A stretch of DNA of 64,000 nt from a marine bacterium B5-7 (GTDB lineage: Bacteria > Pseudomonadota > Gammaproteobacteria > Arenicellales > CAJQKF01): the NCBI GenBank assembly GCA_021604525.1, contig BQJD01000002.1, positions 24,282-88,281 on the forward strand. The letters are read 5' to 3'. Every line of letters starts with the position of its first letter. Positions within the stretch are counted from its first letter, which is position 1. Shown here in pieces: positions 1 through 64,000 of the stretch. The position numbers and the translations under genes are program-made. The notes under the pieces are model-generated. The model made no database searches, was not told where the DNA came from, and saw nothing but the letters and a program-made list of their open reading frames with translations.

Positions 1-739
1 GACTGGCGCCAAGGCCAACAGCAGAACACCATGCATCCATGGATCCGCACACAACCGGCACGCCGATCATGGCCTCCGGAAGGTTGTCGTGTGCAATCAC
101 GCAACCGACGACATCATGCGCTTCAACACGCTCGGGTAACATTTCGAGAGGCAGTCCGGTGGCTTGAACTGCCTTTGTCAAAAGCAGTCCTGATTGATCG
201 AGTATCATCCAGTTGGATTGGTGATCGGATACACAACGACCGGTAAGACGACATACCAGAAAATCCTTTGGCTGAAGAATTGCGGCTGCTGCAGCGACCT
301 CTTGTGGATGGTGATCTACAAGCCATTTAAATCGTGCCAGTGGATGGAACACATTGATCGGATTACCTTGATAATCAAACTCGCTGGCCAGATGCGCAGC
401 TTCCTCAAACGCGCGGCTGTCATCCCACATGATTGCAGGACCCAATGGATCAAATGATGCATCCACAAGAACCTGGCTGCGGGTGCCACCGGTGACAGCG
501 ATAGCATCAAGGGATTGGATGAACGGCGCTATCTCAATCAACATCTCCGTAAAACAACGCCACCAGTGTCGAGGGTCCTGTTCGCGCAGACGCGACCCGG
601 GCGATGCCGTCAATAAAGGACGTGCGGCGCAAATGCAAGGTTCGCCTGTATGCGCGAATACCGCCATTCGAATCGAACTGGCCCCGAGATCGATCGCCAG
701 AATTGAACCATTGGAAGTTTGGTGGGTAATCGAAGCCAT
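1..739 (-). CDS. FGGY-family carbohydrate kinase (xylulokinase/glycerol-kinase-like), 5' part; the C-terminus lies beyond the left window edge
   Basis: Absent from the ORF track because it is open at the window edge. Hand translation of the minus strand from ATG (complement of 737-739) gives MASITHQTSNGSILAIDLGASSIRMAVF...AIAVTGGTRSQVLVD...IMWDDSRA...LQPKDFLVCRLTG...VCGSMDAWCSAVGLGA. These are typical FGGY N-domain motifs. Confidence 0.75.
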   Translation of the reverse strand, partial: MASITHQTSNGSILAIDLGASSIRMAVFAHTGEPCICAARPLLTASPGSRLREQDPRHWWRCFTEMLIEIAPFIQSLDAIAVTGGTRSQVLVDASFDPLGPAIMWDDSRAFEEAAHLASEFDYQGNPINVFHPLARFKWLVDHHPQEVAAAAAILQPKDFLVCRLTGRCVSDHQSNWMILDQSGLLLTKAVQATGLPLEMLPERVEAHDVVGCVIAHDNLPEAMIGVPVVCGSMDAWCSAVGLGAS

Positions 740-947
740 CGAAATCGGTTGTTTAACAATCAAGGGTTATGCAGTTTGAAAACGTGATATGGACAGGTGA
801 CATCAGCAGGCGTTTTAATGATTAATGAATAACCGAAACCTGCAGCTTTAATATTAACAGGCTGATTGGAAAGAACTAATGTGTCTACCGTTTCAATATT
901 CCGTAAATGAATCGCGATATTCGTCCGGACTTTGGTAACCTCTTATC

Positions 948-2879
948 ATGAATTCACAAAATACAGGATTTCCAGTCAACCTGAAACGCAGCGCTCTTCT
1001 GATTCTCTTGCTCTGTCATTCGGCGACCAGCCAGGCCGAGATTAAGAAAATTCACCTGCCTATCTCGCTTGACAATACCTATTTACAACAAGCTGTACTC
1101 GCCCAAGCTTATACCGAGCCGGACAATAGCGCACGTGTCTGGGACGATGGTAGTGGCTGCAACTTTATGGTGCTGAGGAACCCTGCCTTCGATACCCTCG
1201 ATGGTCGTCTGCGACTGGTCACTGACGGTCAGGTGAGAGTTGGCAAACGATTCGGTGATAGCTGCCTGGTTGCCGTTGACTGGTCGGGAATCATGGAAAC
1301 CTACCAGGAGGTGAGCGTTGACGCGGCCACTTCGACACTGAAGTTTACAGTCATTGATTCGACATTAAGTGACGAGGGCGGTCTGACGGGTACGGTCTGG
1401 GACCTCGCCAAACAATACATGCATCCACGACTCAGTGCCGTGAAAATTGAACTCGGTCATGCCTTTACCGAACTCGGTGAAGTAATCGGTCACGTATTTC
1501 CAGAAGAGCCGGAACGGGTTGCGGCAATTCTTGATACCTTAACCATAGAGTCGGCGCGGGTGGTGGATAACGGGATTGAAGTGCAATTGGCATTCGCTGT
1601 CGATACCACCACGGCAGACACCAACGATATCACTACGCCACAGCCTGCCCTGACAGAAGAGGAAATGAAGCGCTATCAGGAATCGACGCAAAATTTTGAT
1701 AGCTTTCTAACCAACATCATCAAATACATGGCTTTTACCATCAGCGATCCCGCGATTCGACGTGATTTGCTGTATGTGCTTATCGAGGCCCGATATGACA
1801 TCCTGAGAGTCCTGAATGAGCCTTCCAGAACAGGGCTGGTGGATCCGGTGCGTGCACTTTTTGTAAGAACCTGGGCACGACTGTCGCCCATCCTCAGGGA
1901 ACTCGGTCCGGAAGAATCCGGACTGCGCGGTTTTGAATTACTGAGCTTTATAGCCGCAGCCGATGCACTGCACGCACTTGATTCACTCGGTCCTGAACTC
2001 AATCTCGAAATCTCGGCTAATGGCCTGCGTCGGATGGCTCGAATTCTGAACCCCGAAGCAACCGACGATCCGCTGAAATTCGACGAGGCAGTCGATTCCG
2101 ATCTTCGCGATATGTTTGAATTTTCCGCACCACGTCCTCCTGAATCCAACACCAACGAGAGCAATCCCGGTAACGACACGAACGAGAGTCGATACGAGCC
2201 TTCACCGCCATACGCACCGGACGTCGCATCGATACCCCAACGGTTATCGCGGCTCACATTCATTCCTGCCTATGCGGCCAACCCGATTGATAAGTCCATT
2301 TTGAAGCGACTTAACAGTTGGATACCCAAAGACGACGAATTCGAGGAGTACCTGCCGTTGGTACGCGACGTACTTTACCAGGCGGCCGAACAGACATTGG
2401 ATGATTCGAAACTTGAACCCTCCAGGCAAAGAATGTTCGAAACACTGGTACTTGCCACGGCCTGGCAGGAAACCTGCTGGCGTCAGTACACAGTCGTTCA
2501 GCGTCGGCTGGTGCCCATCAAATCTACAGGTGGCGCGCTTGGGATCATGCAGATCCTGCCTTCTGTCTGGCGCGGATTCTACGATCCCAACGGCCTTGCA
2601 TGGGATATCAGTTACAACGCTGCCGCTGGTAGCGAGATCTTGCTGCATTATCTTAAGGACTACGCCATTGCCCGCGGCGAACACGAGGAAAAGGGCGGCG
2701 AAGACAATCTACCGATGGCGACTTACGCAGCTTATAACGGCGGACCCGGGCAACTTGACCGCTATCGCCTCAAGGACACACCCAAGAGCCTGCACAAGAT
2801 TGATGCATCATTCCTTAAAAAATACAGGGCCATTGCCAAAGGCAACGATCTGGCGGTACTTACCTGTTTTACTGGTTGA
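948..2879 (+). CDS. Secreted lytic transglycosylase (C-terminal SLT domain) with a long N-terminal region of unknown function
   Basis: 643-aa ORF with an N-terminal signal peptide (LLILLLCHSATSQA/E). C-terminal SLT motifs: ATAWQETCWRQY, GALGIMQILPSVW, YNAAAGSEILLHYL, AYNGGPG. Confidence 0.8.
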   Translation: MNSQNTGFPVNLKRSALLILLLCHSATSQAEIKKIHLPISLDNTYLQQAVLAQAYTEPDNSARVWDDGSGCNFMVLRNPAFDTLDGRLRLVTDGQVRVGKRFGDSCLVAVDWSGIMETYQEVSVDAATSTLKFTVIDSTLSDEGGLTGTVWDLAKQYMHPRLSAVKIELGHAFTELGEVIGHVFPEEPERVAAILDTLTIESARVVDNGIEVQLAFAVDTTTADTNDITTPQPALTEEEMKRYQESTQNFDSFLTNIIKYMAFTISDPAIRRDLLYVLIEARYDILRVLNEPSRTGLVDPVRALFVRTWARLSPILRELGPEESGLRGFELLSFIAAADALHALDSLGPELNLEISANGLRRMARILNPEATDDPLKFDEAVDSDLRDMFEFSAPRPPESNTNESNPGNDTNESRYEPSPPYAPDVASIPQRLSRLTFIPAYAANPIDKSILKRLNSWIPKDDEFEEYLPLVRDVLYQAAEQTLDDSKLEPSRQRMFETLVLATAWQETCWRQYTVVQRRLVPIKSTGGALGIMQILPSVWRGFYDPNGLAWDISYNAAAGSEILLHYLKDYAIARGEHEEKGGEDNLPMATYAAYNGGPGQLDRYRLKDTPKSLHKIDASFLKKYRAIAKGNDLAVLTCFTG

Positions 2880-2977
2880 TGCGGGTTTGGTGTTGGACCA
2901 AAAAGTGGTGCCGCAGAATTTATTGCACCTATCGTTCGACATGCATTAGAGCCACTTCGCTCCAAGACCCTGGCATT

Positions 2978-3026
2978 GCTGGAGCGGGTGATGGGAATCG
3001 AACCCACGTTAAGAGCTTGGGAAGCT
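2978..3026 (-). repeat. 49-bp perfect copy of the 3' part of tRNA-Gly (CCA end to anticodon loop); putative att-type direct repeat, distal copy
   Basis: gctggagcgggtgatgggaatcgaacccacgttaagagcttgggaagct is identical at 2978-3026 and 6294-6342. The sequence diverges immediately on both sides. Confidence 0.9.
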
Positions 3027-3665
3027 GCATCATCTGCCTATTCATATGTTGATCATATTCAAGGATTCGCCGCTTCAGCTAGCCGGATCAGGGAATCATC
3101 GTGCCAGGTAGAGTAAAGGTGCTAGTGGATGCGGTAGATTCACAGTTCCTGATCCGCCATACCCCACATACAGTGTCACACATTTATCTGTAGTGAGTTA
3201 ATAACAATAACGAATTGCGGTAGGGCGGCTAATACATGGGGGCATTACAGTATCGACAATACCACCTTACGTGAGCTTGACTTTGCCATTCTCTCATCTG
3301 GATTTCTCGTCTTGTCTGGACTTTACAGGCCCATCAAGAGGAGAAATCATCTTCCGATTATTTTCAATTCCGTGATCGGTAAGATCTCTGTTTTTCGCAC
3401 CGCCATAGGTAGTGTTTTAGCTGTTTGAATTAGTCAAATTCCTCTTCGACTATTGTCTCATGTCCAGCTTTTGCAGAGGTTCCTTAAATGACGAAATCGA
3501 TATCTCACGGGAATTTTCAGTATAATTCCTCCTTTTCCTGGTTTAAACCACAAATTCCCGCGAACTGATTCAGCCTGAGTCGGGAAAACGCTGGGATAAC
3601 TTGAATCGACCAAATCAATCATGCATTTGTATGTGCTTTGATGGATTTTACCAGCGGATCGGAGA

Positions 3666-5660
3666 TTGGAGATGAAAATACTGGCGCGACTTCGACGTTC
3701 AATATTTTTATTTATGGCTTTACTGCCACTGTTCTCCGTGGCCAATGCACAAGTGATAGACGCCGCATTGCAACTCAATGGCGCCACCTATTTCTTTATT
3801 GGCAATGTTTACTTCAGATTGCATGGAAGCCAAGTGGATAAAAACTATCCGTTGGCATTACCCGGAGGCTGGAAGGACCTGCCAAAAAGCTTTCACTCCG
3901 GCATCGATGCGGCGTTTTACCATCCAAAGAAAAAACGATCCTATTTCTTCAAGGGCAATCAATATGTCCGGCTGAATGGAACCAGGGTGGAACCGGGTTA
4001 TCCCAAACCCATCACCCAATGGAAGGGCCTGCCGGATGATTATCGTCAGGGTATCGAGGCAGCGGTGTACCGGGGGGGATACACCTATTTCTTTCGTTCC
4101 GGCAGTTATGTCCGTATCCGAAACACCACGGTGGATTCAGATTATCCGAAGTTGCTTCCCGGCGGATGGAAACTGCGAAAGATCAACTATTCAGGGCTGA
4201 CCGCCATGTTCAATGATCGGGCCAGGAACAAGAATTATATGTTCTTCAAAGATACGTACTGGCAATTGAATGATATCAAGTTGGATGGAGATTTCCGTAA
4301 TATGGCCAACTGGAAGGGTCTGATTGGGGAGGATGAACTCAGGGTCTATGTACAGGTGAATCAAGTTCCGCAATCCATTTGGGAGAACAAGCCCATTATT
4401 GCATCCTGTCACTACTATATTAAAACCCGGGGTGGATCAACAAACAACAAGGACTTCAGAATACCCATTTTTCTGGAGGCCAACTGGATTTACGACGAAT
4501 ATCAAGACGGACTGGAGAATAAAAACAATACCGGAGGTGGATCCGGTGAGCCAAATCCAAGAAAATTCATCGATATTCCCTTACTACATGGCCGATCGTC
4601 TTATCAGGATGTGCAGGGCAAACTGGTTTCAACATTGGCACCCAGCCTACCCGGCTCCTATAAGTACAGATGCCGTATCGGCAGCACGCAGATCAAGCAA
4701 TCGAACAAGAAAGACGATGTTCACGAGACCACGGTTTCGGTAAAGGGAGAGTGGCCAATTAAAAAAGAGGAAATACCGACACCTCTAATCATGTATCCCT
4801 ATCAACCTGCAATGGACATTGATGACACAACGGAAGTCATAGAGATGACCGGTCTGATTGCACCGGATAAAGTGGCCTTATGGGAATTCGCCGCCCAACG
4901 CACCGTGGTTTTCGATGAACGTTGGAATTTCCAGCTACTCAAAAAATCCGGAAGTCAGTACATCCCGGTTTCCACTTATTCCGGCAGTTTTACAAAATCC
5001 CAGATTCTCGATCGGGACTGGTCGTTCAAATCTGCGATTCCCAAAGCACAAGTGGCAATGCTCAGCGCAGGTCAATACAAACTGGAAAGCTGGCTCAGTC
5101 AGGCAGACACGCCAGAGGGGGAAATTTCCGGCCCAAAAACCAGTTTCGAATTCAGAATCAATCGCAAGTTCAAACTATCACCCAACATAACGGCGTTGGA
5201 TGAGTCCGGCGTAAGGCCCATACAGTCGGGCATGGTGTTACTTAATGTACTGGGCAAACCCGACCTGACCGTTCTGAATAAAGTGCACGCAGTGGGAAAG
5301 GACCATAAACCAAACGATATAATTCAATTTACCGATAATGATGCGGTCAATTGGGACAATGGTAGATGTGCCTTACCGATTCAGTTCTTTATCAACAACC
5401 GGGGTTCTACAGATGTTCAAGAGACTTTCAAGACTCGGATATTTATTTCCAACAACAATCGTTCTGTCAGGCAGGTCGGCGGCATCGGGGCAGGAAACAA
5501 CAAGACGATCGAGTCGAAAATCTGGCTCACTCCAGGTGTTGTCACTGAATTCAGCATCGAAGTGGATATCGACAATTCAGTCCAGGAATCATCGGAAAGA
5601 AACAACCAGGCGCACTTTAAAGGGATGGTATCCGGCGATTGCAGCGATCGGGTGCAATAG
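3666..5660 (+). CDS. Secreted hemopexin-like repeat protein (4 blades) with an uncharacterised beta-rich middle region and a C-terminal CARDB-like domain
   Basis: 664-aa ORF with signal peptide MEMKILARLRRSIFLFMALLPLFSVANA/Q. Four ~48-aa repeats (aa ~31-224) fit the hemopexin pattern IDAA..(x)YFF.G..Y.R......(D/G)YP..I/L..W.GLP. The C-terminus reads PDLTV...FFINNRGSTDV...IEVDIDNSVQESSERNN, which is CARDB-like. Confidence 0.7.
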   Translation: MEMKILARLRRSIFLFMALLPLFSVANAQVIDAALQLNGATYFFIGNVYFRLHGSQVDKNYPLALPGGWKDLPKSFHSGIDAAFYHPKKKRSYFFKGNQYVRLNGTRVEPGYPKPITQWKGLPDDYRQGIEAAVYRGGYTYFFRSGSYVRIRNTTVDSDYPKLLPGGWKLRKINYSGLTAMFNDRARNKNYMFFKDTYWQLNDIKLDGDFRNMANWKGLIGEDELRVYVQVNQVPQSIWENKPIIASCHYYIKTRGGSTNNKDFRIPIFLEANWIYDEYQDGLENKNNTGGGSGEPNPRKFIDIPLLHGRSSYQDVQGKLVSTLAPSLPGSYKYRCRIGSTQIKQSNKKDDVHETTVSVKGEWPIKKEEIPTPLIMYPYQPAMDIDDTTEVIEMTGLIAPDKVALWEFAAQRTVVFDERWNFQLLKKSGSQYIPVSTYSGSFTKSQILDRDWSFKSAIPKAQVAMLSAGQYKLESWLSQADTPEGEISGPKTSFEFRINRKFKLSPNITALDESGVRPIQSGMVLLNVLGKPDLTVLNKVHAVGKDHKPNDIIQFTDNDAVNWDNGRCALPIQFFINNRGSTDVQETFKTRIFISNNNRSVRQVGGIGAGNNKTIESKIWLTPGVVTEFSIEVDIDNSVQESSERNNQAHFKGMVSGDCSDRVQ

Positions 5661-5846
5661 GGAACACTGAGCGTCATCAACAACACCAATGTATTTGTAC
5701 AGAATGCTCAGTACGATAATCTATCCCTTAAGCCGGATCTGAAACTGAATTTCACCGAGCCCATGTCCGGCTATATCGAGATTCAGAACATCGGTGAAAG
5801 CCGATTGCCAAAACGGCGGAAATCTCCATCCAATGCTGGCATTTAA
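5661..5846 (+). pseudogene. In-frame continuation after the TAG stop of the hemopexin/CARDB gene; it encodes the start of a second CARDB-like module (likely a truncated remnant)
   Basis: Hand translation directly after TAG (5658-5660), same frame: GTLSVINNTNVFVQNAQYDNLSLKPDLKLNFTEPMSGYIEIQNIGESRLPKRRKSPSNAGI*, with stop TAA at 5844-5846. PDLKL...GYIEIQNIGES mirrors the start of the upstream CARDB-like domain (PDLTV...). Confidence 0.45.
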
Positions 5847-6293
5847 AACCTACAGGCGCTCAAGGATCATATAATGGTGGAATTCGTTGCATGACACTTT
5901 TGGCACCGCCCCTGGCCTTAAATGAAGTGTGACCTTATTGCTGCAGTAACCGGACTTAACCAGGGCGAGTATTGGTAGGGCAGACCTAAATTGCCGACTG
6001 CGGAAATCAGGTCAAGTCAAGGGTAGGAAGCGAATGGGTTGGAAGGCGGATTTGATAACCCATCAACAAGATAGACGTTTAACACTCGGGGTAAGCAATA
6101 ATCGCGGGCGGCCACTGACATGAGTTTTTTTTCGTGAGCCAGCATCCAGATTCCATGGCCTAAAAATGTGCGTCACTTAAACTGTCGAAGTGCTGTTATC
6201 AGACGCTGGCGAACCCATCGAATTGCATCGTGATTCGAGCATCCATGTAAAAAACGAGCGAACTATCTACATCGCTAAAAGCTATCTTGTTTA

Positions 6294-6342
6294 GCTGGAG
6301 CGGGTGATGGGAATCGAACCCACGTTAAGAGCTTGGGAAGCT
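6294..6342 (-). repeat. 49-bp direct repeat, proximal copy (inside the intact tRNA-Gly plus 2 bp beyond its CCA end)
   Basis: Identical to 2978-3026. Confidence 0.9.
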
Positions 6343-6369
6343 CCCGTTCTACCATTGAACTACACCCGC
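6296..6369 (-). tRNA. tRNA-Gly (anticodon CCC), CCA encoded
   Basis: The reverse complement folds as a cloverleaf. Acceptor GCGGGTG/CACCCGC, D arm GTTC-AATGGTA-GAAC, anticodon arm GGAGC-TTCCCAA-GCTCT, variable TAAC, T arm GTGGG-TTCGATT-CCCAT, discriminator T, CCA. Length 74 nt. Confidence 0.9.
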
Positions 6370-6376
6370 CGTTAAT

Positions 6377-6568
6377 TCAGCCCGTAGAGCAGCTCATGTC
6401 TTGCCCGCAGCATTGGGGCGATTTGATCATGCCGTGACCATTGGGGCACTTCGATACCTGTACGTCATTACCTTCGACGTCAATGCTACCGTTCTCAAGT
6501 GGGGCATCGCATTTTCCGCATGTCGCGTTCACACTCATCCCACATTTTTCACATTCATACGTAGCCAT
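6377..6568 (-). CDS. Small cysteine-rich (zinc-ribbon-like) protein, function unknown
   Basis: 63 aa starting from the second ATG, which is preceded by AAGGAG 7 nt upstream: MATYECEKCGMSVNATCGKCDAPLENGS...KCPNGHGMIKSPQCCGQDMSC. It has two CxxC pairs plus C/H/CC/C. It lies between gltD and tRNA-Gly on the same strand. Confidence 0.55.
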   Translation of the reverse strand: MATYECEKCGMSVNATCGKCDAPLENGSIDVEGNDVQVSKCPNGHGMIKSPQCCGQDMSCSTG

Positions 6569-6668
6569 ATCATATTCTCCTTTTGTCAATTCAACTGATT
6601 TTGTTGTTTATGTCGATGCCTTTCGCCATCACATAAGTCAGAAAATTACTGCTGTCTTTAGTTCGTAG

Positions 6669-8108
6669 TTACCTCGGTAATTCCGAGTGCCCCATCAGGT
6701 ATTCATCGACGGCACGAGCGGCCTGGCGGCCTTCGCGTATCGCCCATACCACCAATGACTGGCCGCGACGCATATCGCCTGCAACAAAGACGTTATCGAT
6801 ACTGGTACGATAGTTCTCCTCGTTGGCATTGACGTTGCCACGACCATCAAGTTCGACTCCGAGATCGACCAGCAGGCCTTCATGAACGGGATGCACGAAA
6901 CCCATTGCCAGCAAAATCATGTCTGCCTTGATGACGAATTCGCTGCCCTCGATCTCCTGCATTTGCCATGCACCCTTGTCATTTTTAACCCACTCAAGAC
7001 GAATGAGCTGGAGTCCGGTTACACGGCCATTGTCACCGACTACCGACTTGGTTGCCACGGACCAATCTCGATTACAACCCTCATCGTGGGAAGTTGATGT
7101 TCGCAATTTGAGCGGCCAGTTCGGCCAGGTTAACAGTTTATTCTCGCGTTCTGGCGGCTTGGGCATAATCTCAAGCTGGGTCACGCTTGCTGCTCCTTGC
7201 CGATTGGACGTGCCAACACAGTCGGCACCGGTATCGCCACCACCGATTACAACTACGTGCTTATCAGTCGCCAGAATGTCCTTGCCGATATATCCTTCAC
7301 CACTGACCCGCCGGTTTTGCTGGGTCAAAAAGTCCATGGCGAAAAAGGTGCCTTCAAAATCGCGGCCAGGAACTTCGAGGTCACGGGGTTTTTCTGAACC
7401 ACCGGTCAGCACAATGGCATCGTAACCATTAAGCAGTTTTTCAACCTCCACATTTTTTCCAACGTGAGAGTTGGGACGAAAGCGAACGCCTTCCGCCTGC
7501 ATTTGCGCAATACGCCTGTCGACGTGCTCGGCGGACATTTTGAAATCCGGTATACCATAGCGAAGCAGTCCGCCCATTCGACGATTCTTTTCAAACACCA
7601 CCGTGCGATGACCAGCCCGGGCAAGCTGCTGGGCGCAGGCGAGACCCGCCGGACCTGAGCCGATTACGGCAACACGCTTCCCGGTTTTGTGACGCGGAAC
7701 CCGAGGCAAAACCCAGCCTTCCTGCCAACCTCGATCGATAATGGCGCACTCTATGGTTTTAATGGTAACCGGCTCGTCATCAAGATTCAGGGTGCAGGAT
7801 GCCTCGCACGGCGCCGGACAGATCCGTCCGGTAAATTCCGGAAAGTTGTTGGTGGAATGCAGAACATCAAGTGCCTCGCGCCAACGATCGTGGTAGACCA
7901 GATCGTTCCACTCGGGAATGATGTTATTGACCGGACAACCTTCGTGACAATAAGGAATACCGCAACTCATGCATCGCGCCGCCTGATCGCGGGTGTCCCG
8001 CTCTGTCAACGGGATGACGAATTCCTTGAAATCGGTGAGACGCTGCTGAATCGGTAAATAGCTTCGATCGCGACGGCGTATTTCCATAAAACCGGTATCT
8101 TTACCCAT
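6669..8108 (-). CDS. gltD: Glutamate synthase (NADPH) small subunit
   Basis: Starts at [15 protein letters not shown] (internal Met of the 495-aa ORF). Motifs: CMSCGIPYC...[14 protein letters not shown], and dinucleotide fold [14 protein letters not shown]. Sits directly downstream of gltB. Confidence 0.9.
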
Positions 8109-8189
8109 GATGCATGTATCCGAAAAACGTGGGCGCGCACAAAGTCCGCCAGCCATGATTGAACAGTGAATTCAGCTTCGCCATAACCA

Positions 8190-11100
8190 TCAAGCGCCTA
8201 CTGCCAGATCAACGTCGGCGTGCTTGTCGTGGCGATCCTGCATCCGCTCCAACGCCTTGCGGTATTCCACCGGCATCACTTTGACGAAACGTAAACGGTA
8301 ATGATCCCAATCGGCGAGGATCTCGGCAGCCCGTGCGCTGCCAGTATATTGTCGGTGTCGTTCGATTAATGTTTTCAAACGATTCTGATCATTGCCGCTC
8401 ATGTCCGTCATGATATCGACCAAACCATGAGACTCGAGGTCACCGCCCTGGTGCGCTTCGCGCTCCAGTGCAATATCTTCATCGGCAATTGGCTCGAGTT
8501 CCACCATCGCCATGTTACATCGCATCTCGAAGTGACCATCCGTATCGAGCACATAAGCGATACCGCCACTCATACCCGCAGCGAAGTTGCGCCCGGTTTG
8601 ACCGAGTACCACCACACAGCCGCCCGTCATATATTCGCAGCCATGATCGCCAACACCTTCAACCACTGCGCTGGCGCCTGAGTTGCGTACACAAAACCGC
8701 TCCCCTGCAACCCCGGCAAAGTACACTTCACCGGAGATGGCGCCATACATCACGGTGTTACCGACAATAATGTTCTCATCAGCCTTGAGTCGGCTATCAG
8801 CAGATGGATAGACAATGATTCGTCCGCCTGAGAGTCCTTTACCCGTATAGTCGTTGGCTTCGCCCGCTAATTCGAGGGTGATACCACGAGCCAGAAATGC
8901 ACCGAAACTCTGACCACCGTTACCGCGGGCCCTGATGATTATGGTGTCGTCCTTGAGGCCGGCATGACCGTAACGTCGAGCGACTTCACCGGATAACATG
9001 GCACCTACGGTACGATTGGTATTGGCTACCTCGACTTCAATTCGCACCGGCTCCTGGGTCTCAAGCGCCCTTTGAGCCTGTTCGATCAATTGATGATCCA
9101 GCGCCTTGTCGAGACCATGATCCTGCAAATCAGTGTTGTAGATAGATACATCATCTGTCGCATCGGGAACGGTGAATACCCCGGTAAAGTCGAGTCCACT
9201 GGCCTTGAAATGTTCGACTGCCTGGCGAACATTCAACCGATCGGCATGTCCGATCATCTCGTTGAATGTTCGGTAGCCGAGTTTTGCCATCCATTCACGG
9301 GTTTCCTCGGCAATAAACATGAAGAAATTAACGACATCTTCAGGTTTGCCGACAAAGCGCTTGCGCAATTTCGGATCCTGCGTTGCGACACCCACCGGGC
9401 AGGTATTCAAATGACACTTGCGCATCATGATGCAACCGGAACTGATGAGTGCAATGGTGCCGAAACCGACTTCGTCAGCACCAAGCAATGCGGCAATGGC
9501 AACATCACGTCCGGTTCGCATACCACCATCAGCCTGCACCGCTATGCGTCCGCGCAGGTTGTTCATCACCAGGGTCTGATGGGTCTCGGCAAGCCCGATC
9601 TCCCATTCTGATCCAGCATGCATAGTGGAGGTCAACGGACTCGCGCCGGTGCCCCCTTCAGAGCCCGAGATCAGCACATGATCAGCGTGCGCCTTGGAGA
9701 CTCCCGCTGCGATGGTGCCCACACCCACCTCGGACACCAGTTTGACGCTGATACGCGCTCGGGGATTCACGTTCTTAAGATCGTGAATCAACTGCGCGAG
9801 ATCCTCGATGGAGTAGATATCATGATGCGGTGGTGGTGAGATCAGTCCGACGCCGGGGGTTGAGTGACGCACCCGGGCAATCCATTCATTGACCTTGTGA
9901 CCAGGAAGCTGACCGCCTTCCCCAGGCTTGGCACCCTGTGCCATTTTGATCTGGATATCGTCGGCATTAACGAGGTATTCGGCATGTACGCCAAAACGTC
10001 CGGAGGCGATTTGCTTGACTCGCGAACGCATGGAGTCACCGTTAGGAAGCGGTTTGTACCGCTCAGCTTCTTCACCACCCTCACCCGTATTGGAGCGTCC
10101 ACCGATCCGATTCATGGCAATTGCCAGGTTGGTGTGCGCCTCCCAGGAAATCGAACCGAATGACATGGCGCCTGTCGCGAATCGCTTGACGATCTCGCTG
10201 GCCGGTTCAACCTCGTCAAGCGGTACCGGATCACGGTCGAAATTAAACTCGAACAAACCGCGCAGGTTTTTAACATGGTTGCCGGGATTGTCCATGATTG
10301 ACGAGTATTCCTTGAATCTCGCGTAATCACCTGAACGCACCGCATGCTGAAGCTTTGAGACCGTCTTCGGCGTCCACACATGATCTTCGCCGCGCAACCT
10401 GAACGCCAGTTCACCACCCACATCGAGAGCATCCACAAGGGTTGGATCGTTGCCGAAGGCCAGATTGTGACGACGCACGGTTTCCTCGGCGATATACTCA
10501 ATTCCGATTCCTTCCACCGCGGTAGCCGTTCCCGTGAAGTAGGTGGCGACGAACTCCGATGACAAACCCACCGCATCGAAGATTTGCGCTCCGCAGTATG
10601 ATTGATAGGTGGAGATACCCATCTTCGACATCACCTTCATCATGCCTTTACTGATGGCTTTCAGATAGCGTGTATGAGCATCTTCCAGTGACACCGATAC
10701 ATCGAGATTCGGCAGCAGTTGCGAGATGCTGTCGAGAGCGAGATAGGGGTTGATCGCTTCAGCGCCGAATCCGGCAAGCAGACAGAAGTCGTGCACCTGA
10801 CGTGCTTCGCCAGTCTCCACCACCAGGCCGACATCGGTGCGCAGCCCCTCACGAATAAGGTAGTGATGCACAGCGCCTGTGGCAAGCAGTGACGGGATGG
10901 CGATGTTGTCCATATCAACAGCGCGATCGGACAGAATCAGAATATTGAATCCACGTTCTTCAACCAGTCGTTTGGTCTTGAGACACAAACTTTCGATCGC
11001 TGCCGCCATTCCATCGGCACCCGCACTTGCAGGGTAGACAAGCTCCATAGTGTAGGTACGGAATGTGCTCTGCTCGAAGTCTTCGATGCGGCGGATTTTT

Positions 11101-12839
11101 TCCAGCTCAACACTCGATAATATCGGCTGACGAACCTCCAGGCGCTTATTCTTGCCTCCACTGGTGAGATCAAGCAGATTGGGACGTGGACCGATAAGCG
11201 ATACCAGCGACATCACCAGTTCTTCACGAATCGGGTCGATGGGCGGATTGGTTACCTGGGCAAAGTTCTGTTTGAAATAGTCAAACAGCATCTTCGGCCG
11301 ATGCGACAGCACCGCAGGCGGAATATCACGGCCCATGGACCCCACCGGATCCTGTCCGCTGATTGCCATCGGCTTCAAGAAAAATTCGAGATCCTCGCGA
11401 CTGTAGCCGAAGGCTTGCTGACGATCCAGCAGGGTCGCTGGATCAGGCACCATCGCCGGAACTTCCGCCGGCACGTCCTCGAGCTTGATCTGGGTCTCGT
11501 CGAGCCAGCGCTGGTAAGGTTTGGCGGTAGCGAGTTCTTCCTTGATTTCCTCGTCGTCGATGATGCGACCCTGCTCGAGATCGATGAGAAACATCCGCCC
11601 CGGCTGCAATCGCCATTTCTTGACGATCTTCTCTTCGGGAATATCGAGTACACCCATCTCCGAGGCCATTACCACCGTGTCATCACTGGTGATGAGATAG
11701 CGCGCCGGCCGCAGGCCGTTGCGGTCGAGCGTTGCGCCAATCTGGCGGCCGTCGGAAAATGCTACGGCTGCCGGACCATCCCACGGCTCCATCAACGCCG
11801 CGTGGTATTCATAAAATGCCCGACGCTTGTCGTCCATCAACGGGTTGTCGAGCCATGCTTCGGGAATCATCAACATGACCGCATGGGCCAGCGAATAACC
11901 ACCGGCTACCAGCAACTCAAGGGAGTTGTCAAAGGTGGCGGAATCGGAATTGCCGTCGCCGATCAATGGCCAGAGTTTTTCGAGATCATCACCAAGCAGT
12001 TCCGAGCGCATGTTATGTCGCCTGGCCAACATCCAGTTGATGTTGCCGCGCACGGTATTTATCTCACCGTTGTGGCACAGGTACCGAAAAGGTTGCGCCA
12101 ATTCCCAGCTTGGAAATGTGTTGGTGGAAAATCGTTGATGAACAAGGGCCAGCGCTGATTCAACCCGCTCATCGTTGAGGTCAAGGTAATAGTTGGGCAG
12201 GTTGGCAGCCAGTACCATACCTTTGTACAGCAGGGTGCGCGCCGACATCGACGCCACATAGAATTGTTCGTGGCCTTCCGGTGCCAAACGGTGAATCCGA
12301 AAATGCGCCTGTTTGCGAATAACAAACAGCTTGCGTTCAAATGCGTCGGTGTCTGCGCAATTGTCGCCCCGCGCGATAACAAACTGACGAATCACCGGCT
12401 CCATGGGCTTGACACTGAAACCCAGGCAGCTATTGTCTGTGGGCACATCCCGCCAGCCGATGACCCGCTGACCTTCTTCAGCCGCCATCTGCTCAAGTGC
12501 GAATTCACATTCCTTGCGAGTTGATGAAATACGCGGCATGAATACCATGCCCACGGCATAATCGCCGTAGGCTGGCAGATCCAGTCCAAGCGCCTGACAC
12601 TCTTCGCGTATCAGTCGATCAGGCATCTGGATAAGAATGCCTGCGCCATCGCCGGCCAGCGAATCCGCACCCACCGCGCCGCGGTGAGTGAGATTGGCGA
12701 GAATGGTCAAACCGTCACGAACGATTTTGTGACTCTTGCGATTCTTGATGTCGGCAACAAACCCAACACCACAGGAGTCGTGCTCGTTGCGCGGATCATA
12801 CAGGCCGAATGCGGCCTGTCGTTTAACACCTGTAACCAT
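8190..12839 (-). CDS. gltB: Glutamate synthase (NADPH) large subunit
   Basis: 1549 aa. The amidotransferase N-terminus has a propeptide and catalytic Cys ([12 protein letters not shown]). FMN/central domains and the C-terminal GXGXG-rich domain are recognisable. Paired with gltD. Confidence 0.95.
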
Positions 12840-13160
12840 ATGAGACCTCAGTTTCTCCGGCGCAGTCCTTCCCCCATTGCGTTACGGGCGCATCGGGTAG
12901 TTAATCTGAGACAATTCAAACCGGGCGTGCAGAGCGGCGATGCGCCGCACAATAAATTTCGCGAACCTCACAAGATAACGGGATTCTGTAAAATAATCCA
13001 GCCCCGTTAATTGCCGCGCAGTGTATAAAGAAAGTTAATAATCCGTGGATTGTAGAATACATCGATGCGAATCTCTGCGTTATCCATTAACATCGCCTAA
13101 ACCCTTATAATTACAAATGTTTTACGCCACTACACCCTATTTTACGGCGGTATACACCCG

Positions 13161-14144
13161 GTGACAGTCAGCCGCCCGGCATTATTGGCGATTCTCATCC
13201 CGGCCGCGTTTGCAATCATCGTCTGGTCCCTATCTACCGGCACCATCGATATCCCCCTAAGGGATGTTTTAACCGCCCTGACCGGTACCGACAGCACCCA
13301 TGCCATGGTCATTCGGGAGATTCGGGCGCCGCGCACACTCGGCGGGTTTCTAGCTGGTGCGATGCTGGCCTTGGCTGGCGCGATGTTGCAGGTGTTATTG
13401 CGCAACCCGTTGGCCGACCCATATGTTCTGGGAATCTCCGGTGGCGCGTCGGTAGCTGCGCTCGCCGTCATGCTAACCGGTGCCGGATTCGTGGGCATTT
13501 CATTCGCGGCAACCACCGGTGCCGCTCTGGCTACCGCGCTGGTGTTTGCCCTCGCCTATGGCCGCGGTGTGTGGTCGTCTACCCGGTTGTTATTGACCGG
13601 GGTGGTATTGGCCTCGGGTTGGGGCGCACTCATCAGCTTTTTACTATCGATCAGTGAAGAGCATCAAGTCTTCGGCATGTTGTTCTGGCTTATGGGGGAC
13701 CTCGGCAATGCCCGCCCGGGATGGGCCAGCATTGCTGTATTAATCGTCGTGGCCATAGTTGCCATGCTCAATGCAAGGGATATGAATCTGGTAGCTACAG
13801 GCGAGCTGCGGGCGCGCTCATTAGGCGTGAATGTCCAGAAACTTCGAATCACCTTGTTTCTGGCGACCTCCATCCTCACTGCCGCCGCAGTCACCCTGGC
13901 CGGCACTATCGGCTTCGTCGGACTGGTGGTTCCACACATGATTCGTCTCATCGGCGGTACGGATCACCGTAGCCTGCTACCGGCGAGCCTGTTGGCTGGC
14001 GGTTCCCTGGTGGTCGCCGCCGACACCCTGGCGCGTACGCTACTGGCGCCGCGCGAACTGCCGGTTGGAGTCGTCACCGCATTTATCGGTGTGCCTTTGT
14101 TTCTGGTATTGCTGCGCAAGACTTTGTCGCGGAGTCTGCCGTGA
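13161..14144 (+). CDS. FecCD/BtuC-family ABC permease (iron-siderophore/cobalamin type)
   Basis: 327 aa and polytopic. Family-typical stretches: REIRAPRTLGGFLAGAMLALAGAMLQ.LLRNPLADPYVLGISGGAS and HMIRLIGGTDHR.LLPAS.L.GG. Overlaps the ATPase gene by 4 bp (GTGA). Confidence 0.85.
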   Translation: MTVSRPALLAILIPAAFAIIVWSLSTGTIDIPLRDVLTALTGTDSTHAMVIREIRAPRTLGGFLAGAMLALAGAMLQVLLRNPLADPYVLGISGGASVAALAVMLTGAGFVGISFAATTGAALATALVFALAYGRGVWSSTRLLLTGVVLASGWGALISFLLSISEEHQVFGMLFWLMGDLGNARPGWASIAVLIVVAIVAMLNARDMNLVATGELRARSLGVNVQKLRITLFLATSILTAAAVTLAGTIGFVGLVVPHMIRLIGGTDHRSLLPASLLAGGSLVVAADTLARTLLAPRELPVGVVTAFIGVPLFLVLLRKTLSRSLP

Positions 14145-14908
14145 GTCTTTTAAGTACCGACCGGCTATCGGTCCGCATTGGCGATATTAAGGTATGTCGA
14201 GATCTTGATATTGAGGTCGATGCCGGCGACATCATCGCCATTGTAGGCGCCAACGGCACAGGTAAAACCACCCTGTTGCATACCCTCGCCGGTCTTCGTG
14301 AGCCAAGCCACGGTGCAGTTCATCTGCAAGACCAGCCGATACAAAACCTGAGCGGTCGACAACGCGCGCTTGTCCTCGGCATACTTTTTCAAAACATTGC
14401 TGACCCGCTCTATTCCAACGTCCTTGAAACCGTTCTGACAGGTCGTCATCCACATCTGCCACCACTGTCGAACGAGACCGACGAGGACAGGCTTATTGCC
14501 CGTGAAGCATTACGCGCCACCGGCATTGTTGAGAAAGCACATTTACCAGTGTCCGTGTTATCCGGTGGTGAAAAAACCCGGGTCGCCCTGGCAGCACTGT
14601 TAACCCAGCAACCACGAATCTGTCTGCTGGATGAACCCAATGCTCATCTCGATCTGCACTACCAGATACGGTTATTGGATCTCATGGTCGACTATTTACA
14701 CGAGCACAACGGATGCGCCGTGTGGGTGTTGCATGACGTCAACCTGGCCATACGTTATTGTCATAAGGCACTGTTACTCTTCGGCAACGGAGAAACCTGT
14801 TTTGGCGATGCCGATACGGTGCTGACTACGGAGCAACTTACCCGACTGTATGGACAACGCATGCTGGAAATACGCGATGGCAAACGGCGCTGTTTTATTC
14901 CCGCTTAA
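14141..14908 (+). CDS. ABC transporter ATP-binding protein (FecE/BtuD/HmuV-like)
   Basis: Walker A GANGTGKTT, signature LSGGEKTR, Walker B ICLLDEP. Translationally coupled to the FecCD permease. Confidence 0.85.
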   Translation: MSLLSTDRLSVRIGDIKVCRDLDIEVDAGDIIAIVGANGTGKTTLLHTLAGLREPSHGAVHLQDQPIQNLSGRQRALVLGILFQNIADPLYSNVLETVLTGRHPHLPPLSNETDEDRLIAREALRATGIVEKAHLPVSVLSGGEKTRVALAALLTQQPRICLLDEPNAHLDLHYQIRLLDLMVDYLHEHNGCAVWVLHDVNLAIRYCHKALLLFGNGETCFGDADTVLTTEQLTRLYGQRMLEIRDGKRRCFIPA

Positions 14909-16116
14909 GGCCTTTTTTGATTGAATGATGACGGGCTGCAGCCATTTTGAGACAGGTTCCAGGTCGTCAATCGCGGAACCAGTCCTTCTATCATATCGAG
15001 ACACAGTTGTACCTGGTCGAAGTCAACATACTCATCCGGCTTGTGAGCCTGGGAAATCGATCCGGGCCCGCAGACCACCGTCGAGATATCCTTCTCCTGG
15101 AACAATCCGGCTTCTGTACTGAAGCTGACTACAGACTTTTCTGTATCCCCGGTTAATTCGCGCGCGACTTTCAATGCTTCTGAATGTGGCATCGGCTCAA
15201 GTCCGGCGACCTCCCCGATCACATGGGTAAAAACCTTGGCATCGACATGGCGCGCCTGCATTTCCCTTGCCAGATAATTGTTGGCATAGTGATGAATCTT
15301 ATCCAGTGCGAGACGTGCATCGGCACCATTCACCGGTCGCATTTCCCAGTCGACCTGACAATGACGCGGTATCACATTGCGAGCGATACCGCCTGACATC
15401 ATGCCGGTCTGGATGGTGGTCCAGGGCGGATCGAAGACACTATCGGTTGGCGCTCGTGTTTTTAACTCTTCAGCCACCTCCATAAGATAGGTGACGAAGC
15501 GAGCCGCATATTCAACAGCGTTCACTCCATGATCCGGCATTGAGCAGTGACCCTCGAGACCAGTGAATACGGTGTTGTATTCATAGCATCCCTTATGACC
15601 TTCAATCACACGCATGCCGGTGGGCTCCCCGACAATGCACATGGATGGCTTGTGACCACTGCGGTCCACCTGTTCGAGCATCAATGGTGCACCGAGACAA
15701 CCCACTTCCTCATCAAAGCTGAAAGCGAAATGGACCGGCTTAACCAGATCCGCCTCGCGGAACCTGGGCGCCATAGCTAGTGCGCATGCGATAAACGCCT
15801 TCATGTCACAGGCGCCGCGACCGTACATGCGTTCGCCGCGAATGACGGGCGTAAACGGGTCAACGCTCCAGGGTTGACCCTCTACCGGAACCACGTCGGT
15901 ATGTCCTGACAAGACGATACCGCCATCGGTGTCCGGACCGAGCGTGGCGAATAAATTCGCCTTGTTACGATCCGTGTCATACGTTAGTTCGATGTTCGCA
16001 CCGAGTGCTTGCAGTCGCTCACCGGCATAGTCTATGAGATTCATGTTCGAGTCGGACGAGATCGTCGGAAATGCAATCAGGTCGGAGAGAATTTCAATGC
16101 TTCGCTCAAGATTCAT
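14905..16116 (-). CDS. M20-family deacylase (acetylornithine deacetylase ArgE-like)
   Basis: 403 aa. Motifs LSGHTDVVPV, GRGACDMK, FSFDEEVG, GEPT, VVCGPGSISQAHKPDEYV align by eye along the whole length of E. coli ArgE. Confidence 0.75.
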   Translation of the reverse strand: MNLERSIEILSDLIAFPTISSDSNMNLIDYAGERLQALGANIELTYDTDRNKANLFATLGPDTDGGIVLSGHTDVVPVEGQPWSVDPFTPVIRGERMYGRGACDMKAFIACALAMAPRFREADLVKPVHFAFSFDEEVGCLGAPLMLEQVDRSGHKPSMCIVGEPTGMRVIEGHKGCYEYNTVFTGLEGHCSMPDHGVNAVEYAARFVTYLMEVAEELKTRAPTDSVFDPPWTTIQTGMMSGGIARNVIPRHCQVDWEMRPVNGADARLALDKIHHYANNYLAREMQARHVDAKVFTHVIGEVAGLEPMPHSEALKVARELTGDTEKSVVSFSTEAGLFQEKDISTVVCGPGSISQAHKPDEYVDFDQVQLCLDMIEGLVPRLTTWNLSQNGCSPSSFNQKRP

Positions 16117-16225
16117 GGCGCTACCTCATGCAACATCGGGCGACGATGCGCCGTTGATCCTTTGTCATTTTCAACATGCCTGTTAAAGACATCGCTTAAG
16201 TGAAAATTACCCGGGGAGTACAGAA

Positions 16226-17410
16226 TCATCGTTTGATAAACAGTTTACGGGGATAGTGAGCCAGACATTCGGCGGCACCATCATCGCGTATCAGTATGGT
16301 CTCGGTAATCTCGAGGCCCCAGGTTTTGGCCCACAGCCCCGGCATGAAGTGAAAGGTCATGCCCGGCTTGAGAACGCTTTGATCGGACTCTCTGAAGCTG
16401 ATGGTTCGTTCACCCCAGTCAGGCGGATAGGATAATCCGACCGGATAGCCGCAGCGACCTTCGCGATGAATCCCTGCCCGCTTCAGTGCCCCGTGAAAAG
16501 CCATGGCAACATCGCAGGCACGATTACCGGCGCGGGCGACGTCAAGACCTTCCTCCAGACCCTCGACCACGGCACGCTCGGCTTCTATCATGTCACGCGG
16601 TGGGTCGCCCAAATATATTGTTCGGCATAGCGGTGCATGATAGCGACGATAGCAACCCGCCAATTCGAAGAACGTACCGGCACCTGATTCCATCGGCTTA
16701 TCGTTCCAGGTGAGATGTGCTGCGGTCGCATCGAGCCCTGTCGGTGTGAGCGGAACAATGGCGGGATAGTCACCGCCAAATTCTTCAGTACCGCGAATAC
16801 CCTGATCGTAAATCTCTGCGACAAGATCGTTCTTGCGAATACCCGGCTCTACTTTATCAAGTACCCGGGCATGCATTTTCTCAACGATTTGCGCCGCGCG
16901 ACGCATGTATTCGATTTCTGTCGGCGATTTGATTGTACGCTGCCAATTTACCAGCGACGTAGCATCGATGAACTCGGCGTTGGGCAGATTGCGTTTCAAA
17001 CATTCATAGGCTGCCGCGGTAAAATAATAGTTCTCCATCTCCACACCAATACGACGCGATTTCAAGCCAAGCTCGTCAAAAACCATGCTCAAATGATCCA
17101 TGGCGTGCCGCTCTGTGCTTTGCACGTAGTCGTCGCTATATGTATGGATATGGGATTCGGGTATGTAGGCGGTGCGATGCGCGCCAAAGCCGTCCATCAA
17201 ACGACCCCACCAGCGTGGCACATCATCATGAGTCACGATAACCGCCTGATGTACATAGAACGACCAGCCATCGTATCCGGTAAGCCACGCCATGTTGGAT
17301 GGATCGGTTACAACAAGCACCTCGATGCCTGCGGCATCCATCGCCAGACGCACCTTGTTGAGTCTCGCGGCATACTCATCGCGGCCAAATGGCAGCGCTA
17401 CATCCGGCAT
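16226..17410 (-). CDS. M24-family hydrolase of the creatinase / ectoine-hydrolase (DoeA/EutD)-like branch
   Basis: 394 aa. It has a creatinase/prolidase-type N-domain (VVTDPSNMAWLTGYDGWSFY) and a pita-bread C-domain. The classical GHGxGxxxHE metal motif is replaced by GRCGYPVGLSYPPDWGE. Confidence 0.6.
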   Translation of the reverse strand: MPDVALPFGRDEYAARLNKVRLAMDAAGIEVLVVTDPSNMAWLTGYDGWSFYVHQAVIVTHDDVPRWWGRLMDGFGAHRTAYIPESHIHTYSDDYVQSTERHAMDHLSMVFDELGLKSRRIGVEMENYYFTAAAYECLKRNLPNAEFIDATSLVNWQRTIKSPTEIEYMRRAAQIVEKMHARVLDKVEPGIRKNDLVAEIYDQGIRGTEEFGGDYPAIVPLTPTGLDATAAHLTWNDKPMESGAGTFFELAGCYRRYHAPLCRTIYLGDPPRDMIEAERAVVEGLEEGLDVARAGNRACDVAMAFHGALKRAGIHREGRCGYPVGLSYPPDWGERTISFRESDQSVLKPGMTFHFMPGLWAKTWGLEITETILIRDDGAAECLAHYPRKLFIKR

Positions 17411-17663
17411 GATTCGTTCTCCTGTTCAACTTGCCGCGTTGCACCATGCAGTCACGGCCGACGAGTGTAGTGTACCAGTCAAAATTCCCATTGATACATC
17501 CAGGACACGACTCGTGTTGTTTTGGCATGTCAACTTTTCATGTCCAATAATGAAATCGGGTGTAGTTAGCCAACGAGTAGCATGACCATTACAATAAATG
17601 ACCACGTATATATTTCATCAGCGATGCAACCTGGCATTTCATGCCAGCATCAACCCGGGAGCC

Positions 17664-18659
17664 ATGAACGTGCATAACATACGTGTTATAAATGAGCAGC
17701 AACTCAGGGCATGCATTACTCTGGACAGTGATATTGTCGACGTTGTGGAAACGGCTTTCGTTGCTCTCGACTCAGGTGGCATAGTGATGCCACCGATCCT
17801 GTCGATGCCACTCACCGACATGAATGGCGAAGTTGATATTAAAACAGCCTACATTCCCGGCTTCGACGGTTTCGCCATCAAGATGAGTACGGGCTTTTTC
17901 GATAATCAATCGCGCGGCCTGCCAAGCCTTGGCGGATTGATGGTCGTATTCTCGGCAACCACCGGGCAGGTGGACGCTGTTTTACTCGACAATGGATATC
18001 TGACCGATGTCCGTACCGCGGCCGCCGGTGCAGTTGCCGCCCGGCATCTGGCGCCTGCCAAAGTTAAAGCTGCGACGGTGATTGGCAGTGGCCTGCAGGC
18101 GAGGATACAGATACGTGCTGCCCATCTGGTGCGAGAGCTCAAACAGGTCTTTGTGTGGGGACGGAATCGCGAAACCGCAGTCACCTGCGCTGCTGATATT
18201 GCCCTGGACCTCGGTTGTCAGGCAGAGGCAGTCACGGATCCTGCCGAGGCGATCGCGAAGAGCCAATTGGTGATCACAACCACTCCATCGCAACAACCGG
18301 TATTCAAGACCGAATGGCTACATCCGGGGCTGCATATCACTGCCATGGGCTCGGATACGGATCACAAAAACGAGATCGAGGCCGAGGTCTTCGCCCAAGC
18401 TGATCTGATAGTCTGCGACCGGGTCAGTCAGTGCGAAGTACTCGGTGAATTAAGATCTGCACGACAAGCGGGATTTTTTGTTAACACAACGCCACCGGAG
18501 CTGGGCGCGATTATTCGCGGTGTACATTGCGGACGTTCCAGCAACGAGGACATTACCGTTTGCGATCTGACCGGTACCGGCGCTCAGGACACCGCCATTG
18601 CCACCGTGGCATTAAAACGCGCCCGTGATTCAGGCGTTGGGACAATCATCGAGACCTGA
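17664..18659 (+). CDS. Ornithine cyclodeaminase / mu-crystallin family protein
   Basis: The ORF 17598-18659 probably starts at the internal MNVHNIRVINEQQL. Family motifs: YLTDVRTAAAGAVAARHLA, VIGSGLQAR and TAMGSDTDHKNEI. Confidence 0.75.
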   Translation: MNVHNIRVINEQQLRACITLDSDIVDVVETAFVALDSGGIVMPPILSMPLTDMNGEVDIKTAYIPGFDGFAIKMSTGFFDNQSRGLPSLGGLMVVFSATTGQVDAVLLDNGYLTDVRTAAAGAVAARHLAPAKVKAATVIGSGLQARIQIRAAHLVRELKQVFVWGRNRETAVTCAADIALDLGCQAEAVTDPAEAIAKSQLVITTTPSQQPVFKTEWLHPGLHITAMGSDTDHKNEIEAEVFAQADLIVCDRVSQCEVLGELRSARQAGFFVNTTPPELGAIIRGVHCGRSSNEDITVCDLTGTGAQDTAIATVALKRARDSGVGTIIET

Positions 18660-18667
18660 ACCCGTAA

Positions 18668-20251
18668 CTACCTGCTTGCGCCCACCGCTGCCGCTACCGG
18701 CGAGTAGATAAATGGCATGCCGCGTGCGCCCTGGGTCGGACTGAAACTGGCACAGTTGGGGCAAGCAAAAAGATTCGGATAAACCATGCTCTGTGCCATG
18801 CGTGCATCGTACCGCTCGCGCAATGCATCAAATACTTCCTGCGGCAGGCACTCGTCTACCAACACCGTTTCAAGTCCGCTGACATCAATACGTGGCTGAA
18901 CCATGGCTGAATCGAGTTCCATGCCGAAATCCGTCAACCATGAAACAACCTGGGCAACTGCACCAATGATGCGTCGACCGCCCGATCCACCCATCGCAAC
19001 ACGCCGTCCATCGGGACTATCAATCACTGCCGGACACATGTTTGCCAAGGGTGATTGCCCGGGCGCTAACGAATTGGGGCGACCGGGCCTGGGATCGAAC
19101 CACATGATGCCGTTATTCATCAACATACCCGTACCAGGCAAGGTCACTTTGGAGCCGAACACCGATAACAGGGTTTGAGTCAGCGCGACAACGCGACCAT
19201 GTCGATCGGCTACCGAGATGTGCGACGTGCATGACGGATCCGCATCATGCCCCATGGATTCAAAACGCTTCTCGAAGACGTTTCGCAGCGCCTCACAAAG
19301 CGCAATGTAAAATCCGCTCGTGGGTGTCGCATGGTCATCAGCTTGTGTATGTGCCGCCAGTGCTGCCAGAACTTCGTCAAGGGACGGTCCACCGGTAAGA
19401 CCCTGGGTTGCGAATACCCGATGACCACGATAATTCGACTTAAGCGCCGGGCTATCGGTGACCCGGTAATCGGCAAGATCCTTGTGATCAAGCGGTATGC
19501 CTGCACTTGCGGCATCGGCAACAATGGATTGGGCGATTTCACCGTTGTAAAAATCGTCACCACCGGCAATCGCCAACTGTTCCAGGGTGGCGACCAATTC
19601 GGGATTATATATACGCGGTGGTGGCCCACCCCATTGACCGGCCGGTACTCTGTCGTCGGGTAAAAATCTTTTCGCGCTGTCTGCATATCTTGACAACACA
19701 CCGGCCGCGGCAGCGATGCGAACTGTTCCCTGCCAGTCCACCTCCATGCCTTCGCGGGCGAGTTCTATTGCAGGCGCAAGTAATTCTGCCCACGACAGTT
19801 CGCCCCATTTTTTATGCGCCAGCGCCATGCCTGCCACTTGTCCGGGTACGGCGATGGAAAGCGGTCCGTGAACATTGCGATCATCGACAACCGCCGGCCA
19901 CGAGAACAGATCGCCACCCACTCCACCACCTAACGGATAGTTGGCCGGGTCGAGATTGCGTGATGCGCGCATACCGAAATTGATCGCTTGTGCATCACTT
20001 TCCTCGGCTCCCAGCGTTACCATCAGACCACCGCCGCCAAGTCCACTCATCCAGGGTTCCACCACACCAACGGCAAAGGCAGTAGCGATAGCCGCGTCGA
20101 CCGCGTTGCCGCCAGCTTCTAGAATCGATGCACCGGCTAAAGACGCACGGTAATGTTGGCTCACCACCACACCGTGTGGCGATTCGGTTACCGGCTTTTC
20201 AATATGCCACCATTCTTTACGCACAAACATCTCCAGATATTGAAGCAACAA
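18668..20251 (-). CDS. Gamma-glutamyltransferase-family protein (no obvious signal peptide)
   Basis: 527 aa. Motifs AGGNAVDAAIAT, GLGGGG, autoprocessing-site context SCTSHISVADRHG, and GGSGG. The start codon is uncertain (TTG at 20251 or a downstream ATG). Confidence 0.8.
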   Translation of the reverse strand: MLLQYLEMFVRKEWWHIEKPVTESPHGVVVSQHYRASLAGASILEAGGNAVDAAIATAFAVGVVEPWMSGLGGGGLMVTLGAEESDAQAINFGMRASRNLDPANYPLGGGVGGDLFSWPAVVDDRNVHGPLSIAVPGQVAGMALAHKKWGELSWAELLAPAIELAREGMEVDWQGTVRIAAAAGVLSRYADSAKRFLPDDRVPAGQWGGPPPRIYNPELVATLEQLAIAGGDDFYNGEIAQSIVADAASAGIPLDHKDLADYRVTDSPALKSNYRGHRVFATQGLTGGPSLDEVLAALAAHTQADDHATPTSGFYIALCEALRNVFEKRFESMGHDADPSCTSHISVADRHGRVVALTQTLLSVFGSKVTLPGTGMLMNNGIMWFDPRPGRPNSLAPGQSPLANMCPAVIDSPDGRRVAMGGSGGRRIIGAVAQVVSWLTDFGMELDSAMVQPRIDVSGLETVLVDECLPQEVFDALRERYDARMAQSMVYPNLFACPNCASFSPTQGARGMPFIYSPVAAAVGASR

Positions 20252-20313
20252 GTTCTTTGTTATCGGCTCTAATCAGCACCGACATTTAAAAAATTACATC
20301 ACACGAACTGGTG

Positions 20314-21717
20314 TCAGGAAGTCAGTCTCAGGACCTTGCCTGGATTCATGATGCCATTGGGGTCGAGCGCCTGTTTGATCTGACGCATTACGTCGACTGC
20401 CACACCGTGTTCGGCTTCGAGGAAGTCGAGTTTGCCATAGCCGATACCATGCTCACCGGTACACGTACCACCCATCTCGATAGCACGGGTAACCATTTGT
20501 TGATGAACGCGGTTGGCACGTTCAACCTCTTCTTCGTTGTCATGATTCACCAACAACACCAGATGAAAATTACCATCGCCGACGTGTCCGACAATAGGCG
20601 CCAGCAGATTATTCTCATCCAGATCCTCGCGAGTCCTGGCGATGCATTCAGCCAGACGAGAGATTGGTACGCAGACGTCCGTTGCCCATATCTGTCCGTC
20701 CGGTCGTAATGCCTTGCAGGCATACGCAGCGTCATGTCGGGCGCGCCACAAACGGTTTCGCTCCTCGGTATTGGTTGTCCAGGAAAAGTCGGCACCGCCG
20801 TGCTCGTCAGCAATGGCTTCGACGGTTTCAGCCTGCTCCTTGACTGATGCATCACTACCGTGAAATTCCAGAAACAATGTCGGCGCCAAAGGATAATCGG
20901 TTTTCGAATAACGGTTGATGGCATCTATCTGCACCGCATCCAGCAGTTCAATTCGCGCAATGGGTACCCCGTACTGGATTGTCTCGATAACCGTGGCTAC
21001 AGCGTCGTCCAGAGTCTTGAAGTTGCATACTGCACTTGATATTGCCTCAGGAATGCCATAAAGCTTCAAGGTGATCTCGGTGATGATGCCAAGGGTTCCC
21101 TCCGCACCGGTGAAAAGATGGGTAAGGTCGTATCCGGCGGCCGACTTGCGCGCCCGACTTCCTGTTCGAATCACCCGACCATCCGCCATGACCACTTCAA
21201 GGGACAAGACGTTCTCGCGCATGGTGCCATAGCGAACCGCATTGGTACCTGACGCCCGGGTTGAAATCATTCCACCGATTGACGCATTGGCGCCAGGGTC
21301 CACCGGAAAAAATAACCCGCTATCATGCAGATAATCATTTAGCTGGCGACGCGTAACCCCCGGTTGAACAACGACATCGAGGTCGTCATGATTAACCTTG
21401 AGAATCTGGTTCATCTCCTGAAGATTAACGGCAACACCGCCATGCAGGGCTGAAACGCTGCCTTCAAGACTGGTACCGGCACCGTAGGGAATAACTGGTA
21501 TACGAAAACGCTGACACAGGACGAGCAACGTCGAAACCTCGGCGGTATCCTTAACCGTCACCACGGCGTCCGGCGGTATAGACGGGTGATAGGATTCGTC
21601 CTTGCCGAATCGTTCTCGAACCGCATCGCTACGACTCACCCGTTCACCAAAAAGTTGGTCGAGTTCGTCCATGAATTCCGGGTTTACAGCGATCGCGCCG
21701 TCGATTGAATGATTCAT
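20314..21717 (-). CDS. FAD-linked oxidase (D-lactate dehydrogenase / GlcD-like)
   Basis: FAD-binding PCMH-type domain (IPVIPYGAGTSLEG, GG.ISTRASGTNAVRYGTMRENVL) and a C-terminal GEHGIGYGK. The start is placed at the internal Met (MNHSIDG) behind a GGAG. The ORF track extends to 21825. Confidence 0.8.
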   Translation of the reverse strand: MNHSIDGAIAVNPEFMDELDQLFGERVSRSDAVRERFGKDESYHPSIPPDAVVTVKDTAEVSTLLVLCQRFRIPVIPYGAGTSLEGSVSALHGGVAVNLQEMNQILKVNHDDLDVVVQPGVTRRQLNDYLHDSGLFFPVDPGANASIGGMISTRASGTNAVRYGTMRENVLSLEVVMADGRVIRTGSRARKSAAGYDLTHLFTGAEGTLGIITEITLKLYGIPEAISSAVCNFKTLDDAVATVIETIQYGVPIARIELLDAVQIDAINRYSKTDYPLAPTLFLEFHGSDASVKEQAETVEAIADEHGGADFSWTTNTEERNRLWRARHDAAYACKALRPDGQIWATDVCVPISRLAECIARTREDLDENNLLAPIVGHVGDGNFHLVLLVNHDNEEEVERANRVHQQMVTRAIEMGGTCTGEHGIGYGKLDFLEAEHGVAVDVMRQIKQALDPNGIMNPGKVLRLTS

Positions 21718-21837
21718 GAAACTGACTCCATCGGGACTGAATCCCGAAGTTTGCATTGAACGGTTACTATTGTCCCTGGAATTACACCTGTCAACGCGCC
21801 ACATTCGTGTAACGTCTATTTTCAATCAGCCAAATAA

Positions 21838-22677
21838 CTACTTCAGCGATTCTGGCGGGTAATCTGCAGGATCAAAATCCGGTGCCGGAAACTGCGGATT
21901 CATGTCTATCAATGTATTGACAACCAGTTGGCTGACGACTGCATCACGAAACCAGCGTTTCTCTGCCGGTATTACATACCAGGGCGACTGTTCGTTGGAG
22001 CAACGATTAAGCGCAATCTCATACGCCTGCATGTAATCATCCCAATGCTCGCGCTCGGCGAGATCGGCGGGATTGAATTTCCAGTGTTTTTCAGGGTGAA
22101 TCAAGCGTAGCCGTAATCGTTGAAGCTGATATTCTCTGGAAATATTCAACATTATCTTGACGATGCGGGTTCCCCGATCAGCAAGAAGCTGTTCAAATTC
22201 ATTGATACGTTGATAGCGTGATTCAATCGTTTCTGGAGAGGCCCAATCGTGCACTCGCACGATCAGGACATCCTCATAGTGGGATCGATTGAAAATGCCG
22301 ATGTAACCGGCCGATGGCACCTTCTGATGCACACGCCAGAGAAAGTCGTGAGATAACTCGTTGTCGCTCGGCGCTTTGAAACTCGCGACATGGCATCCCT
22401 GCGGATTCAGGCGCTCACAGAGTTTACGAATAGTACTGTCCTTGCCCCCTGTATCCATTGCCTGCAAAACCACCAACAGCGATTGCCTGCTCTGTGCATA
22501 CAAACGCTCCTGGAGCTCGGCCAACAGTTTGAGATTTCGCTTGTGAATCTTGCGGGCTGCCTCTCGCTTAAACCCCTGTGTATCACTGGTGAGCATGTCG
22601 GCAAGGGCGACAGGTTGTGCTGCCCGGACCCGATATTTTTCGTAATCGATAACCACCGATTCAGTATCGGCCATCAA
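21838..22677 (-). CDS. Polyphosphate kinase 2 (PPK2) family protein
   Basis: 279 aa. Motifs LLVVLQAMDTGGKDSTI (Walker A-like), FLWRVHQKVP.AG.IGIFNRSHYEDVL and PWYVIPAEKRW. Confidence 0.85.
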   Translation of the reverse strand: MMADTESVVIDYEKYRVRAAQPVALADMLTSDTQGFKREAARKIHKRNLKLLAELQERLYAQSRQSLLVVLQAMDTGGKDSTIRKLCERLNPQGCHVASFKAPSDNELSHDFLWRVHQKVPSAGYIGIFNRSHYEDVLIVRVHDWASPETIESRYQRINEFEQLLADRGTRIVKIMLNISREYQLQRLRLRLIHPEKHWKFNPADLAEREHWDDYMQAYEIALNRCSNEQSPWYVIPAEKRWFRDAVVSQLVVNTLIDMNPQFPAPDFDPADYPPESLK

Positions 22678-22903
22678 CTGTTCTCCGCAGAAGGCTTTTA
22701 TGGAAATACCACACGCCGGGATAGTAGCATGCGCATTGAAGTCATCGATGATTCTGTGGTCAGTCTGCTCACTTGCCGGAATCAGATTTTCTCGTGCTTC
22801 ACCAATACATCCTGAACGCCAACGTGGTCACTGATAAATGGACTTCGGGAGGGTAACGATCCGGCTATCACATATTTTCCGGATTAGCGTCTTTCGGCAA
22901 GAG

Positions 22904-23323
22904 TCACCATTCTCCACTGTTAGGCATCGAAGCCCACGGTTCCGATAGTGGCAGTGCCTCACCTTTTTGCAGTAACTCAATGGAAATATTGTCCGGCGAT
23001 CGCACAAACGCCATGTGTCCGTCACGGGGTGGACGGTTGATGACTACATCGTTGTCCATGAGATGCTGACAAAGCGCGTAGATATCGTCGACTTCGTAGG
23101 CAAGATGACCGAAGTTGCGGCCACCGCTGTATTCTTCCGGATCCCAATTATAGGTGAGTTCAATCTGCGACTCGGGATTCTCATCTGCGCCCAGAAAGAC
23201 CAATGTAAACCGACCGGATTCATGTTCGCTGCGCTTGATCTCTTTCAGGCCAAGCTTGTTACAGTAAAAGTCGAGTGACGCATCGATGTCGGTAACGCGC
23301 ACCATGGTATGCAAATATTTCAT
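22904..23323 (-). CDS. gloA: Lactoylglutathione lyase (glyoxalase I)
   Basis: 139 aa. [20 protein letters not shown]...ELTYNWD...[11 protein letters not shown]...[16 protein letters not shown] is typical of GloA/VOC proteins. Confidence 0.8.
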
Positions 23324-23374
23324 GTCGTAACTCCGATTCTGTTTACAGTTGATCCAGATGCGGACCGCCCAGAA

Positions 23375-24481
23375 TCATATGTCGAGATCGTTAGTCCGAT
23401 TGGCAAGTTCCTCATGCCGGGCGATAGCCAGTTCCACCAGTCTATCAATAAGTTCAGCATAGGAGATGCCCGCTTCCTGCCACAGTTTTGGATACATGCT
23501 GATCGGCGTGAATCCGGGAATCGTGTTGATCTCGTTGATGATGATTCGCACTGATGCCTGCTGTGGCTTAATCAGGAAATCGACCCGCGAAAGCCCGGCC
23601 GCCTCCACCGCATAAAATGCACGCAATGCAACCTGGCGAATTGCATCGGCAAGATCGTCATCAATATTTGCGGGAATCACCAACTGCGATTTGTCGTCGA
23701 TATATTTAGTTTCATAGTTGTAGAACTCAGCACCGGGTATGATTTCGCCCAGTGGCGAAGCTTCGGCCGAATCGTTGCCCAGGACCGCGCACTCAATCTC
23801 AAGTGCGTTTTCAACCGATTGTTCCACCATCACCTTGTAATCAAATCCCAGAGCGAAGTCGATGGCATCTGCCAATGCATCGGGATTGTGTGCTTTGCTA
23901 ATGCCGACACTGGAGCCGAGATTGCATGGCTTGACGAACATCGGGAAGTCGAGTGCAGACACACACCGTTCGATTTCACCTGAGCGGTTACCACGCCAAC
24001 TGGCGCCACGTATCGATAGCCAGGCAGTCTGCTCGAGACCTTCCGCTGCAAATGCCCGGCGCATCATCTCCTTGTCCATCGAAACCGCCGAACCGACCAC
24101 ACCGGAACCAACATAGGCAATACCTGCAAGGTCAAGCAGGCCTTGTATCGTGCCGTCTTCACCATTAGGTCCATGGAGGACAGGAAAGACGACATCAACC
24201 CTGAGATCCAGCGTGGCATCGGTGGGCGACTTGAGATGGCCGTCGCCACAATAGTCGAGATAAACCGGCGCACCGTCGCTTTCAACGACCTGCCGCTCGG
24301 CAAGTACACGATCGAGATCTTCGGGAAGCACCCAGCGACCGGACCGGGTAATTCCAACCAGGGTCAAGTCGTAGCGATCGTCATCAATTGCAGCTAACAT
24401 CGAGCGCGCCGAGGTTACAGAAACTTCGTGTTCGCAGGACTGCCCGCCAAACAACAGAACGAGACTCAATTTATTCGACAT
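23375..24481 (-). CDS. ddl: D-alanine--D-alanine ligase (long, DdlA-type)
   Basis: 368 aa. Motifs VLLFGGQSCEHEVSVTSA, FPVLHGPNGEDGTIQGLL, ATP-grasp FVKP...GSSVGISK, and the C-terminal INEINTIPGFT. Confidence 0.9.
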   Translation of the reverse strand: MSNKLSLVLLFGGQSCEHEVSVTSARSMLAAIDDDRYDLTLVGITRSGRWVLPEDLDRVLAERQVVESDGAPVYLDYCGDGHLKSPTDATLDLRVDVVFPVLHGPNGEDGTIQGLLDLAGIAYVGSGVVGSAVSMDKEMMRRAFAAEGLEQTAWLSIRGASWRGNRSGEIERCVSALDFPMFVKPCNLGSSVGISKAHNPDALADAIDFALGFDYKVMVEQSVENALEIECAVLGNDSAEASPLGEIIPGAEFYNYETKYIDDKSQLVIPANIDDDLADAIRQVALRAFYAVEAAGLSRVDFLIKPQQASVRIIINEINTIPGFTPISMYPKLWQEAGISYAELIDRLVELAIARHEELANRTNDLDI

Positions 24482-24859
24482 GAATGAACTCTTGGGTAAC
24501 CATCAAAGTATAAAATTTAATTGAAAGGATATGTGTTATACAAACGCATATGTGATGGTACAAAAACGAATTTGCACATTCAGGGTAAATTCATGGCAGT
24601 TAGCAGACGCTGGACAATATCCGCACCATTAAAAATTTCCACATCGTCGACGCCAATCCGTTGCCCTGTGTAAAATGCCATCACTTATTGTTCAGTATCG
24701 CATAACCCGAAGGTCATCCACACCCGCCTACGACGTACCCGGTAGATAGACTTTGCATGAAAAATCAATCATGACCGATATTCGTCTGGCGTATTCAACT
24801 CCTCGCCGACTTGCCGTGCTGCGTATCGACCGGCCGTCGTTCACTGACCATTCATCGAC

Positions 24860-26263
24860 GTGAGGTTATCTGCTGCTGTTGTAGTGTTGTTACATCGATA
24901 CTGCACGGTCAAGTGGATAGCGTGCTTCATGCTGTCATATCTCGGCTGGACTGCACTCGCCGAAGCAGGAACAACAATAACCCGTATGGAGGTAGTGCTG
25001 GAGATCGCACTCGATGGCTCAATGCTCGTCAGGGAAAGCATGACGATTACTGCCGATACGAGTCATTCACCACCCTATCGCGACGTGAGCTTGCACAGCA
25101 TTGACCCAAGTCGGCAACTGCCGATGACCATCGATGTTCTCAACGTCGAGCATTTTGATCAGCTATCACGTTGGCAAACGCAATTCAGCGAAGATGCCAT
25201 GCGAATTCATCTCGCCAATCCATCCAGGAAACTACCGCGCGGGAGACACACTTATGAACTTCTCTATTACGTTGACGGCCATCTGCTTTCCAGTCGTCAA
25301 CACGAGATGCTGCTATGGCGGCCTCTGGGTCCAGGCATGTCATCAGCAGTCCAAAACCTCACCGTCAAAATACGCTTTGCCCGGCCCTTCAAGGGCGATA
25401 CAGTCAAGGTGCTGACAGGCATTAAAGGATCAACAACGACATATCCATTTACGACTCGCATCGGTAACGACGGGACGGTCGATTTAGCCTTCAATAATAC
25501 CCTTGTGGCATATGCAGCGCCGGGTATCGCTGTTGCCTGGCCAAAAGGCCGTCTTGATATTGCTTCCAACAGCGAAACCACTCCCTGGATGAGGCCAGAT
25601 GCGCGTGGCCTTTACTGGGTGACAGCGACGCTGATCATTGCCTTGAGTCTGGTACTAGGCGGACGATTCGTGAGGACGGAACGTCGCACGCTCCTAATCG
25701 GCATCTCAGTACTGGTATCGTTTCTCGGATGTTACTGGGGCGGAAGGATGTTAAGTCTTGATGTTACCCGCTTTAATATTGATTTTTTATTCGCGGTGAG
25801 CCTTCTGCTTACCATCTGGCTGCTGCGAAGCTGGTTGATGATTCCACAAAAAGTTCTTGCTTATGGCACCCTTTCAGCCATGCTGATTCTATTTATTGCC
25901 TGGCGATTGGCAATCAATACATCACCCTGGTACCCACTGCTTGTTCTCGCCCATGTCGATATCTATTTTATCGGTACCCTGCTTGAGGGCTATAAACTCA
26001 AACGACATCCGCGACCCCGAAATTCAAGGCCTGATATTCCTGTGACTGATACAACATTTGCAGATGGTTTGAAAAGAGAAAAAGTCAGACACCAACGTCC
26101 ACAACAAAAACCTTTCAGAACACCGCACCAACAACTGCATCAGCGCCAGGAACCACGCTTCGACCCGGTAGCGGTCAATGAGGGAGACCATGTTTCCGAC
26201 AAAACGGATAGATCTCCTCCAGAGCCGTTTATTCTTCCTCAGGATGTTCGAAAGCCTCGGTGA
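24860..26263 (+). CDS. Membrane protein, DUF2207-like architecture (extracytoplasmic N-domain, several TM helices, basic disordered tail)
   Basis: 467 aa. After a signal/anchor comes a ~230-aa soluble domain, then 4-5 hydrophobic helices (YWVTATLIIALSLVLGG...) and an R/K/Q/P-rich tail. The family assignment is a weak by-eye call. The start is uncertain (GTG 24860 or ATG 24929). Confidence 0.5.
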   Translation: MRLSAAVVVLLHRYCTVKWIACFMLSYLGWTALAEAGTTITRMEVVLEIALDGSMLVRESMTITADTSHSPPYRDVSLHSIDPSRQLPMTIDVLNVEHFDQLSRWQTQFSEDAMRIHLANPSRKLPRGRHTYELLYYVDGHLLSSRQHEMLLWRPLGPGMSSAVQNLTVKIRFARPFKGDTVKVLTGIKGSTTTYPFTTRIGNDGTVDLAFNNTLVAYAAPGIAVAWPKGRLDIASNSETTPWMRPDARGLYWVTATLIIALSLVLGGRFVRTERRTLLIGISVLVSFLGCYWGGRMLSLDVTRFNIDFLFAVSLLLTIWLLRSWLMIPQKVLAYGTLSAMLILFIAWRLAINTSPWYPLLVLAHVDIYFIGTLLEGYKLKRHPRPRNSRPDIPVTDTTFADGLKREKVRHQRPQQKPFRTPHQQLHQRQEPRFDPVAVNEGDHVSDKTDRSPPEPFILPQDVRKPR

Positions 26264-28271
26264 GTCGTTTTTGCACTTCACCAGGCGCCGGTTCGTAGGT
26301 ACTAAGCGCCAGTTCAAAGCTGCCCTCGCCGGCTGTCATGGAGTTCAATCGTGATGGATAGTCGCCGATCTCAGCCATAGGCACTTGCCCGATTATTATC
26401 ATCTGATCGCCCCCAACGCTGTCGGTGCTGTTGACCCGCCCCCGTCGCGAGGACAGATCTCCAGTCACATCACCCATACTTTGGCCTGGTACCGTCACGC
26501 TAATATCCATGATCGGCTCAAGAACCATGGGGCGGGCTTTTGATATCGCATCCAGAAATGCCTTCCGGCCGGCAGAAACGAAGGCGATTTCTTTCGAATC
26601 CACCGGGTGATGCTTGCCGTCATACACGGTCACTTCGATGTCCTGGAGTGGGAAGCCGGCTATAGCACCGCCTTCGAGGACCTGCCTGACACCTTTCTCA
26701 ACCGCGACAATAAGGGGCGCGGGAATAGCACCACCGACGACCTTATTAACGAACTCAAACCCGTTGCCACGAGACAGTGGACGAACCTTGAGAAATACTT
26801 CACCAAACTGGCCTGCCCCACCTGTCTGCTTTTTGTGTCGGCAGTGGCCTTCCGCTTCACGTGCAATGGTCTCGCGATAAGGAACCGATGGCGCGGCTGT
26901 TTCAATCTCTACATTATATTGTTCGGACAGGCGCTCAATGGCGATTCGCAAATGCAGATCGCCAAGGCCACGCAAGATGACTTCGTTAACGTCGGGATTA
27001 CGCTCCAGTTTAAGACAGGGGTCTTCGCCGACCAGTTTGGCCAGTGCATCCATCAGTTTCTGTTCGTCACCATGCTTGGCAGGTGTAATGGCGAGGCCGA
27101 CCATGGGCACTGGTAATTCAAGTGGATGCAGATGGATATGATCTTCATCGTGTGAGTCATGCAGCACGCCGTCATATTCCAGGCTATCATTTTTGGTGAT
27201 TACTGCAATATCACCCGGAATCGCTTGATTCATGTCCTTCAGATCATGTCCGAACGGGCGCAGTATCGAAGTAATTTTAATGGGCTTACGGGCATCGCCA
27301 ATAAATAACTGGGCATCCCGATTGATCACGCCCTGGTGCATCCGGATGTAGGCAATACGACCGATGAACGGATCGAAGGATATCTTGAACACATGTCCCA
27401 GCGCATGGCGGTCGCTATCGGCTATCACCTCAACCGGCTCGGCATCAACACTTTCGCCGTTGTCGAAGCGAGGCGGGTTGCCTTCCGTCGGGTTGGGTAG
27501 CAGGCGCTCGATCACTGTGACCAGTTCACTGACACCGACTCCACTTTCCGCCGAGGTAAAACATACCGGGATCAAATGGCCTTCGCGCAGGGCTTGCTCG
27601 AAGGTATCGTGGAGGCGATCGGCCGCGACCTTGCCCGCCTCCAGATATTCCGCCATCAATTCTTCGTCCACTTCTACGGCCTGATCGACAATCGCGGTAT
27701 GCGCCTGTTCTACGGAAGAAAAATCGGCTGCGCCATCGGGATTGAAAAAACAATCGACAACACGCGTGGCATTGTCGGCGGGAAGATTGAGAGCCAGACA
27801 CTCAGCGCCAAATTCCTCCTGTAGTGAGACATATACGGCTTCAAGATCGACACCCGGTTGATCGATTTGATTGACAATGATCATCCGACACTGATCTCGG
27901 GCTGCCAGCCAGTCCATCATCTTGCGGGTAGTCGGCTCGATGCCCTTGAGCGCGTTGACGACAACCGCAACTGTCTCAACGGCCGGTAACACACTTAAGG
28001 CTGCGCCCATGAAATCAGGATAACCCGGAGTGTCGACGAGGTTGCATCTGAGCGCACCACGATCGAACGACATGACCGATGAAGCGAGTGAATGCTGGTG
28101 TTTCTTTTCAAGCGGATCGAAATCACTCACCAGCGAGCCACGCTCGATCGAGCCTGCCTGGTCAAGGGCGTCGGCGGCGACCAGCACACTCTCGCTGAGA
28201 AGGGTCTTGCCTGATCCAGCATGCCCGACGAGGGCGAGATTACGTATCTGTGAGGTTGTGTACTCCGCCAT
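26229..28271 (-). CDS. Elongation factor G paralogue (EF-G-like translational GTPase)
   Basis: 680 aa. G1 GHAGSGKT, G3 DTPGYPDF, G4 variant NQID. Domains II-V are recognisable (GDLHL, HKKQTGGAGQFG, GFPL.D..V...DG..H.VDS). Confidence 0.85.
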   Translation of the reverse strand: MAEYTTSQIRNLALVGHAGSGKTLLSESVLVAADALDQAGSIERGSLVSDFDPLEKKHQHSLASSVMSFDRGALRCNLVDTPGYPDFMGAALSVLPAVETVAVVVNALKGIEPTTRKMMDWLAARDQCRMIIVNQIDQPGVDLEAVYVSLQEEFGAECLALNLPADNATRVVDCFFNPDGAADFSSVEQAHTAIVDQAVEVDEELMAEYLEAGKVAADRLHDTFEQALREGHLIPVCFTSAESGVGVSELVTVIERLLPNPTEGNPPRFDNGESVDAEPVEVIADSDRHALGHVFKISFDPFIGRIAYIRMHQGVINRDAQLFIGDARKPIKITSILRPFGHDLKDMNQAIPGDIAVITKNDSLEYDGVLHDSHDEDHIHLHPLELPVPMVGLAITPAKHGDEQKLMDALAKLVGEDPCLKLERNPDVNEVILRGLGDLHLRIAIERLSEQYNVEIETAAPSVPYRETIAREAEGHCRHKKQTGGAGQFGEVFLKVRPLSRGNGFEFVNKVVGGAIPAPLIVAVEKGVRQVLEGGAIAGFPLQDIEVTVYDGKHHPVDSKEIAFVSAGRKAFLDAISKARPMVLEPIMDISVTVPGQSMGDVTGDLSSRRGRVNSTDSVGGDQMIIIGQVPMAEIGDYPSRLNSMTAGEGSFELALSTYEPAPGEVQKRLTEAFEHPEEE

Positions 28272-28384
28272 GATGATCCTCTTTATACTTGTCGCTCTTA
28301 TTAAATTCGGCTTAACGTGAATCGGCCATTAAACGATCCGTTAGTGTTTTGTTATACCTGAATCAGCAATATGAAAAAAGTGCC

Positions 28385-29011
28385 ATGAGTCAAGAACAAA
28401 CCGGCGCACAAAACTGGGAGGCCCGCTACCGACGGCAGAGTACCCCATGGGATCGAGGCGAGACCTCGCCGGCGCTTTTATCATGGCTGCGGCAGGGCGA
28501 GGTACCGGCAGGACGTATCGCGGTACCCGGCTGCGGCTACGGACATGAAGTCATCACCCTCTGTGAACACGGCTTCAGCGTCACGGCAATTGATATTTCG
28601 GCCACCGCCATTGAATCCCTGGCAAAGCGACTCGATGCCAGCGGACTCACCGCTGAGCTGGTGGCGTGCGATGTCCTCGACTATTCGCCTGACACGCCAT
28701 TCGACGGCATTTTCGAACAGACATGTCTGTGCGCACTTGATCCTGCCTTGTGGCGCCGATATGTCGATCAACTTGCGCGCTGGCTAAAACCATCCGGAAT
28801 TCTGCTGGCATTATTCATGCAGACCGGCAAACCGGGTGGCCCTCCATGGCACTGCGACCCGATTGCCATGCAGCGCTTGTTCAAGCCGCCCCTTTGGCGC
28901 TGGCTGGACACCTCCGCCGCCGCGATACCCTTCATGGAAACGATGTCGGAATATCCGACGATTTTGCAGCGCTGCGCCCAGAATCTGACTGCCAGTAAGC
29001 CGGTGGCCTGA
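28385..29011 (+). CDS. SAM-dependent methyltransferase, TPMT (thiopurine/halide methyltransferase) family
   Basis: Motifs WEARYRRQSTPWDRG, SAM motif VPGCGYGHEV, and FDGIFEQTCLCAL. The start is taken at the internal ATG (MSQEQTG); the ORF track starts at 28349. Confidence 0.7.
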   Translation: MSQEQTGAQNWEARYRRQSTPWDRGETSPALLSWLRQGEVPAGRIAVPGCGYGHEVITLCEHGFSVTAIDISATAIESLAKRLDASGLTAELVACDVLDYSPDTPFDGIFEQTCLCALDPALWRRYVDQLARWLKPSGILLALFMQTGKPGGPPWHCDPIAMQRLFKPPLWRWLDTSAAAIPFMETMSEYPTILQRCAQNLTASKPVA

Positions 29012-29119
29012 GAAAATTTAATTACAATGCCAATATTTTGCCGATTAGTATCCGTGACGCTTGATTCGGCGAACCTCATTCGCTATGTTACGGCCTCTTT
29101 TTCTTGTGGAGAGGTCAGG

Positions 29120-29443
29120 TTGAAAAAATCCATCGCTGTACTCTTTTGTATTGCCGGACTGACTGTCAGTATTGCAACATACGCCGCCGGTGACATCGAT
29201 ACCGGACGGGAAAAGGCCTTTACCTGCACTGGCTGCCATTCCTCGCCAGGCATGCGTAACGCCTATCCCGGCTATAACGTGCCAAAACTGGGCGGGCAGC
29301 ATGCTGCGTATATCATCGCCGCACTGAAAGGATATAAGTCAAAAGAGCGCTCGCACCCGACCATGCAGGCTCATGCATCCACCATGTCCGAGCAGGATAT
29401 GGCCGATATTGCTGAATATTTTGCATCCCTCGGTGCCGAATAG
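29120..29443 (+). CDS. Monohaem class-I cytochrome c (c4/c553-like half)
   Basis: TTG start behind GGAGAG. Signal peptide KKSIAVLFCIAGLTVSIATYA/A, haem motif CTGCH, distal Met region PTMQ. Confidence 0.75.
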   Translation: MKKSIAVLFCIAGLTVSIATYAAGDIDTGREKAFTCTGCHSSPGMRNAYPGYNVPKLGGQHAAYIIAALKGYKSKERSHPTMQAHASTMSEQDMADIAEYFASLGAE

Positions 29444-29480
29444 GCCGCCGGGCGCATTGATCGACAGGAGATCCTTGCCT

Positions 29481-29816
29481 ATGAAATTCTTGTTACCGCT
29501 GCTGTTTTCCTTTGCCGCACTGACCTGGACGGTCGCCCACGCCGCTCCGGGCGATGCTGATGCAGGCCAAGCCAAGTCGCAAACCTGCGCCGCGTGTCAC
29601 AACGCCGATGGTAATAGCCAAAACCCGATCTATCCCATTTTGGCGGGGCAATATCGTAATTACCTTGTTCAGGCATTGCATGAATACCGTTCAGGATCGC
29701 GTAACAACCCGATCATGAAGGGCTTTGCGGCCGGTTTGTCTGACGAGGATATACTCGATCTGGCGGCCTATTTTTCGAGTCAATCATCGGTTCTGGTTAC
29801 ACCCAAGCCGGAATAA
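29481..29816 (+). CDS. Monohaem class-I cytochrome c (c4/c553-like half)
   Basis: ATG behind AGGAG. Signal peptide MKFLLPLLFSFAALTWTVAHA/A, haem motif CAACH, NPIMKG. Confidence 0.8.
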   Translation: MKFLLPLLFSFAALTWTVAHAAPGDADAGQAKSQTCAACHNADGNSQNPIYPILAGQYRNYLVQALHEYRSGSRNNPIMKGFAAGLSDEDILDLAAYFSSQSSVLVTPKPE

Positions 29817-29832
29817 GCCACACTTTCAGTTT

Positions 29833-29860
29833 AAAAAGCCGGCCATTGCCGGCTTTTTTG
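29833..29860 (+). terminator. Rho-independent terminator after the cytochrome c pair
   Basis: aaaaaGCCGGCcattGCCGGCtttttt: a perfect 6-bp GC stem and 4-nt loop, flanked by an A-run and a T-run (potentially bidirectional). Confidence 0.8.
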
Positions 29861-30105
29861 ATGTCTGTCCGGGGCGAAACCGGGTAACCTTGTCTTCGAT
29901 ATCACCATCGCGTCGAAACCAGGTAATTGCACGAGTCGTCATGGAGTTACCAGCAATTCGCTTGAGAACGGCGCTAATTGACACATCAGGTGTTAACGTT
30001 TGGGCCATTTGCGATAATCACTCAGGCACAATCGATTTGGCCTGGGCGAGTCAATATCCGTAGACCGGGCAGGTAATAGCTTTAACATAATGCAAGGCGA
30101 CGTAA

Positions 30106-31788
30106 ATGAGCGACAGTGAAGCCGCGCCCACCAATTTCATCCGCCAGCGGGTCGCTGCCGACCTGTCCGGAGCACGGGTTAGCGAGGTCGTCACCCGGTT
30201 TCCGCCCGAACCCAACGGATATTTGCACATTGGCCATGCCAAGAGCATTTGTCTGAATTTCGGCATCGCGGACGACTTTGATGGACGATGTTTTTTAAGA
30301 TTCGACGACACCAACCCTGAAAAAGAAGAGATGGAATTCGTCGAATCCATCCAACGGGACGTCCGCTGGCTCGGATTCAACTGGCAGGACCGACTGACGC
30401 ATGCCTCCGACTACTTCGAACGGCTTTACGAGTTCGCTATGGAGCTGGTGCTCAACAGCAACGCCTATGTCTGCAGCCTGAGTGCCGAAGAGATTCGCGA
30501 AAGCCGCGGAACCTTGACGGAACCCGGTAAAGAAAGTCCTTTCCGCAACCGGTCTGTTGAAGAAAATATCGATCTCTTCAATCGTATGCGCGAAGGTGAA
30601 TTCGCCGATGGTGAACATGTTTTAAGGGCTCGAATCGACATGACTTCGGGTAATCTCAACATGCGCGACCCGGTGCTTTATCGTATACGCCACCAGGTTC
30701 ACCAGATCACCGGCGATCGCTGGTGCATCTACCCGCTGTACGATTTCACTCACTGCATCAGCGACGCCATCGAAGGCGTTACCCATTCGCTGTGTACCCT
30801 TGAGTTCGAAGATCATCGGCCTCTGTACGATTGGGTACTCGATAACACCAGCGTTAGCTGCCACCCGCAGCAAATAGAATTCTCGCGGCTGGCTCTGGAC
30901 TATACGGTGATGAGCAAGCGCATGCTGACCCAACTGGTGCGCGAAAATCATGTCAGCACCTGGGACGATCCGCGAATGCCAACCATTGCGGGACTGCGAC
31001 GACGTGGCTATACCCCCGCATCCATTCGATTATTTTGCGAACGCATCGGCGTGACCAAGAAAGATAATCGCATTGAAATGTCGCTGCTCGAGAACTGTGT
31101 GCGTGAAGATCTTGAATCGAGCGCGCCGCGTCGAATGGCGGTCATTGATCCACTCAAAGTGGTTATCAACAATTACCCCGAAGATCTGGAAGAAACCTTC
31201 AGTGCCGCCAATCATCCGGCAGACGCCGGTTTCGGCACGCGCGAGGTACCATTCGCAAAGGAGATTTATATCGAGCGAAGCGATTTCATGATCGATCCAC
31301 CCCGTAAATTCTTCCGCTTGGGTCCTGGGCGCGAAGTCCGCCTTCGTTATGCTTATCTTGTGACATGCACCGGCTACGATACCGACGATAATGGTGATGT
31401 AACCACCGTTTATTGCGATTACGATAATCAATCACACGGGGGCAACGCACCGGACGGGCGCAAGGTCAAGGGCACCATACACTGGGTAAGCGCAAAACAT
31501 GCAATTCCAGCAGAGGTGAGGTTGTATGACAGACTGTTCATGCGCGAGAATCCGGTGGAATCAAAGCAGCATCACTTCAGCGAATTCATTAATCCGGATT
31601 CTTTGATCACCGTGACAAATGCAATGCTTGAGCCGGCTCTTGCAAGTGCCGAAAACGAGTCACGATTTCAGTTCGAGCGACTCGGCTACTTCTGCGTAGA
31701 CGAGGACAGCACGGCGGGACAACCTGTGTTCAACCGCACCGTCACCCTGCGGGATTCATGGGCCAAACAACGAGGACAGGGTTCTTGA
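30106..31788 (+). CDS. glnS: Glutamine--tRNA ligase
   Basis: 560 aa. HIGH region [21 protein letters not shown]-type VMSKR, and overall GlnRS-like sequence. Confidence 0.95.
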
Positions 31789-32219
31789 AAAAGCGTACCG
31801 GTGATCCGTGGATGTCGGCCGACGACTTCGGTCGCTCGCTCACCGGGGTCGGCTTCAATTTACTGGTAGCCAATGTGGAACGCGCCATCGAATTTCAGCG
31901 TAATGTGCTTGGCGTTACCGTCATTTATCAGGACACCGATTTCGCCGTCGTTGAGAATGACGCTGGCCTGTACATGCTGCACGCCGACCATACATACCGC
32001 GACCATCCGATGGTCGGGATAGCGACAAACGCCGAGGGCCGTGGCGCGGGTATTGAGCTTCGATTGTATAATCTTGATCCCGATACCGTTGAAGCGCGCG
32101 CGAACGATGCCGGCTATACAATACTGGCGGGTAGCGCAGACAAGCCGCACGGCCTCAGAGAGTCGTATATTATAGACGACGATGGCTATGTCTGGGTGCC
32201 TTGTGTACCATTGCTATAG
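31785..32219 (+). CDS. VOC/glyoxalase-family protein
   Basis: Has a glyoxalase-like beta-alpha-beta-beta-beta pattern ([21 protein letters not shown]...; [16 protein letters not shown]). The start is uncertain: TTG 31785 overlaps the glnS stop (TTGA), with an alternative ATG at 31812. Confidence 0.6.
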
Positions 32220-32399
32220 CTGGCCGCTAACCGATCGATAACAAGCAACCCCACTCACGGACAAACTCGAATTACTGTTATCAAACGGTTCGCATCGGTC
32301 ATGACTTGACCACATGTGACTTCGGAAATACTTAATTATCAAAGCACAGTTCCGCGCCTTAATCGAAATTAAATTGAACCCATCTCAAAGGAAGGACAA

Positions 32400-32750
32400 G
32401 TGGCCAGCGATTCACTCAAGAGACTGACTTCGAATAACCAGCTTTGCAAACATCTTTACGTCGATGAATCCAGGCTCCATGGCTATGGACTTTTCGCGCG
32501 AAGGAAATTAAAGCGTGGTGAATACATTGGTACGTATGACGGACCAAAAACCAAACGCAATGATATTCATGTATTGTGGGTTGAGGATAAGCCGGGCAAG
32601 TGGTGCGGACGGGACGGTACTAATCTGTTACGTTATCTGAATCACAGCCACAAACCCAATTGCGAATTTGACGGTTTCGATCTCTATACGCTTTGCAAAA
32701 TCAAGGAAACCGAAGAACTGGTGTTCGACTACGGTGAAGATCCTGCCTGA
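32400..32750 (+). CDS. Minimal SET-domain protein (putative protein-lysine methyltransferase)
   Basis: 116 aa with a GTG start behind AAGGAAGG. Motifs GYGLFARRKLKRGEYIGTYDG, NHSHKPNCEF (the NHSCxPN motif) and ELVFDYG (the ELxFDY motif). Confidence 0.75.
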   Translation: MASDSLKRLTSNNQLCKHLYVDESRLHGYGLFARRKLKRGEYIGTYDGPKTKRNDIHVLWVEDKPGKWCGRDGTNLLRYLNHSHKPNCEFDGFDLYTLCKIKETEELVFDYGEDPA

Positions 32751-32795
32751 CTCACCTGACTCCAGAGACAGATCGTCGCAATCCGTAACCGCGTT

Positions 32796-32823
32796 TCAAT
32801 ATCTATTGACTCAATATCTATTG
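32796..32823. repeat. Tandem direct repeat, 2 x 13 bp (tcaatatctattg) with a 15-bp period, between convergent genes
   Basis: Copies at 32796-32808 and 32811-32823 read directly from the sequence. Confidence 0.8.
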
Positions 32824-32853
32824 TCTTTGGGCACAGCGATTAGCTGCGCCTGG

Positions 32854-35073
32854 TTATTCCTTGAAAAAGCCGGCCAGTGGCGCAGGTACGCCAATGAGAT
32901 TACCCTGAATCATATTCACACCGAGATCGATGAGACAATCGCGGGTCGACTCGCGCTCGACATGTTCAGCGATAGTTCGCTTCTTGAGCTTGCGGGCAAG
33001 ACTGATGATTGAATCGACGATGGCGAGCTTGATCTCGTCATCCTCAAGATCCTTAACCAACGAGCCGTCAATTTTAAGAACGTCCGCCGGTATCTGTTTC
33101 AGGTACGCATAAGACGACAGTCCGGAACCGAAATCGTCGAGCGCAACTGTACAGCCCAATTCCCGCATGGCACTGAAAAACTGCGCTGCTTTTTCTATAT
33201 TGCCGATGGCTGCGGTTTCGGTTACCTCGAAACACAGTAACGTTGGTGAAATCGAATAATAACGCAGCCGTTCCAGCACGTGGTTGAAGAACGAACCATG
33301 TGACAGCGATTGACCTGACAGATTGATACTGAAGGTATGCGAGGTGCCATTACTGATCCCATAGTCAGCAAGAATCTTGAACGCATGCTCTATAACCCAG
33401 GTATCGAGCCGCAAGCCGTAGTGGAACTCCTCGACCGCGGATATCATCATGCTGTTAGGGACATAACTGCCATCTGACCTGCGCATCCTCAATAGCAACT
33501 CAAGGGATTCGCGATGACTCATCGCATTATCAGCGGCAACAATTTCCTGACCAAAGAATTCAAACAGATCACTGTCCAGTGCTTTCTGGATTCGCGACGC
33601 CCAGCGCGCTTCGCCGTAGTGTCGTTCGACCACTTCATCGTCAGGCTTAAACAGATAAACGCTGTTGCCGCCTATTTGCTTGGCGCTATAGCAGGCTGCG
33701 TCGGCTTGGGTCATCACTTCGGTCACACCGTATGCACCACTGAGTATGGGAACGATGCCGATACTGGTTGTAACACCCAAACGCTCACCGTCGACATCCA
33801 GGCGAAACTTTTCAATTGCAACACGGATACGTTCTGCCAGCGAACGAGCTTCACCGGCCTTCATGCGCCTTAAGAAAAGCGCAAACTCATCACCGCCAAC
33901 ACGGGCGACGATATCCGACGGTCCGAGCAGTGAACTCAGACGGCGGGCAAATGCACATAGAAAGCGATCACCGGTAACGTGACCGCGTGTATCGTTAATA
34001 ACTCGAAATTGATCGATATCGAGCAAACACAGAGTATGCTCGGCACCGCTCTTGGCGCCTTCCTCTATCGCCTCATCCAGACGCTTCATCAGCTCAACGC
34101 GACTGACCAAACCGGTTAATTCATCGTGACCACTCAGATAAGCAAGACGTTCCGCCAACTCATAGGATTCAGTGACGTCTTCACCCGCCAGAAGCAGCCG
34201 CAGCTCGCCGTCCGGCTGACGCAGGGCTCGACCACTGACACGTATCCAGACATGCTCGCCAGAACGAGTATTTAGTAACAGTTCCTGACGCTGTACGGTG
34301 TCTTCGTTACAGCACAAAGATTGAATCAGGTCGCCAAGTTTTCGTCGCTGGTTGGAATGCAACAACTGCAGCACCGGTTGATCGATCAGCTCATCACTGT
34401 TCCAGCCAAGATACTCAGCACCGTAACGGTTAATAGATAGCAGGTCGCCAGCCTCATTCAATGTCATGAAGAACGATGGCGTATCGTTGTAAAAGGAGCT
34501 GTAGCGATGCTCGCTGACACGCAGATTTTCCAGACTGGATTCGAGAACCCGGCCCTGCTCAGCAAGCTGACGGGTACGAAATTCAACCTTTTGTTCAAGC
34601 GTATCGCGCATCTGCTGGATCTGATCCGCCAGCCTTTTGCGATCGAGATGTCGATTGAGTCGGGCGAGTAATATTGGAAAGTTGATTGGCTTGGAGAGGA
34701 AGTCTGTCGCACCCATATCGAGGGTTGCAACGGTATCGCTCAAGGTATCCTTGACGGTCAACATTATGACCGGTAACTCGATTTCATCCCAGCGCTGGCG
34801 AATCCGCCGTAGAGTTTCGAGTCCATCTATGCCGGGCATTATGATGTCCAGCAACACCACATCCGGGCGCCGACTTTCAATCATTGATAACGCGCTGAGA
34901 CCGTCGGCGGCTTCGTAGACACGGAACTCGGAATCCTCGAGAACCGAACGCACCAGAGATCGCGTTGTTGGCCGATCATCGACAATCAGTACCGCAGGAC
35001 GGACCTGCACTACCGGCTTTAGCTCATGTACGGTATCGGTTGTCACTTTTTTATCCCCGAAAAACCTTCCCAA
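32854..35073 (-). CDS. Response regulator with REC-PAS-GGDEF-EAL architecture (c-di-GMP turnover output)
   Basis: 739 aa. REC (VLIVDD...VVLLDIIMPGIDG), coiled linker, PAS (SFFMTLNEAGDLLSINRYGAEYLGW), intact GGDEF (RVGGDEFALF), and EAL domain motifs (FEVTE, DDFGSGLSSYAYLK, KIDGSLV, AEHVE, QG). The start codon is uncertain. Confidence 0.85.
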   Translation of the reverse strand: MGRFFGDKKVTTDTVHELKPVVQVRPAVLIVDDRPTTRSLVRSVLEDSEFRVYEAADGLSALSMIESRRPDVVLLDIIMPGIDGLETLRRIRQRWDEIELPVIMLTVKDTLSDTVATLDMGATDFLSKPINFPILLARLNRHLDRKRLADQIQQMRDTLEQKVEFRTRQLAEQGRVLESSLENLRVSEHRYSSFYNDTPSFFMTLNEAGDLLSINRYGAEYLGWNSDELIDQPVLQLLHSNQRRKLGDLIQSLCCNEDTVQRQELLLNTRSGEHVWIRVSGRALRQPDGELRLLLAGEDVTESYELAERLAYLSGHDELTGLVSRVELMKRLDEAIEEGAKSGAEHTLCLLDIDQFRVINDTRGHVTGDRFLCAFARRLSSLLGPSDIVARVGGDEFALFLRRMKAGEARSLAERIRVAIEKFRLDVDGERLGVTTSIGIVPILSGAYGVTEVMTQADAACYSAKQIGGNSVYLFKPDDEVVERHYGEARWASRIQKALDSDLFEFFGQEIVAADNAMSHRESLELLLRMRRSDGSYVPNSMMISAVEEFHYGLRLDTWVIEHAFKILADYGISNGTSHTFSINLSGQSLSHGSFFNHVLERLRYYSISPTLLCFEVTETAAIGNIEKAAQFFSAMRELGCTVALDDFGSGLSSYAYLKQIPADVLKIDGSLVKDLEDDEIKLAIVDSIISLARKLKKRTIAEHVERESTRDCLIDLGVNMIQGNLIGVPAPLAGFFKE

Positions 35074-35133
35074 GACGTGTTGTAACCATGCACATCAAAA
35101 GCATCCGGAAGGAAGTATACCGCTACAACAGCT

Positions 35134-35220
35134 AACGTGCAGAACTATCGCACGTTGCACCGAAACAATCCTGTTTGGGTACAACGTCCGGCGTAACGTC
35201 GAGTCATCATCGACGTTACG
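35134..35220 (-). other. Two perfect stem-loops in the spacer between the rpfF-like gene and the REC-PAS-GGDEF-EAL gene
   Basis: aacgtgc-N9-gcacgtt (35134-35156) and cgtaacgtcga-N7-tcgacgttacg (35192-35220). Neither is followed by a U-run on the minus strand. Confidence 0.6.
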
Positions 35221-35381
35221 GTAATGAGGCGATAACGTTCGGCAGGTTGCCGTGTAACTTTATACCAGGGCAGACACAAGATAAGTAACCGATTAGCGTT
35301 GCGCTATGAACTTGTACACACATTGTTTGATTCTGCTTACATCATCATAGTGTGTCGCGATCAAAGCTGAACATACGCTTG

Positions 35382-36320
35382 CTAGAAGCCTCGATCTATT
35401 TGCGAACGAATTAGGTAACGCATGTGATTCAGATCTTTCTCTTCAAGTGACATTGCCGCATCGACCCATGTTTCAACGAAACGCACCAGGCTGTCCCGCG
35501 AGATGGGATGCTCGTTTTGCACTGCACGTCGAAACGAATTCGCCGCTCTCGAATGATTCCGTTCACGGCGAATTATTTTACGAACCTCCTGTTCACCCTT
35601 ACCGCTATCGGCAAGGTAATCGATCACTCCCATCTCATATAGTTCGGATGCGTCATACAGCTTGCCGCTCAAGATCAATCGCTCGGCAGCGGATGCCGAC
35701 ATGCGGCGAGTTAGAAACTGGTAGGCACCCATTCCCGGGAACATGTTAAACAGCACTTCCGGAAGTCCCATTCGCACATGTCTTTCAGCAACAATAATAC
35801 TTGCTGAAAGCGCTGCCTCCATACCACCGCCAAGTGCATTGCCTTTAACCAGCGCAACCGTTGTCATCGGCAACTCGAATGCAGTCGAATTCTCATACAC
35901 CAGGTCAACGCAGTCTTCTGCATAGCGTGAGAGCGACTCGCGATCACCTTCCTTTATCATTCGATAGAAGTAGGCAAGATCGCCACCAAGGTTAAATATT
36001 CCGTCAATATCGGACGTCAGAACGTGATACCGAGGCACTTCATTTTCTCGTCCGCTGGCAATAAGATTTCTCATCTTCAGCGAAAAATCGCTCTGGAAGC
36101 GTCGCAAACTGGTTACCACTTCCGGTGTGAATTTGGCAGGGCAGTCGGATCTCAACCTCCACCAGTGAATGCCAGTTTCCGCTTCAATCTCGGAATCATA
36201 GAATGTCGGAGCCTGACGGTCTTCCAGACGAGCGGATGAGTTAAGAAGATGGACGGTATTGTTGGTCGGGCTGTCGGCATATTCGCTTTCAGCATTGTGT
36301 TCACGGACATTAAGCATCAT
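35382..36320 (-). CDS. rpfF: RpfF-like crotonase (DSF-family cis-2-enoyl fatty-acid signal synthase homologue)
   Basis: 312 aa. It aligns by eye over ~200 aa with Xanthomonas RpfF as I remember it: SDIDGIFNLGGDLAYFYRMIKEGDR, VKGNALGGGMEAALS, RMGLPEVLFNMFPGMGAYQF, TWVDAAMSLEEKDL. Glu168 and Glu188 are 20 residues apart, like the catalytic pair of RpfF. Confidence 0.8.
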   Translation of the reverse strand: MMLNVREHNAESEYADSPTNNTVHLLNSSARLEDRQAPTFYDSEIEAETGIHWWRLRSDCPAKFTPEVVTSLRRFQSDFSLKMRNLIASGRENEVPRYHVLTSDIDGIFNLGGDLAYFYRMIKEGDRESLSRYAEDCVDLVYENSTAFELPMTTVALVKGNALGGGMEAALSASIIVAERHVRMGLPEVLFNMFPGMGAYQFLTRRMSASAAERLILSGKLYDASELYEMGVIDYLADSGKGEQEVRKIIRRERNHSRAANSFRRAVQNEHPISRDSLVRFVETWVDAAMSLEEKDLNHMRYLIRSQIDRGF

Positions 36321-36641
36321 TGTTATTCACCTCATTACATTAAAACGATATCAGCGGTAAGTAGCCTGATAAAAAAAGGAAAATTCCATTTCCTTCAACG
36401 CTAGCTTACTCTATTATCAGTTTAAAAACGTAGTTTCAAGACAACGACAATGGATTGCTTGTTGTGATTACACAGAGCCACTGAAGTGATTTATCATTGC
36501 GCGTCTTAAAAGCGCTCGCTCTTGTTGTAAGCCGATTGAATAAACAGGCTTATCAGCTACCGACACGCAAACTGAAACTGTGACGGCGCTTGACCAAAGA
36601 CTGGTCTTATTGAATAACCACATCCACAAGGATCGACATTG

Positions 36642-36929
36642 ATGCAAAAGTTTGACGTCAGGAATGCAACACCGAAAATTATCCGTGAACATGTCATCGA
36701 ATTGATATCCGAGGTATCCGGATTGTCTGTCGACGAACTCGAACCCGGCATGTCCGTCGCCGAAGACATCGCACCGAACTCCATCGATAGAATTACACTA
36801 TTCATGGCACTTGAAGACGAGTTCAACGAATCCATACCTGAAAGCGAAGTGCGCGACATCATCACATTGAAACAACTCCTCGACTTCGTCGAACTCCGTG
36901 TCATAAGCCTGCGTAACGCCAGCGCCTGA
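36642..36929 (+). CDS. Dedicated acyl carrier protein
   Basis: ~95 aa. VAEDIAPNSIDRITLFMALEDEFNESIPESEV aligns with the AcpP helix II region [32 protein letters not shown], with the Ser of NSID at the phosphopantetheine site. Confidence 0.8.
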   Translation: MQKFDVRNATPKIIREHVIELISEVSGLSVDELEPGMSVAEDIAPNSIDRITLFMALEDEFNESIPESEVRDIITLKQLLDFVELRVISLRNASA

Positions 36930-36996
36930 AACGTCATCGGCATCTGAATACAGCTTCACAAGCCGACCATCAAAGTAGTGGCTTGAATCACGTACC

Positions 36997-38391
36997 GTGG
37001 CAATAGTGAATAAAACTAACGATCCTGTTGTTGTCAGCGGGGTAGGCATCATCTGCGCTCTCGGTCAAGGTGCAAAGCAAGTCTGGAAGGCCATGCTCGA
37101 TGGTCGCTCGGTGTGTGAACCCATACCGCAGCAATGGCATTACTATGGCGATTATCGATCGACCCTGTGGTCGCCGTTGCCAGACATCGATTACACATGT
37201 TATGGATTGAACCGCGCCGATATGATGCGTTTCGACCCGGTAGCCATGATGGCTATCGGCACGGTTCAGGAAGCCCTTGAACATGCCGGGTTCAAGCTTG
37301 AACCAAAAGATTCGAGGGGCTCGCGGCTCCAAATTGCCAACACCAACCCGGCGCGCACGGGGGTTTACTTCGGAACAGGAATAGGCGGCATCAATACCAC
37401 GCTGTCAACACATTCATATCATTCGATGAACCGCATTCGCAATTCTCTTGACTCTGTCGCTAATAACACCAATCAGGATGACGACAAAAAGCTAAAAGTT
37501 GCTATTGAACATATCTCCCTCGCCCGCCGCTTTAATCCACTTGCCGTAACTCTGTTGATGTCCAATGCGGTCGCTGCAGCGCCGGGTGTCAGGTTCGGCA
37601 TAACCGGCCCTTGTAAAACTACAACCGTTGCCTGCGCCTCGGGCACAGCAAGTGTGGCAGAAGGCTTTAGGGCAATACACGATGGCCGAGTCGATCTGGC
37701 GATTGTTGGTGCCAGCGAGTATTTGTTCGATGACTACGGTTCGATTTTTCGTGCCTATGACATTACTGCCGCAATGACGCACGGTATCGACGATCCGCAT
37801 CGTGCTAACCGGCCATTCGACGAAGACCGACGCGGCTTCCTGTTCAGCGAAGGGGGTGCCGCAGCGCTGGTACTTGAACGTGCATCCAGTGCGATATCGC
37901 GAGGTGTTCAGCCACTGGCCGAATTGATAGCCGCTCATGAATCATTTGACGGCTACAACATGCTCGCCATGGAGCCATCCGGTGAGTCAATGGAGAGAAT
38001 GATTCGTGACACAATCGCTGCCGGCGGTATCAAGGCTACAGACCTTGATTACGTTAATGCTCATGGTACCGGTACCGAAATGAATGACGCTATCGAAACC
38101 GAAGTACTCGCTCGCGTGGTTTCAAAAGACACATTAATCAACTCCAGCAAAGGTCTTATCGGTCACACAATCGGCGCCAGCGGGGCTATCGAAGCAGCAG
38201 TAACCGCGCTCAGTATCCGCGACCAACGGGTTCATCCATGTCTGAACCTCGATAATCCCCTTCGAGAACTTAATTTTCCCCGCCAGGCAACGAATGCAAG
38301 GATCGACTACGCACTCAGCCAGTCGTTTGCATTCGGCGGTCATAATGCCTGCCTGTTGATGAAACAATTGCCGAATAACCAGAATTCCTGA
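36997..38391 (+). CDS. Beta-ketoacyl-ACP synthase, elongating KAS I/II (FabF/FabB-like), Cys-His-His triad
   Basis: 464 aa. Motifs VVVSGVGIICALG, active-site TTVACASG, YVNAHGTGT, SSKGLIGHTIGASG, FAFGGHNACLL. It is longer than FabF before the active-site Cys, with an insertion around NSLDSVANNTNQDDDKKLKVAIEH. Confidence 0.85.
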   Translation: MAIVNKTNDPVVVSGVGIICALGQGAKQVWKAMLDGRSVCEPIPQQWHYYGDYRSTLWSPLPDIDYTCYGLNRADMMRFDPVAMMAIGTVQEALEHAGFKLEPKDSRGSRLQIANTNPARTGVYFGTGIGGINTTLSTHSYHSMNRIRNSLDSVANNTNQDDDKKLKVAIEHISLARRFNPLAVTLLMSNAVAAAPGVRFGITGPCKTTTVACASGTASVAEGFRAIHDGRVDLAIVGASEYLFDDYGSIFRAYDITAAMTHGIDDPHRANRPFDEDRRGFLFSEGGAAALVLERASSAISRGVQPLAELIAAHESFDGYNMLAMEPSGESMERMIRDTIAAGGIKATDLDYVNAHGTGTEMNDAIETEVLARVVSKDTLINSSKGLIGHTIGASGAIEAAVTALSIRDQRVHPCLNLDNPLRELNFPRQATNARIDYALSQSFAFGGHNACLLMKQLPNNQNS

Positions 38392-38556
38392 ATGTAATTG
38401 TTTTACCGTTCGTCGGCCACAGGTTTGACCTGATGGCCATTTGTCATTAATGTTCAACGTATTACGGTAAAGTTTAAGTAATTTTCGCGTGCTAGCCGAT
38501 CGCGCAGCCATAGGAGTGCAACATTATCGTTCGCCTCGAAAAACGTTTTACGGCTC

Positions 38557-40716
38557 GTGAGTCGCCAATGCGATAACATGAATATACTCACCCATTCCAC
38601 GCTCCGTGCCGTGTCACAACTGGTTAACCGGTTTCAATTGGCAGCGAGCAAAAATCTTGCCGAATTGGAGCAGGCAGTACTACGTCTTGTTGTCGGCGGG
38701 ATAATACTTGGCTGGGTCTTTTCTCACGGTCTGGTCGATCAGCTTCAGGACCGCCTGGCAGCAAGTGCCTTTCTCATTGTCGCAACCGGCATATTGATTT
38801 CCCTGCTGCTACAACCGGCGGCCAGTCATGCACGGCGGGTTCTTGCCATTGTTCTTGATATGGCATGCATCACCTACGCCATGCATATAAGCGGACGTCT
38901 CGGCGCACCGGTATTTTTCGCATTTATTTTCGTCACTATCGGCAACGGTTTCAGATTCGGCAATCCATTTCTATTCGTTGCTCTGGCTCTCGGACTGGCA
39001 GGGTTTTCCGTGGTGGTATGGTTTGGCGATTACTGGCGAGCCAATCTGCCCTTTGTCGCAGGCGTTGCCGTCAGCATGCTGATTATTCCCCTGTATGCGG
39101 CAAAATTAATATCGCGCCTGGCCGAAGCGCGTCAGCGTGCAGAACAGGCCAATATCGCCAAAAGTAATTTTGTCGCCAACATGAGTCACGAAATTCGAAC
39201 ACCACTTAATGGTGTCATTGGATTAAGTGACCTCCTGAATAGTACACGGCTCGACAAGGAACAGCAGGAACTCGTCAGCACCATTCAAACATCGGCACAT
39301 ACATTGTTGTACCTGGTTAACGACATACTCGATTTTTCCAAGATTGAAGCGGGCCTCGCCAACAGTGTTAAACGGGAATTCGATCTACGTGCACTGGTAT
39401 CGACTACCAGTCAGATGCTGCGTCCCCAGGCTACCGAAAAGGAAGTTATTCTTAAAAGTAATATCGATTCGACGATACCGGAGTATCTGATAGGTGACGA
39501 CGATCACCTTCGGCAGGTATTGGTTAATCTGATTGGTAATGCCATCAAGTTCACTGACGAGGGTGAAGTTGAAGTACGCGTCATGCGTGAAAGCGGCGAA
39601 GATTTAGAACGGATTCGTTTTGAAGTGATCGACACCGGCATTGGTATTGCCCAGATCGATCAACAGCGCATTTTCGAAAGCTTCCAGCAAGTCGATAACT
39701 CAATGGCGCGTCGTTTTGAGGGAACCGGCCTTGGGGTCACCATCTCCAAACAACTGATCGAACTCATGGGGGGCTTACTGCATCTGCAAAGCTCTCCTGG
39801 CCATGGATCAAGATTCTGGTTCACCCTTGAGTTTGACGAATGTGCAGGTGAGGTTACAGAGCGTGCAGCCAGCAAGAGTGGCAACGTCGTTTTATTTAAT
39901 CGACCCCCATCGCAAAGCGGCAAAGGTAAATCACTAACGATTCTGGTGGCCGAAGATAATGCGGTGAATCGGAAAGTAACATCGATGATCCTTGAGAACG
40001 CCGGACATCAAGTGCAAATGGTATCTAACGGTGCCCAGGCGCTCGAGGCACTTGAGATTCGCGAATACGATCTTGCCATAGTCGATATGCACATGCCGGT
40101 CATGGGCGGTCTGGACGCTATCAAGAATTACCGGATGGTTAATCATATGAAGCGGCGGCTGGTGCCATTTCTGGTGCTGACTGCAAACGCCACCGTCGAT
40201 GCGCGACAGATGTGCCATGATGCCGGGGCGGATGCCTTTCTCACCAAGCCGGTGGATTCCGCATTACTGCTCGATCACGTCATGCAATTGTCAGGATTGT
40301 CCGGTAACGATAGTCGCGGCACAGCCCGGTCCGGGGTTAACCTTGATGAGATTTTCGATCCTGATGTATTAATGGAGCTCGATGCAATTCGCAAGCGACC
40401 GGAGGCTTTGCGCGAACTGATCAACCTGTTTCGCACCGACGCCAGCGAATTGCTGCATCGTCTTCAAGATTCCGTCAGGCGTGGCAGCATTCAGGATTTC
40501 AAGGAAGAGGCCCACGCTTTAAAAGGCAGTGCCGCCAATGTTGGGGCCAATCGAATCGCACAGTGCTGTAACCAGGCTGGCGCCATCAAGCCCGGTGAGC
40601 TAAGTCAACGAGGGCCGGAAATACTCGAGACTCTCGGTAACGAATTTACCCGCTTCGAAACCACCTTCAAAGAATACTTCGAACAAGAAATCGAAGGACG
40701 TCATCTACCCAATTGA
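38557..40716 (+). CDS. Hybrid sensor histidine kinase with RpfC-like architecture: 5-6 TM sensor, HisKA/HATPase, REC, HPt
   Basis: 719 aa. The N-terminal ~190 aa consist of closely spaced hydrophobic helices with short loops. H-box [11 protein letters not shown], ATPase motifs ([18 protein letters not shown]), REC (ILVAEDN...LAIVDMHMP), HPt ([14 protein letters not shown]). The start is GTG 38557 or ATG 38578. Confidence 0.85.
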
Positions 40717-40812
40717 ATCGTATGGACAAGCAACCCTGACGCCGATCCGGGTGCTTGTAAATTTGTGACTGAAGCTTTGATGTTTTCCTGGTCCATTCGC
40801 ATTTCAATCAGA

Positions 40813-41259
40813 TCAGTCTTCAAGCAGTAGCGAATCAATTTCATCAGGATGTATGTGATCCTCGCTGAACACGCGTCCGGCAACCGATATCCCCGCATCG
40901 ACAACGGTCCGACGATTGCCTGAAACAAGTGGATGCCACCACGACAGTTTGCGACCTTCAGACAGAACACGATAGGCGCAGGTCATTGGTAACCAGTAGT
41001 ACTTGTCGCGGTCAAGCCTGGCTATCGACAGACAACCCTTCACTCTGGACAGGCGGTTGGCATAGTCACCGCAACGACAGGTGCCGGTATCGAGTAGCCG
41101 GCATGCAGCGCGAGTATAAAATACCTTGCGATCCGGTTCCTCGAAACGAACCAGGCAACATCGGCCACAGCCATCGCACAATGACTCCCATTGACACTCA
41201 CTCATGTCGTCTAGAGTGGTTGTCTCCCAGAATCTTTCTGTGTGGTTACATTCTGACAT
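40813..41259 (-). CDS. ycgN: YcgN/UPF0260-family cysteine-cluster protein
   Basis: 148 aa. Motifs FWETTTLDDMSECQWESLCDGCGRCCL, CRLLDTGTCRCGDY, and WLPMTCAYRVLSEGRKLSWWHPLVSG. Confidence 0.8.
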   Translation of the reverse strand: MSECNHTERFWETTTLDDMSECQWESLCDGCGRCCLVRFEEPDRKVFYTRAACRLLDTGTCRCGDYANRLSRVKGCLSIARLDRDKYYWLPMTCAYRVLSEGRKLSWWHPLVSGNRRTVVDAGISVAGRVFSEDHIHPDEIDSLLLED

Positions 41260-41286
41260 TAGCCGGTTCGCTGTTTTACAAATACG

Positions 41287-42426
41287 TTACTGATTAAATC
41301 TTGCAGATGTACGTGCCATGAACATCATGATTGCAGCACCAGCAAGGGCAATAGTAGTCATCGCCCAGAAACTCTCGCCATGATACAGGGCATAAACCCT
41401 GCCCGAAAAGAACGCAACGATGCCCATTGAAAGCCCCATCACCATCATGGAATAAAGCGCCACTGCGTCCGCTGATAACGATTCGTCAACGCTGGTCGAC
41501 AAGAACCGCATGGCGCCCAGATGGGTCATTCCAAATGACGCGCCATGTAATGCCTGGATAAGAAAGACCAGCGGCATCGTCGTTACCATCGGCATGAAAG
41601 TCCAGCGTATTGCCGCAGCGGCTCCACCAATAGACATAATCTGTAAGGGGTTAAGTTTTCTCGACAATCCCGCCGCGAAGATGAATACCCCGATCTCCAC
41701 AATGATGCCTTCAGCCCACAATAATCCAATAGTGGATTCACCGATACCGATGGATGTCCAGTATATCGACCCGAAGCCATAGAACATCACATGACTCGAC
41801 TGAATCAGACCGGCAGCAAGTAAAACCAATGGCAGGTTCGGTACCTTGAGCAAGACGCGGAGCCTGAATCCGCGTCTTGATTCGGTCTCTTGCCGCCTGC
41901 CCGGCAGTATCAAAGTCATACAAAAAACGGCCAGCAGTAAGCCCGCCAGAATTGACTGCACCCGGTCAATCGGGCCGTTCTCGACAACACGGCCGACAAC
42001 AATCGTTGTCAACATGAAACCGATCGAGCCCCATACACGTACCCGTCCGTAATCAACGTACCCCTTTCTCGCCTGGCTCAAGGCAATATGTTCGGTTGTT
42101 GGCAAAACCGGCACCCAGAAGGCGAGAAAAGCAAGTTGCACCAACACCAGTGTCGAGAGTGTCAGGGTGAGGTTGAATAATTGAAATATTGCGCAGACTA
42201 TCACCAGCGTTATCGACAAAGTGATGTGGGTGCCAAATCGGTTTGCGACACTTCGAAATAATGGATTGACGGCCACCTTTGCAACAAAGCCAAAGGCCAG
42301 AACCTGGCCGAGGAGTGCATCATCGAAACCGTTGGCTTTAAGCCATAACGGCCAGTAAGGCATCTGCACTCCAATGTAGCCGAAGACAAGTGCGTAGAAT
42401 AAGGACAAGCGAAAGGCAATGAACAT
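41287..42426 (-). CDS. MFS transporter (3-phenylpropionate/HcaT-like PPP subfamily)
   Basis: 379 aa with ~12 TM segments. The N-terminus FRLSLFYALVFGYIGVQMPYWPLWLKANGF is typical of this subfamily. Confidence 0.7.
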   Translation of the reverse strand: MFIAFRLSLFYALVFGYIGVQMPYWPLWLKANGFDDALLGQVLAFGFVAKVAVNPLFRSVANRFGTHITLSITLVIVCAIFQLFNLTLTLSTLVLVQLAFLAFWVPVLPTTEHIALSQARKGYVDYGRVRVWGSIGFMLTTIVVGRVVENGPIDRVQSILAGLLLAVFCMTLILPGRRQETESRRGFRLRVLLKVPNLPLVLLAAGLIQSSHVMFYGFGSIYWTSIGIGESTIGLLWAEGIIVEIGVFIFAAGLSRKLNPLQIMSIGGAAAAIRWTFMPMVTTMPLVFLIQALHGASFGMTHLGAMRFLSTSVDESLSADAVALYSMMVMGLSMGIVAFFSGRVYALYHGESFWAMTTIALAGAAIMMFMARTSARFNQ

Positions 42427-42575
42427 GGGCGGTGAACAGATTCAGGCAGTCCATGGTAACAGCCGATCATATCGCGCGGCAGGGTCAATATTTATTCTGA
42501 TAAGACGAGGTGTCAGCTTGACCTGTCGATCATGATGTATATGATTCGCCCCTTATCATCTCAATGGAGCCATCC

Positions 42576-43598
42576 ATGGCGTTCCTCTTCGAATACGGCC
42601 TGTTTTTGGCCAAAGCAATAACCTTGTCCGTACTTGTCATCGTAACGGTGGGTGCAGTTCTGGCCATGTCTACACGCCTGCGCGGTACAGGTGGCGACGG
42701 CATCGAGATTACCCGTTTAAACGACAAGTATCGCGACATGACCCATGCGCTCAAAAGTGCGATATCGACGAAAGTCGAATCGAAACAGCGCGCCAGGGAA
42801 GAGAAGAAGGCAGCAAAGAAACGCGCCAAGGGCCTGGGCGACAAGCGCGGACGCACCTATGTAATCGATTTTTCAGGGGATATCCGCGGCACCCACGTCA
42901 GCGGGTTGCGTGAGGAAATCACCGCCATCCTGACTGCCGCTGTCGATGGCGACGAGGTAATCATCAATGTCGACAGCGGTGGCGGCATGGTCAATGCCTA
43001 TGGACTCGCCGCATCACAATTGCAGCGAATTCGTGCACGCGAGATCCCACTGACGGTGTGTGTGGACAAGGTCGCTGCCAGCGGCGGTTACCTGATGGCC
43101 TGCGTGGCTAATCATATCGTTGCGGCACCGTTTGCCATCATCGGCTCCATCGGCGTCATTGCCCAGCTACCCAATGTGAACAAATTATTAAAAAAACACG
43201 GCGTTGAATTCGAACAGATTGCCGCTGGAGAATACAAACGCACACTCACATTATTTGGTGAAAATACTGATCGCGACCGCGAAAAAATGCAGCAGGACAT
43301 CACCGAAACACATGAATTATTCAAGAATTTCGTCAGCCAGCACCGTCCCGGTCTTGATATTGAAACGGTCGCGACAGGAGAATACTGGCTTGGAACACGC
43401 GCCGCTGAGCTTGGATTGGTGGACGAGATCGGCACCAGCGACGATCTGTTATTGACCGCCAGTGTCAACCGCGACATCCTGAAGATTACCTATAAGCCGA
43501 AACAAAGTTTGATACAGAAAATCAGCGGCGCTTCGGCAAAGCTTGTTGCGCGTCTCGGTGCGCGGGCACCGGCCGACGATCCGCATTTACTGGTATGA
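42576..43598 (+). CDS. sohB: Inner-membrane S49 peptidase SohB
   Basis: MAFLFEYGLFLAKAITL... N-terminal anchor. S49 motifs VDKVAASGGYLMACVA and IGSIGV, with a K-rich linker. Confidence 0.85.
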   Translation: MAFLFEYGLFLAKAITLSVLVIVTVGAVLAMSTRLRGTGGDGIEITRLNDKYRDMTHALKSAISTKVESKQRAREEKKAAKKRAKGLGDKRGRTYVIDFSGDIRGTHVSGLREEITAILTAAVDGDEVIINVDSGGGMVNAYGLAASQLQRIRAREIPLTVCVDKVAASGGYLMACVANHIVAAPFAIIGSIGVIAQLPNVNKLLKKHGVEFEQIAAGEYKRTLTLFGENTDRDREKMQQDITETHELFKNFVSQHRPGLDIETVATGEYWLGTRAAELGLVDEIGTSDDLLLTASVNRDILKITYKPKQSLIQKISGASAKLVARLGARAPADDPHLLV

Positions 43599-44132
43599 GT
43601 GATGATCTATCGTTTCGAAAACCATACTCCCAAAATTAACCCCGATGCTTTCGTTGCGGACAGTGCGGATATTATCGGTCAGGTTGAGATACTCGCTGGT
43701 GCCAGCATCTGGTTCAACTGTGTTTTACGTGGTGACAATGACCTTATTCATATCGGCCGCAACAGCAATATTCAGGATGGTTCAGTCATTCATACCGACA
43801 AAGGTAGTGAAGTTCGTATCGCCGAACATGTCACCGCCGGTCACCGGGTAGTCCTGCACGGTTGTCAGGTCGCAAGCCACTGCCTGATCGGCATAAATAG
43901 CGTACTACTCAACGATGTCGAGGTAGAGTCCTGGTGCCTGATCGGTGCCAATGCCCTGGTAACCGGTGGCCAACGTATTCCGGAACGCTCACTGGTTCTT
44001 GGCTCCCCCGCGAAAGTGGTACGTACACTCACCGATGCAGAATGTCGGCTGATCGAAGAATCCTCACAATCCTACGCAAATAAATCTGTCCGTTTCCCGA
44101 GCGATCTGGAAGCGATCATTAGTCGTGAATAA
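43599..44132 (+). CDS. Gamma-carbonic-anhydrase-like hexapeptide-repeat protein (YrdA/PaaY family)
   Basis: 177 aa. Motifs P.I...AFVADSADIIGQVEI..GASIWFNCVLRGD...I.IG..SNIQDGSVIH. Confidence 0.8.
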   Translation: MMIYRFENHTPKINPDAFVADSADIIGQVEILAGASIWFNCVLRGDNDLIHIGRNSNIQDGSVIHTDKGSEVRIAEHVTAGHRVVLHGCQVASHCLIGINSVLLNDVEVESWCLIGANALVTGGQRIPERSLVLGSPAKVVRTLTDAECRLIEESSQSYANKSVRFPSDLEAIISRE

Positions 44133-44209
44133 TCAGTCATTATTCGCTGACCAGCGGTCGCTGGACATACAATATCAGTACTTGCCGCATTAGCTCGGAT
44201 CACCTGACA

Positions 44210-45064
44210 GTGAAGTTCTTCAACATCCCTGAACAGGCAGCAAGCTGGTGTGAGTCAGAGCGTGACAGGGCGCGGACCATCGGTCTGGTGCCGACCATGG
44301 GGGCACTCCATGAGGGGCATTTGTCGCTGGTCGAGCAGGCATTGGCTGAAAACGATTTATGTGTCGTCAGCATTTTCGTTAACCCTCTGCAGTTTAATGA
44401 AGCAAGCGACTACGAGGCTTATCCACGGGACATCGATACCGATCTGAACTTGCTGAAGCAATATGGCTGCAGCATGACATTTACCGGATCACTGAGTGAT
44501 TTCTTTGATGGTGCAAAGAACCCCGGCGATATCCCGCTACTCGATCCGGGTCCATTTGCCCAAGGACTCGAAAGCGAACATCGACCTGGACACTTTGCCG
44601 GTGTCCGCACCATTGTTGCACGCCTGTTTCAAACGGTGCGACCGGATCGGGCATACTTTGGCGAAAAGGATTATCAGCAAACCCTGATAATTACCGATCT
44701 CGCCGGGCAACTGGGCTATCCGGAAGTTGTCGTATGTCCAACCCTTCGCGAGCACGATGGTCTGGCCATGTCGTCACGAAATCGTCGCCTGAAGCCCGCA
44801 GAGCGGGCCGAGGCAGCGGGCATATACCGAGCGCTTTGTGCCGCACGCACAGCCTGGTTAAGCGGGCAACGACACCCTGCCATACTCTCGGCAAGAATGC
44901 ATGAAGTGCTTAAGACGACCTCGCTCGAAGTAGAGTACGCAGAAGTGCGTGACCCCAATAACTGGAATGCAGTCAATGGCGAGGCCATGACCGGTACCGC
45001 CAGGGCGTTGATTGCAGTGCGCTGCGGCGAGGTCCGCCTGATAGACAATCTCGAACTCGCCTGA
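44210..45064 (+). CDS. panC: Pantoate--beta-alanine ligase
   Basis: 284 aa. Motifs GLVPTMGALHEGHLSLV, VSIFVNPLQF, HFAGVRTIV, YFGEKDYQQ, GLAMSSRN. Confidence 0.9.
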   Translation: MKFFNIPEQAASWCESERDRARTIGLVPTMGALHEGHLSLVEQALAENDLCVVSIFVNPLQFNEASDYEAYPRDIDTDLNLLKQYGCSMTFTGSLSDFFDGAKNPGDIPLLDPGPFAQGLESEHRPGHFAGVRTIVARLFQTVRPDRAYFGEKDYQQTLIITDLAGQLGYPEVVVCPTLREHDGLAMSSRNRRLKPAERAEAAGIYRALCAARTAWLSGQRHPAILSARMHEVLKTTSLEVEYAEVRDPNNWNAVNGEAMTGTARALIAVRCGEVRLIDNLELA

Positions 45065-45254
45065 CACCTGAGCTCGCACCTCCCTCTTTAACAACAAAAT
45101 TAAAAAGTTATTTGCGGCGCAAAGGCTGATTTCATGACGCCACTGCGTTGGCGCGACATCATCGTCACACACGGCGACATGTCAATACCCAGCTCTATCG
45201 ACAGACCAATGGGTTGCCTAATACAGTAGCGCGTATTCCAGGTAGAGCACGACC

Positions 45255-46415
45255 ATGCAGGCAACTTTCGACAAGATTCAGGCAAGTACCCTCGGTGAGG
45301 GTGGGCTGCCTAACGAAGTCTATACTTCAGATGGCTTTTTCAAATGGGAGCGGGATCACCTGTTCGCGTCGCGCTGGTTTGGTATAGGTTTCAGTGCAGA
45401 TGTTCCAGAGCCGGGTGATATCCACCGGGTCGATGTACTCGGTGCTTCACTATTGATTGTTCGTGGCGATGATCAACAGATTCGCGTTTTTCACAATGTC
45501 TGCAGACATCGTGGTCGGCAATTGCTTGACGAACCGTGTACCCGCGCGAAACTTATTCGCTGTCCTTATCACTCCTGGACCTACCGTCTCGATGGCACCT
45601 TATCCGGCACGCCGCACATCGGTGGGTCGGGTGTACATACAGTGGATAATTTCGACAAGAGTCGCTTCACCCTGTACGAAATCGCTGTATCTACCTGGCT
45701 CGATGTGGTTTTCATTAACCTCGATGGTCAAGCCGGACCCTTTGAAAATTTCATCAAGCCACTTGTCAAACGTCTTGAGCGGCTGTGGGGAACTGAGGGT
45801 CCTGCCGGCTTAACCCCGGCAAGGGACGGATTCACAGAAATGGAGGTCAAGAGCAACTGGAAGCTTGCGGTTGAAAATTATCTTGAAGCCTATCATTTGC
45901 CGATTGTTCACCCAGTCCTCAATCGTTACTCACCGTTATCGCAGCATTACGCATATCACGACGCAGCGGATTTTGCCGGACAGGGAGTGACCAGCTATCG
46001 GCCCGTCATAAACGGTGCCGAGCGTCTGCCGATTCTCAGCGGCTGGAAAGAAGAGTTAAAACACACTGCCGAGTATCCGTCAGTTTATCCGAATGTCTTG
46101 ATCGGCGTGCAGCACGACCATGTCTTCACCATGTTGCTGCTACCGCTCGCCAGTGACCGAACCCTCGAACGGGTGGAGCTTCAGTTTATTGACGAGGGCG
46201 CTACCGATAACGCATTCACAGACACTCGGTCGGCCATCCTTGAAGGCTGGCGAGGTGTGTTTCTGGAAGACGTGAGCGCAGTGGAAGGCATGCAGTATGG
46301 TCGATATTCGCAAGCGTTCGATGGTGGGGTATTTACACCGGTGCTGGATCTTGCCACCCGGCACTTCCATCGCTGGTATGCACAACATGTGAACGCAAAA
46401 ATAGAAGCGACGTGA
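45255..46415 (+). CDS. Rieske [2Fe-2S] non-haem iron oxygenase, alpha-subunit-like
   Basis: Rieske motif CRHRGRQL...CPYHSWTY, and an iron-site region NYLEAYHLPIVH. Confidence 0.8.
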   Translation: MQATFDKIQASTLGEGGLPNEVYTSDGFFKWERDHLFASRWFGIGFSADVPEPGDIHRVDVLGASLLIVRGDDQQIRVFHNVCRHRGRQLLDEPCTRAKLIRCPYHSWTYRLDGTLSGTPHIGGSGVHTVDNFDKSRFTLYEIAVSTWLDVVFINLDGQAGPFENFIKPLVKRLERLWGTEGPAGLTPARDGFTEMEVKSNWKLAVENYLEAYHLPIVHPVLNRYSPLSQHYAYHDAADFAGQGVTSYRPVINGAERLPILSGWKEELKHTAEYPSVYPNVLIGVQHDHVFTMLLLPLASDRTLERVELQFIDEGATDNAFTDTRSAILEGWRGVFLEDVSAVEGMQYGRYSQAFDGGVFTPVLDLATRHFHRWYAQHVNAKIEAT

Positions 46416-46488
46416 AGTTAACGGGTAATTGCTGAAAATGATTTGATGCCGTCAGCAATCGCCAATAATCAAATGCTGAATACAACAA

Positions 46489-46524
46489 CCCGGGATTCCG
46501 ATTCATACGGAATCCCGGGTTTTT
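46489..46524 (+). terminator. Rho-independent terminator downstream of the Rieske oxygenase gene
   Basis: CCCGGGATTCCG-attcata-CGGAATCCCGGG, a perfect 12-bp stem, followed by ttttt. Confidence 0.85.
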
Positions 46525-46558
46525 ATTGCTTCGCGGATACTATGGTTAATTGCCTTGA

Positions 46559-46954
46559 TTAATCAGGGCGAGCCGCAAAATCGCCACTACCCATAAACAG
46601 CAATGACAAGCCACCGAACAGATAACAAGCCTGAAGCTCAAGATCCCATCCGCCGGTCTGGTTAAGCAAGGTCAACTGGCCCATATGCACTAGAAAGATT
46701 GCGGCTGTCATGTTAATCGCAATCAACAGTCCGCCAATACGGGCGAACAACCCGATGATCACCATGATGGGGGCTAATACCTCACCTACGTAGACGCCGT
46801 AGGCAAGCAAATCCGGAAGCCCCATTTCGGCTACTTTGCCGGTAATAAAATCCATGCTGCCCGGGTTGGTAATCTTGTCGATACCGTGAAACAGCATGAG
46901 CCCGCCGAGCGATAACCTGAAGATCAATTTTCCCAGTGAGTCGGAAGCGTTCAT
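46559..46954 (-). CDS. DoxX-family membrane protein
   Basis: 131 aa with 4 TM segments. Motif LIFRLSLGGLMLFHGIDKI. Confidence 0.75.
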   Translation of the reverse strand: MNASDSLGKLIFRLSLGGLMLFHGIDKITNPGSMDFITGKVAEMGLPDLLAYGVYVGEVLAPIMVIIGLFARIGGLLIAINMTAAIFLVHMGQLTLLNQTGGWDLELQACYLFGGLSLLFMGSGDFAARPD

Positions 46955-47253
46955 AACTAAAATCTCCTGCCTTGCAAAACGTCACCACCTTGCGTTTATA
47001 TTTTTGTGGGCCGACCGTACGCGCCCGGCAATTATTTAATCACAGTCGCGGCAACAATCCTATCGCCGTACACGGTTAAGTATCAACAGGGGTATGATAC
47101 CCTCTTGTCAAAATGATGTAATTCATGCACATCATTCATGCAAAACCGGTATCAGGCGGGATAATCGTCGGTACTTGGCCGCATAGAGCATATTTATGGA
47201 ATTTATAATGTCACACGAAGCTTTTTTTCGCTTCAGAAGCTGAGGATCCAAGG

Positions 47254-48780
47254 ATGAAGACACTCCGGGTCATTCTTGTCAAACCAAGCAAGTATGCCAG
47301 GGACGGTGCCGTTGAACGGTTTGATCGGGGCTTTATGCCAAACGCAAGCCTCTACCATATCGCATCCCTGACCCCCACTGATATCGACGCAACCCGCATC
47401 GAGTTGCACACCGTGGATGAGTACGTCCGTGCCAATCTTGACTACCTGAAACTGCTATACAAAACTCCCGGCGCAACCACCCTGCTGGCATTTGTGGGTG
47501 TGCAATCGCATCAGTTTCACCGGGCGCTGGATCTGGCCGCCTTCGCCCGCCGTAACGGCGTCGAGCATTGCATTATTGGTGGACCCCATGCGATGACCTG
47601 CGATACTCGCGAAATGCAGGGTCGGGGCATCAGTTTCGCCTTGGGTGAAGCGGAAGTGGTCTGGCACGAAGTATTGTCAGATGCTGCCCGTGGACAGCTA
47701 AAAGACGTCTATAGCTCGGGTCTACGCTGGCAAAAACAACTCGACGGCGCAGTAGTCACACCGCCGAATATTGATGAACTCAATCGCTATGTTTTGCCCA
47801 TGCTTGGTTTGTACCCTGTTCGCGGTTGCCCCTACCGTTGCAACTACTGTTCAGTTGTAAAGATTGCCGGCCATCCGGTGCGCAGTACGGCGATTGAAAC
47901 CACTATGGAGAGCCTGCGCCGCGCTCGTGATGGCGGTGTGCGCTATATCGCCTTCGTGTCGGATAACTTCAACAAGTATCCCCAGGTGGCCGAACTACTC
48001 GAAGCCATGATCGATGCCAACCTTGGTCTGCGCTTTTTCTGCCAGTGCGATACCCATGTCGTCAACCAGCCGGAACTGTTCGATTTACTCAGGCGAGCCA
48101 ACTGTTTCGAGATGTTTATCGGTGTGGAATCATTTAATCGCGAAACCCTGAAGGCGGCAAACAAGTTTCACAACTACCCGAAAAAATATCAAACACTGGC
48201 GGCACTGTGTCGCGACAACGGAATACGCGCGCACTTCTCAAATATCATAGGATTTCCCGAAGATTCCAGGCAAAGCATTCGCGGCGGCCTCGAAATTCTC
48301 AAGGGCTTGAATCCGCAAGTGGCATCGTTCTACGTGCTGACGCCGATTCCCGGCACCGAGCAATACGACGACTACCGGGCCCGCGACCTGATCACCGAAA
48401 CGAATCTGGATCGCTTCGATACGACCTGCTCGGTATGGCGTCATCCGAGCATGTCAGCGAACGAGCTGGAAGACATGTTGTACGAGTGCTATATCGATTA
48501 CTATCGCCACTTGATGCACCAGAAGAACACGGTGGATGAATTTCCCGAATTCACCGTGTTCTGTCGTTACGTCGCCTCACAGCGAATTCATCCCATGGCA
48601 GGCGGTACCGGACGACTCGTTCTTGATCAGGTAAGCGACTACATCGACCTGCGGAAAAATCTCTACGGCTTCGAGCACGCCAGCCTGCCGGACAGCCTCG
48701 GCTTGTCTCCGGAAGATGAATCGTTTAATCGCAGCAGCGATTGGCGCAAGTCCGATAGCAGCGCTGTGGCCACCATCTGA
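47254..48780 (+). CDS. B12-binding-domain radical SAM protein
   Basis: 508 aa. The N-terminal Rossmann-like B12-binding region (LRVILVKPS..., FVGVQSHQF, IIGGPHAM) is followed by the CxxxCxxC cluster GCPYRCNYCS. Confidence 0.75.
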   Translation: MKTLRVILVKPSKYARDGAVERFDRGFMPNASLYHIASLTPTDIDATRIELHTVDEYVRANLDYLKLLYKTPGATTLLAFVGVQSHQFHRALDLAAFARRNGVEHCIIGGPHAMTCDTREMQGRGISFALGEAEVVWHEVLSDAARGQLKDVYSSGLRWQKQLDGAVVTPPNIDELNRYVLPMLGLYPVRGCPYRCNYCSVVKIAGHPVRSTAIETTMESLRRARDGGVRYIAFVSDNFNKYPQVAELLEAMIDANLGLRFFCQCDTHVVNQPELFDLLRRANCFEMFIGVESFNRETLKAANKFHNYPKKYQTLAALCRDNGIRAHFSNIIGFPEDSRQSIRGGLEILKGLNPQVASFYVLTPIPGTEQYDDYRARDLITETNLDRFDTTCSVWRHPSMSANELEDMLYECYIDYYRHLMHQKNTVDEFPEFTVFCRYVASQRIHPMAGGTGRLVLDQVSDYIDLRKNLYGFEHASLPDSLGLSPEDESFNRSSDWRKSDSSAVATI

Positions 48781-48808
48781 CATCCATGCCGACAGCCAGC
48801 CGGTGTGC

Positions 48809-48841
48809 CTGGATCCTGACTCAAAATGTACCAGGATCCAG
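48809..48841. other. 10-bp perfect stem-loop between convergent genes (possible bidirectional terminator element, no T-run)
   Basis: ctggatcctg-N13-caggatccag, read from the sequence. Confidence 0.4.
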
Positions 48842-48846
48842 TCAGG

Positions 48847-49758
48847 CTATTGTGACGAATCGATCGGTGGTAACGATTTCAGATAGCGGATGATCGCATC
48901 GCGATCCGCACTGGTGAGTTTGCCGGTATTGAAATCCACCACTTCAACCATCGAGCCACCAACGAAGTCACCGTCTGGGTACATGCCGATTTCCAGAAAA
49001 TCACGCAGATCGGATTTAGACCACTTACCGATACCGCTTTCACGATCAGGGGTGATATTCGGCACCGCATCACCTTCAGGTCCGTCCGGATTACCAGCCA
49101 ATTCTCGATCCTGATCAAGCGCGCCCATGAAGTTACGTGGGGTATGACATTCATCACAATGACCGAGATGCCGTACCAGGTAGGCACCCCGATTCCATTG
49201 CTCGTCATTGTTTGGGTCGGGAACATATACACCAGCTGTGAAGTTCAGCCACTTCCAGGGACCCAGCAGCCACCTGAAAGACACATACCAGTCAAGTTCA
49301 TGTGGGCGATTCTCACGCCGAATCGGCGGTATGCTATCAAGATAGCGTTTTATCGATTCAAGATCCGTATCGCTTAAGCCGGTATAGGAGGTATACGGAA
49401 AAGCCGGGTAGTAATGACTCCCGTCCGGACTCAACCCTTCTCGAAAAGCGCGAATGAAGTCCTGTTTACTAAATGCACCGATACCCGTTTCCACATCGGG
49501 CGTGATGTTGGGTGTATGGAATGTCCCAAACGGTGTGTCCAGCGCCCTGCCCCCGGCCATGTAGTCGCCTGCATCACCGTCCTCAACCGTATGACAGGCA
49601 ATACATCCACCGGCAGTGACCAGATACTCGCCAGCCACCTCGTTACTGACCTCGTCAGTCTTGGTATCGACTTCACCAGTGCTGGTCTGTGCGCTGACAA
49701 TCGAGCTGAACGCGAGCATCAGGACAGCCTGTATTACAGGAGTTTTTAAACGTAACAC
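48847..49758 (-). CDS. Dihaem c-type cytochrome (dehydrogenase cytochrome-c-subunit-like)
   Basis: Two CxxCH motifs (CIACH, CDECH). The start is placed at an in-frame GTG giving the signal peptide VLRLKTPVIQAVLMLAFSSIVSA/Q. The ORF track extends to 49824. Confidence 0.75.
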   Translation of the reverse strand: MLRLKTPVIQAVLMLAFSSIVSAQTSTGEVDTKTDEVSNEVAGEYLVTAGGCIACHTVEDGDAGDYMAGGRALDTPFGTFHTPNITPDVETGIGAFSKQDFIRAFREGLSPDGSHYYPAFPYTSYTGLSDTDLESIKRYLDSIPPIRRENRPHELDWYVSFRWLLGPWKWLNFTAGVYVPDPNNDEQWNRGAYLVRHLGHCDECHTPRNFMGALDQDRELAGNPDGPEGDAVPNITPDRESGIGKWSKSDLRDFLEIGMYPDGDFVGGSMVEVVDFNTGKLTSADRDAIIRYLKSLPPIDSSQ

Positions 49759-49847
49759 GTTAATGTTGATTCGAGTAAACGTCCACCTGATAACACCCGA
49801 CAGGTTTGATGCGCAGCTAACCACTTATCAAACCTGAATTCGTATCG

Positions 49848-50237
49848 CTATGCAGTTTGTTCCGTTAACCAGTCGTAGGCGCTGTCGCTGTCTTCGAATA
49901 AACGGACTTCGCCCCCGGTAAACCAGCCACCAATTTGCGCTGCCACCTTTTGCCACGACTTGTTACCGACCAAGGCGATTCTCTCGAACTCACGTCCGTG
50001 CTTTAGTCCCAACTTGAGGTCGTCCCATGCAGCCCTGGCCTCAAATCCCTGAAAATCGAGCAAGTCCACCAGCGCACGCACCTTCGGTTGCGACACCTCG
50101 GCTAGCGCGCCTTCCAGCATGGGCACAAACAGTTCGTAATCGGCGTGAGTCAATTTGCCTTCGATCTTGAACCGAACGAATAGTCTGGATTCAATTCGAT
50201 CAATACCAACTGTGATGCCATGTCGCTGATACTTCAT
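49848..50237 (-). CDS. STAS/SpoIIAA-like (SEC14-type) small protein
   Basis: 129 aa. FKIEGKLTHADYE...LVDLLDFQGFEARAAWDDLKLGLKHGREFERIALVG resembles the SpoIIAA-like family. Confidence 0.6.
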   Translation of the reverse strand: MKYQRHGITVGIDRIESRLFVRFKIEGKLTHADYELFVPMLEGALAEVSQPKVRALVDLLDFQGFEARAAWDDLKLGLKHGREFERIALVGNKSWQKVAAQIGGWFTGGEVRLFEDSDSAYDWLTEQTA

Positions 50238-50299
50238 GGATTATGGAGCCTCCTTCAGGTAGCTGTGTGGATAAACCAAATTCCGCGGCATTTATACCT

Positions 50300-51817
50300 C
50301 TAGTGTTCGCCACCCGCCTTGAAATTAAACACCGCACCGGACCGAATACCCGACGGCCAGCGTGTGGTGACGGTTTTCATGCGGGTGTTGAAGCGCACAC
50401 CTTCAGGGCCATGAATGAAATGATCGCCGAACAACGAACGCTTCCAACCTCCGAAACTGTGAAAGGCCAGCGGCACCGGGATCGGCACGTTGACACCCAC
50501 CATGCCTATCTTGATGCGGTGCGCGAAGTTACGGGCAGCATCGCCGTCGCGGGTAAAAATTGCCGTTCCGTTTCCGTATTCGTGATCGTTGATCATCCGT
50601 ACCGCTTCGTCGTAACTCTCGGCACGTACCACGCACAGCACCGGACCGAATATCTCGTCGGAATAAATACTCATGTCCGGTTTGACGTGATCGAATATGG
50701 TTGCGCCAACGAAACAGCCGTTCTCATGTCCATTGACTGCGATATCACGTCCATCGACAACAAGGGTCGCGCCTGCTGCCACGCCCTGATCGATATAATC
50801 CTTGATACGGGACTGAGCCTCCGGTGAGATGACCGGACCCATCTCTGACGTGGGATCGGTGTATGGCCCGACCTTGAGGGATTCAATTCGCGGCACCAGT
50901 TTCTCCATCATCGCATCGGCTGCCGCATCACCGACGGCGACCACTACCGAGATCGCCATGCAGCGCTCGCCAGCGGAACCATAGGCTGCACCCATCACCG
51001 CATCGGTCACCTGGTTCATATCCGCGTCTTCCATCACCACCATGTGGTTCTTGGCGCCGCACAGCGCCTGTACGCGCTTGTTATGGGCGCAACCCGTGTG
51101 ATAGACGTATTCGCCAATTTTTGTCGAACCCACAAAGCTGATCGCCTGAACATCGGGATCGGTCAGCAGGGTGTCGACGGCCTCCTTGTCGCCGTTAACG
51201 ACATTGAGTACACCATTCGGAAGACCGGCTTCACTGAAAAGTTCGGCAAGACGCAAGCCACACGAGGGATCCTTTTCCGATGGCTTCAACACAAACGTGT
51301 TGCCACAGGCGATGGCAATGGGAAACATCCACATCGGTACCATTGCTGGAAAATTGAACGGCGTAATGCCGGCACATACGCCGAGGGGCTGGCGCATGCT
51401 GAAACTATCGACGCCGCCAGCAACGTTTTCAGAGTATTCACCCTTCAAAAGCTGAGGGATACCACAGGCGAATTCGACCACTTCAAGGCCACGGGTAATG
51501 GAGCCCTTGGCGTCATCGAGTGTCTTGCCGTGTTCTGATGAAAGCAAGTTGGCCAACTCGTCCATGTGGGCGACAATTAATTCACGAAAACGAAATAACA
51601 CCTGAGCACGACGAGCCGGCGCTATTTCCGACCAGGCAGGAAAGGCTGCTTTAGCTGCGGCGATTGCACTTCGAACCTCGTCACCGCTGGCCAGGGGCGC
51701 TTGCGCTGTGACCTCGCCCAGTGCAGGGTTGTAAATTGATCCGAAACGGCCGCTGGTGCCTTCGACGCGCTCGCCGTTAATATAGTGATAGAGTGTTTGG
51801 GTGACCTGGGCGTCCAT
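50300..51817 (-). CDS. mmsA: CoA-acylating methylmalonate/malonate-semialdehyde dehydrogenase
   Basis: Starts at MDAQVTQTLYHYINGERV behind AAGGAG. ALDH motifs FPAMVPMWMFP.AIACGNTFVLKPSE, catalytic GERCMA, and FGG.K.S.FGD. Confidence 0.85.
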   Translation of the reverse strand: MDAQVTQTLYHYINGERVEGTSGRFGSIYNPALGEVTAQAPLASGDEVRSAIAAAKAAFPAWSEIAPARRAQVLFRFRELIVAHMDELANLLSSEHGKTLDDAKGSITRGLEVVEFACGIPQLLKGEYSENVAGGVDSFSMRQPLGVCAGITPFNFPAMVPMWMFPIAIACGNTFVLKPSEKDPSCGLRLAELFSEAGLPNGVLNVVNGDKEAVDTLLTDPDVQAISFVGSTKIGEYVYHTGCAHNKRVQALCGAKNHMVVMEDADMNQVTDAVMGAAYGSAGERCMAISVVVAVGDAAADAMMEKLVPRIESLKVGPYTDPTSEMGPVISPEAQSRIKDYIDQGVAAGATLVVDGRDIAVNGHENGCFVGATIFDHVKPDMSIYSDEIFGPVLCVVRAESYDEAVRMINDHEYGNGTAIFTRDGDAARNFAHRIKIGMVGVNVPIPVPLAFHSFGGWKRSLFGDHFIHGPEGVRFNTRMKTVTTRWPSGIRSGAVFNFKAGGEH

Positions 51818-51893
51818 ATCGACTCCTTTCAGGAAAGGTGATGTAGTGTTGGGAAATGCATCCCGAACGACGACTTGGAAATAGCGATCTACA

Positions 51894-52343
51894 ATGAGAT
51901 TTTGCAATCCAAAGCCAGTTTGGCGCAACCGAAATCAACCGACAAGGGCCAGTCGGGTGTGCTCTATCGAGCCAATTCGCGGCATCAGGACATTATCGCT
52001 GCAAGCAGCCTTTCTCTTGATATTTCAAGTGAGTAGTGCATCGGCAGAACCTGTTACGACACTTGAACTGCTTACCCAAATCGTTTATCGCGTCGAGGTG
52101 GCAAGTTATTGCGGTCTGGTTGACGAGTCGGTCGCGCGGGGGTTTCGGGCCCGTCGCGATGCCATTATCGAAAATGGCAATATTAACGACAACGAAATCG
52201 AAAAAGCCAATGCCAACGCCTGGAAGGCAGCCAACGCAGAATGGCAAAATCGCGGTCTTGGCGGTTTCAAAAACTGGTGTCGTACCGAAGGGCTCGAGTC
52301 TGCCCGGTATTTCAAGGATATCGACGATAGCGAAGGCGACTGA
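51894..52343 (+). CDS. Hypothetical small secreted protein
   Basis: Signal-like LSLQAAFLLIFQVSSASA/EP followed by a helical ~100-aa domain with two Cys. The start is uncertain (ATG 51894 or GTG 51957). I recognise no family. Confidence 0.45.
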   Translation: MRFCNPKPVWRNRNQPTRASRVCSIEPIRGIRTLSLQAAFLLIFQVSSASAEPVTTLELLTQIVYRVEVASYCGLVDESVARGFRARRDAIIENGNINDNEIEKANANAWKAANAEWQNRGLGGFKNWCRTEGLESARYFKDIDDSEGD

Positions 52344-52352
52344 CGCCGTTGA

Positions 52353-52775
52353 TCAATCGTCGGTCTCGTTGTCGACCGGTGCTTTCAACTCCACCGTATT
52401 GCCGTCCGGGTCGTCGATATAAATTGATTGACCGAATCCCGTGGCCCCATAACGCCTGCCAAACTGGCTTGCTTTAATGCCGTGCGCTGAGAGATGTTGT
52501 CGCAACTCTTCCTCATTGAATTCGGCCAGCCGCAGACAGAAATGGTCCATGTTGTGGCCAGTTTGTCTCGGCGCATCGCCTCCGCTACGGCCCAGCTCAC
52601 TATTGATCTCGACAATATCGATAAGGCTGCTACCGGCACGAAGTTGAATCAGACCGAACGCCGGCGACGATTCTCGCTCCACAGTGCAACCCAGCACATC
52701 GCGATAAAAAGCAACCAATCGTGCGGGATTCTCACTGCGAAGAACCAGATGATCAAGCCCGAGTATTTGGTACAT
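52353..52775 (-). CDS. VOC/glyoxalase-family protein
   Basis: 140 aa. Motifs LGLDHLVLRSENPARLVAFYRDVLG, HFCLRL, and IYIDDPDGNTVEL. Confidence 0.75.
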   Translation of the reverse strand: MYQILGLDHLVLRSENPARLVAFYRDVLGCTVERESSPAFGLIQLRAGSSLIDIVEINSELGRSGGDAPRQTGHNMDHFCLRLAEFNEEELRQHLSAHGIKASQFGRRYGATGFGQSIYIDDPDGNTVELKAPVDNETDD

Positions 52776-52797
52776 GAATTCTTTTAATCCATGTAAT

Positions 52798-53850
52798 CTA
52801 AATGCTGCGAGCCGCTTCGCAAAGGTTGCTCAACTTATTTCTGGCGAGGTCGCGTCCTAAAAGACCCAGGCCACAATCGGGCGCGGCAATCAAACGTTCG
52901 GCATCAATGTGCGCCAGGGCATCGTGTATGCGTTCTCGAATCTCGGCAACGGTTTCCACACGACTTTTGGCAATGGCTACGACGCCCAATATCACCGTCG
53001 TATTGCGAAAACGTTCGAGCAACGACAAGTCGTTGTGGCGATGGGCATCTTCCAGAGATACTGCATCGATCGTCGACGCTTCAATGGCATCGGCTATCTC
53101 AAGATAGGCGTGTTGATCAGCCTTGGGATAGTCCGGATTATCGAGCCGATCAGGATACCCGCAACACATATGCACCGTTCGTGTCACATCATCCGGACAA
53201 TCCTTAAAGGCTCGCTGCAGGTTATCGAAACCGTATGCCAGTGCCTCAGCGGGTTTGCGTGCGAATAGCGGCTCATCGATCTGGATATGCTTGCAGCCGG
53301 CGGCAGCCAATGACAGAACCTCGGCATTAAGCGCATCCGCAAGATCTGCGCCAAGCGCTGCCGGGTCGTTGTAATACAGATCGGCATTGGTATCGGTAAT
53401 CGTCATGGGCCCGGGCATGGTGATTTTTACTGACCGGTCGGAATGGGCCATCGCCCGCACATAGTCGTTGGCAAGAAACAGATCCCGCGGCGATACCGGC
53501 CCACGAATGCTGGGCAGATTTGCCGAGTAGGCGCCGTTACGGAGGACTTTTTCGGTTAGTGAAGTAAAGTCAAAACCGTTTAAATGACGACAGTGGTAGT
53601 GAATGTAGTTCTCGCGTGAAACTTCACCATCAGTCGGGATGTCGATGCCCGCCTCGATCTGATCATTCAGCACTTCGGCAACACCGCGCTCAATGATTGC
53701 ATCGGCATCGGGACCGAGTTCACGTAATGCGGACTCCCATTGTCGAGTAGGATCAGCAGTATCCGGACCTGCTGGAATATTGAACCAGTCGGGAAGTTTG
53801 ACGTAATAGGGCTTCGGATAAGCGCCAATGCAGGTCGTTAAAATCTTCAT
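52798..53850 (-). CDS. Cobalamin-independent methionine-synthase-like (MetE C-terminal domain family) methyltransferase
   Basis: 350 aa. MKILTTCIGAYPKP start, IPTDGE, Zn-ligand contexts HMCCGY and APDCGL. Confidence 0.7.
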   Translation of the reverse strand: MKILTTCIGAYPKPYYVKLPDWFNIPAGPDTADPTRQWESALRELGPDADAIIERGVAEVLNDQIEAGIDIPTDGEVSRENYIHYHCRHLNGFDFTSLTEKVLRNGAYSANLPSIRGPVSPRDLFLANDYVRAMAHSDRSVKITMPGPMTITDTNADLYYNDPAALGADLADALNAEVLSLAAAGCKHIQIDEPLFARKPAEALAYGFDNLQRAFKDCPDDVTRTVHMCCGYPDRLDNPDYPKADQHAYLEIADAIEASTIDAVSLEDAHRHNDLSLLERFRNTTVILGVVAIAKSRVETVAEIRERIHDALAHIDAERLIAAPDCGLGLLGRDLARNKLSNLCEAARSI

Positions 53851-53922
53851 TTACCCGACATTGCCTTTTCCAATCGTTGAGATGCAACGGTCACTTTTAG
53901 TCACCCTTCCAAAGTATGAGCC

Positions 53923-55236
53923 TCAGTTGGATGACTCTTCGCCCTTCACCTGGCTCTCCAGATTGGTTGGCGCGAAAATACCCTGGTAGCCCTCGGTGCC
54001 TTTTGCAGGTGCATCATCAGTCGCTGCGTCGTTTGCGGCACCCGAATCACCCTTGACCTGGCTCTCCAGATTGGTTGGCGCGAATATGCCCTGATAGCCT
54101 TCGGTTCCCTTGGCCTTGCCAGTACTCGGCGCCGTGGTATTTGGCGCTGCCTGTTGGGTCCCGGGTTGTGCACCTTCAAACATCTGTTTCTTGCGGCGCT
54201 CATCGACGCGTCGTTGAGTCTCAAGTTTTTTGGCTTCCTTGACTGATGTCTTGCATTCATCGACACCGACTGTACCGGAATAATATGCAGTACCCAGACC
54301 CGCCAGGAAGATGACAATAATCATGGCGAACGCCGGATCAATCAGGCGATTACTCTTGCGACCCAGCTTCGAGAGCGCATCGGTGCCTTCGATAACCGCC
54401 TTGGATATAGCTTTCTCGAACGCATCAGTACGACGCTTCTTGATTTCCATGATTGCCGCAGCAAACAATGTGAGTACGACTATCGTAACTGCCAACGCGC
54501 TGATTGACGGGTTGATGCCGTAACGCACTTTACTCGCCAGCACGGTGGTTAATGTACTTTCCGATGTGATGGTAAATACGGTGGTGTTGTAGTTCTCGAA
54601 CGAAGCGAGAAATGCCAGAACCGCGGCGGAACCGATCGCAGGCTTTAGAAACGGCAACAGGATTTTACGGAATGTCTGCACATGAGACGCGCCAAGATCA
54701 AGCGCCGCTTCTTCAAGAGCAGGGTCGAAACGCTGCAAACGGGAGATGAATACCAACATCGAATAGGCCGATATGAACGTCGTCTGACCAACGATGGTGA
54801 GAAATATTCCATCGTAGAATATCGACTCGTAATTGGCGTTGAACATGGCGCCGAGCCGATCCCAGAAAATAAGTGTCGAAATACCCAGTACGACCCCTGG
54901 AATAAGAATCGGCGATACAACGATGGTGTAGTACCAGGGACGCACACGCGGGCTAATCTGCATCAGCATCAACGCGCCAGCCAGCCCGATCGGTACTGAA
55001 AGCGCAACCACACCGATACCGATAATGAGGCTGTTGCGAAGTCCGTCCATCAACTTGTCATCGTTGACCAGAACGTCGAACCACTCAACCGAAAAGCAGT
55101 CCCACGGCGACACCCGGGGAAAGTCCGCACTGTTGAATGCGGTAATACTCATGATGATCAACGGGCCAAACAGATAGGCAAAAAACATCACCACGAACAG
55201 CAGTACAGCATATTTCCCAAGGCGGTCGGTAATCAT
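53923..55236 (-). CDS. ABC transporter permease (PotC-like) with an extra C-terminal TM helix and a repeat-containing tail
   Basis: 437 aa. The PotC-type core (EAA-loop region EEAALDLGAS...FRKILLP) covers the first ~270 aa. It is followed by a linker, a TM helix (AFAMIIVIFLAGLGTAYY), a charged segment and a low-complexity tail with 2 x AKGTEGYQGIFAPTNLESQVKG. Confidence 0.8.
   Translation of the reverse strand: MITDRLGKYAVLLFVVMFFAYLFGPLIIMSITAFNSADFPRVSPWDCFSVEWFDVLVNDDKLMDGLRNSLIIGIGVVALSVPIGLAGALMLMQISPRVRPWYYTIVVSPILIPGVVLGISTLIFWDRLGAMFNANYESIFYDGIFLTIVGQTTFISAYSMLVFISRLQRFDPALEEAALDLGASHVQTFRKILLPFLKPAIGSAAVLAFLASFENYNTTVFTITSESTLTTVLASKVRYGINPSISALAVTIVVLTLFAAAIMEIKKRRTDAFEKAISKAVIEGTDALSKLGRKSNRLIDPAFAMIIVIFLAGLGTAYYSGTVGVDECKTSVKEAKKLETQRRVDERRKKQMFEGAQPGTQQAAPNTTAPSTGKAKGTEGYQGIFAPTNLESQVKGDSGAANDAATDDAPAKGTEGYQGIFAPTNLESQVKGEESSN
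53941..54114 (-). repeat. Intragenic duplication: two 66-nt units (53941-54006 and 54049-54114) encoding identical 22-aa peptides
   Basis: Hand alignment shows 9 nucleotide differences in 66 nt, all at synonymous third codon positions. Confidence 0.85.
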
Positions 55237-56162
55237 CGTGCAATCTCCCCAAGCTTGACCTTGAAGATCTTCATAACCAACAGCACGAAAACGATTGAGG
55301 TAATCAGCAACACGATTGCATAGGCCGAACCGCGCGGCCAGTTACCACCGGTATTGAACCACTGATAGATGATCTGGGTGAACCACAGGGAACTGGGTCC
55401 ACCGAGGATCTGTGGTGCGGCAAGGGCGCCGGCAGACAACATGAATACCATGGTGCATCCGGAACTGATGCCGGGCTTGGCAAACGGCATCACCACACGC
55501 CAGTGTATTCGCCACCACGGCGAGCCGAGATCGCGCGCAGCCTCAATCTGGTTTTTGTCCAGGCTTTCGACGGCGTTATAAAGCGGGAATATCATTAACA
55601 ACACGAAGGCATAGCCAAGGCCCGCATACAAGGCGATATTTTCGCGAATGAAAGGATAGGGATCGTCGACAATCCCCATCGCCATCAGAGCATCATTTAT
55701 TACCCCGTTGGAACCGAAGATAATTCTGAAAGCAAAGGCGCGCAATATTTCATTAACCCAAAACGGCACGATCAACGACAACACCATCAGTCGTGCCCAA
55801 CCACCCTTGGCAACCTGTGCCAGATAATAGGCTATTGGATAACAGATGATGAAATCGAACAAGGTTACGAATACAGCGGTAACGATAGTTCGTAGAAATA
55901 CCGTCAGATCGATGACATTGTAGGAGTCTTCACTCAGCGCACTACCAAACAACAGAAACTTGTAGTGACTGATGGTGTACACATCATTAGGCCCACCCTG
56001 TTCCGCCGGCGGCAGATTAAAACGGAATGAGAAATCGAACATGAATATCTGTGGCAGGATGATCAGGAAAAAAATCCAGAAACCAACCACGCCCAGTAGA
56101 AATACCGATAAAAATACGCCGTTTCTCGTAAAAAAATTCTTGAGGTAGTTGTAAAGGGCCAT
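55233..56162 (-). CDS. ABC transporter permease (PotB-like)
   Basis: 309 aa with 6 TM segments and EAA loop IEAARDLGSPWWRIHWRVVMP. It overlaps the downstream permease by 4 bp. Confidence 0.85.
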   Translation of the reverse strand: MALYNYLKNFFTRNGVFLSVFLLGVVGFWIFFLIILPQIFMFDFSFRFNLPPAEQGGPNDVYTISHYKFLLFGSALSEDSYNVIDLTVFLRTIVTAVFVTLFDFIICYPIAYYLAQVAKGGWARLMVLSLIVPFWVNEILRAFAFRIIFGSNGVINDALMAMGIVDDPYPFIRENIALYAGLGYAFVLLMIFPLYNAVESLDKNQIEAARDLGSPWWRIHWRVVMPFAKPGISSGCTMVFMLSAGALAAPQILGGPSSLWFTQIIYQWFNTGGNWPRGSAYAIVLLITSIVFVLLVMKIFKVKLGEIAR

Positions 56163-56174
56163 GGAATACTCCCG

Positions 56175-57278
56175 CTATTCTGCAGCCAGAGGTCCTTCGG
56201 CCAGGGCGACGCTCAATTCGGGTTCGCAAACGAGTTCAACAACCTCACCGCGGCGTCTCTCTGACGAAGAACCATCGTTGACCATCGACATCTTGACAGG
56301 CTTGGTACTACCGGGTACTTCGAAGTAAACCTGCCAGAAGTTCCCTTCGAACTCCTCATTGACGATAGTTGCCTTGATCCGATTGATCTGATTATCCGGC
56401 TTGGCAAAACGCAGCGATTCGGGGCGTTGAAAAACATATGCCGTATCGCCTACCTTTAATGGATTCGAAGCTGTCACAGGCGTCTTTGCGAGTAACGTGC
56501 CAACCGTCGTTGTCACCGTCGCCATCCCGTTGTCGACGCTTTCAACCGTGCCGCGAAACAAGTTGTTTTCGCCAACAAAGGACGCAACGAATGGTGAACC
56601 GGGGGCATCGTAAATCGTGGTTCCATCACCCACCTGCTCGATCACGCCATCACGCATAACCGCGACATTATCGGACATCGTCAGGGCTTCGCCTTGATCG
56701 TGGGTGATGTATATAAACGTAATACCGACGCGTCTTTGTATGGACCGAAGTTCAGTACGCATGTGTTGACGCAACTTCAGGTCAAGCGCCGACAACGGTT
56801 CGTCGAGCAACAAGACCTCGGGTTCTGCTGCCAGCGCACGGGCAATGGCTACCCGCTGGCGTTGACCGCCGGAGAGTTCGCCGACCATTTTTTCACCCTG
56901 GCCAGGCAACGCAATCAATTCAAGCAGTTCATCCGCCTTCTTGCGTCGTTCTGTCGCATTGACACCTTTTACTTCCAGCGCGAATGTGATGTTTTCCCAC
57001 ACCGTCATCAACGGAAAAAGTGCAAGGTTTTGAAAAATCAGCGCGGTGGGACGACGGTTAGGGCCGATACCGGCCATGTCCTTTCCACCGATAAGAATAT
57101 TACCTTCGGATGGTTTCAGGAAGCCTGATACTGCTCTGAGGATGGTTGTCTTGCCACATCCTGAAGGCCCGAGGAAACTGAAAAATTCACCCCCCTTGAT
57201 AGTGAGTTCGATCTCACGCGCGGCCACGAAACTGCCGAACTTAATCCAGACATTTTCCAGTCTGACATCTGCACTCAT
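56175..57278 (-). CDS. ABC transporter ATP-binding protein (PotA-like)
   Basis: Starts at MSADVRLENV. Walker A GPSGCGKTT, signature LSGGQRQR, Walker B LLLDEPLSALD, and a C-terminal TOBE-like domain. Confidence 0.85.
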   Translation of the reverse strand: MSADVRLENVWIKFGSFVAAREIELTIKGGEFFSFLGPSGCGKTTILRAVSGFLKPSEGNILIGGKDMAGIGPNRRPTALIFQNLALFPLMTVWENITFALEVKGVNATERRKKADELLELIALPGQGEKMVGELSGGQRQRVAIARALAAEPEVLLLDEPLSALDLKLRQHMRTELRSIQRRVGITFIYITHDQGEALTMSDNVAVMRDGVIEQVGDGTTIYDAPGSPFVASFVGENNLFRGTVESVDNGMATVTTTVGTLLAKTPVTASNPLKVGDTAYVFQRPESLRFAKPDNQINRIKATIVNEEFEGNFWQVYFEVPGSTKPVKMSMVNDGSSSERRRGEVVELVCEPELSVALAEGPLAAE

Positions 57279-57536
57279 TGCGATACTCCACTGGCCATTT
57301 ACGGCAGGTTTCCCGATGAAGCGGCCGTACAAAAATCATCGTACGGCATTGTAATAATTTACGCAGATAAGGAAGCTTTGATATCGACCTGATAACCACC
57401 AAGCGGGAACCATTCAATCAGGGAAATACCCGTATATTCCTCTCAAGCGCAATCGGATTTCTGCCTTTTCAGCTAAAACCCTGAAGGCGGCGCCGCGTAC
57501 GACGCCGCCATTATCATTGGTATTTTTATATTGTTA

Positions 57537-58718
57537 TCAGGCGTTGACGAACTTGTTTCGAAATTCTGTTCGCACGTCTGCATACCACTGAGGCTCTTTC
57601 GGCCAGGGCCACAGATTAGCCAGTGATTCGCCCGGATAAACAGAGGCAAAGGTCTTGGCATATGCCGCACTGGCGAACTTGTCAGCACCCAGCACCGCGG
57701 AGTTGTAACCATGTCCGCCCCAGGCTTCATCACCACCGCCATCGATGGACTTACCAGCCGGCTCCGGTTCGTAACAGAACTCGAGGAAGGCATAGACCTC
57801 TTCCATATTCTCAGCACCCGCTGACAGCGACATACCGTCGACCCATGCCAGAGAACCTTCAACCGGTGCGCGATACTGGACCGGATCACCATTATTCATC
57901 ATGGTAATCGGAGGGCCATCCCAGGTTTGCCCGACGAGCACGCCGTCATTGAGGAAGCCGTTTTTCTGACTGTCAGCATCGTTCCAGAACAGTTTTACCT
58001 GATCCTTGTTGGCAACGCAGAAGTCGGTAACGACAGTCCACACCTTGCGCATGGTTTCTTCATCGTTATAGGCATTCTTCATTGAACCGGGTTCGAGCTT
58101 GTCGATGGTTTCAAGATACAGGCCAGCACCGAGCATCCCCGAATGTGGTCGCATCATGGTTTTACCAGCCACATCGTCTTGCCAGATATCACCGTAACTC
58201 GGTATCTCTCCGGCGCGTGGCGGCGTCCATAGATCGGTTCGCCAGGCTACACCTTCGGTGCCCCATATATGCGGCAACCAGTGAGAGCCTTTGCCGTCAA
58301 AATTCCATTCTTCATCGCCAACCCGCAACATGGCCGGATTGACGTTACCGATATCGGGAATCTTGCCGTAGTCGAACGGCTGCAATAAACCGAGTTCAAT
58401 CCACTGCGGCGAGCGCATATTGGTCGGGCTGCAGATATCAACACCACGGCCCTTGGTGGCTTTCATCTTGTTGATGATTTCCTCATTGGAGCCGATACCG
58501 GTGTAGTTGATGGTAATACCGGTTTTTTCCTTGAATGCCTTGATGAAGCCCGGTGGCAGGTAGTCAGACCACATCAGTACATTGATCTCGCCTGAGGAGG
58601 CCAGCGCCCTTGGGCTTACCACCCAGGGACCGACCGCCGCAGCGGCGCTGGCCGCCGCCGTTCCCTTAAGGAACTTTCGGCGACCCGTGAAACAGGGGGT
58701 CTTCGCGTCGTCACTCAT
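57537..58718 (-). CDS. Periplasmic substrate-binding protein (PotD/PotF-like) with a twin-arginine signal
   Basis: 393 aa. Tat motif GRRKFLKGTAAASAAAAV...ALA, then INVLMWSDYLPPGFIKAFKEKTGI. Confidence 0.8.
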   Translation of the reverse strand: MSDDAKTPCFTGRRKFLKGTAAASAAAAVGPWVVSPRALASSGEINVLMWSDYLPPGFIKAFKEKTGITINYTGIGSNEEIINKMKATKGRGVDICSPTNMRSPQWIELGLLQPFDYGKIPDIGNVNPAMLRVGDEEWNFDGKGSHWLPHIWGTEGVAWRTDLWTPPRAGEIPSYGDIWQDDVAGKTMMRPHSGMLGAGLYLETIDKLEPGSMKNAYNDEETMRKVWTVVTDFCVANKDQVKLFWNDADSQKNGFLNDGVLVGQTWDGPPITMMNNGDPVQYRAPVEGSLAWVDGMSLSAGAENMEEVYAFLEFCYEPEPAGKSIDGGGDEAWGGHGYNSAVLGADKFASAAYAKTFASVYPGESLANLWPWPKEPQWYADVRTEFRNKFVNA

Positions 58719-58871
58719 TGGTTTTTTCTCCTTAACTCAAGTTGCAACTCATGTTGCTGTTTTTGTCGCCCACGGGGGTCGCGGTCGGCATTTTTTAATA
58801 TTCTTTATATTTTCTTTGTCAAAAAGTACCACAAAAAATCAAACTGATGAAAATGAATTTTTTTAAACCCA

Positions 58872-58907
58872 TACGAAAAGGTCGGTTATAGACCAATAAC
58901 CGACCTT
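58872..58907 (-). terminator. Rho-independent terminator after the aminotransferase gene
   Basis: AAGGTCGGTTAT-agacca-ATAACCGACCTT is a perfect 12-bp stem. On the minus strand it is followed by a short T-run (ccTTTTcg). Confidence 0.6.
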
Positions 58908-58912
58908 ACATT

Positions 58913-60223
58913 TCATAGCGCTGCCAGAGTCACCCTGAGTTTCTCGCATATCTCGTCGATATGCGCCCGCTCACTGATCAAAGGCGGCGCAACCAGCAGC
59001 GAATCGCCGGTCGCCTTGAGATTGAGGTGATTTCTAAAAAGCGCCTTCTGCGCATTCAATCCGGCGAGACCGGGCTGATCCTCAGGTTTGATATCAATAC
59101 CGGCCAGCATGCCATATCCGCGGATATCTGTAATAGCCGGGATATCGCTCAACGCAAATATTGAATCGAGGAAATAATCTGATAACTCTGCCGCCTTGTG
59201 GAACAAGCCCTCATTCTTGAATATATCCATAGTGGCGATACCCGCTGCACAGGCGGCCGGGTGGGCCGAATAAGTGTAACCATGGAAGAGTTCGATGGCT
59301 TTTTCCGGTGCGGCATTGAATATGGCATCGTGAATCTCATCGGATACCGCTACGGCACCCATCGGCTGGGCGGCATTGGTCAGCGCCTTGGCTAATGTCA
59401 TGATATCGGGTTTGACGCCGAAACTGTCGGCCGCAAACGCCTTGCCGGTGCGTCCAAAGCCGGTGATCACTTCGTCAAAAATCAATAGTATGCCGTAGGT
59501 GTCGCATAGCTCCCGAAGCCGTTCGAGATACCCTTTGGGCGGCACCAGACAGCCGGTTGAGCCGGCAATCGGCTCCACAAAGCACGCTGCGATGGTATCC
59601 GGTCCATAATTCAATGCGAGCCGCTCCAGATCGTTGGCAAGCTCGGCACCGGTCTCAGGCTGACCCTTGACGAAGCGGTTTTCCGGCAGCCAGGTGTGAC
59701 GCATATGCGCCACTCCCGGAACACCCGGTCCGAATGCCTGGCGGTTCTTGATCATGCCGCTCAAGGATACGCCGCCAAGGTTGACGCCGTGATAGGCGCG
59801 CTCTCGGGAAATAAACCGCTGACGTTGACCTTCACCTCTTGCGTAGTGGTAGGCATATGCGATTTTCATCGCCGTATCGACCGATTCGGATCCCGAATTC
59901 GTGAAAAAGATATGATCGAGTCCCGCAGGCGTCAGCTCGGCAACCCGTCGCGCGAACTCGAAAGCGAGCGGTTGGGCGGTCTGGAAAGGTGGCGAATAAT
60001 CGAGAGCCTGCATTTGCGCATATACGGCGTCTGCGATTTCCTTTCGACAGTGCCCGGCTGCGCAACAAAAAAGCCCTGACGAGGCATCGATGATCTTGTC
60101 GCCTTTGTCATTCCAGTAATACACGCCCTCGGCACGCACAAAAATCCTCGGGTCGGTTTTAAAATCCCGGTTGCCGGTAAACGGCATCCAGTAATTGCGC
60201 ATTGATTCCTGATCAAGTTTCAT
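58913..60223 (-). CDS. Class-III (omega) aminotransferase, beta-alanine/omega-amino acid--pyruvate type
   Basis: Starts at MKLDQESMRNYWMPFT (internal Met of the 529-aa ORF). Motifs FFTNSGSESVDTA, DEVITGFGRTG, and PDIMTLAKALTN (PLP Lys). Confidence 0.85.
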   Translation of the reverse strand: MKLDQESMRNYWMPFTGNRDFKTDPRIFVRAEGVYYWNDKGDKIIDASSGLFCCAAGHCRKEIADAVYAQMQALDYSPPFQTAQPLAFEFARRVAELTPAGLDHIFFTNSGSESVDTAMKIAYAYHYARGEGQRQRFISRERAYHGVNLGGVSLSGMIKNRQAFGPGVPGVAHMRHTWLPENRFVKGQPETGAELANDLERLALNYGPDTIAACFVEPIAGSTGCLVPPKGYLERLRELCDTYGILLIFDEVITGFGRTGKAFAADSFGVKPDIMTLAKALTNAAQPMGAVAVSDEIHDAIFNAAPEKAIELFHGYTYSAHPAACAAGIATMDIFKNEGLFHKAAELSDYFLDSIFALSDIPAITDIRGYGMLAGIDIKPEDQPGLAGLNAQKALFRNHLNLKATGDSLLVAPPLISERAHIDEICEKLRVTLAAL

Positions 60224-60246
60224 TGGTTGATTACCATTCGTCGGCG

Positions 60247-60281
60247 GGTTTACACTCAAGCTACGGTTTACAGGATAAACC
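60247..60281. promoter_or_regulatory. Candidate MocR-type operator: GGTTTACA direct repeat (18-bp period) plus an inverted TAAACC
   Basis: GGTTTACA at 60247-60254 and 60265-60272, with TAAACC at 60276-60281. All lie in the 118-bp divergent spacer between the aminotransferase and MocR genes. Confidence 0.35.
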
Positions 60282-60341
60282 TTAGTCCCCACCCAGATTT
60301 TCTGACTAGCACCAGAGCATGATTCGAGATGAGGCCAGTGA

Positions 60342-61805
60342 ATGCCGGACGTTTTGTTCAAGTTGCCGGAAGACCCGAATGCAAGTCTGCAAACGCGCAT
60401 ACGAGAAATGCTGGTTTCGGCCATTCTCGACGGCCATCTGCCGCCGGGCAGCCCGGTACCGTCAGGCCGTAAGCTCGCACAACAGCTAAAGGTTGCCCGC
60501 AATACGGTTGTTCTTGCCTACGAACACCTGGTCGACGAAGGATTCCTGATCGCCCGGGAGCGTAGCGGCTTTTATGTCAGCGAGGATATCCTGAAAGGAC
60601 GAATCGGCGCTGTATCCCATCACTCGGGCGGCCTTCGGGAACCGGCTCACTGGCAAGGCCGGATACGCCTTGACTTCAGCCATCAGCGGCAGATTCAAAA
60701 GCCCGCCGATTGGCAGCGTTATCAATATCCGTTTCTTTATGGTCAGTTCGATCCGGCGCTGTTTCCAATCGCCGATTGGCGGGAATGCTGTCGCGATGCG
60801 GCGTCAATTAGGGCAATTCACGCCTGGGCCGGCGATCGCGCCGACCGCGACGATCCGGAACTGATTGAACAGATTCATACCCGTGTACTGCCTCGGCGTG
60901 GAGTTTTTGCAGGCGATCACGAAATTCTGGTCACCCTGGGCGCGCAACATGCGCTCTATCTCGCTGCCCAGTTGCTGGTTAACGCGGAACGTACGGTGGG
61001 TATGGAGGAACCCGGCTACACGGACGCCCGCAATGTATTCAATGTTCACACCCGTAACGTTCGACCGCTCTCCCTGGACGCGCATGGGCTGAAAATCGAC
61101 TCAACCCTGGACGATTGCGATTGTGTTTATGTCACCCCATCACATCAGTTTCCGACGACCATCACCATGCCGATCGAGCGTCGCCGGGAATTACTGAAGG
61201 CGGCTGACGAAAAGGATTTTATTCTGATCGAAGACGATTACGAATCCGAACTGAACTACGCCGACGAACCGGTGCCCGCCTTAAAGAGTCTGGATGAATC
61301 GCAGCGGGTTCTTTATATCGGTAGCCTGTCAAAAACACTCGCGCCGGGTCTTCGAATGGGTTATCTGGTCGGGCCACCCGGATTCATCACACAGGCCCGG
61401 GCACTGCGTCGATTGATGTTACGACACCCGCCGGCTAACAATCAGTTTATCGTGTCACAGTTTTTAAAACGTGGATTTCATGATGCGCTGGTGCGACGTT
61501 TGCATCACACCCTTCGTGATCGCTGGCGCGTCATGATCGAGTCGCTGGATCTGCATTTTCCATCCACGGATGTTAATCATGCATTTGGCGGGTCAGCATT
61601 CTGGGTGCGCTTGCCAGAAGGTATTGACGCAGACGAACTCGAAGTGGCGGCACGCGAACAGAGTATTCTGATTGAAGCCGGCAGTGTATTTTTTAATCAA
61701 CCGCAAAGTCCCTGTGGCTGGATACGCCTCGGTTTTTCGTCCATCGCCTCTGACCGCATTCCGCAAGGCATCAAGCAGCTCGCCGCGGTCATTAAAAGCC
61801 TTTAG
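60342..61805 (+). CDS. MocR/GabR-type transcriptional regulator (GntR wHTH fused to an aminotransferase-like domain)
   Basis: 487 aa. N-terminal GntR HTH (LPSGRKLAQQLKVARNTVVLAYEHLVDEGF), then a fold-type-I aminotransferase-like domain (YIGSLSKTLAPGLRMGYLV). Confidence 0.85.
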   Translation: MPDVLFKLPEDPNASLQTRIREMLVSAILDGHLPPGSPVPSGRKLAQQLKVARNTVVLAYEHLVDEGFLIARERSGFYVSEDILKGRIGAVSHHSGGLREPAHWQGRIRLDFSHQRQIQKPADWQRYQYPFLYGQFDPALFPIADWRECCRDAASIRAIHAWAGDRADRDDPELIEQIHTRVLPRRGVFAGDHEILVTLGAQHALYLAAQLLVNAERTVGMEEPGYTDARNVFNVHTRNVRPLSLDAHGLKIDSTLDDCDCVYVTPSHQFPTTITMPIERRRELLKAADEKDFILIEDDYESELNYADEPVPALKSLDESQRVLYIGSLSKTLAPGLRMGYLVGPPGFITQARALRRLMLRHPPANNQFIVSQFLKRGFHDALVRRLHHTLRDRWRVMIESLDLHFPSTDVNHAFGGSAFWVRLPEGIDADELEVAAREQSILIEAGSVFFNQPQSPCGWIRLGFSSIASDRIPQGIKQLAAVIKSL

Positions 61806-61875
61806 AACCTGGCTCAAAATGCAGGTTCCAGTCACTTTGATAAATCGACAGTTAACCTGTCAGTCACACAGCCAG

Positions 61876-62352
61876 TTATTGTGGGCGCTTGCCGGTGAAT
61901 TCTATCTCACCGCCGGGCAATAAATAGAGCACCAGTGCTTCGCCGTCGGTAACTGTTGGAAAGTGATCGGAACCCGGCGGATAGACACACCAGCCGCGGC
62001 CATGGCCATCGAAGCAGGCGCTATCGTCAATAGGCATCACCATACAAATTTCACCATTGGGATGTCGATGATGGGGACCAACGATATTATCAAGATCCAC
62101 CACATCAACACTCAATCCAAAGGTATCATCACTGGCTTCCATTACCCGCCCAAAGCGACGTCCTTCCCCACCCTCGGCACACATCCAGCCCGCCGCTATA
62201 GCTGCATGACAAGCCTTCTCAATCGTTTTGAATTGCGTGCCATTGGCAGGAATTTCGGTATTGAGTTCTTTAGCCAGTGAATCATCAAGATTTCGCTTGC
62301 CGACAAACTCTGTTACAGGTTGTATGAGTTCGTTAAATTTCTCGATACGCAT
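61876..62352 (-). CDS. Small cupin-like / DUF4863-like protein, function unknown
   Basis: 158 aa with His-rich motif GPHHRHPNGEICMV and a C-terminal beta-rich segment. The family call is tentative. Confidence 0.4.
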   Translation of the reverse strand: MRIEKFNELIQPVTEFVGKRNLDDSLAKELNTEIPANGTQFKTIEKACHAAIAAGWMCAEGGEGRRFGRVMEASDDTFGLSVDVVDLDNIVGPHHRHPNGEICMVMPIDDSACFDGHGRGWCVYPPGSDHFPTVTDGEALVLYLLPGGEIEFTGKRPQ

Positions 62353-62414
62353 GAATCACCTCAAACATTTGTCGATTGGCAGTGGTGTCGATGTTTCAAC
62401 GGATTAGTGCGACA

Positions 62415-64000
62415 TCATCCCGTTATAAAGTAAAGCGAAAGCGTCGATGCAAGCAAAATCGCCACCCACAATGCCATGCTACCGATAGGCCAGGAACGCG
62501 CCAACAGACCTTGCGGGCCATTGTGTTGCTCCAGTTTATACAGCAACGCATGGTAACGACGCCGCACTGCATTGCGCAAACCTTGGTACATAGTATTCAT
62601 CAGAAGGGTTATTCGCGAAATGAGTTGCGGTGCGAATCGACGATAAGTCCAGTCAAAATCAAGGTTGGTGGAGTGTAGCTCCGGTGGGTAGATACCTGAT
62701 AGCTTCAGCCACGCGAATGCTGCTGCAGAGAAAAACAATATCTGTAGTTGCGCCAGCACGTGACTTGAATCATAAGGGTTGTAATCAACAGCAAACGGCA
62801 ACGACCCATAAAGAATTGATGGAAATACGCCAATCAAAATACAAAGCAGTGCAGAAATCGCCATGGCGATGAGCATGTTGGGCGGCGCTTCACCGGGTCG
62901 TAAACCGGCGTCTTTATAAAAGAACGCAAAGAATGGAATCTTGATTCCGGCATGATGAAATACACCGGCAGAGGCGAACAATAACATCAACCAGACAACT
63001 TGATGGTTACCATCGAGCGCGGCACTCATCACCATCGACTTGCTGACGAAACCACTGAACAGGGGAAACGCGGAAATTGACGCCGCACCGATTATGCAGA
63101 ACGTGGTTGTCCACGGCATGCTCTTATAGAGACCACCCAGATCCGAACCATTGATCCGTCCGGTCAAATGCAGCACCGCGCCCATGGACATCATCAACAA
63201 GCCTTTGAAAATAACGTCATTAAAGGCATGAGCCACAGCACCATTCAGTGCGAGCTCGGTACCAATGCCTACACCGACGACCATGAAACCAATCTGGTTG
63301 ATCATGCTGTAAGCCAGCACACGACGCAGATCGTTTTCTATCACGGCGTAGAAGATCGGGAAACAGGTCATCACTGCGCCGATATAAATGAGTTCCTCGG
63401 TGCCAGGAAAACCTCGCACCAGCGCATACACAGCCACCTTGGTGGTAAACGCAGACAGGAAAACGGTACCCGTCGGCGTCGCTTCGGGATAGGAGTCGGT
63501 TAACCAGTTATGCAGCAACGGAAATGCACACTTGATACCGAATGCGGCAAGTATCAATAAACCGGCAACGTTATCAATACCGATAAACGTGAACGCCATT
63601 GAACCCGTTTTCTGATACCACAAGAGTGCACCCGCCAATAACAAAACGCCCGATAAAATCTGAATCACCAGGTATCGCACAGCGGCGGATCGGGAACGTT
63701 CAGTATCTCGCGCCAGGATCAGAAATACCGACGACAGCGTCAGCATTTCCCAGAATATGAACAAAGTCATCAGATCGCCAGCGAACACTGCGCCAAGGGC
63801 ACTGCCGGCGTACAGTAATGCACTGACCTGCTGGCGGGTATCCTTCACATGCAGTGAATAAACGATACCGATAAAGGCGGCGATATGGAAAAGATAACCA
63901 AAAAGTCGCGACAATGCATCGACCCGGTACGGTTGCAGCTCAAAGCCTAATACCGACAGGTGAAGCGCAGTACCATCGGCGACGCCGGCCAGATGAATTC
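62415..64000 (-). CDS. Proton-translocating NuoL/M/N-MnhD-family membrane subunit (Na+/H+ antiporter subunit D-like); the N-terminus lies beyond the right edge
   Basis: The ORF-track start (TTG 63914) is not the real start. My translation upstream in the same frame (IHLAGVADGTALHLSVLGFELQPYRVDA-LSRLFGY...) has no stop up to position 64000. Family motif NWLTDSYPEATPTGTVFLSAFTTKVAVYALVR. Confidence 0.8.
   Translation of the reverse strand, partial: IHLAGVADGTALHLSVLGFELQPYRVDALSRLFGYLFHIAAFIGIVYSLHVKDTRQQVSALLYAGSALGAVFAGDLMTLFIFWEMLTLSSVFLILARDTERSRSAAVRYLVIQILSGVLLLAGALLWYQKTGSMAFTFIGIDNVAGLLILAAFGIKCAFPLLHNWLTDSYPEATPTGTVFLSAFTTKVAVYALVRGFPGTEELIYIGAVMTCFPIFYAVIENDLRRVLAYSMINQIGFMVVGVGIGTELALNGAVAHAFNDVIFKGLLMMSMGAVLHLTGRINGSDLGGLYKSMPWTTTFCIIGAASISAFPLFSGFVSKSMVMSAALDGNHQVVWLMLLFASAGVFHHAGIKIPFFAFFYKDAGLRPGEAPPNMLIAMAISALLCILIGVFPSILYGSLPFAVDYNPYDSSHVLAQLQILFFSAAAFAWLKLSGIYPPELHSTNLDFDWTYRRFAPQLISRITLLMNTMYQGLRNAVRRRYHALLYKLEQHNGPQGLLARSWPIGSMALWVAILLASTLSLYFITG

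Follow-up and report, generated by a model that had tools for sequence, protein, structure and literature searches.

The islet of 3,267 bp (3027–6293) that adjoins the tRNA-Gly(CCC) gene of marine bacterium B5-7 is probably the decayed remnant of an element that had integrated at this tRNA gene, of the CIME type (cis-mobilizable element), with attL, attR and one cargo gene retained. As such it is a known kind of feature, namely the ordinary scar of a mobile element without an insertion enzyme of its own. The islet was analysed within a 64-kb window, by which the whole stretch of DNA under analysis is meant, and the features discussed below are collected in Table 1. The original prediction, according to which the islet is the footprint of site-specific integration at tRNA-Gly, was supported by its geometry, which fits the tDNA-island signature, and survived both attempts at refutation, by a second complete tRNA at the far repeat copy and by a segment common to all relatives.

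The islet is enclosed by a perfect direct repeat, which was recovered by repeat search as one 49-nt family with two copies (2978–3026 and 6294–6342; spacing 3316). The two copies are identical at 49/49 positions, as had been claimed; by a rough estimate of our own, a chance match between 49-mers within 64 kb is expected at about 1e-20. The tRNA-Gly(CCC) gene is the sole tRNA gene of the window (ARAGORN and Rfam), and its CCA end is encoded. The repeat comprises tRNA nucleotides 28–74 of 74 and two nucleotides downstream, and thus begins 3 nt before the anticodon loop, within the 5′ strand of the anticodon stem, takes in the entire loop and continues through CCA. The reach given in the original prediction (47 tRNA nucleotides plus two) was therefore right in length, but its 5′ limit lies slightly beyond the anticodon loop, 3 nt into the anticodon stem. 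The 47-nt tRNA 3′ fragment at 2980–3026 is 100 % identical to the matching part of tRNA-Gly(CCC). Both repeat copies lie on the minus strand, which makes their orientation direct, and the fragment is found downstream of the tRNA 3′ end, the side required of a tDNA island. At 2978–3026 no tRNA was called by ARAGORN or Rfam and only a T-arm fragment scored, which rules out that the distal copy is part of a second complete tRNA gene. A pattern designed to exclude full tRNAs matched 2978–3026 alone in the window.

Table 1. Features of the islet and its flanks (window coordinates; att assignments are putative).
Feature	Position	Strand	Evidence
Left flank: gene for 643-aa SLT-domain lytic transglycosylase	948–2879	+	Pfam SLT 6.6e-6
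Distal att copy (attR-like): displaced tRNA-Gly(CCC) 3′ fragment, tRNA nt 28–74 + 2 nt	2978–3026	-	100 % identical to 6294–6342
Left non-coding part, upstream of cargo gene (645 nt, 43.6 % GC)	3027–3671	.	Six-frame Pfam, Rfam, fold z-scores
Cargo gene, sole intact gene of the islet (662-aa predicted secreted protein)	3672–5660	+	Pfam; signal peptide in translation
Open frame, 61 codons past the cargo TAG	5661–5846	+	Translation
Right non-coding part, adjoining tRNA 3′ end	5847–6293	.	Six-frame Pfam, PHROGs, fold z-scores
Proximal att copy (attL-like): identity block within functional tRNA gene + 2 nt	6294–6342	-	Repeat search
Intact tRNA-Gly(CCC), putative integration target	6296–6369	-	ARAGORN; Rfam RF00005, 71.2 bits
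Right flank, whole block including gltB/gltD	6377–12839	-	Pfam; tblastn vs relatives, 77–86 % identity
Zn-ribbon small protein gene	6377–6589	-	Pfam
gltD	6669–8156	-	Pfam
gltB	8190–12839	-	Pfam

This arrangement corresponds to the signature by which tDNA islands are mapped, i.e., an intact tDNA, an insert 3′ of it and a displaced direct 3′ fragment whose start lies within the anticodon stem (PMC4383910; Williams 2002, as cited there). In the Islander survey, a 3′ fragment was present in 3760 of 3919 islands and an anticodon-centred site in 2083 (PMC4383910). The islet shares with the Islander islands the intact tDNA and the cognate displaced fragment at the ends, in direct orientation and on the 3′ side, with an identity block from the anticodon stem that places it in the anticodon-centred class. 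Islander islands are, however, required to contain a tyrosine integrase gene; no such gene lies inside the islet of B5-7, which would be filtered out. Insertion of a transposon or IS was considered separately and rejected: repeat search gave no inverted repeat pairing the islet ends, no transposase domain was found in the islet by using Pfam, and the 49 bp that are duplicated belong to a tRNA gene, unlike a short target-site duplication.

The segment was sought in six relatives, with which the window shares the order gltB, gltD, Zn-ribbon gene, tRNA-Gly(CCC) (seen, for example, in L041–L043; gltD 80–85 % identical); in L042 the upstream synteny extends over at least 10 kb. The 74-nt tRNA-Gly(CCC) is identical in five of the six and carries one mismatch in the sixth. 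Neither the islet segment nor the tRNA fragment occurs in any of the six (0/6), so that the segment is not common to all relatives at this place. Each of them has a single tRNA-Gly(CCC) followed after about 75–125 nt by a DUF2058 gene, and synteny with B5-7 ends exactly at the tRNA 3′ end. More widely, the 47-nt 3′ part of the tRNA was found in 33 GTDB species, always within full tRNAs, 29 of which are identical in the 5′ part as well, and never as a partial copy; the ORFs directly downstream of these tRNAs were judged by eye to resemble peptidases, aminotransferases and enzymes of that sort, and not integrases.

The empty site that had been expected, with the SLT gene directly beside tRNA-Gly, was found in no genome searched. 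A search with the SLT protein for related loci in GTDB genomes gave no relative; homologues from a search of 5.8 billion proteins reached at most 52 % identity, and their contigs had neither tRNA-Gly nor gltD beside the SLT gene. In the gltD search, identity dropped from 100 % (same organism) to 85 % with nothing between, so that for 'marine bacterium B5-7' (a metagenome-assembled genome, MAG) the databases contain no close relative. In the relatives, the gene run 3′ of the tRNA is DUF2058, DsrC, LysR, whereas in B5-7 the DNA past the distal copy holds the SLT gene; a simple one-step insertion is therefore not enough to explain the locus as a whole, and the gene orders indicate further rearrangement at tRNA-Gly beyond insertion of the islet. 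It was accordingly considered whether the 49-bp copy belongs inside a bigger island, composite or tandem, as one of its internal att sites, or arose from a rearrangement at the tRNA, in which case the SLT side would not be ancestral and the far boundary would lie beyond the left end of the window. The end of synteny at the tRNA and the absence of DUF2058, DsrC and LysR genes from the window agree with this reading, as does the fact that tandem accretion is common at tDNA sites (PMC5704250; 125 tandem arrays in Islander, PMC4383910). We regard it as rather unlikely: the left flank has a host-like GC content (51.6 %) and housekeeping genes, no integrase or additional tRNA fragment was found in the 9 kb to the left, and in the relatives too a sugar ABC transporter lies a few kb from the SLT gene, a sign of native DNA. 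As far as the 3.3-kb unit is concerned, a composite island would in any case be compatible with a decayed CIME-type element.

The statement that no integrase, excisionase or mobility gene is recognisable was confirmed by Pfam and PHROGs scans, in which no such domain appeared. A search for tyrosine-integrase fragments had been proposed; six-frame Pfam (E≤10) gave no integrase remnant in either non-coding stretch, and PHROGs (E≤1) gave no integrase or phage remnant in the tRNA-proximal stretch or the cargo protein (best E=0.26). Mobility domains were absent from the 34 ORFs scanned in the 64-kb window (of 38 with at least 200 aa) and from the 6 kb further left of it. Pseudogenes of mobility functions were likewise not detected in the islet, so that the decay of the element is deduced from what is missing. 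Repeated arm-type motifs in the reconstructed attP did not exceed the level in shuffled sequence. By using blastn, no match to the islet was obtained among 50 697 phage records or among plasmids; neither phage genes nor similarity to phage DNA, the marks of a prophage or phage-satellite remnant, was thus found in it. Four pattern scans of IMG/VR gave 0 matches, and two patterns excluding full tRNAs gave 0 partial tRNA copies in the JGI metagenomes, the fragment pattern used there having been validated on the window itself. Across GTDB representatives, JGI metagenomes, IMG/VR, phages and plasmids, no other copy or intact relative of the element was found. As a side observation, 5847–6293 is the position at which tDNA islands usually carry the integrase gene.

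The islet had been described as clearly more AT-rich than its flanks. This is real: the GC content of 3027–6293 is 46.3 %, the lowest among all 608 windows of equal length (mean 52.3 %, sd 1.9). As a sign of foreign origin it is weak. The cargo gene has a GC3 of 0.54 (0.57±0.04 in other genes) and a synonymous-codon likelihood of z=−0.14, both host-like, and a GC1 of 0.49; the islet non-coding DNA has 43.6 % and 46.4 % GC against a mean of 47.5 % for other intergenic DNA. The low GC content is thus due to the 39 % non-coding share of the islet together with amino-acid composition (GC1), and since the codon usage of the cargo gene is host-like, composition lends no independent support to a foreign origin.

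Long non-coding stretches around a single intact gene were recovered as predicted, at 3027–3671 and from 5661 (or 5847) to 6293. The left part contains one promoter-like site (3497–3526), and such sites are not more frequent there than in shuffled sequence. The non-coding parts were also considered as possible carriers of a riboswitch or other structured RNA; this was rejected, as Rfam gave no match (E-value mode) and fold z-scores were unremarkable (−1.25 and −1.9 in 3027–3671; −0.56 and +1.18 in 5847–6293).

The cargo gene was listed by ORF prediction at 3666–5660 with a TTG start; the true start is likely to be the ATG at 3672, with GGAG 7 nt upstream. A signal peptide (MKILARLRRSIFLFMALLPLFSVANA|Q) was read off the translation and is followed by a hemopexin propeller of four blades, then by a central domain that is rare, and at the C-terminus by a CARDB domain (Pfam: Hemopexin 1.3e-32, CARDB 3.2e-9). 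The nearest solved structure is the hemopexin domain of MMP-14 (E=3.6e-22). About seven distant relatives of the central domain were found among 1.84 billion representatives, and protein P0292 is 37 % identical to the cargo protein across residues 11–506. A single-sequence AlphaFold2 model was unusable (pLDDT 31.5). Exact-protein look-up gave no record for the cargo protein (TTG-start form), the Zn-ribbon protein or the 495-aa gltD product. The open frame at 5661–5846 may have belonged to the cargo gene as a 3′ extension that has since decayed. A second CARDB fragment in this frame was considered and dropped, because in Pfam and BLASTP searches the frame resembled neither CARDB nor anything else significantly.

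On the preferred reading, the 3,267 bp would have entered the B5-7 chromosome through site-specific recombination by a tyrosine integrase between attP of the element and tRNA-Gly(CCC), with the crossover in the anticodon-loop region (anticodon-centred site). The gene at 6296–6369 would have stayed intact because the element brought a replacement tRNA 3′ half, the original half being pushed to the far end of the insert (2978–3026). Later deletion would then have removed the integration module, including int, and any transfer or phage genes, leaving the two att copies, a hemopexin/CARDB cargo gene that looks expressed, and non-coding DNA without features (about 1.3 kb). The donor was presumably compositionally similar (related). 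The 39 % non-coding share and the open frame past the cargo stop are consistent with decay. Such a remnant would not be self-mobile; its excision is conceivable on sequence grounds given a cognate integrase.

Elements of this kind have been described elsewhere. The definition of a CIME refers to decayed streptococcal ICEs and IMEs (PMC5704250), and the islet resembles these in that attL and attR (here putative sites, recognised by the 49-bp sequence identity) are retained at the 3′ end of a tRNA gene and only cargo lies between them, with no integration or transfer genes. It differs in belonging to a marine gammaproteobacterial MAG, in having no recognisable ICE/IME remnant and no adjacent helper or tandem partner, and in being very small, with a single gene. 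In Dehalococcoides, 15 ssrA islands without an integration module are known (PMC3146451), which are likewise cargo-only and bounded by direct repeats of the 3′ end of the target RNA gene. These islands stand in tandem arrays at the tmRNA gene, next to islands that have an integrase, and recur from strain to strain, whereas the B5-7 islet is solitary, lies at tRNA-Gly and was seen in one organism only.

Instead of decaying, the islet could have been a functional minimal single-gene cassette bounded by att sites from the outset, which never had its own integrase, was moved in trans by the tRNA-Gly-specific integrase of a helper and was kept intact for that reason. This would agree with att copies that are 49/49 identical even though the distal copy is free of tRNA selection, with the lack of any detectable integrase pseudogene in Pfam and PHROGs scans, and with an intact cargo gene that has a good ribosome-binding site and a signal peptide; mobilisation of CIMEs together with adjacent elements has also been documented (PMC5704250). 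The k=31 assembly graph, moreover, fits the integrated islet and also an empty site with a 3.3-kb circle. The perfection of the repeat is weak evidence, since a neutral stretch of 49 bases can pass millions of years without a change (our own estimate from typical bacterial substitution rates). With no second copy or relative in any of the collections searched, no helper integrase within the window or over the adjoining 6 kb on the left, and no repeated arm-type sites above chance in the reconstructed attP arms, we consider such a cassette unlikely. A bolder variant, in which an integrase-less, MITE-like 'mini-island' would still be active, shuttling a rare secreted hemopexin/CARDB protein among related marine gammaproteobacteria by means of a borrowed tRNA-Gly(CCC)-specific integrase, and in which the k=31 graph would reflect real excision in the sampled population, is decidedly improbable.

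An assembly artefact, in which a mis-resolved repeat would hide either two loci that are unrelated or an SLT gene beside an intact tRNA, with the 3.3 kb as a molecule of its own, is very improbable: the source is a MAG and all three Logan unitigs end 30 nt inside a repeat copy, which gives the k=31 graph two valid traversals, but the deposited 242-kb contig passes through both copies, a 3.3-kb circle without a replication gene is unlikely to persist, and the alternative traversal is in any case the excised form of the same element. As the k=31 unitigs break inside both copies, the graph alone cannot separate the integrated from the excised state. Ordinary reads, and the larger k-mers of metagenome assemblers, are longer than a repeat of 49 bp, which also counts against an artefact.

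The main value of the islet is one of annotation, as it marks tRNA-Gly(CCC) as an integration site in a lineage of marine gammaproteobacteria about which little is known, by an islet of the type that is discarded by integrase-dependent island finders. It also illustrates that low GC content alone can mislead, here reflecting non-coding content and amino-acid composition and not foreign codon usage. The cargo protein comes from a family of secreted hemopexin-fold proteins of bacteria that is very small and uncharacterised. If the islet were excisable in trans, it would represent compact cargo-only mobile DNA outside Firmicutes and Dehalococcoides, in which such elements were described.

A single 49-nt direct repeat was found by repeat searching, with 100% identity between its two copies, one on either side of the islet (see table). 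The intact tRNA-Gly(CCC), with its CCA encoded, was the sole tRNA called in the 64-kb window by ARAGORN and Rfam; near the distal copy the Rfam signal was limited to a sub-threshold T-arm match, and this copy is therefore a fragment and not a second tRNA gene. In tRNA orientation, the repeat comprises tRNA nucleotides 28-74 and 2 nt downstream, starting three bases before the end of the 5′ strand of the anticodon stem and running on through the anticodon loop, variable region, T-arm and 3′ acceptor strand to CCA. The intact tRNA-Gly is followed on its 3′ side by the insert, and the fragment, directly oriented, closes the distal end; this arrangement is the signature used for mapping tDNA islands: in the Islander survey, a 3′ fragment was present in 3760 of 3919 islands and an anticodon-centred site was used in 2083 (PMC4383910). 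Integrating elements, by duplicating part of a tRNA, are a widespread origin of tRNA gene fragments (PMC9897764).

Coordinates of features at the islet locus (window positions)
Feature	Position	Strand	Remark
SLT gene	948-2879	+	lytic transglycosylase, left flank
Distal repeat copy	2978-3026		tRNA-Gly fragment
Islet	3027-6293		3,267 bp
Tract upstream of cargo	3027-3671		non-coding
Best promoter-like site	3497-3526		upstream of cargo
Cargo gene	3672-5660	+	662-aa secreted hemopexin/CARDB protein
tRNA-proximal tract	5661-6293		non-coding
Open frame past cargo TAG	5661-5846	+	61 codons
Proximal repeat copy	6294-6342		within tRNA-Gly, plus 2 nt
tRNA-Gly(CCC)	6296-6369	-	intact
Zn-ribbon gene, gltD, gltB	6377-12839	-	right flank
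Zn-ribbon-like ORF	6377-6589	-	63-70 aa, Cys-rich
Tandem repeat in this ORF	6399-6454		28-nt unit, 71% identity

The original prediction, of an islet with one intact gene and no integrase, was borne out on both counts. Stop-masked six-frame translations of either non-coding stretch yielded no Pfam match at E≤10, except the end of the CARDB domain of the cargo itself, and no PHROGs match at E≤1 in the tRNA-proximal stretch. In 34 of the 38 window ORFs of at least 200 aa, all domains recognised by Pfam were of housekeeping or cargo type, with no sign of a recombinase, transposase, relaxase or phage protein; of the other four ORFs, two overlap larger opposite-strand genes and two are the final ones of the window. 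In the non-coding DNA of the islet, Rfam (E-value mode) returned nothing, folding energies were ordinary, and promoter-like and terminator-like sites did not exceed their frequency in shuffled sequence. In the reconstructed attP, repeated arm-type motifs did not rise above chance.

The ORF listing of the cargo gene begins at a TTG (3666); the ATG at 3672 is preceded by GGAG 7 nt upstream, and the resulting signal peptide is MKILARLRRSIFLFMALLPLFSVANA, followed by Q. The protein carries a four-blade hemopexin propeller (Pfam, 1.3e-32), for which the closest solved structure was the MMP-14 hemopexin domain (3.6e-22), a central region of ~290 residues with about seven distant relatives in 1.84 billion representative proteins, and a C-terminal CARDB domain (Pfam, 3.2e-9). 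A single-sequence structure model was unusable (pLDDT 31.5). One genuine homologue, P0292, was the sole clear one beyond the hemopexin domain (37% identity over residues 11-506, without CARDB); its gene (2394-3977 on metagenome contig ERZ25074695, ENA) adjoins a HipBA toxin-antitoxin pair and an IS110 transposase, neighbours that hint at accessory DNA as the setting of this rare protein family. The open frame past the cargo stop codon contains a 'KPDL' motif like the start of a CARDB domain; no significant similarity was found, and the reading of this frame as a decayed domain is unsupported.

The AT-richness of the islet was confirmed, but is weak as evidence of foreignness. Its GC content (46.3%) was the lowest among all 3,267-nt stretches of the window (mean 52.3%, sd 1.9). 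The GC3 of the cargo was 0.54 versus 0.57±0.04 in 36 other genes (z = -0.8), and its synonymous codon choices had an average likelihood under host usage (z = -0.14); GC1 was 0.49 against about 0.60. The islet non-coding stretches (43.6% and 46.4% GC) are like other intergenic DNA (mean 47.5%). The deficit is seated in GC1, reflecting amino-acid composition, and in the non-coding 39% of the islet. On all three grounds (GC3, codon choices and seat of the deficit), the low GC does not amount to a foreign codon signature. A foreign origin, if real, would imply a donor compositionally similar to the host. The best matches of the hemopexin domain came from Arenicella MAGs, and the named relatives of the SLT protein are Arenicellales, which would fit a host-related donor.

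The gltD product was 100% identical to a protein of 'marine bacterium B5-7', an unclassified gammaproteobacterial MAG, and Logan assemblies of run DRR328264 contain the same sequence. The next-closest gltD product was 85% identical and the closest SLT protein 52%; no near relative of the host was present in the collections searched, and a classical empty-site comparison was therefore impossible. The order gltB, gltD, small Zn-ribbon gene, tRNA-Gly(CCC) was common to six relatives (L023, L011, L028, L041, L042 and L043; gltD 80-85%), and L042 also shares M24 peptidase, M20 peptidase, ABC ATPase and FecCD genes further upstream. All six carry one tRNA-Gly(CCC), followed after about 75-125 nt by the start of a DUF2058 gene and then by a LysR gene, with DsrC annotated between them in L041-L043, the three loci for which gene calls exist. 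Neither the tRNA fragment nor islet-like DNA was found in any of the six, and the refuting case of a segment common to all relatives therefore does not hold. L011 (DATGQR010000524.1) belongs to a MAG labelled 'Thermomicrobiales bacterium', and its gammaproteobacterial block, from gltD through the Zn-ribbon gene and tRNA-Gly to DUF2058, is probably a binning contaminant; over the downstream stretch that was compared, it is near-identical to L028 (an 'uncultured Gammaproteobacteria' MAG). The Zn-ribbon-like ORF had no curated family match; it was 77-81% identical in three relatives (tblastn), and a 64-aa gene is called at its position in two more.

Synteny of the window with the six relatives stops exactly at the 3′ end of tRNA-Gly, and the DNA past the distal repeat copy carries the SLT gene; simple insertion at an ancestral tRNA/DUF2058 junction is therefore insufficient to explain the whole locus. 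No DUF2058, DsrC or LysR gene was found anywhere in the window, and JAUIEZ, a relative MAG, has its SLT gene and its tRNA on separate contigs. This leaves two possibilities: a B5-7 lineage whose neighbour already differed before the insertion, or an additional event at tRNA-Gly, for which a larger composite island and an att-associated rearrangement are candidates. The left flank looks native, with 51.6% GC, housekeeping genes (among them a sugar ABC transporter of a kind also present a few kb from SLT in relatives), and no further tRNA fragment or integrase found within 9 kb.

The Logan unitigs (k=31) were 100% identical to the window or differed from it by one SNP (T in the window, A in the islet unitig, at 3514, in the spacer of the best promoter-like site). 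All three end 30 nt inside a repeat copy, at window positions 3007 (L001), 2997 and 6323 (both ends of L006) and about 6313 (L040), and the islet forms a separate unitig of 3,327 nt. An excised state, with an empty site and a 3.3-kb circle, is a valid traversal of this graph, which fits it as well as the integrated form, and the source is a MAG; however, the deposited 242-kb contig continues through each of the copies and ordinary reads are longer than a 49-bp repeat, and the integrated state is therefore probably real.

The identical tRNA 3′ part was found in 33 GTDB species, in every case within a full tRNA, and none of the ORFs directly downstream was integrase-like by inspection alone. Patterns for the partial copy only, validated on the window, had zero matches in JGI metagenomes, pattern scans of IMG/VR likewise, and islet DNA had no match among phage or plasmid records; to date, the element stands alone. 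A functional mini-element mobilised in trans would be a less likely reading and lacks support, with no other copies found, no helper nearby and no arm sites.

Site-specific integration at tRNA-Gly, as first proposed, is supported by the 3′-fragment geometry and the relatives without the segment. In the most economical account, which we infer, a tyrosine integrase would have inserted DNA from a related donor at an anticodon-centred site of tRNA-Gly(CCC); later loss of the integration module, and of transfer genes if there were any, would have left an att-bounded remnant with the cargo only. The distal copy is not under selection, and its perfect identity would fit a fairly recent event but is a weak clock, because 49 neutral sites can, by estimate, stay unaltered for a long time. 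The islet is similar to the 15 integrase-less ssrA islands of Dehalococcoides (PMC3146451), and is a new example of a well-known kind of feature.

Follow-up and report, generated by a model that had tools for sequence, protein, structure and literature searches.

The stretch of DNA analysed here, referred to as the window (64,000 nucleotides), lies on a 242-kb contig of the MAG 'marine bacterium B5-7'. A literature search on the organism or its sample returned nothing. The window contains the gene of an exported modular protein, GJL80631.1, which is located in a small islet next to a tRNA-Gly(CCC) gene (Table 1). The open reading frame from 3666 to 5660 on the plus strand, as reported in a preliminary description of the locus, is real. 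TTG at 3666 is an alternative start of the gene, and ATG at 3672 is the better one, given a GGAG 7 nt upstream and the GenBank annotation of 662 amino acids. The reading frame ends with a TAG (5658-5660). The same sequence was found in the Logan run DRR328264 with a single SNP, at 3514, and a second Logan run carries the same gene with one amino acid difference. The TAG stop is thus the same in two assemblies besides that of the MAG.

A Sec signal had been proposed for the protein, and the N-terminal leader (MKILARLRRSIFLFMALLPLFSVANA, followed by QV) agrees with this, as n-, h- and c-regions and an A-x-A site, without a lipobox, can be read in it by eye, predictor-free. Equivalent leaders are present in the homologues P0133 and P0136. 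Together with the conserved cysteine pairs in two of the downstream domains, M1 and CARDB, the leader suggests that the protein is exported.

Table 1. Features of the tRNA-Gly(CCC) islet and of the gene encoded in it (positions in the window).
Feature	Position	Strand	Basis or remarks
Distal direct repeat (attR-like)	2978..3026	-	49-nt copy: tRNA positions 28-74 + 2 nt
Non-coding islet leader	3027..3671	.	six-frame Pfam scan: no family
Exported modular protein gene	3672..5660	+	662 aa, GenBank GJL80631.1
Putative Sec-type signal peptide	3672..3749	+	residues 1-26, cut after VANA, read from sequence
Four-bladed hemopexin-like beta-propeller	3753..4337	+	residues 28-222; Pfam, PDB, AF2, Foldseek
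M1 beta-sandwich	4335..4745	+	residues 222-358; homologues and AF2 model
M2 beta-sandwich with one helix	4746..5189	+	residues 359-506; homologues and AF2 model
CARDB domain	5256..5648	+	residues 529-659; Pfam, AF2, Foldseek
Post-stop in-frame remnant of the relatives' CARDB2 start (LKPDLKLNFTEPMSGYIEIQNIGESRLP)	5661..5810	+	tblastn, profile
Rest of islet	5811..6293	.	no recognisable coding remnant, no terminator
Intact tRNA-Gly(CCC)	6296..6369	-	ARAGORN; Rfam 71.2 bits

The preliminary description had read four consecutive hemopexin repeats at residues 31-224, which is the same region in a 664-residue numbering. The Pfam Hemopexin model (PF00045) matches GJL80631.1 with 111.9 bits (cut-off 21.3, E 1.3e-32), and three stretches of the protein lie above the threshold on their own. 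The blades start at residues 29, 78, 128 and 176 (662-residue numbering) with the motifs IDAA, IDAA, IEAA and LTAM, respectively, and the repeats are 48-50 residues long. When the blades were aligned with each other, each of the six pairs scored better than all of its 300 shuffles. In the PDB the propeller sequence matches MMP-14 (E 3.6e-22). Its AF2 model has a pLDDT above 90 over residues 28-220, and Foldseek matched it to 3c7x (E 3.5e-14, TM 0.82, rmsd 2.0 Å, 197 columns). The hemopexin reading had been staked on a profile match and a predicted propeller fold; both were found, so the reading stands. The hemopexin structure 1qjs is among the PDB and Foldseek matches as well. The Pfam scan of GJL80631.1 revealed neither Peptidase_M10 nor any other peptidase family. 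Identity as a matrix metalloproteinase was rejected, as there is no catalytic domain and the leader joins the propeller directly.

The following ~330 residues, which had been left unassigned, form a pair of beta-sandwich modules (M1 and M2) that belong to a small uncharacterised family. M1 carries an invariant cysteine pair (C246, C334) and was modelled by AF2 with a pLDDT of 83. It is remotely CARDB-like, with an hhalign match to the CARDB profile at E 0.0025 that covers the C-terminal motif only. M2, which was modelled from only eight sequences, contains the conserved motifs VFEERWN..LLK and G.YRL..WLSQ..TP.G. It matched no family in Pfam or NCBIfam, its hhalign comparison with CARDB gave E 0.7, and Foldseek returned nothing more specific than generic Ig-like domains in tandem pairs (TM 0.2-0.33). 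The profile of M1 and M2 searched against the PDB gave matches only at E 0.0081 and 0.3, both of them in the M1 part. Membership of M2 in a known family was rejected on these results. M1 and M2 are common to only about seven environmental proteins, and a profile search for further members added four, all of which have M1 only.

The C-terminal module had been described as CARDB-like, and this was borne out. Pfam CARDB (PF07705) matches residues 570-649 with 37.4 bits (cut-off 22.7, E 3.2e-9), the AF2 model of the domain has a pLDDT above 90, and Foldseek matched it to the CARDB fold 3idu (TM 0.73-0.78). The cysteine pair C566 and C657 aligns with the conserved GKC...G.C positions of relatives. 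The domain corresponds to the first CARDB domain (CARDB1) of a CARDB-CARDB-cytochrome c cassette, with CARDB1 relatives at E 1e-14 to 1e-20. The closest of these relatives all continue with a second CARDB domain (CARDB2), a poly-Pro linker and then a CxxCH cytochrome, which is most like cytochrome c5 and ScyA.

In the relatives the modules are combined in different ways. P0133 consists of hemopexin, M1 and M2, P0134 and P0135 of M1, M2 and PAN_4, and P0136 of hemopexin, two CARDB domains and cytochrome c. At three loci a CARDB-CARDB-cytochrome c gene is followed by an M1-M2-PAN gene with intergenic gaps of 24 nt; the matches to these pairs are at E 1e-27 to 1e-31 for M1-M2 and at E 1e-15 to 1e-18 for CARDB1. 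Two of these loci (L089 and L092) have neighbouring genes in common, whereas the context of the third (L093) is different. The P0136 gene adjoins a tRNA-Met, and no tRNA repeat was found around it. The cassette proteins and their M1-M2-PAN neighbours (P0136, P0142, P0145, P0151 and P0200-P0203) are uncharacterised. The former have CARDB1 and the cysteine pair in common with GJL80631.1 (28-34% identity, E down to 1e-20) and the latter M1-M2 (about 31-33% identity). In contrast to them, GJL80631.1 has neither CARDB2 nor cytochrome c and joins in one chain modules that are there split across two genes. The combination of hemopexin, M1, M2 and CARDB was found only in this organism in the homologue searches.

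Since homology to the relatives continues through the TAG, where they run on as CARDB and then cytochrome c, the gene is probably 3'-truncated and would have lost its CARDB2-cytochrome c end. The tblastn HSP of P0136 crosses the stop in frame, the post-stop tail alone gives a match in the collinear position (E 0.006), the tail is matched at E 5e-4 by a profile built from four relatives, and there is no terminator behind the stop. This similarity extends over 28-47 residues only, its significance is moderate, and a profile of CARDB1-type domains missed the tail. Beyond 5810 the profile of four relatives recognised no CARDB2 or cytochrome remnant and gave no support to a resemblance in frame +2 seen by eye. 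A CxxCH on the minus strand downstream was rejected as a cytochrome remnant, as it is not collinear. The second CARDB and the CxxCH cytochrome c domain are absent from GJL80631.1. What is left of CARDB2 is a putative remnant of its start, 28-47 codons long, behind the stop, and no collinear remnant of the CxxCH or the cytochrome was found. A 17-nt perfect inverted repeat has one arm at 5817-5833 and the other at 4281-4297, inside the gene.

The islet measures 3,316 bp, is low in GC and extends between the tRNA-Gly(CCC) and a 49-nt sequence that repeats the 3' portion of this tRNA. The proximal repeat (attL-like, 6294-6342) consists of the 3' 47 nt of the tRNA and 2 nt downstream and is identical to the distal one in 49 of 49 positions; none of 100 shuffles gave any match. 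The islet had been called tRNA-flanked, which is correct for the one intact tRNA-Gly(CCC), but the left copy is a perfect repeat of the 3' part of the tRNA and therefore a fragment instead of a second tRNA gene. Neither ARAGORN nor Rfam detected a complete tRNA at 2978-3026. No other 3.27-kb window has a GC content as low as that of the islet (0.463, against a mean of 0.523 with sd 0.019). Among the islet ORFs, homologues were detectable for the hemopexin gene alone, and it is the sole cargo, as had been proposed; the other islet ORFs of at least 60 aa gave none. No remnant of an integrase or another gene was found by Pfam in 3027-3671 (six frames) or 5661-6293 (the four frames other than +1 and +2). 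A sigma-70-like site (TCGATA-18-TATAAT, 3497-3526, plus strand) agrees with the consensus in 10 of 12 positions, at a site number no higher than in shuffles.

A search with the left neighbour of the islet (948-2876) brought up no relative, neither among the GTDB genomes nor in the JGI metagenomes. A search with GltD revealed relatives of at most 69% identity with no tRNA nearby; the closest GTDB genome, with the 69% match, shows no synteny. No empty site was found. Relatives of the small ORF adjoining the tRNA sit in other contexts. An origin of the islet from a phage was rejected, with no phage match and no relative on a viral contig, and so was an origin from a plasmid, the sole plasmid matches being Streptomyces hemopexin proteins. 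The islet resembles tRNA-integrated islands in having an intact tRNA at one end, a perfect repeat of the 3' part at the other and an atypical base composition, here with a single cargo gene. It differs from them in the absence of an integrase or excisionase and in its size of only 3.3 kb. Integrase-less derivatives of tRNA islands are described as CIME-like elements.

Hemopexin domains are well known from animals, where a disulfide links blade 1 to blade 4. This bond is absent here because the propeller (residues 28-222) has no cysteine, and the closest bacterial relatives also lack it. MMP-14, MMP-2, MMP-13 and vitronectin have four tandem blades of ~48 aa and the DAA blade-start motif in common with GJL80631.1. 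The structures of MMP-14, MMP-2 and vitronectin (6o5e chain B) match its propeller with TM 0.77-0.82, rmsd 2.0-2.5 Å and 23-29% identity. In these proteins the propeller serves for recognition and not for catalysis and is one part of a larger secreted protein, and the same would apply to GJL80631.1. In contrast to the MMPs, GJL80631.1 has no catalytic metalloprotease domain, its propeller is N-terminal and its host is bacterial.

One homologue search gave 271 matches. The best 120 of the 271 are nearly all bacterial, from genomes or metagenomes, apart from a few insect matrix metalloproteinases, and for many of them NCBI already uses the name 'hemopexin repeat-containing protein'. Named sources are Arenicella, Serinicoccus, Accumulibacter, Mariniphaga, Cecembia, Lutibacter, Paracoccus and Streptomyces plasmids. 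Bacterial examples had been regarded as few, which holds for the literature, where the photopexins are described (PMC2266911), but not for the databases, in which they are common and annotated. The argument from rarity therefore fails. The bacterial proteins resemble GJL80631.1 in being exported and in their PF00045 repeats. The nearest N-terminal propellers (P0094-P0097, P0104, P0107, P0133 and P0136) show 40-53% identity and likewise follow directly after a leader. Most bacterial relatives, however, have 7-11 repeats or are combined with S8/M12 peptidases, Amidase_2 or PAN, and such partners fit a substrate-targeting role of the propeller. The Photorhabdus photopexins PpxA and PpxB, known here by their description only, have the repeat in common with it; scavenging of haem or iron compounds was suggested for them (PMC2266911).

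Taken at moderate confidence, GJL80631.1 is a Sec-exported, non-enzymatic binding protein that is domain-shuffled, truncated and integrated at tRNA-Gly(CCC). Judged by analogy, it is most likely an exported protein that binds a ligand. The propeller would form the N-terminal ligand-binding head, followed by the Ig-like modules M1 and M2 and a CARDB domain of the disulfide type. With its shuffled domains, the protein would belong to a rare and uncharacterised set of extracytoplasmic proteins from the environment. Elsewhere this set would be encoded either as an adjacent pair (an optional N-terminal domain with CARDB1, CARDB2 and a cytochrome c5-like domain, then M1-M2-PAN) or as fusions (hemopexin-CARDB1-CARDB2-cytochrome c; hemopexin-M1-M2). 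A premature TAG and the loss or decay of the sequence downstream would have removed the CARDB2-cytochrome c end. The capacity that remains would be at most ligand binding, probably to a protein or glycan at the surface of a particle or a cell, and the redox role of the intact relatives, whatever its nature, would be beyond the truncated copy. The gene would have entered on an element that integrated site-specifically at the 3' end of tRNA-Gly(CCC) and whose integrase has since gone. Because no integrase remnant was detected, it is the repeat from which we infer this mode of entry.

The most serious alternative, although somewhat unlikely, is that the 3' loss inactivated the gene and that it now drifts towards deletion in a decaying islet, with no present function. 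This would explain the premature stop with homologous sequence behind it, the absence of a terminator after the stop, the lack of an integrase, the ~1.1 kb of non-coding islet DNA and the inverted repeat, which would be a scar where homology ends; in addition, searches of 5.8 billion clusters revealed the same architecture in no other protein. However, 1,986 nt have stayed open without a frameshift while the ~480 nt downstream became unrecognisable, and the stop lies just past a domain boundary. The four domains that were kept are complete and confidently folded in the predicted models, the SD and ATG are intact, and the known alleles differ by only one amino acid. It is improbable that the islet is not an integration product, i.e., that the assembly joined a circular or unlinked 3.3-kb element at the shared 49-mer or that the 3' half of the tRNA was duplicated locally. 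In Logan the islet is a separate unitig of 3,327 nt whose two ends lie within the repeat, as does the end of the left-flank contig, and the graph fits an integrated islet and an empty site plus a circle equally well. On the other hand, the 242-kb MAG contig is continuous across both junctions, and the GC minimum lies exactly over the insert. The repeat moreover reaches from the anticodon stem as far as the 3' end, which is reportedly the classic identity block of tyrosine integrases that target tRNA genes.

Haem binding had been named among the possible roles, and in one such reading the propeller of a hemophore-like protein would take up haem or iron compounds for import. The name of the family, the suggestion made for PpxA and PpxB, the predicted export of the protein and the fusion of its relatives to a haem protein domain all point in this direction, yet the idea is highly improbable. 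Hemopexin itself holds haem between two propellers by two histidines. GJL80631.1 has a single propeller instead of two with a bis-His site between them, and its three propeller histidines (51, 75 and 84) are not conserved in the 11 closest relatives, so binding of haem in the manner of hemopexin is unlikely. Furthermore, the best structural matches are the propellers of MMPs and vitronectin, which do not bind haem, the islet contains no TonB receptor or haem-uptake gene, and the cytochrome of the relatives binds its haem covalently via CxxCH, independently of a propeller.

Returning to the exported binding protein that we favour, its modules may define an undescribed extracytoplasmic system that moves electrons at the surface of polymers or particles, in the manner of Cbp2D and LPMOs, although we regard this as unlikely. 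Cbp2D of Cellvibrio japonicus is a secreted protein with a carbohydrate-binding module and a c-type cytochrome, which can reduce LPMOs (PMC8981238). The analogy would apply to the intact relatives only, which also appear to be exported and have a binding head, spacers and a small c-type cytochrome with one haem in a single protein. Their binding and spacer domains are not those of Cbp2D, GJL80631.1 has no cytochrome, and the likeness would be functional only. In such a system a hemopexin propeller, a PAN or a CBM-like domain (the last recognised by eye only) would serve as the substrate-binding head. The M1-M2 pair would be the second part and a cytochrome c5-like domain, held by a tether of two CARDB domains, the third, and the genes would form a conserved pair or be fused. 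The copy in the window would then represent a fused form that was transferred horizontally and is now without its cytochrome.

Bacterial hemopexin propellers are widespread and already annotated, and their rarity is not what the locus shows. New is a unique architecture within an annotated but unstudied class of bacterial proteins, in which the ~330 unexplained residues are now assigned to the two beta-sandwich modules M1 and M2. New as well is the connection of these modules, seen both in fusions and in a conserved gene pair, with a c-type cytochrome tethered by CARDB and with unstudied PAN proteins. Small and without an integrase, the 3.3-kb tRNA islet illustrates clearly how an integrative element can leave a single cargo gene behind. 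If the module set is a binding-plus-redox system, it would offer a testable entry to the recognition targets of bacterial hemopexin and PAN domains.

The MAG 'marine bacterium B5-7' belongs to an unclassified gammaproteobacterium, and the ORF at the hemopexin locus, on one of its contigs (242 kb), was confirmed as real. A GGAG lies 7 nt upstream of the likely start codon, and the 662-aa product is deposited in GenBank as 'hypothetical protein' (GJL80631.1). The Logan run DRR328264 contains this DNA as a unitig of 3,327 nt that differs by one SNP, and a one-residue variant of the protein occurs in a second Logan run. The leader, MKILARLRRSIFLFMALLPLFSVANA before QV, reads, as had been proposed, as a Sec signal peptide; it has no lipobox.

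Coordinates of the features discussed (nt of the window unless another locus is named; aa, residues of GJL80631.1)
Feature	Position	Strand	Remarks
Left-neighbour ORF	948-2879	+	643 aa; leader; faint C-terminal SLT (lytic transglycosylase) match
tRNA repeat	2978-3026		49 nt; perfect copy of tRNA-Gly(CCC) positions 28-74 plus 2 nt
ORF as listed	3666-5660	+	
Hemopexin gene	3672-5660	+	likely start ATG 3672; stop TAG 5658-5660
Inverted repeat	4281-4297, 5817-5833		perfect, 17 nt; first arm in blade-4 coding region
tRNA-Gly(CCC)	6296-6369	-	
GJL80632.1	6380-6568	-	63 aa; Cys-rich, zinc-ribbon-like; adjoins tRNA
Tandem repeat	6399-6454		imperfect, 28 nt; in GJL80632.1 ORF
gltD, gltB	6669-12839	-	glutamate synthase; right of tRNA
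Blades 1-4, starts	aa 29, 78, 128, 176		propeller
M1	aa 222-358		beta-sandwich, invariant Cys pair (AlphaFold2 model)
M2	aa ~359-506		beta-sandwich with one helix (AlphaFold2 model)
CARDB	aa 570-649		Pfam, 37.4 bits (cut-off 22.7)
P0136 gene	1125-3127 of L004		gene end 172 nt from tRNA-Met gene
P0133 region	200-8407 of L003		accessory-looking
Tandem array	3897-9362 of L089		operon-like; gaps 13-25 nt

The N-terminal domain matches Pfam Hemopexin with 111.9 bits (cut-off 21.3, E 1.3e-32), and all pairs of its four blades beat 300 of 300 shuffles in alignment. The NCBIfam scan assigned no family to the protein. A sequence search of the PDB matched the hemopexin domains of MMP-14, MMP-2 and MMP-13 as well as vitronectin. 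In the AlphaFold2 model of the whole protein, residues 28-220 and 530-655 exceed a pLDDT of 90; Foldseek placed the former best on the MMP-14 hemopexin domain (3c7x, TM 0.82, rmsd 2.0 A). Since profile match and predicted propeller fold were both found, the four-bladed domain of the preliminary description stands on either count. Its suggestion of a haem role fared less well: hemopexin-style haem capture is unlikely, because the protein has a single propeller, in which not one of the three histidines is conserved among its 11 nearest relatives. The premise of rarity among bacteria was overstated and outdated. Of 271 matches in a search with the whole protein, the best 120 nearly all stem from bacterial genomes or from metagenomes, apart from a few insect matrix metalloproteinases. 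Many of these 120 already bear the NCBI name 'hemopexin repeat-containing protein' (Arenicella, Serinicoccus, Accumulibacter, Mariniphaga, Cecembia, Lutibacter, Paracoccus and others), and such proteins are also present on Streptomyces plasmids. Bacterial members often carry 7-11 repeats, with S8 or M12 peptidases, Amidase_2, PAN or BTRD1 as partner domains. Photopexins continue to be named as the first hemopexins from bacteria (PMC2266911); it is the literature on these proteins that is thin, not their number. Apart from the protein itself, all the matches listed cover only 18-37% of the query, corresponding to the propeller, and what is unique here is the architecture.

The following ~330 residues had been left unassigned. 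With residues 222-662 as query in an exhaustive HMMER search, about seven proteins proved distantly related to residues 229-506: P0133 (leader, four hemopexin repeats and M1-M2), P0134 and P0135 (leader, M1-M2 and PAN_4), and the more divergent P0158, P0159, P0164 and P0167. A profile search for M1-M2 added only four short proteins with the first half alone, and the region therefore consists of two modules that can be separated. When this region was modelled in a second AlphaFold2 run with 11 sequences (pLDDT 83, pTM 0.71), it formed two beta-sandwiches, for which Foldseek found only generic tandem Ig-like pairs (NCX1 CBD12, RbmA, transglutaminase C-terminal barrels; TM 0.2-0.33). By hhalign, M1 aligns weakly with CARDB (E 0.0025, confined to the C-terminal motif) and M2 with no family. 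The neighbours of P0133 are a SelO gene split across three ORFs, a HipA/HTH toxin-antitoxin pair and an IS110-family transposase.

The proposed C-terminal CARDB domain was borne out by Pfam and by the fold of residues 530-655, which resembles the PF1109 CARDB domain (3idu, TM 0.73-0.78). Its closest relatives (P0136, P0142, P0145 and P0151, then P0200-P0203) share a cassette of CARDB1 with a Cys pair, CARDB2, a poly-proline linker and a cytochrome c domain (CxxCH, C-terminal end YLCNCN) most like cytochrome c5 and ScyA. In P0136 the cassette is preceded by four hemopexin repeats; no direct repeat of the nearby tRNA-Met was found within 5 kb of its gene. The longer cassette proteins, P0151 and P0200-P0203, have an extra N-terminal ~175 aa, resembling by eye a carbohydrate-binding beta-sandwich, to which Pfam assigned no family (precomputed column for P0200-P0203). 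At three loci (L089, L092, L093) a cassette gene is followed, after a 24-nt gap, by one to three leader-M1-M2-PAN_4 genes. Neighbouring genes are common to L089 and L092, while the context of L093 differs. Against our protein, phmmer matched these gene-pair proteins in M1-M2 (E 1e-27 to 1e-31) and in CARDB1 (E 1e-15 to 1e-18). The protein is therefore a one-chain fusion of modules encoded elsewhere by adjacent genes, and such fusion-type evidence suggests that the modules work together. The L089 array consists of one CARDB-CARDB-cytochrome c gene and three paralogous M1-M2-PAN_4 genes. A PQQ-type GSDH gene lies two genes downstream in L089 and L092 but not in L093, which is at most a hint.

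The gene is likely truncated at its 3' end. With P0136 as query, tblastn crosses the TAG in frame up to ~5810; the 61 post-stop codons by themselves give a hit to P0136 where collinearity would place it (E 0.006 in a set of 199 proteins), and another to the profile of four cassette proteins where CARDB2 begins (LKPDLKLNFTEPMSGYIEIQNIGESRLP, E 5e-4). No terminator was found after the stop, and no recognisable coding sequence between 5811 and the tRNA (Pfam scan of four of the six frames, and cassette profile). The second arm of the inverted repeat starts 7 nt beyond the last codon after the stop that can still be recognised, and the repeat may be the scar of a rearrangement where the gene was truncated (blastn-short E 0.002 against the whole window; match without extension). 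The retained 662 codons encode complete domains, confidently folded in the models.

As described previously, the gene is the sole cargo of an islet bounded by tRNA-Gly(CCC) and its partial copy; neither a further gene nor a trace of an integrase was found in it (Pfam scans of 3027-3671 in six frames and of 5661-6293 in four of six). Only two copies of the repeat occur in the window, shuffled sequences gave none, and the 3,316-bp islet has the lowest GC among same-size windows (0.463; 0.523, sd 0.019). These features are the signature of a probable insertion at a tRNA gene's 3' end and subsequent loss of the recombination module. Integrase-less elements of this sort are called CIME-like. The Logan graph alone would equally fit a circle together with an empty site, but the MAG contig is continuous across both islet junctions, which argues for the integrated islet. 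No empty site was found in the collections searched, because they hold no close relative. No GTDB species representative has a GltD of more than 69% identity, and the lineage therefore lacks a close sequenced relative among them. No phage link of the islet was found. A pattern scan of GTDB genomes and JGI metagenomes gave no relatives of the left-neighbour protein. Relatives of GJL80632.1, at least 90% identical, occur in other metagenomes in unrelated gene contexts (DctPQ, DUF1015).

The predicted exported protein contains only recognition and spacer folds, and each of its Cys pairs is contained in one domain, which would be expected of a protein located outside the cytoplasm. The propeller could be the head that binds a ligand, with the three sandwiches as its stalk; in intact relatives that stalk would tether a small cytochrome close to the ligand of the head. 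In Cellvibrio japonicus, Cbp2D combines a carbohydrate-binding module with a c-type cytochrome able to reduce LPMOs (PMC8981238); its likeness to the intact cassette relatives would be a functional analogy only. GJL80631.1 is a new, singleton variant of an annotated, unstudied bacterial class, and its gene is probably a shortened copy in a tRNA islet that has decayed. Among the side results, the module network stands out, in which hemopexin or PAN, M1-M2 and CARDB-cytochrome c recur.

Follow-up and report, generated by a model that had tools for sequence, protein, structure and literature searches.

A conserved locus of predicted DSF (RpfF/RpfC) type with a dedicated acyl carrier protein and an elongating ketosynthase

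The Rpf/DSF system of Xanthomonas campestris (Xcc) consists of the synthase RpfF, the hybrid kinase RpfC, the REC-HD-GYP regulator RpfG, and the acyl-CoA ligase RpfB, and it draws directly on the acyl-ACP of fatty acid synthesis (FAS). In Burkholderia and Cronobacter, RpfF is instead paired with RpfR, which carries an RpfF-interaction domain at its N-terminus and a PAS domain to which BDSF binds. Rhizobial NodF/NodE are a stand-alone acyl carrier protein (ACP) and a KAS II-type ketosynthase (KS) without other FAS genes; they presumably rely on the housekeeping FabD/FabG, steering chains toward a special alpha,beta-unsaturated product, and they supply an acyltransferase for Nod factor rather than a crotonase thioesterase. 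The beta-branching cassettes of polyketide synthases (PKS) contain an ACP, a decarboxylating KS, an HMG synthase, and ECH1/ECH2. Here we analyze a locus of a marine bacterium, within a 64,000-nt stretch of DNA (the window), that a preliminary description had read as an RpfF/RpfC locus with a dedicated ACP and KS and a REC-PAS-GGDEF-EAL protein in place of RpfB and RpfG. Sequence and structure comparisons supported this central reading, and we infer from homology that the locus functions as a diffusible-signal system.

Gene content and recurrence of the locus

The ORF list and profile searches agreed with the preliminary description on the coordinates, strands, and domains of all five genes, and added a probable sixth component, a radical SAM gene, that it had overlooked.

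32854-35073, minus strand: REC-PAS-GGDEF-EAL response regulator, 739 aa, predicted phosphorelay output on c-di-GMP (domain profiles)
35382-36320, minus strand: RpfF-type crotonase, 312 aa, predicted signal-releasing dehydratase/thioesterase (ECH_1/ECH_2 domain; RpfF matches)
36321-36638, no strand: divergent intergenic (promoter) region, 318 bp separating the divergent starts of the crotonase and ACP operons
36639-36929, plus strand: private ACP, 96 aa, attachment Ser48 in NSID (PP-binding, 28 bits)
36997-38391, plus strand: FabF-like elongating KS, 464 aa, of a distinct ~454-aa subfamily (ketoacyl-synt N and C)
38557-40716, plus strand: RpfC-type hybrid sensor kinase, 719 aa, with a 5-6 TM sensor, H211, D510, and H653 (HisKA-HATPase-REC-Hpt)
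47254-48780, plus strand: B12-binding-type radical SAM protein, 508 aa, probable accessory tailoring enzyme (59-60% identity to radical SAM proteins encoded beside ACP-KS-crotonase elsewhere)

The ACP ORF starts at a TTG (36639), with an ATG at 36642. The kinase gene was co-directional with the ACP and KS genes and not convergent with the crotonase gene. As previously described, RpfG and RpfB had no counterparts: the window contained no HD-GYP protein, and no AMP-binding ligase turned up in the scanned ORFs, which were 200 aa or longer. There was likewise no second ACP, KS, or crotonase in the window, and no reductase, malonyl transferase, or phosphopantetheinyl transferase within the locus. 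Comparison of the intergenic region with four orthologous regions found no conserved motif, and a promoter scan gave matches no more numerous than in shuffled sequence.

Genes for the ACP, KS, RpfF-like crotonase, and RpfC-like kinase were linked in 11/11 independent contigs reached via crotonase or KS homologs, so the co-occurrence extends to other genomes. The ACP gene adjoined the crotonase gene in every one of these contexts, five repeated the five-gene layout exactly, and synteny held in relatives down to ~45% identity. The gene association is not due to chance. Since the four-gene core was linked in all 11 contexts in several gene orders, the linkage is under selection and not an accident of inheritance. 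The recurrence of core and layout makes the locus a conserved system, predicted to be of DSF (RpfF/RpfC) type with its own ACP and chain-extending KS. Six loci (L003, L173, L174, and L087-L089) had the core without the REC-PAS-GGDEF-EAL protein. Three of them, L087-L089, had ACP-KS together with a canonical convergent RpfC and REC-HD-GYP, a direct connection between the ACP-KS module and classical Rpf signaling. No description of such a system was found in the literature searched, and the preliminary description was likewise not aware of one. The variant with a private ACP-KS is widespread, yet uncharacterized.

Predicted functions of the components

The crotonase had been proposed to be an RpfF rather than a generic hydratase, and searches of solved structures (PDB) agreed: it matched RpfF at 180.6 bits (3m6m) and 182.4 bits (7zq7), the Burkholderia/Cronobacter-type RpfF at 148 bits, and ordinary hydratases or the next crotonase at ≤60 bits. 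It passed the NCBIfam model NF006452 (314.7 bits, cut-off 177), missed the cut-off of the NCBI RpfF equivalog model NF053515 (216 bits, cut-off 550), and was 40% identical to Xcc RpfF. All four motifs quoted previously, including FNLGGDLAYF, were present in the translation. The proposed catalytic pair also aligned as claimed, E168 and E188 falling on Glu141 and Glu161 of Xcc RpfF in the alignment to 3m6m (numbered to allow for a 16-residue tag), and both dehydration glutamates were invariant throughout the crotonase subfamily. Taking the catalytic and pocket residues of Xcc RpfF as named in PMC9864630, all seven pocket residues were kept: M197, W285, L163, G164, G165, G112, and L303, equivalent to Xcc M170, W258, L136, G137, G138, G85, and L276. 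Neighbor-joining trees with Burkholderia-type RpfF as outgroup placed the crotonase inside the RpfF/RpfC-type radiation; the clade of ACP/KS-linked crotonases was weakly supported (bootstrap 40/100), with some ACP/KS-linked crotonases outside it. By sequence, the crotonase is RpfF-type, grouping with DSF synthases and apart from beta-oxidation and PKS ECH enzymes.

The sole ACP and KS of the window retained their active-site residues, consistent with the dedicated, elongating pair described earlier. Ser48 of the ACP aligned with the serine of the AcpP DSLD motif, and AcpP-type models scored 42-44 bits, under their cut-offs. The protein has a pI of 4.4, and its helix II is still acidic (MALEDEF), which is compatible with docking to FAS enzymes. 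In the KS, the Cys-His-His triad (Cys213, His356, His390) was intact and, like Lys385, invariant. The fabF model scored 297 bits vs a cut-off of 494, and there were two insertions relative to a 405-aa KS. An AlphaFold model (pLDDT 84) had the FabF fold (TM 0.88), with a helical, low-confidence insert at 130-190. At least 120 clusters of relatives shared 43-61% identity with the KS, and its homologs were linked to RpfF in every context checked.

The radical SAM gene is 6.5 kb from the kinase gene and non-adjacent in the window. Over its full length, the product was 59-60% identical to the radical SAM proteins next to ACP-KS-crotonase in L087, L088, L089, and L171, and 55% identical to that of L009; no such gene occurred within 7-10 kb in L003, L170, L172, L173, or L174. 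It gave sub-threshold matches alone to the class-B families PhpK, HpnJ, TIGR04072, and BchE, and its family is narrow, with 187 representatives at E ≤ 1e-30 among 1.84 billion. We consider the enzyme a probable part of the system. Related loci carried methyl-transfer enzymes, either B12-type radical SAM or CMAS-type methyltransferases, making chemical diversification evident. Some locus variants also had MMPL and methyltransferase genes.

The kinase had the RpfC layout noted in the preliminary description, with five to six hydrophobic peaks and short loops (residues 40-182) followed by HisKA-HATPase-REC-HPt, and on these features is classed as RpfC-type. Its REC domain had RpfC REC (3m6m_D, 95 bits) as its best REC-only solved match. 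The family motif GNGFRFG was present. In 66/80 loci, RpfF-like genes were flanked by a kinase with homology (60-110 bits) to the N-terminal 190 aa, making the RpfC-type kinase the most constant neighbor of the crotonase family; 29 of the same 80 loci also carried a REC-HD-GYP (RpfG). Homology of the window sensor to that of Xanthomonas RpfC is thereby supported indirectly. Together, the shared sensor and REC-HD-GYP identify the family as canonical rpfFCG. Before TM1, the family consensus R-P-D-S-E-H-E-Q matched 5/5 residues that Xcc RpfC requires to bind DSF (R15, D17, S18, E19, Q22; PMC5391125), vs K32-N-L-A-E36-L-E-Q39 in the window kinase. The D17 and S18 equivalents were lost here and in the nearest relatives (L001, L170, L003), and the full RxDSExxQ motif was kept in other ACP-KS loci. 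Given this loss, the ligand of the window kinase, or its binding mode, may differ from that of DSF in Xcc.

The response regulator contained the REC residues D32, D76, T106, and K128, a GGDEF at 393 without the RxxD I-site, and the EAL motifs ELL525, EVTE, DDFGSG, KID, and QG. The phosphorelay residues of kinase and regulator were complete, and the regulator takes the RpfG position as predicted phosphorelay target. Its gene directly follows that of the crotonase, probably in one operon, an arrangement seen in six loci; orthologs at 39-77% identity had the same position in L001, L004, L170, L171, L172, and L006. The likeness to RpfR noted previously holds for domain architecture alone: a complete REC stands where RpfR has its RpfF-interaction domain, the best solved match was PA0861/RbdA, RpfR was not among the solved-structure matches, and we rejected an RpfR-like assignment. 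This output does replace RpfG, as described, but is not rare: 26/80 RpfF-like loci had a REC-GGDEF-EAL protein, directly after the kinase in ~17. The ACP and KS are the truly unusual part of the locus.

Proposed pathway and alternatives

We think it probable that the locus encodes a quorum-sensing-type system of the DSF (RpfF/RpfC) family, with signal synthesis on a private carrier protein (ACP'). The comparisons establish homology, the preservation of catalytic and phospho-acceptor residues, and the recurrent linkage of the genes, whereas the substrates, product, borrowed FabD/FabG steps, radical SAM role, ligand, and direction of c-di-GMP change are inferences. Housekeeping enzymes would prime ACP' at Ser48 and load it with malonate, and the KS (Cys213/His356/His390) would use a fatty-acyl primer and malonyl-ACP' to make 3-oxoacyl-ACP', which a FabG-type housekeeping reductase would convert to 3-hydroxyacyl-ACP'. 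The radical SAM enzyme may modify the chain, for example by C-methylation. The crotonase (E168/E188) would then dehydrate it to a cis-2-enoyl thioester and hydrolyze the thioester to yield a free fatty-acid signal, probably a new kind of signal molecule. Because the locus lacks genes for reduction, malonyl transfer, and phosphopantetheinylation, this pathway assumes that these activities are borrowed. Tethering to ACP' would fix the chain presented to the synthase and hold the RpfF thioesterase away from housekeeping acyl-ACPs, which would explain the missing RpfB. The membrane sensor of the kinase would perceive the signal, and phosphate would pass from H211 to D510, H653, and D76 of the response regulator, changing c-di-GMP turnover, most likely via EAL phosphodiesterase activity as with RpfG.

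The same signaling system might release something other than a simple cis-2-enoic acid, a possibility we regard as unlikely. The crotonase could mainly hydrolyze 3-oxo- or 3-hydroxyacyl-ACP' to a beta-keto acid, which would then give a methyl ketone, or to a 3-hydroxy acid, or KS and crotonase could iterate without enoyl reduction, like NodF/NodE, to a polyunsaturated acid. A KS yields 3-oxoacyl directly in a locus without a reductase, the altered D17/S18 positions hint at a different ligand, and methyl-transfer enzymes were added in related loci. The invariant dehydration glutamates, fully conserved RpfF pocket, and complete sensor motif of other ACP-KS loci argue against this possibility.

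We find it improbable that perception is RpfR-like, with the PAS domain of the GGDEF-EAL protein binding the fatty acid in the cytoplasm and regulating the crotonase, and the kinase accessory like BCAM0227 in Burkholderia. The PAS-GGDEF-EAL order and the position after the crotonase gene would suit this arrangement, but the intact REC and the structural matches do not, and the six loci without this protein leave the kinase as the constant partner. Least probable is that there is no cell-cell signal and that crotonase, ACP, and KS (perhaps with the radical SAM enzyme) make a specialized lipid or small metabolite for the cell itself beside two-component genes that regulate them or merely adjoin, since the RpfC-type kinase persists across 66/80 loci and 11/11 ACP-KS contexts in varied gene orders, the crotonase retains the residues with which a DSF synthase releases its product, and the consensus sensor motif is the DSF-binding motif of Xcc. 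In favor of this reading, lipid and secondary-metabolite pathways typically combine an ACP-KS pair with tailoring enzymes, some variants of the locus include MMPL and methyltransferase genes, and PMC8659556 reports that Xanthomonas RpfF also affects membrane lipid homeostasis.

Comparison with known systems

Like Xcc Rpf/DSF, the locus has an RpfF-type crotonase with identical catalytic and pocket residues, a multi-TM HisKA-HATPase-REC-HPt kinase of RpfC length (719 aa vs ~726 aa) with a REC closest to that of RpfC, a family-wide sensor motif equal to the RpfC DSF-binding residues, and a REC-fused c-di-GMP enzyme as output. Unlike Xcc, it has a private ACP and KS, no RpfB, a REC-PAS-GGDEF-EAL protein in place of REC-HD-GYP, a probable radical SAM accessory, and a kinase that lacks the D17/S18 equivalents and is co-directional with ACP-KS, whereas that of Xcc is convergent with rpfF. 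Its crotonase, 40% identical to RpfF, falls under the NCBI equivalog threshold. A PAS-GGDEF-EAL gene beside an RpfF-type synthase gene and a c-di-GMP output recall Burkholderia/Cronobacter RpfF-RpfR, but here the protein carries a REC and is accompanied by a membrane kinase of its own, and the crotonase scores higher against Xcc RpfF (180 bits) than against the type partnered with RpfR (148 bits).

Loci of the form rpfF-rpfC-[REC-PAS-GGDEF-EAL] were seen mainly in Alphaproteobacteria (Stappia, Pseudovibrio, Aureimonas, and others), with no description in the literature searched. They link the identical output architecture to an RpfF/RpfC pair (same domain order in L010), but lack ACP and KS, have the kinase convergent with rpfF, and encode output proteins just 28-30% identical to that of the window. 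NodF/NodE resemble the locus in pairing a specialized ACP with a KS, a likeness of gene content; the window KS falls in a separate subfamily of ~454 aa that has two insertions. PKS beta-branching cassettes similarly use ACP, KS, and crotonase-fold enzymes jointly on carrier-bound chains; in contrast, the window has no HMG synthase, its KS retains the active-site Cys, and its crotonase is of RpfF type (180 bits) rather than ECH1/ECH2 type.

Gene content and conservation of the locus

Pfam and NCBIfam searches recovered the five ORFs of the locus, with their domains, where the preliminary description had placed them. To these we add a radical SAM gene (rSAM) that it did not include.

32854-35073, minus strand, REC-PAS-GGDEF-EAL protein
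35382-36320, minus strand, crotonase
36639-36929, plus strand, PP-binding acyl carrier protein (ACP)
36997-38391, plus strand, two-domain ketosynthase (KS)
38557-40716, plus strand, HisKA-HATPase-REC-Hpt kinase
47254-48780, plus strand, 508-aa radical SAM protein (Radical_SAM, 81.6 bits)

A crotonase, ACP, KS, and RpfC-like kinase occurred together in every context examined via crotonase or KS homologues (loci L001, L003, L004, L087, L088, L089, L170, L171, L172, L173, and L174 of other genomes). The exact five-gene divergent layout was found again in L001, L004, L170, L171, and L172, with crotonase identities from 67% down to 46%. Other gene orders were also found. The crotonase was divergent from ACP-KS with the kinase converging on the latter in L173, L174, and L024, while L087-L089 had rSAM-ACP-KS-crotonase converging with a kinase and REC-HD-GYP gene, such that the ACP-KS module lay inside a canonical rpfF/rpfC/rpfG cluster. 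That the linkage survived these rearrangements argues for one functional unit. A genome scan returned >571 RpfF-like loci, and among the 80 species-representative loci analysed just six contained a KS, making the ACP-KS form a minority variant. KS homologues formed at least 120 clusters (43-61% identity), which marks the variant as abundant in environmental sequence data, and were linked to RpfF wherever the context was checked. A KS-alignment scan of metagenome contigs, which used generic back-translated patterns, returned mostly housekeeping FabF at ~30% identity and no useful contexts.

The divergent intergenic region had no conserved operator in an alignment with four orthologous regions, and promoter and terminator scans were at or under shuffle expectation. 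The flanks are ordinary chromosome: one side carries EF-G, two c-type cytochromes, glnS, and a SET-domain gene, the other YcgN, an MFS transporter, SohB, and panC. The SET gene and a neighboring ORF were retained as a pair in L001, L004, and L170, which indicates that the whole region was vertically inherited in this lineage. These two genes and further features of the window are as follows.

948-2879, plus strand, 643-aa ORF with a weak C-terminal SLT transglycosylase domain and otherwise no family match
3666-5660, plus strand, 664-aa protein with a CARDB domain and strongly matching hemopexin repeats (E 1e-32)
6296-6369, minus strand, tRNA-Gly(CCC); ARAGORN and Rfam detected no further RNA gene in the window
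31758-32219, plus strand, 153-aa ORF with no family assigned, between glnS and the locus
32400-32750, plus strand, small SET-domain gene, between glnS and the locus

To our knowledge, few bacterial proteins contain hemopexin repeats.

Crotonase, private carrier, and putative tailoring genes

Compared with all solved structures, the crotonase matched Xanthomonas-type RpfF best (7zq7, 182 bits; 3m6m, 181 bits) and Burkholderia/Cronobacter-type RpfF second (148 bits), against at most 60 bits for ordinary crotonases. It fell short of the RpfF equivalog model NF053515 (216.4 bits, cut-off 550) and passed the sister model NF006452 (314.7 bits, cut-off 177), with at most 73 bits to any hydratase model in NCBIfam. 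Many of its homologues carry the JGI label 'DSF synthase'. Alignment to 3m6m, with numbering corrected for a 16-residue tag, placed E168 and E188 at the catalytic Glu141 and Glu161 of Xanthomonas campestris (Xcc) RpfF, and both were invariant in 16 members of the crotonase subfamily. The seven pocket residues of Xcc RpfF named in PMC9864630 were also retained: M197, W285, L163, G164, G165, G112, and L303 correspond to Xcc M170, W258, L136, G137, G138, G85, and L276. In neighbour-joining (NJ) trees of 89-97 members, Xcc RpfF was nested within the crotonase family with the Burkholderia-type enzyme as the outgroup, so that the window crotonase lay inside the RpfF radiation and not among ordinary hydratases. 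By these comparisons the crotonase is RpfF-type and more similar to RpfF than to enoyl-CoA hydratases in general, as the preliminary description had proposed from conserved blocks and the Glu pair. Fifteen ACP/KS-linked crotonases, including that of the window, formed one NJ clade with weak support (40/100), and those of L087-L089 and L061/L064 fell outside it. A search for residues that split ACP/KS-linked from canonical crotonases yielded just positions 56 and 140, both weak.

The reading of the ACP and KS as dedicated to the locus was supported, and both have intact active sites. The ACP (pI 4.4) scored 28 bits to PF00550, under the AcpP equivalog cut-offs, and had Ser48 at the phosphopantetheine serine position of AcpP at the start of a helix II that was still acidic. 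In the KS, Cys213, His356, His390, and Lys385 were invariant among 23 homologues, which predicts an active, decarboxylating, elongating enzyme. It scored 297 bits to the fabF equivalog model (cut-off 494) and is thus not a housekeeping FabF. The KS subfamily is distinct: its members are ~454 aa long and carry two insertions that 405-aa KS enzymes lack. An AlphaFold model of the KS had the FabF fold by Foldseek (TM 0.88); the insert at residues 130-190 was helical and low-confidence and gave no functional clue in either analysis. The NCBI record has a 432-aa KS whose start drops the N-terminal strand VVVSGVG, which is found in every homologue, and the GTG at 36997 (464 aa; window 36997-37092) therefore fits better. 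We ruled out a PKS beta-branching cassette on three grounds: no HMG synthase, a KS with an intact Cys, and an RpfF-type crotonase.

The rSAM lies 6.5 kb from the kinase and carries a CPYRCNYC motif. Along its whole length it shared 59-60% identity with an rSAM gene directly adjoining ACP-KS-crotonase in L087, L088, L089, and L171, and it was 55% identical to a truncated rSAM in L009. Across the same pairs of loci it was better conserved than the KS (47%) or crotonase (43-46%). Only 187 representatives among 1.84 billion reached E<=1e-30, which makes the rSAM family a narrow one. The window rSAM resembled the class-B families PhpK, HpnJ, TIGR04072 ('lipid biosynthesis'), and BchE, all far below cut-offs, through matches that span residues 81-380 and reach the N-terminal domain, where the Pfam B12-binding model was unmatched. 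No rSAM was seen within 7-10 kb of the L003, L170, L172, L173, or L174 loci. We consider it somewhat probable that the rSAM is a sixth component of the locus.

Methyl-transfer tailoring is recurrent around the ACP-KS module. A second ACP-KS variant occurred beside RpfF-like crotonases in L046 (8360-11060), L061 (5137-7659), and L064 (4745-7511), with a KS of ordinary size (~405 aa) and a CMAS/cyclopropane-fatty-acid-synthase-type methyltransferase, which suggests methylated or cyclopropanated signals. L007 (50-4086), from an Ectothiorhodospiraceae MAG, had ACP-KS followed by an MMPL/RND-type transporter in place of the kinase; this may be a product exporter.

Sensor kinase and predicted c-di-GMP output

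The RpfC layout reported for the kinase was upheld. Residues 40-182 contained five to six hydrophobic segments with short loops and no large periplasmic domain, followed by HisKA-HATPase-REC-HPt with the phosphorelay residues H211, D510, and H653 present. The best REC-only PDB match to the kinase REC was the RpfC REC of 3m6m (3m6m_D, 95 bits). Residues 1-190 were homologous (60-110 bits) to hybrid kinases beside the crotonase in 66/80 RpfF-like loci. A word-indexed homologue search with the N-terminal 197 aa returned five matches only, and one weak match to this region bears the JGI name RpfC (E 1.7e-9) on a fragmented contig, L086. On domain layout and homology, the window kinase is RpfC-type. 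It is not convergent with rpfF nor followed by rpfG; it follows ACP-KS on the plus strand, divergent from the crotonase.

In Xcc RpfC, R15, D17, S18, E19, and Q22 are essential for DSF binding and positions 16 and 21 are Ala (Cai et al., PMC5391125). An alignment of 67 kinases had the consensus R-P-D-S-E-H-E-Q just before TM1, which matches 5/5 of these DSF-binding residues with Xcc aligned by motif only. At the same site (window 38650-38675, kinase residues 32-39) the sequence of the window kinase is K32-N-L-A-E36-L-E-Q39, and by the same motif-only alignment to Xcc it keeps the Glu and Gln, has Lys in place of Arg, and has L34 and A35 at the Asp and Ser positions. Loss of the Asp and Ser was common to the nearest kinase relatives (L001, L170, and L003), while other ACP-KS loci retained the full R-P-D-S-E-H-E-Q-type motif. 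Of all the features seen, this loss alone suggests that the ligand may differ. Between TM4 and TM5, the motif GNGFR[YF]G was ~99% conserved in the 67-kinase alignment; we know of no earlier description of it.

The output protein has a complete REC domain (D32, D76, T106, and K128; 112.7 bits), a GGDEF domain without an I-site, and an EAL domain with all motifs present. The preliminary description had likened it to the Burkholderia BDSF receptor RpfR, and this part did not hold. RpfR consists of an N-terminal RpfF-interaction (FI) domain, a ligand-binding PAS, and GGDEF-EAL without REC, whereas the window protein has REC where RpfR has the FI domain, which rules out RpfR membership. Its best solved relative was PA0861/RbdA, and RpfR was not among its solved-structure matches at a 1e-20 cut-off. 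The reported absence of RpfG was confirmed, as no HD-GYP was found in the window and an HD-GYP query matched just the REC part of the output protein. RpfG has REC fused to an HD-GYP phosphodiesterase, and the window output has REC fused to PAS-GGDEF-EAL. Among the 80 RpfF-like loci, REC-HD-GYP (RpfG) was present in 29, REC-GGDEF-EAL in 26, and both in 4. In ~17 loci, mainly alphaproteobacterial, the identical output architecture directly followed the kinase at the place of RpfG. The REC-PAS-GGDEF-EAL protein is best read as a predicted phosphorelay target in the place of RpfG rather than as a receptor of the RpfR type, and such a swap of HD-GYP for a REC-GGDEF-EAL output is common in the RpfF/RpfC family. 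L003, L173, L174, and L087-L089 lack the REC-PAS-GGDEF-EAL protein, so this output is variable and not a core part.

Several neighboring arrangements were observed. In apparently alphaproteobacterial loci (Stappia, Pseudovibrio, Aureimonas, and Rhizobium sp.; L010, L012, L013, L017, L019, L032, L035, L050, L062, L068, L070, L072, and others) the usual layout was rpfF convergent with rpfC, then REC-PAS-GGDEF-EAL, with no REC-HD-GYP; the literature searched held no description of it. In the Methylophaga loci L023, L031, L042, and L075, REC-HD-GYP followed the kinase and the crotonase had a large GGDEF-EAL protein upstream, which may give these loci two c-di-GMP outputs. L003, a 3.4-Mb genome without a GGDEF-EAL gene, had a stand-alone 109-aa HPt protein just past the kinase (3499-3828) and an aminotransferase after the crotonase.

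Proposed pathway and relation to known Rpf systems

Drawing on homology, residue integrity, and gene linkage, which this analysis established, the best-supported model has two halves, private-ACP synthesis and RpfC-type perception, for which we infer the substrates, product, borrowed steps, and ligand. The private ACP would take a malonate load, the KS would condense a fatty-acyl primer onto it, and a borrowed FabG would reduce the product. The rSAM possibly modifies the carrier-bound chain, which the RpfF-type crotonase would dehydrate and hydrolyse to a free 2-enoic acid. The signal would act on the RpfC-type kinase, and a four-step phosphorelay would end on D76 of the GGDEF-EAL protein, altering c-di-GMP turnover. 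In Xcc, RpfB is required to counteract the RpfF thioesterase (Bi et al. 2014, as cited in PMC9864630). A private ACP would confine this thioesterase activity and make RpfB unnecessary.

A broader reading, which we hold tentatively and think rather less likely than not, is that ACP-KS-RpfF and variable tailoring enzymes form a carrier-protein assembly line for structurally new DSF-family signals, insulated from bulk fatty-acid synthesis and with a kinase motif that co-evolved with the ligand. Tailoring here would be by a B12-type radical SAM (the window and five other loci) or a CMAS-type methyltransferase (others), with C-methylated or cyclopropanated 2-enoic acids as example products. If true, fatty-acid quorum sensing in bacteria of marine and sediment habitats would have a widespread chemical dialect that has so far gone unrecognised. 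The locus is also a compact gene set for heterologous signal production.

The full texts searched, mostly outside subscription journals, held no description of an ACP, KS, or radical SAM linked to rpfF, and the Leptospirillum rpf papers report rpfFCG only, with ACP, KS, and radical SAM unmentioned. Xanthomonas, Xylella, Stenotrophomonas, and Burkholderia account for nearly all that is known of DSF signalling. In these organisms RpfF draws 3-hydroxyacyl-ACP directly from housekeeping fatty-acid synthesis and the primers of that synthesis set the signal structure. A variant equipped with an ACP, KS, and tailoring enzymes of its own points to another logic, in which the chain would be chosen and modified on a private carrier, and predicts new signal chemistries. 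All proteins of the locus fall into known families and signalling follows the Rpf logic, with the ACP-KS form as a conserved variant.

Follow-up and report, generated by a model that had tools for sequence, protein, structure and literature searches.

Within a 64 kb window from a gammaproteobacterium (the whole stretch of DNA that was analysed), we identified a private acyl carrier protein (ACP) and an elongating-type ketosynthase (KS) which, on balance, we interpret as a dedicated biosynthetic line belonging to a DSF-type cell–cell signalling cassette. At the level of sequence comparison, the identities of the proteins, their intact catalytic residues, the non-housekeeping status of the ACP and KS, and the conserved linkage of their genes are all established. 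The same comparisons provide good support for the two proteins being an extra, dedicated pair that would work with an RpfF-type crotonase instead of serving as housekeeping FAS components. As a whole, the cassette is probably responsible for both the synthesis and the perception of a fatty-acid-type signal of its own.

A divergent carrier protein and a distinct ketosynthase family

The ACP (95 aa; positions 36642–36929, forward strand) was assigned by sequence reading to an ATG start at 36642, one codon past a TTG at 36639 and preceded by AAGGA about 8 nt 5'. It matches the Pfam PP-binding domain (28 bits) and carries its phosphopantetheine serine in the motif NSID. A preliminary description of this DNA, made from the letters alone, had recognized an AcpP-like helix II in which NSID replaces DSLD, and this was borne out by alignment to E. 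coli AcpP (helix II, APNSIDRITLFMALEDEF, compared with the 18-residue E. coli stretch). The phosphopantetheine serine and helices II and III are kept across the cassette ACPs (n = 25). Like housekeeping AcpP, the ACP is acidic and AcpP-like with a conserved serine, but it is only 36% identical to the E. coli protein, lies outside any fab cluster, and scores 42–44 bits against NCBIfam AcpP models with cut-offs of 66–106 bits, including a missed equivalog cut-off for TIGR00517 (42 vs 70.45 bits).

The KS (464 aa; 36997–38391, forward strand, with an alternative GTG start at 37006) matches both the N-terminal and C-terminal parts of Pfam ketoacyl-synt (1e-30 and 2e-27, respectively). All three motif contexts from which an elongating-type triad had been proposed are present, namely VACASG (Cys213), NAHGTGT (His356), and GHTIGASG (His390), along with Lys385 and the gating Phe446, and the Cys-His-His triad, lysine, and gating phenylalanine are kept in 88 of the 88 members of the KS family. 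The protein shares this catalytic set with housekeeping FabF, as well as the fold predicted by its AF2 model (TM 0.87 to FabF structures). Unlike a housekeeping FabF, however, it is only 29% identical to the E. coli enzyme, sits in no fab cluster, and does not reach the cut-off of any NCBIfam ketosynthase model, FabF and FabB included (297 bits vs a cut-off of 494 for FabF TIGR03150; 286 vs 387 for NF005589). Public data hold more than 120 KS homologues with 45–61% identity across 97% of the length, which indicates that the ACP and KS are real genes and not chance ORFs. A scan of a genome collection with the single KS sequence recovered only two close relatives among its true matches; an archaeal match in that scan was a false lead.

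In a neighbour-joining tree with E. coli FabF, E. coli FabB, and six FabF-like KSs as references, the 88-member KS family splits from E. coli FabF and the FabF-like KSs with a bootstrap of 100. The tree covers the FabB/FabF part of the phylogenetic placement suggested in the preliminary description. In some related loci, the family KS has as its neighbour a genuine FabF-like KS with 50% identity to the E. coli enzyme.

The active-site cysteine occurs later in the KS than in FabF because of two insertions, together ~45–50 residues: one of 12 residues after HAGF, and one of roughly 30 residues between GIGG and RRFNP. Comparing Cys213 to Cys163 of FabF gives exactly 50 extra residues, matching an initial estimate of ~50, and the Asn/Asp/Lys-rich insertion originally placed around 37420–37525 falls inside the second of these two, an insertion specific to the KS family that we delineated by alignment in the cap region (~37387–37530, forward strand; residues ~131–178). 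Conservation is seen at the start of this insertion (L136, H139), while the middle varies and is rich in Asn, Asp, and Lys. The corresponding cap segment spans 54 residues here and 54–59 in most signalling-linked members; FabF has 25 residues in this segment and FabB has 26. The AF2 model places three helices in the insertion, with pLDDT values of 46–69.

Conserved linkage to a crotonase, a membrane sensor kinase, and c-di-GMP turnover

Gene linkage was counted in 15 loci, selected for a KS score of 400 bits or more and for flanks that each extend 3.5 kb or further. The KS was accompanied by an ACP in 15 of these loci, by an RpfF-family crotonase in 14, by a hybrid kinase bearing a conserved membrane domain in 14, by a c-di-GMP response regulator in 11, and by a radical-SAM enzyme in 10. 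These genes recur in three different gene orders, with a 4-nt overlap of the ACP and KS genes in many loci, and were found across uncultured Proteobacteria from marine, sediment, and groundwater environments, including Sulfuricaulis. That the ACP and KS form a dedicated extra pair with the crotonase had been put forward from the window alone, and this proposal is supported by the non-housekeeping scores, the bootstrap of 100, and the linkage in 14 of 15 loci. A sister group of ACP–KS pairs, on the other hand, has a crotonase or kinase within 10 kb in none of eight cases, and the KS family is therefore not solely a signalling family.

In the window, biosynthetic and sensory genes are interleaved across two divergent operons, one encoding the crotonase and response regulator and the other the ACP, KS, and kinase. 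The 321 bp intergenic region between them (36321–36641, no strand assigned) contains one weak sigma-70-like match (36469–36497) that is not above shuffle expectation; promoter and terminator scans performed no better than on shuffles, and when the window was scanned for Rfam families and tRNAs, none of the matches was an RNA element close to these genes. The reported lack of a nearby reductase, dehydratase, or acyltransferase extends to the whole window, based on Pfam scans of all larger ORFs and tblastn searches with E. coli FabH, FabD, and FabG. Homologues of FabG, FabD, and FabH were likewise absent within 10 kb in ~88 related loci. No HMG-CoA-synthase-like gene was found at the examined cassette loci, none of which encodes more than one crotonase.

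The crotonase (312 aa; 35382–36320, reverse strand) is the putative signal synthase, with predicted dehydratase and thioesterase activities. It passes the broad NCBIfam model NF006452 (315 bits, cut-off 177; 381 bits for Xcc RpfF) but not the narrow RpfF model NF053515 (216 bits, cut-off 550), and its PDB matches include 7zq7 (1.4e-52), Xcc RpfF 3m6m (5e-52), and the Burkholderia structure 5fus (6e-42). The equivalents of Glu141 and Glu161 (Xcc numbering) are kept, GGGME and GLPEVLF align with RpfF, and so do the conserved oxyanion glycines (FNLGGDL / GGG). Overall, the crotonase is 40–45% identical to RpfF (40% for Xcc RpfF), roughly as near as the cassette crotonases are to one another.

Downstream of the KS, the window encodes an RpfC-like hybrid sensor kinase (38557–40716, forward strand) with a multi-TM input region followed by HisKA, HATPase, REC, and HPt domains, as identified from Pfam matches, and with 5–6 TM segments predicted from hydropathy within residues 37–188. 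The input domain shows 30–70% identity among kinases from every cassette type and cassette-linked GGDEF proteins, and this membrane domain co-varies with the cassette. A search with the input domain returned only seven matches, two of which were distant fragments labelled RpfC by JGI automatic annotation. The output module is a response regulator with a REC-PAS-GGDEF-EAL architecture, consistent with c-di-GMP turnover (739 aa; 32854–35073, reverse strand; Pfam Response_reg 1e-32, PAS 1.5e-12, GGDEF 5.5e-38, EAL 3.9e-56). Orthologues occupy the same position in five related loci (L001, L002, L006, L014, and L016). In other cassette types the regulator slot is filled by a REC-HD-GYP protein, with REC-HD proteins in L003, L008, L010, and L094; the window regulator has no HD-GYP domain and does not have this RpfG-type architecture.

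A radical-SAM enzyme as a detached cassette member

The preliminary account of the locus omitted one conserved gene that lies beyond the region it covered, encoding a class-B-like radical-SAM enzyme (508 aa; 47254–48780, forward strand), which we regard as part of the cassette, though physically detached from it, and as a probable tailoring enzyme. In this window it is located ~9 kb from the ACP–KS pair. Over 498 aa it shares 60% identity with the L003 copy, which is found directly 5' of the ACP–KS pair, and the gene holds this adjacent position in at least 25 loci. The family is small and highly conserved, with 76–86% identity among more than 120 clusters. Its CxxxCxxC motif (C192/C196/C199; Pfam Radical_SAM, 82 bits) is invariant, as are further cysteines at C106, C116, C263, C265, C284, and C319.

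The nearest structures to this enzyme are AprD4, TsrM, CysS, MgmA, and OxsB, with AprD4, TsrM, CysS, and OxsB as the best Foldseek matches. It appears to share with class B radical-SAM enzymes (CysS, TsrM, TokK, AprD4) a CxxxCxxC core placed after an N-terminal Rossmann-like domain, the latter suggested by a beta-alpha pattern in what is a poor model (pLDDT 64). It differs from them in its extra invariant cysteines and in falling outside named families, its best NCBIfam score being 90 bits where the cut-off is 600. Homologues are named “B12-binding domain-containing radical SAM protein” at NCBI, and a sub-threshold Pfam B12-binding match (16.5 bits) was obtained for one of them; AprD4, the closest solved relative, is a diol dehydratase that works without cobalamin. 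CysS, for its part, acts on pantetheinyl-tethered substrates. We discarded an assignment to TIGR04072, the radical-SAM family of ladderane-type lipids, on account of its score (71 bits, cut-off 360), and a tblastn search of plasmids with the radical-SAM protein returned only distant class-B enzymes at less than 30% identity. In L002, a relative of the window lineage, the gene is absent at the syntenic site, which suggests that it may be dispensable.

Proposed pathway and comparison with known DSF systems

We propose that housekeeping AcpS would phosphopantetheinylate the ACP and housekeeping FabD would load it with malonate, upon which the Cys-His-His ketosynthase would extend an acyl primer by two carbons on the private carrier. 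The resulting 3-oxoacyl-ACP may then be reduced by housekeeping FabG, and the RpfF-family crotonase would dehydrate the 3-hydroxyacyl-ACP and hydrolyse its thioester to yield a free 2-enoic fatty acid. Given that none of the ~88 related loci provides a cassette reductase, an RpfF-type 3-hydroxy substrate would depend on this putative borrowed FabG. The class-B-like radical-SAM enzyme could alter the ACP-bound chain, for instance by C-methylation at an unactivated carbon, and because of such a modification the signal would be unlike ordinary FAS intermediates. With this partner present, tailoring of a signal assembled on its own ACP becomes a likelier account than a commitment to chain length alone. 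Perception of the product would fall to the hybrid kinase through its conserved membrane domain, and the kinase may in turn phosphorylate the REC-PAS-GGDEF-EAL regulator and thereby change c-di-GMP levels.

In known systems, the precursors of DSF are 3-hydroxyacyl-ACPs drawn from the housekeeping FAS pool, and Xanthomonas FabG2 (XCC0416) is a FAS paralogue devoted to DSF synthesis (PMC5941067). FabG2 represents a precedent for a dedicated FAS paralogue serving a DSF-family signal, but it works as a reductase on substrates attached to AcpP, and its gene is unlinked to rpfF, whereas the dedicated parts here are a carrier protein and a condensing enzyme that are genetically linked to the synthase. 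Compared to the Xanthomonas Rpf/DSF system as a whole, the window encodes a crotonase of the RpfF family with the same catalytic residues and a kinase with the architecture of RpfC (multi-TM, HisKA, HATPase, REC, HPt). A c-di-GMP output is common to both, and most related cassettes carry an RpfG-like REC-HD-GYP protein. The cassette differs by the addition of the private ACP, the specialised KS, and usually the radical-SAM enzyme, by a window crotonase below the narrow RpfF cut-off, by a REC-PAS-GGDEF-EAL regulator in place of REC-HD-GYP, and by having no visible rpfB-like acyl-CoA ligase gene. The BDSF system of Burkholderia and Cronobacter (RpfF_Bc, RpfR) similarly combines an RpfF-family crotonase (5fus, matched by the window crotonase at 6e-42) with a PAS-GGDEF-EAL protein, but it lacks the ACP, KS, and radical-SAM enzyme. 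Moreover, the window PAS-GGDEF-EAL protein bears an N-terminal receiver and accompanies a membrane kinase, and perception therefore probably proceeds via the kinase.

A more tentative possibility, which we hold to be somewhat short of an even chance, is that the cassette represents a new branch of fatty-acid signalling that combines a private ACP, a specialised KS, radical-SAM tailoring, RpfF-like release, and a cognate membrane-domain receptor. Given these first four components, the signal would differ chemically from the cis-2-enoic DSF family. Products of such a branch could, for example, be radical-methylated, otherwise modified at an unactivated carbon, or of a 3-oxo or methyl-ketone type. 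The membrane domain of its receptor would be one common to kinases and diguanylate cyclases.

Alternative explanations

FabF and AcpP are the top-scoring named models for the KS and ACP, and the KS fold is FabF-like, as would be expected if the pair were simply what a divergent genome uses for housekeeping as its AcpP and FabF. We reject this explanation, to which we give almost no credence, as the scores are 297 vs 494 bits for FabF and 42 vs 70 bits for AcpP, identity to the E. coli proteins is 29% and 36% despite the gammaproteobacterial host, no fabH, fabD, or fabG neighbours are present, the KS clade stands apart from FabF with a bootstrap of 100, and the pair is linked to a crotonase and a kinase in 14 of 15 well-flanked loci. 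A set made of ACP, KS, and crotonase also superficially resembles a polyketide beta-branching cassette (ACP, KS-S, HMG synthase, ECH1, ECH2), in which the KS would be a non-elongating, decarboxylating or priming enzyme. Decarboxylating KSs have Ser or Gln in place of the active-site Cys, however, and this Cys is found in 88 of 88 members of the KS family; with a single RpfF-like crotonase and no HMG-CoA-synthase-like gene at the examined cassette loci, this highly improbable scenario was rejected as well.

Two further explanations retain the cassette but change its product. The four enzymes might instead make a non-signal lipid or secondary metabolite, such as a surfactant or a membrane-lipid block, with the two-component system merely regulating this synthesis or sensing something else. 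The sister ACP–KS pairs without crotonase or kinase are in line with this idea, and the combination of radical SAM, ACP, and KS is reminiscent of unusual-lipid clusters (including the weak TIGR04072 match, 71 vs 360 bits). We nevertheless consider it rather unlikely, based on the tight link, across three gene orders, to a kinase whose membrane domain is of one particular kind and co-varies with the cassette, the fusion of this same domain to GGDEF proteins in cassettes, and the interleaving of biosynthetic and sensory genes in two divergent operons here. In addition, RpfF-family enzymes release free acids, which fits diffusible products. Alternatively, the same cassette could operate with no reduction step, the crotonase hydrolysing or decarboxylating a 3-oxoacyl-ACP to give a beta-keto acid or methyl ketone signal. 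The absence of a FabG-like gene from the window and from ~88 related loci, across large evolutionary distances, is compatible with such a route, and both thioesterases and decarboxylases are known among crotonase-fold enzymes. Yet the crotonase strictly retains the oxyanion glycines and the two catalytic glutamates of RpfF, and it is 40–45% identical to RpfF, a true dehydratase/thioesterase; it is also common for specialised ACP systems to rely on FabG and FabD from the housekeeping pathway. We thus judge this route to be unlikely, and favour the assembly line with a borrowed reductase outlined above.

Implications for signal discovery

The current view is that RpfF, acting on its own, takes DSF-family signals out of the housekeeping pool of fatty acids. 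If the private assembly line proposed here is correct, signal synthesis would in many environmental bacteria be kept apart from the making of membrane lipids, and carriers of the cassette would probably make a structurally new signal. The cassette would then offer a compact four-gene biosynthetic set with a matched receptor domain that could be expressed heterologously for molecule discovery, and either the KS clade or the radical-SAM gene, given its high conservation, could be used as a marker for such systems in metagenomes, where these cassettes are at present annotated only as “FabF”, “ACP”, and “enoyl-CoA hydratase”. The combination of radical SAM, ACP, KS, crotonase, membrane sensor kinase, and c-di-GMP regulator is widely conserved and apparently undescribed: the full-text literature surveyed, which included papers on DSF in Leptospirillum and acidophiles, contained no account of rpfF being linked to a KS, an ACP, or a radical-SAM gene. 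In L. ferriphilum, salt co-induces rpfF and “a radical SAM protein”, an observation that concerns co-induction only and not gene adjacency.

A ketosynthase and acyl carrier protein distinct in sequence from those of housekeeping fatty acid synthesis

The window, part of a MAG of the unclassified gammaproteobacterium 'marine bacterium B5-7', encodes, on the same strand, a 95-aa acyl carrier protein (ACP; 36642-36929; Pfam PP-binding, 28 bits) whose helix II, set against E. coli AcpP, is APNSIDRITLFMALEDEF, and a 464-aa ketosynthase (KS; 36997-38391; ketoacyl-synt N and C, 1e-30 and 2e-27). Alignment of the KS with E. coli FabF, FabB, and ten relatives recovered all the elongating-type triad contexts named in the preliminary description, i.e. 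VACASG (Cys213), NAHGTGT (His356), and GHTIGASG (His390), along with Lys385 and the gating Phe446. The ~50 aa by which this description had the KS exceed FabF before the active-site Cys come to exactly 50 (Cys213 vs FabF Cys163), and are accounted for by two insertions, one of 12 residues after HAGF and one of ~30 between GIGG and RRFNP, which includes the Asn/Asp/Lys-rich stretch already noted. Within this second insertion, L136 and H139 near the start are nearly invariant and the middle is variable; an AlphaFold model (overall pLDDT 85.7) places it in the cap region as three low-confidence helices, and outside the insertion superposes on FabF structures (TM 0.87). NCBI annotates a 432-aa KS starting at Met33, but because this start would drop positions 36997-37092 and with them a conserved N-terminal strand (G15, G17, and W30 do not vary across the family), we prefer the longer ORF, probably starting at GTG 36997 or GTG 37006.

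A housekeeping AcpP/FabF role fails direct tests. The KS reaches 297 bits on the FabF equivalog (cut-off 494) and falls below the cut-off of all other KS models, the ACP reaches 42-44 bits on AcpP models (cut-offs 66-106), and identities to the E. coli proteins (29% for KS-FabF, 36% for ACP-AcpP) are very low for housekeeping proteins in a gammaproteobacterium. Phylogenetic placement, suggested at the outset, sets the KS family apart: in a neighbor-joining tree whose references were E. coli FabF, E. coli FabB, and six FabF-like KSs, 88 family members split from FabF and the FabF-like KSs with a bootstrap of 100. A true FabF-like KS, sharing 50% identity with E. coli FabF, adjoins the family KS in several related loci. 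No FabH, FabD, or FabG homologue was detected across the 64 kb of the window or up to 10 kb from the KS in ~88 related loci, and Pfam scans of all larger window ORFs likewise returned none, consistent with the initial view that no reductase or acyltransferase lies nearby. Judged by their sequences, the ACP and KS are thus not housekeeping proteins. A beta-branching role also fails direct tests, the active-site Cys213 of the KS being intact.

A recurrent cassette with an RpfF-like crotonase

The ACP and KS are, as first described, embedded in a signalling locus, here resolved into two operons diverging from a 321-bp spacer. One comprises a crotonase (35382-36320) and a REC-PAS-GGDEF-EAL regulator (32854-35073), the other the ACP-KS pair and a hybrid kinase (38557-40716), so that each combines biosynthetic and sensory genes. 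In the PDB, the crotonase best matches 7zq7 and 3m6m, the latter Xanthomonas RpfF (E about 1e-52), followed by Burkholderia RpfF, and the catalytic residues of RpfF, Glu141 and Glu161, as well as its oxyanion glycines, are kept in the window protein and in 18 cassette homologues. It scores above the cut-off of NF006452, a model matched by Xanthomonas (Xcc) RpfF at 381 bits, and under that of the narrow Xanthomonas-type RpfF equivalog, and its 40% identity to Xcc RpfF is about that between cassette crotonases of different types. Sequence comparison thus places the window crotonase in the RpfF family. The crotonase of one related locus (L008, 9457-10347) reads GLPDVLFNLLP-ICAY where others have GLPE(V/I)LFN(L/M)FPGMGAY, with Asp in place of the second catalytic Glu plus a one-residue deletion; either degeneration of this copy or faulty assembly may account for the difference.

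The hybrid kinase has the same architecture as RpfC. Its N-terminal region, with 5-6 TM segments, is 30-70% identical across kinases of all cassette types, and this multi-TM domain is also fused to GGDEF in cassette-linked proteins of five related loci (L010 10601-11767, L031 15307-16455, L036 8245-9213, L017 12247-13434, and L094 16924-18069), which suggests a single ligand-binding membrane domain serving two kinds of output.

The window KS has >120 relatives (45-61% identity, about 454 aa). Locus contexts were obtained through ten look-ups by protein and a metagenome scan covering 80 loci, with gene content assigned by BLAST. The cassette recurs in three gene orders: the window type (regulator<, crotonase<, ACP>, KS>, kinase>; clade bootstrap 98); radical SAM, ACP, KS, crotonase, then kinase< and REC-HD-GYP<; and radical SAM, ACP, KS, REC-HD-GYP, kinase, then crotonase<. 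Linkage was counted only in loci where the KS is flanked on each side by 3.5 kb or more, split at a KS score of 400 bits. All 15 loci at or above this score carried the ACP, 14 the crotonase, 14 the kinase, 11 the regulator, and 10 the radical-SAM gene, vs 8, 0, 0, 0, and 0 of the eight loci below it. This lower-scoring sister group retains the ACP alone of the cassette partners, so the KS and ACP together form a unit that is employed elsewhere too.

A radical-SAM member of the cassette

The preliminary description had missed one component, a radical-SAM enzyme whose gene immediately precedes that of the ACP in most related cassettes (25 loci or more). The window orthologue (47254-48780, + strand; 60% identity over 498 residues) lies 9 kb from ACP-KS, a detached arrangement also seen in the close relative L005. 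In another related locus, L002, the gene is absent at the syntenic site, where DoxX and aldehyde-dehydrogenase genes (11698-14146) have just a 77-aa ORF between them; in the window (46559-51928), radical-SAM and cytochrome c genes occupy this interval, which makes the radical-SAM gene a variable insertion within the lineage. This radical-SAM family is a small one (some 15 full-length clusters at 50% identity; named members from Sulfuricaulis, Betaproteobacteria, and Gammaproteobacteria MAGs) and strongly conserved (76-86% identity among >120 clusters). Its members combine a CxxxCxxC motif with six further invariant cysteines that could form an auxiliary cluster. The enzyme reached no cut-off among named NCBIfam families, its closest counterparts by sequence and fold (weak model, pLDDT 64) are the class-B-type AprD4, TsrM, CysS, MgmA, and OxsB, and the B12-domain signal in the family is sub-threshold.

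Proposed pathway and alternative products

Of the readings considered, the one with most support is that of a signalling cassette of the DSF type (DSF being the signal family made by RpfF) with its own biosynthetic line, and we consider it reasonably probable that the ACP-KS pair is dedicated to making its signal. Sequence and gene context establish what the genes encode, that their active sites are intact, that the pair differs in sequence from housekeeping proteins, and that the cassette genes are linked. For each step of the chemistry, we infer that the private ACP would be loaded via housekeeping AcpS and FabD, the KS would perform committed elongation, a borrowed FabG would reduce the 3-oxoacyl-ACP, and the RpfF-like crotonase would dehydrate and release the product, with the radical-SAM enzyme tailoring the ACP-bound chain. 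The kinase would then perceive the signal through its conserved membrane domain, and the regulator would change c-di-GMP. A 3-oxo or methyl-ketone product, raised as an alternative at the outset, is kept alive by the missing reductase, which is absent from all loci examined, and the product may also be a non-signal lipid under control of the two-component system.

Read as a DSF-type system, the cassette resembles RpfF/RpfC-type systems but adds a line of its own, made up of a private ACP, a KS, and a radical-SAM enzyme. Canonical DSF synthesis draws 3-hydroxyacyl-ACP from the FAS pool, and FabG2 of Xanthomonas is the sole dedicated FAS paralogue reported for it (PMC5941067). In the full-text literature searched, whose coverage is incomplete so that an earlier description is possible, we found no account of a cassette linking an ACP, KS, or radical-SAM gene to rpfF.

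Other features of the window and related loci

Sister ACP-KS pairs (L055-L093, e.g. L077 9414-14579, L066, L073, L080, and L081; 38-44% identity), without crotonase or kinase nearby, often have a genuine FabF-like KS (50% to E. coli FabF) ~2 kb downstream, with unannotated ORFs between. The window cassette adjoins a 116-aa SET-domain protein (32400-32750, +), found at the same position in related loci L001 and L002; SET domains are uncommon among free-living bacteria. Elsewhere, a 664-aa protein (3666-5660, +) combines a CARDB domain with three hemopexin repeats (112 bits), which are rare among bacteria, and a 680-aa EF-G paralogue (26229-28271, -) with all five EF-G domains is encoded away from any ribosomal-protein operon setting within the window.
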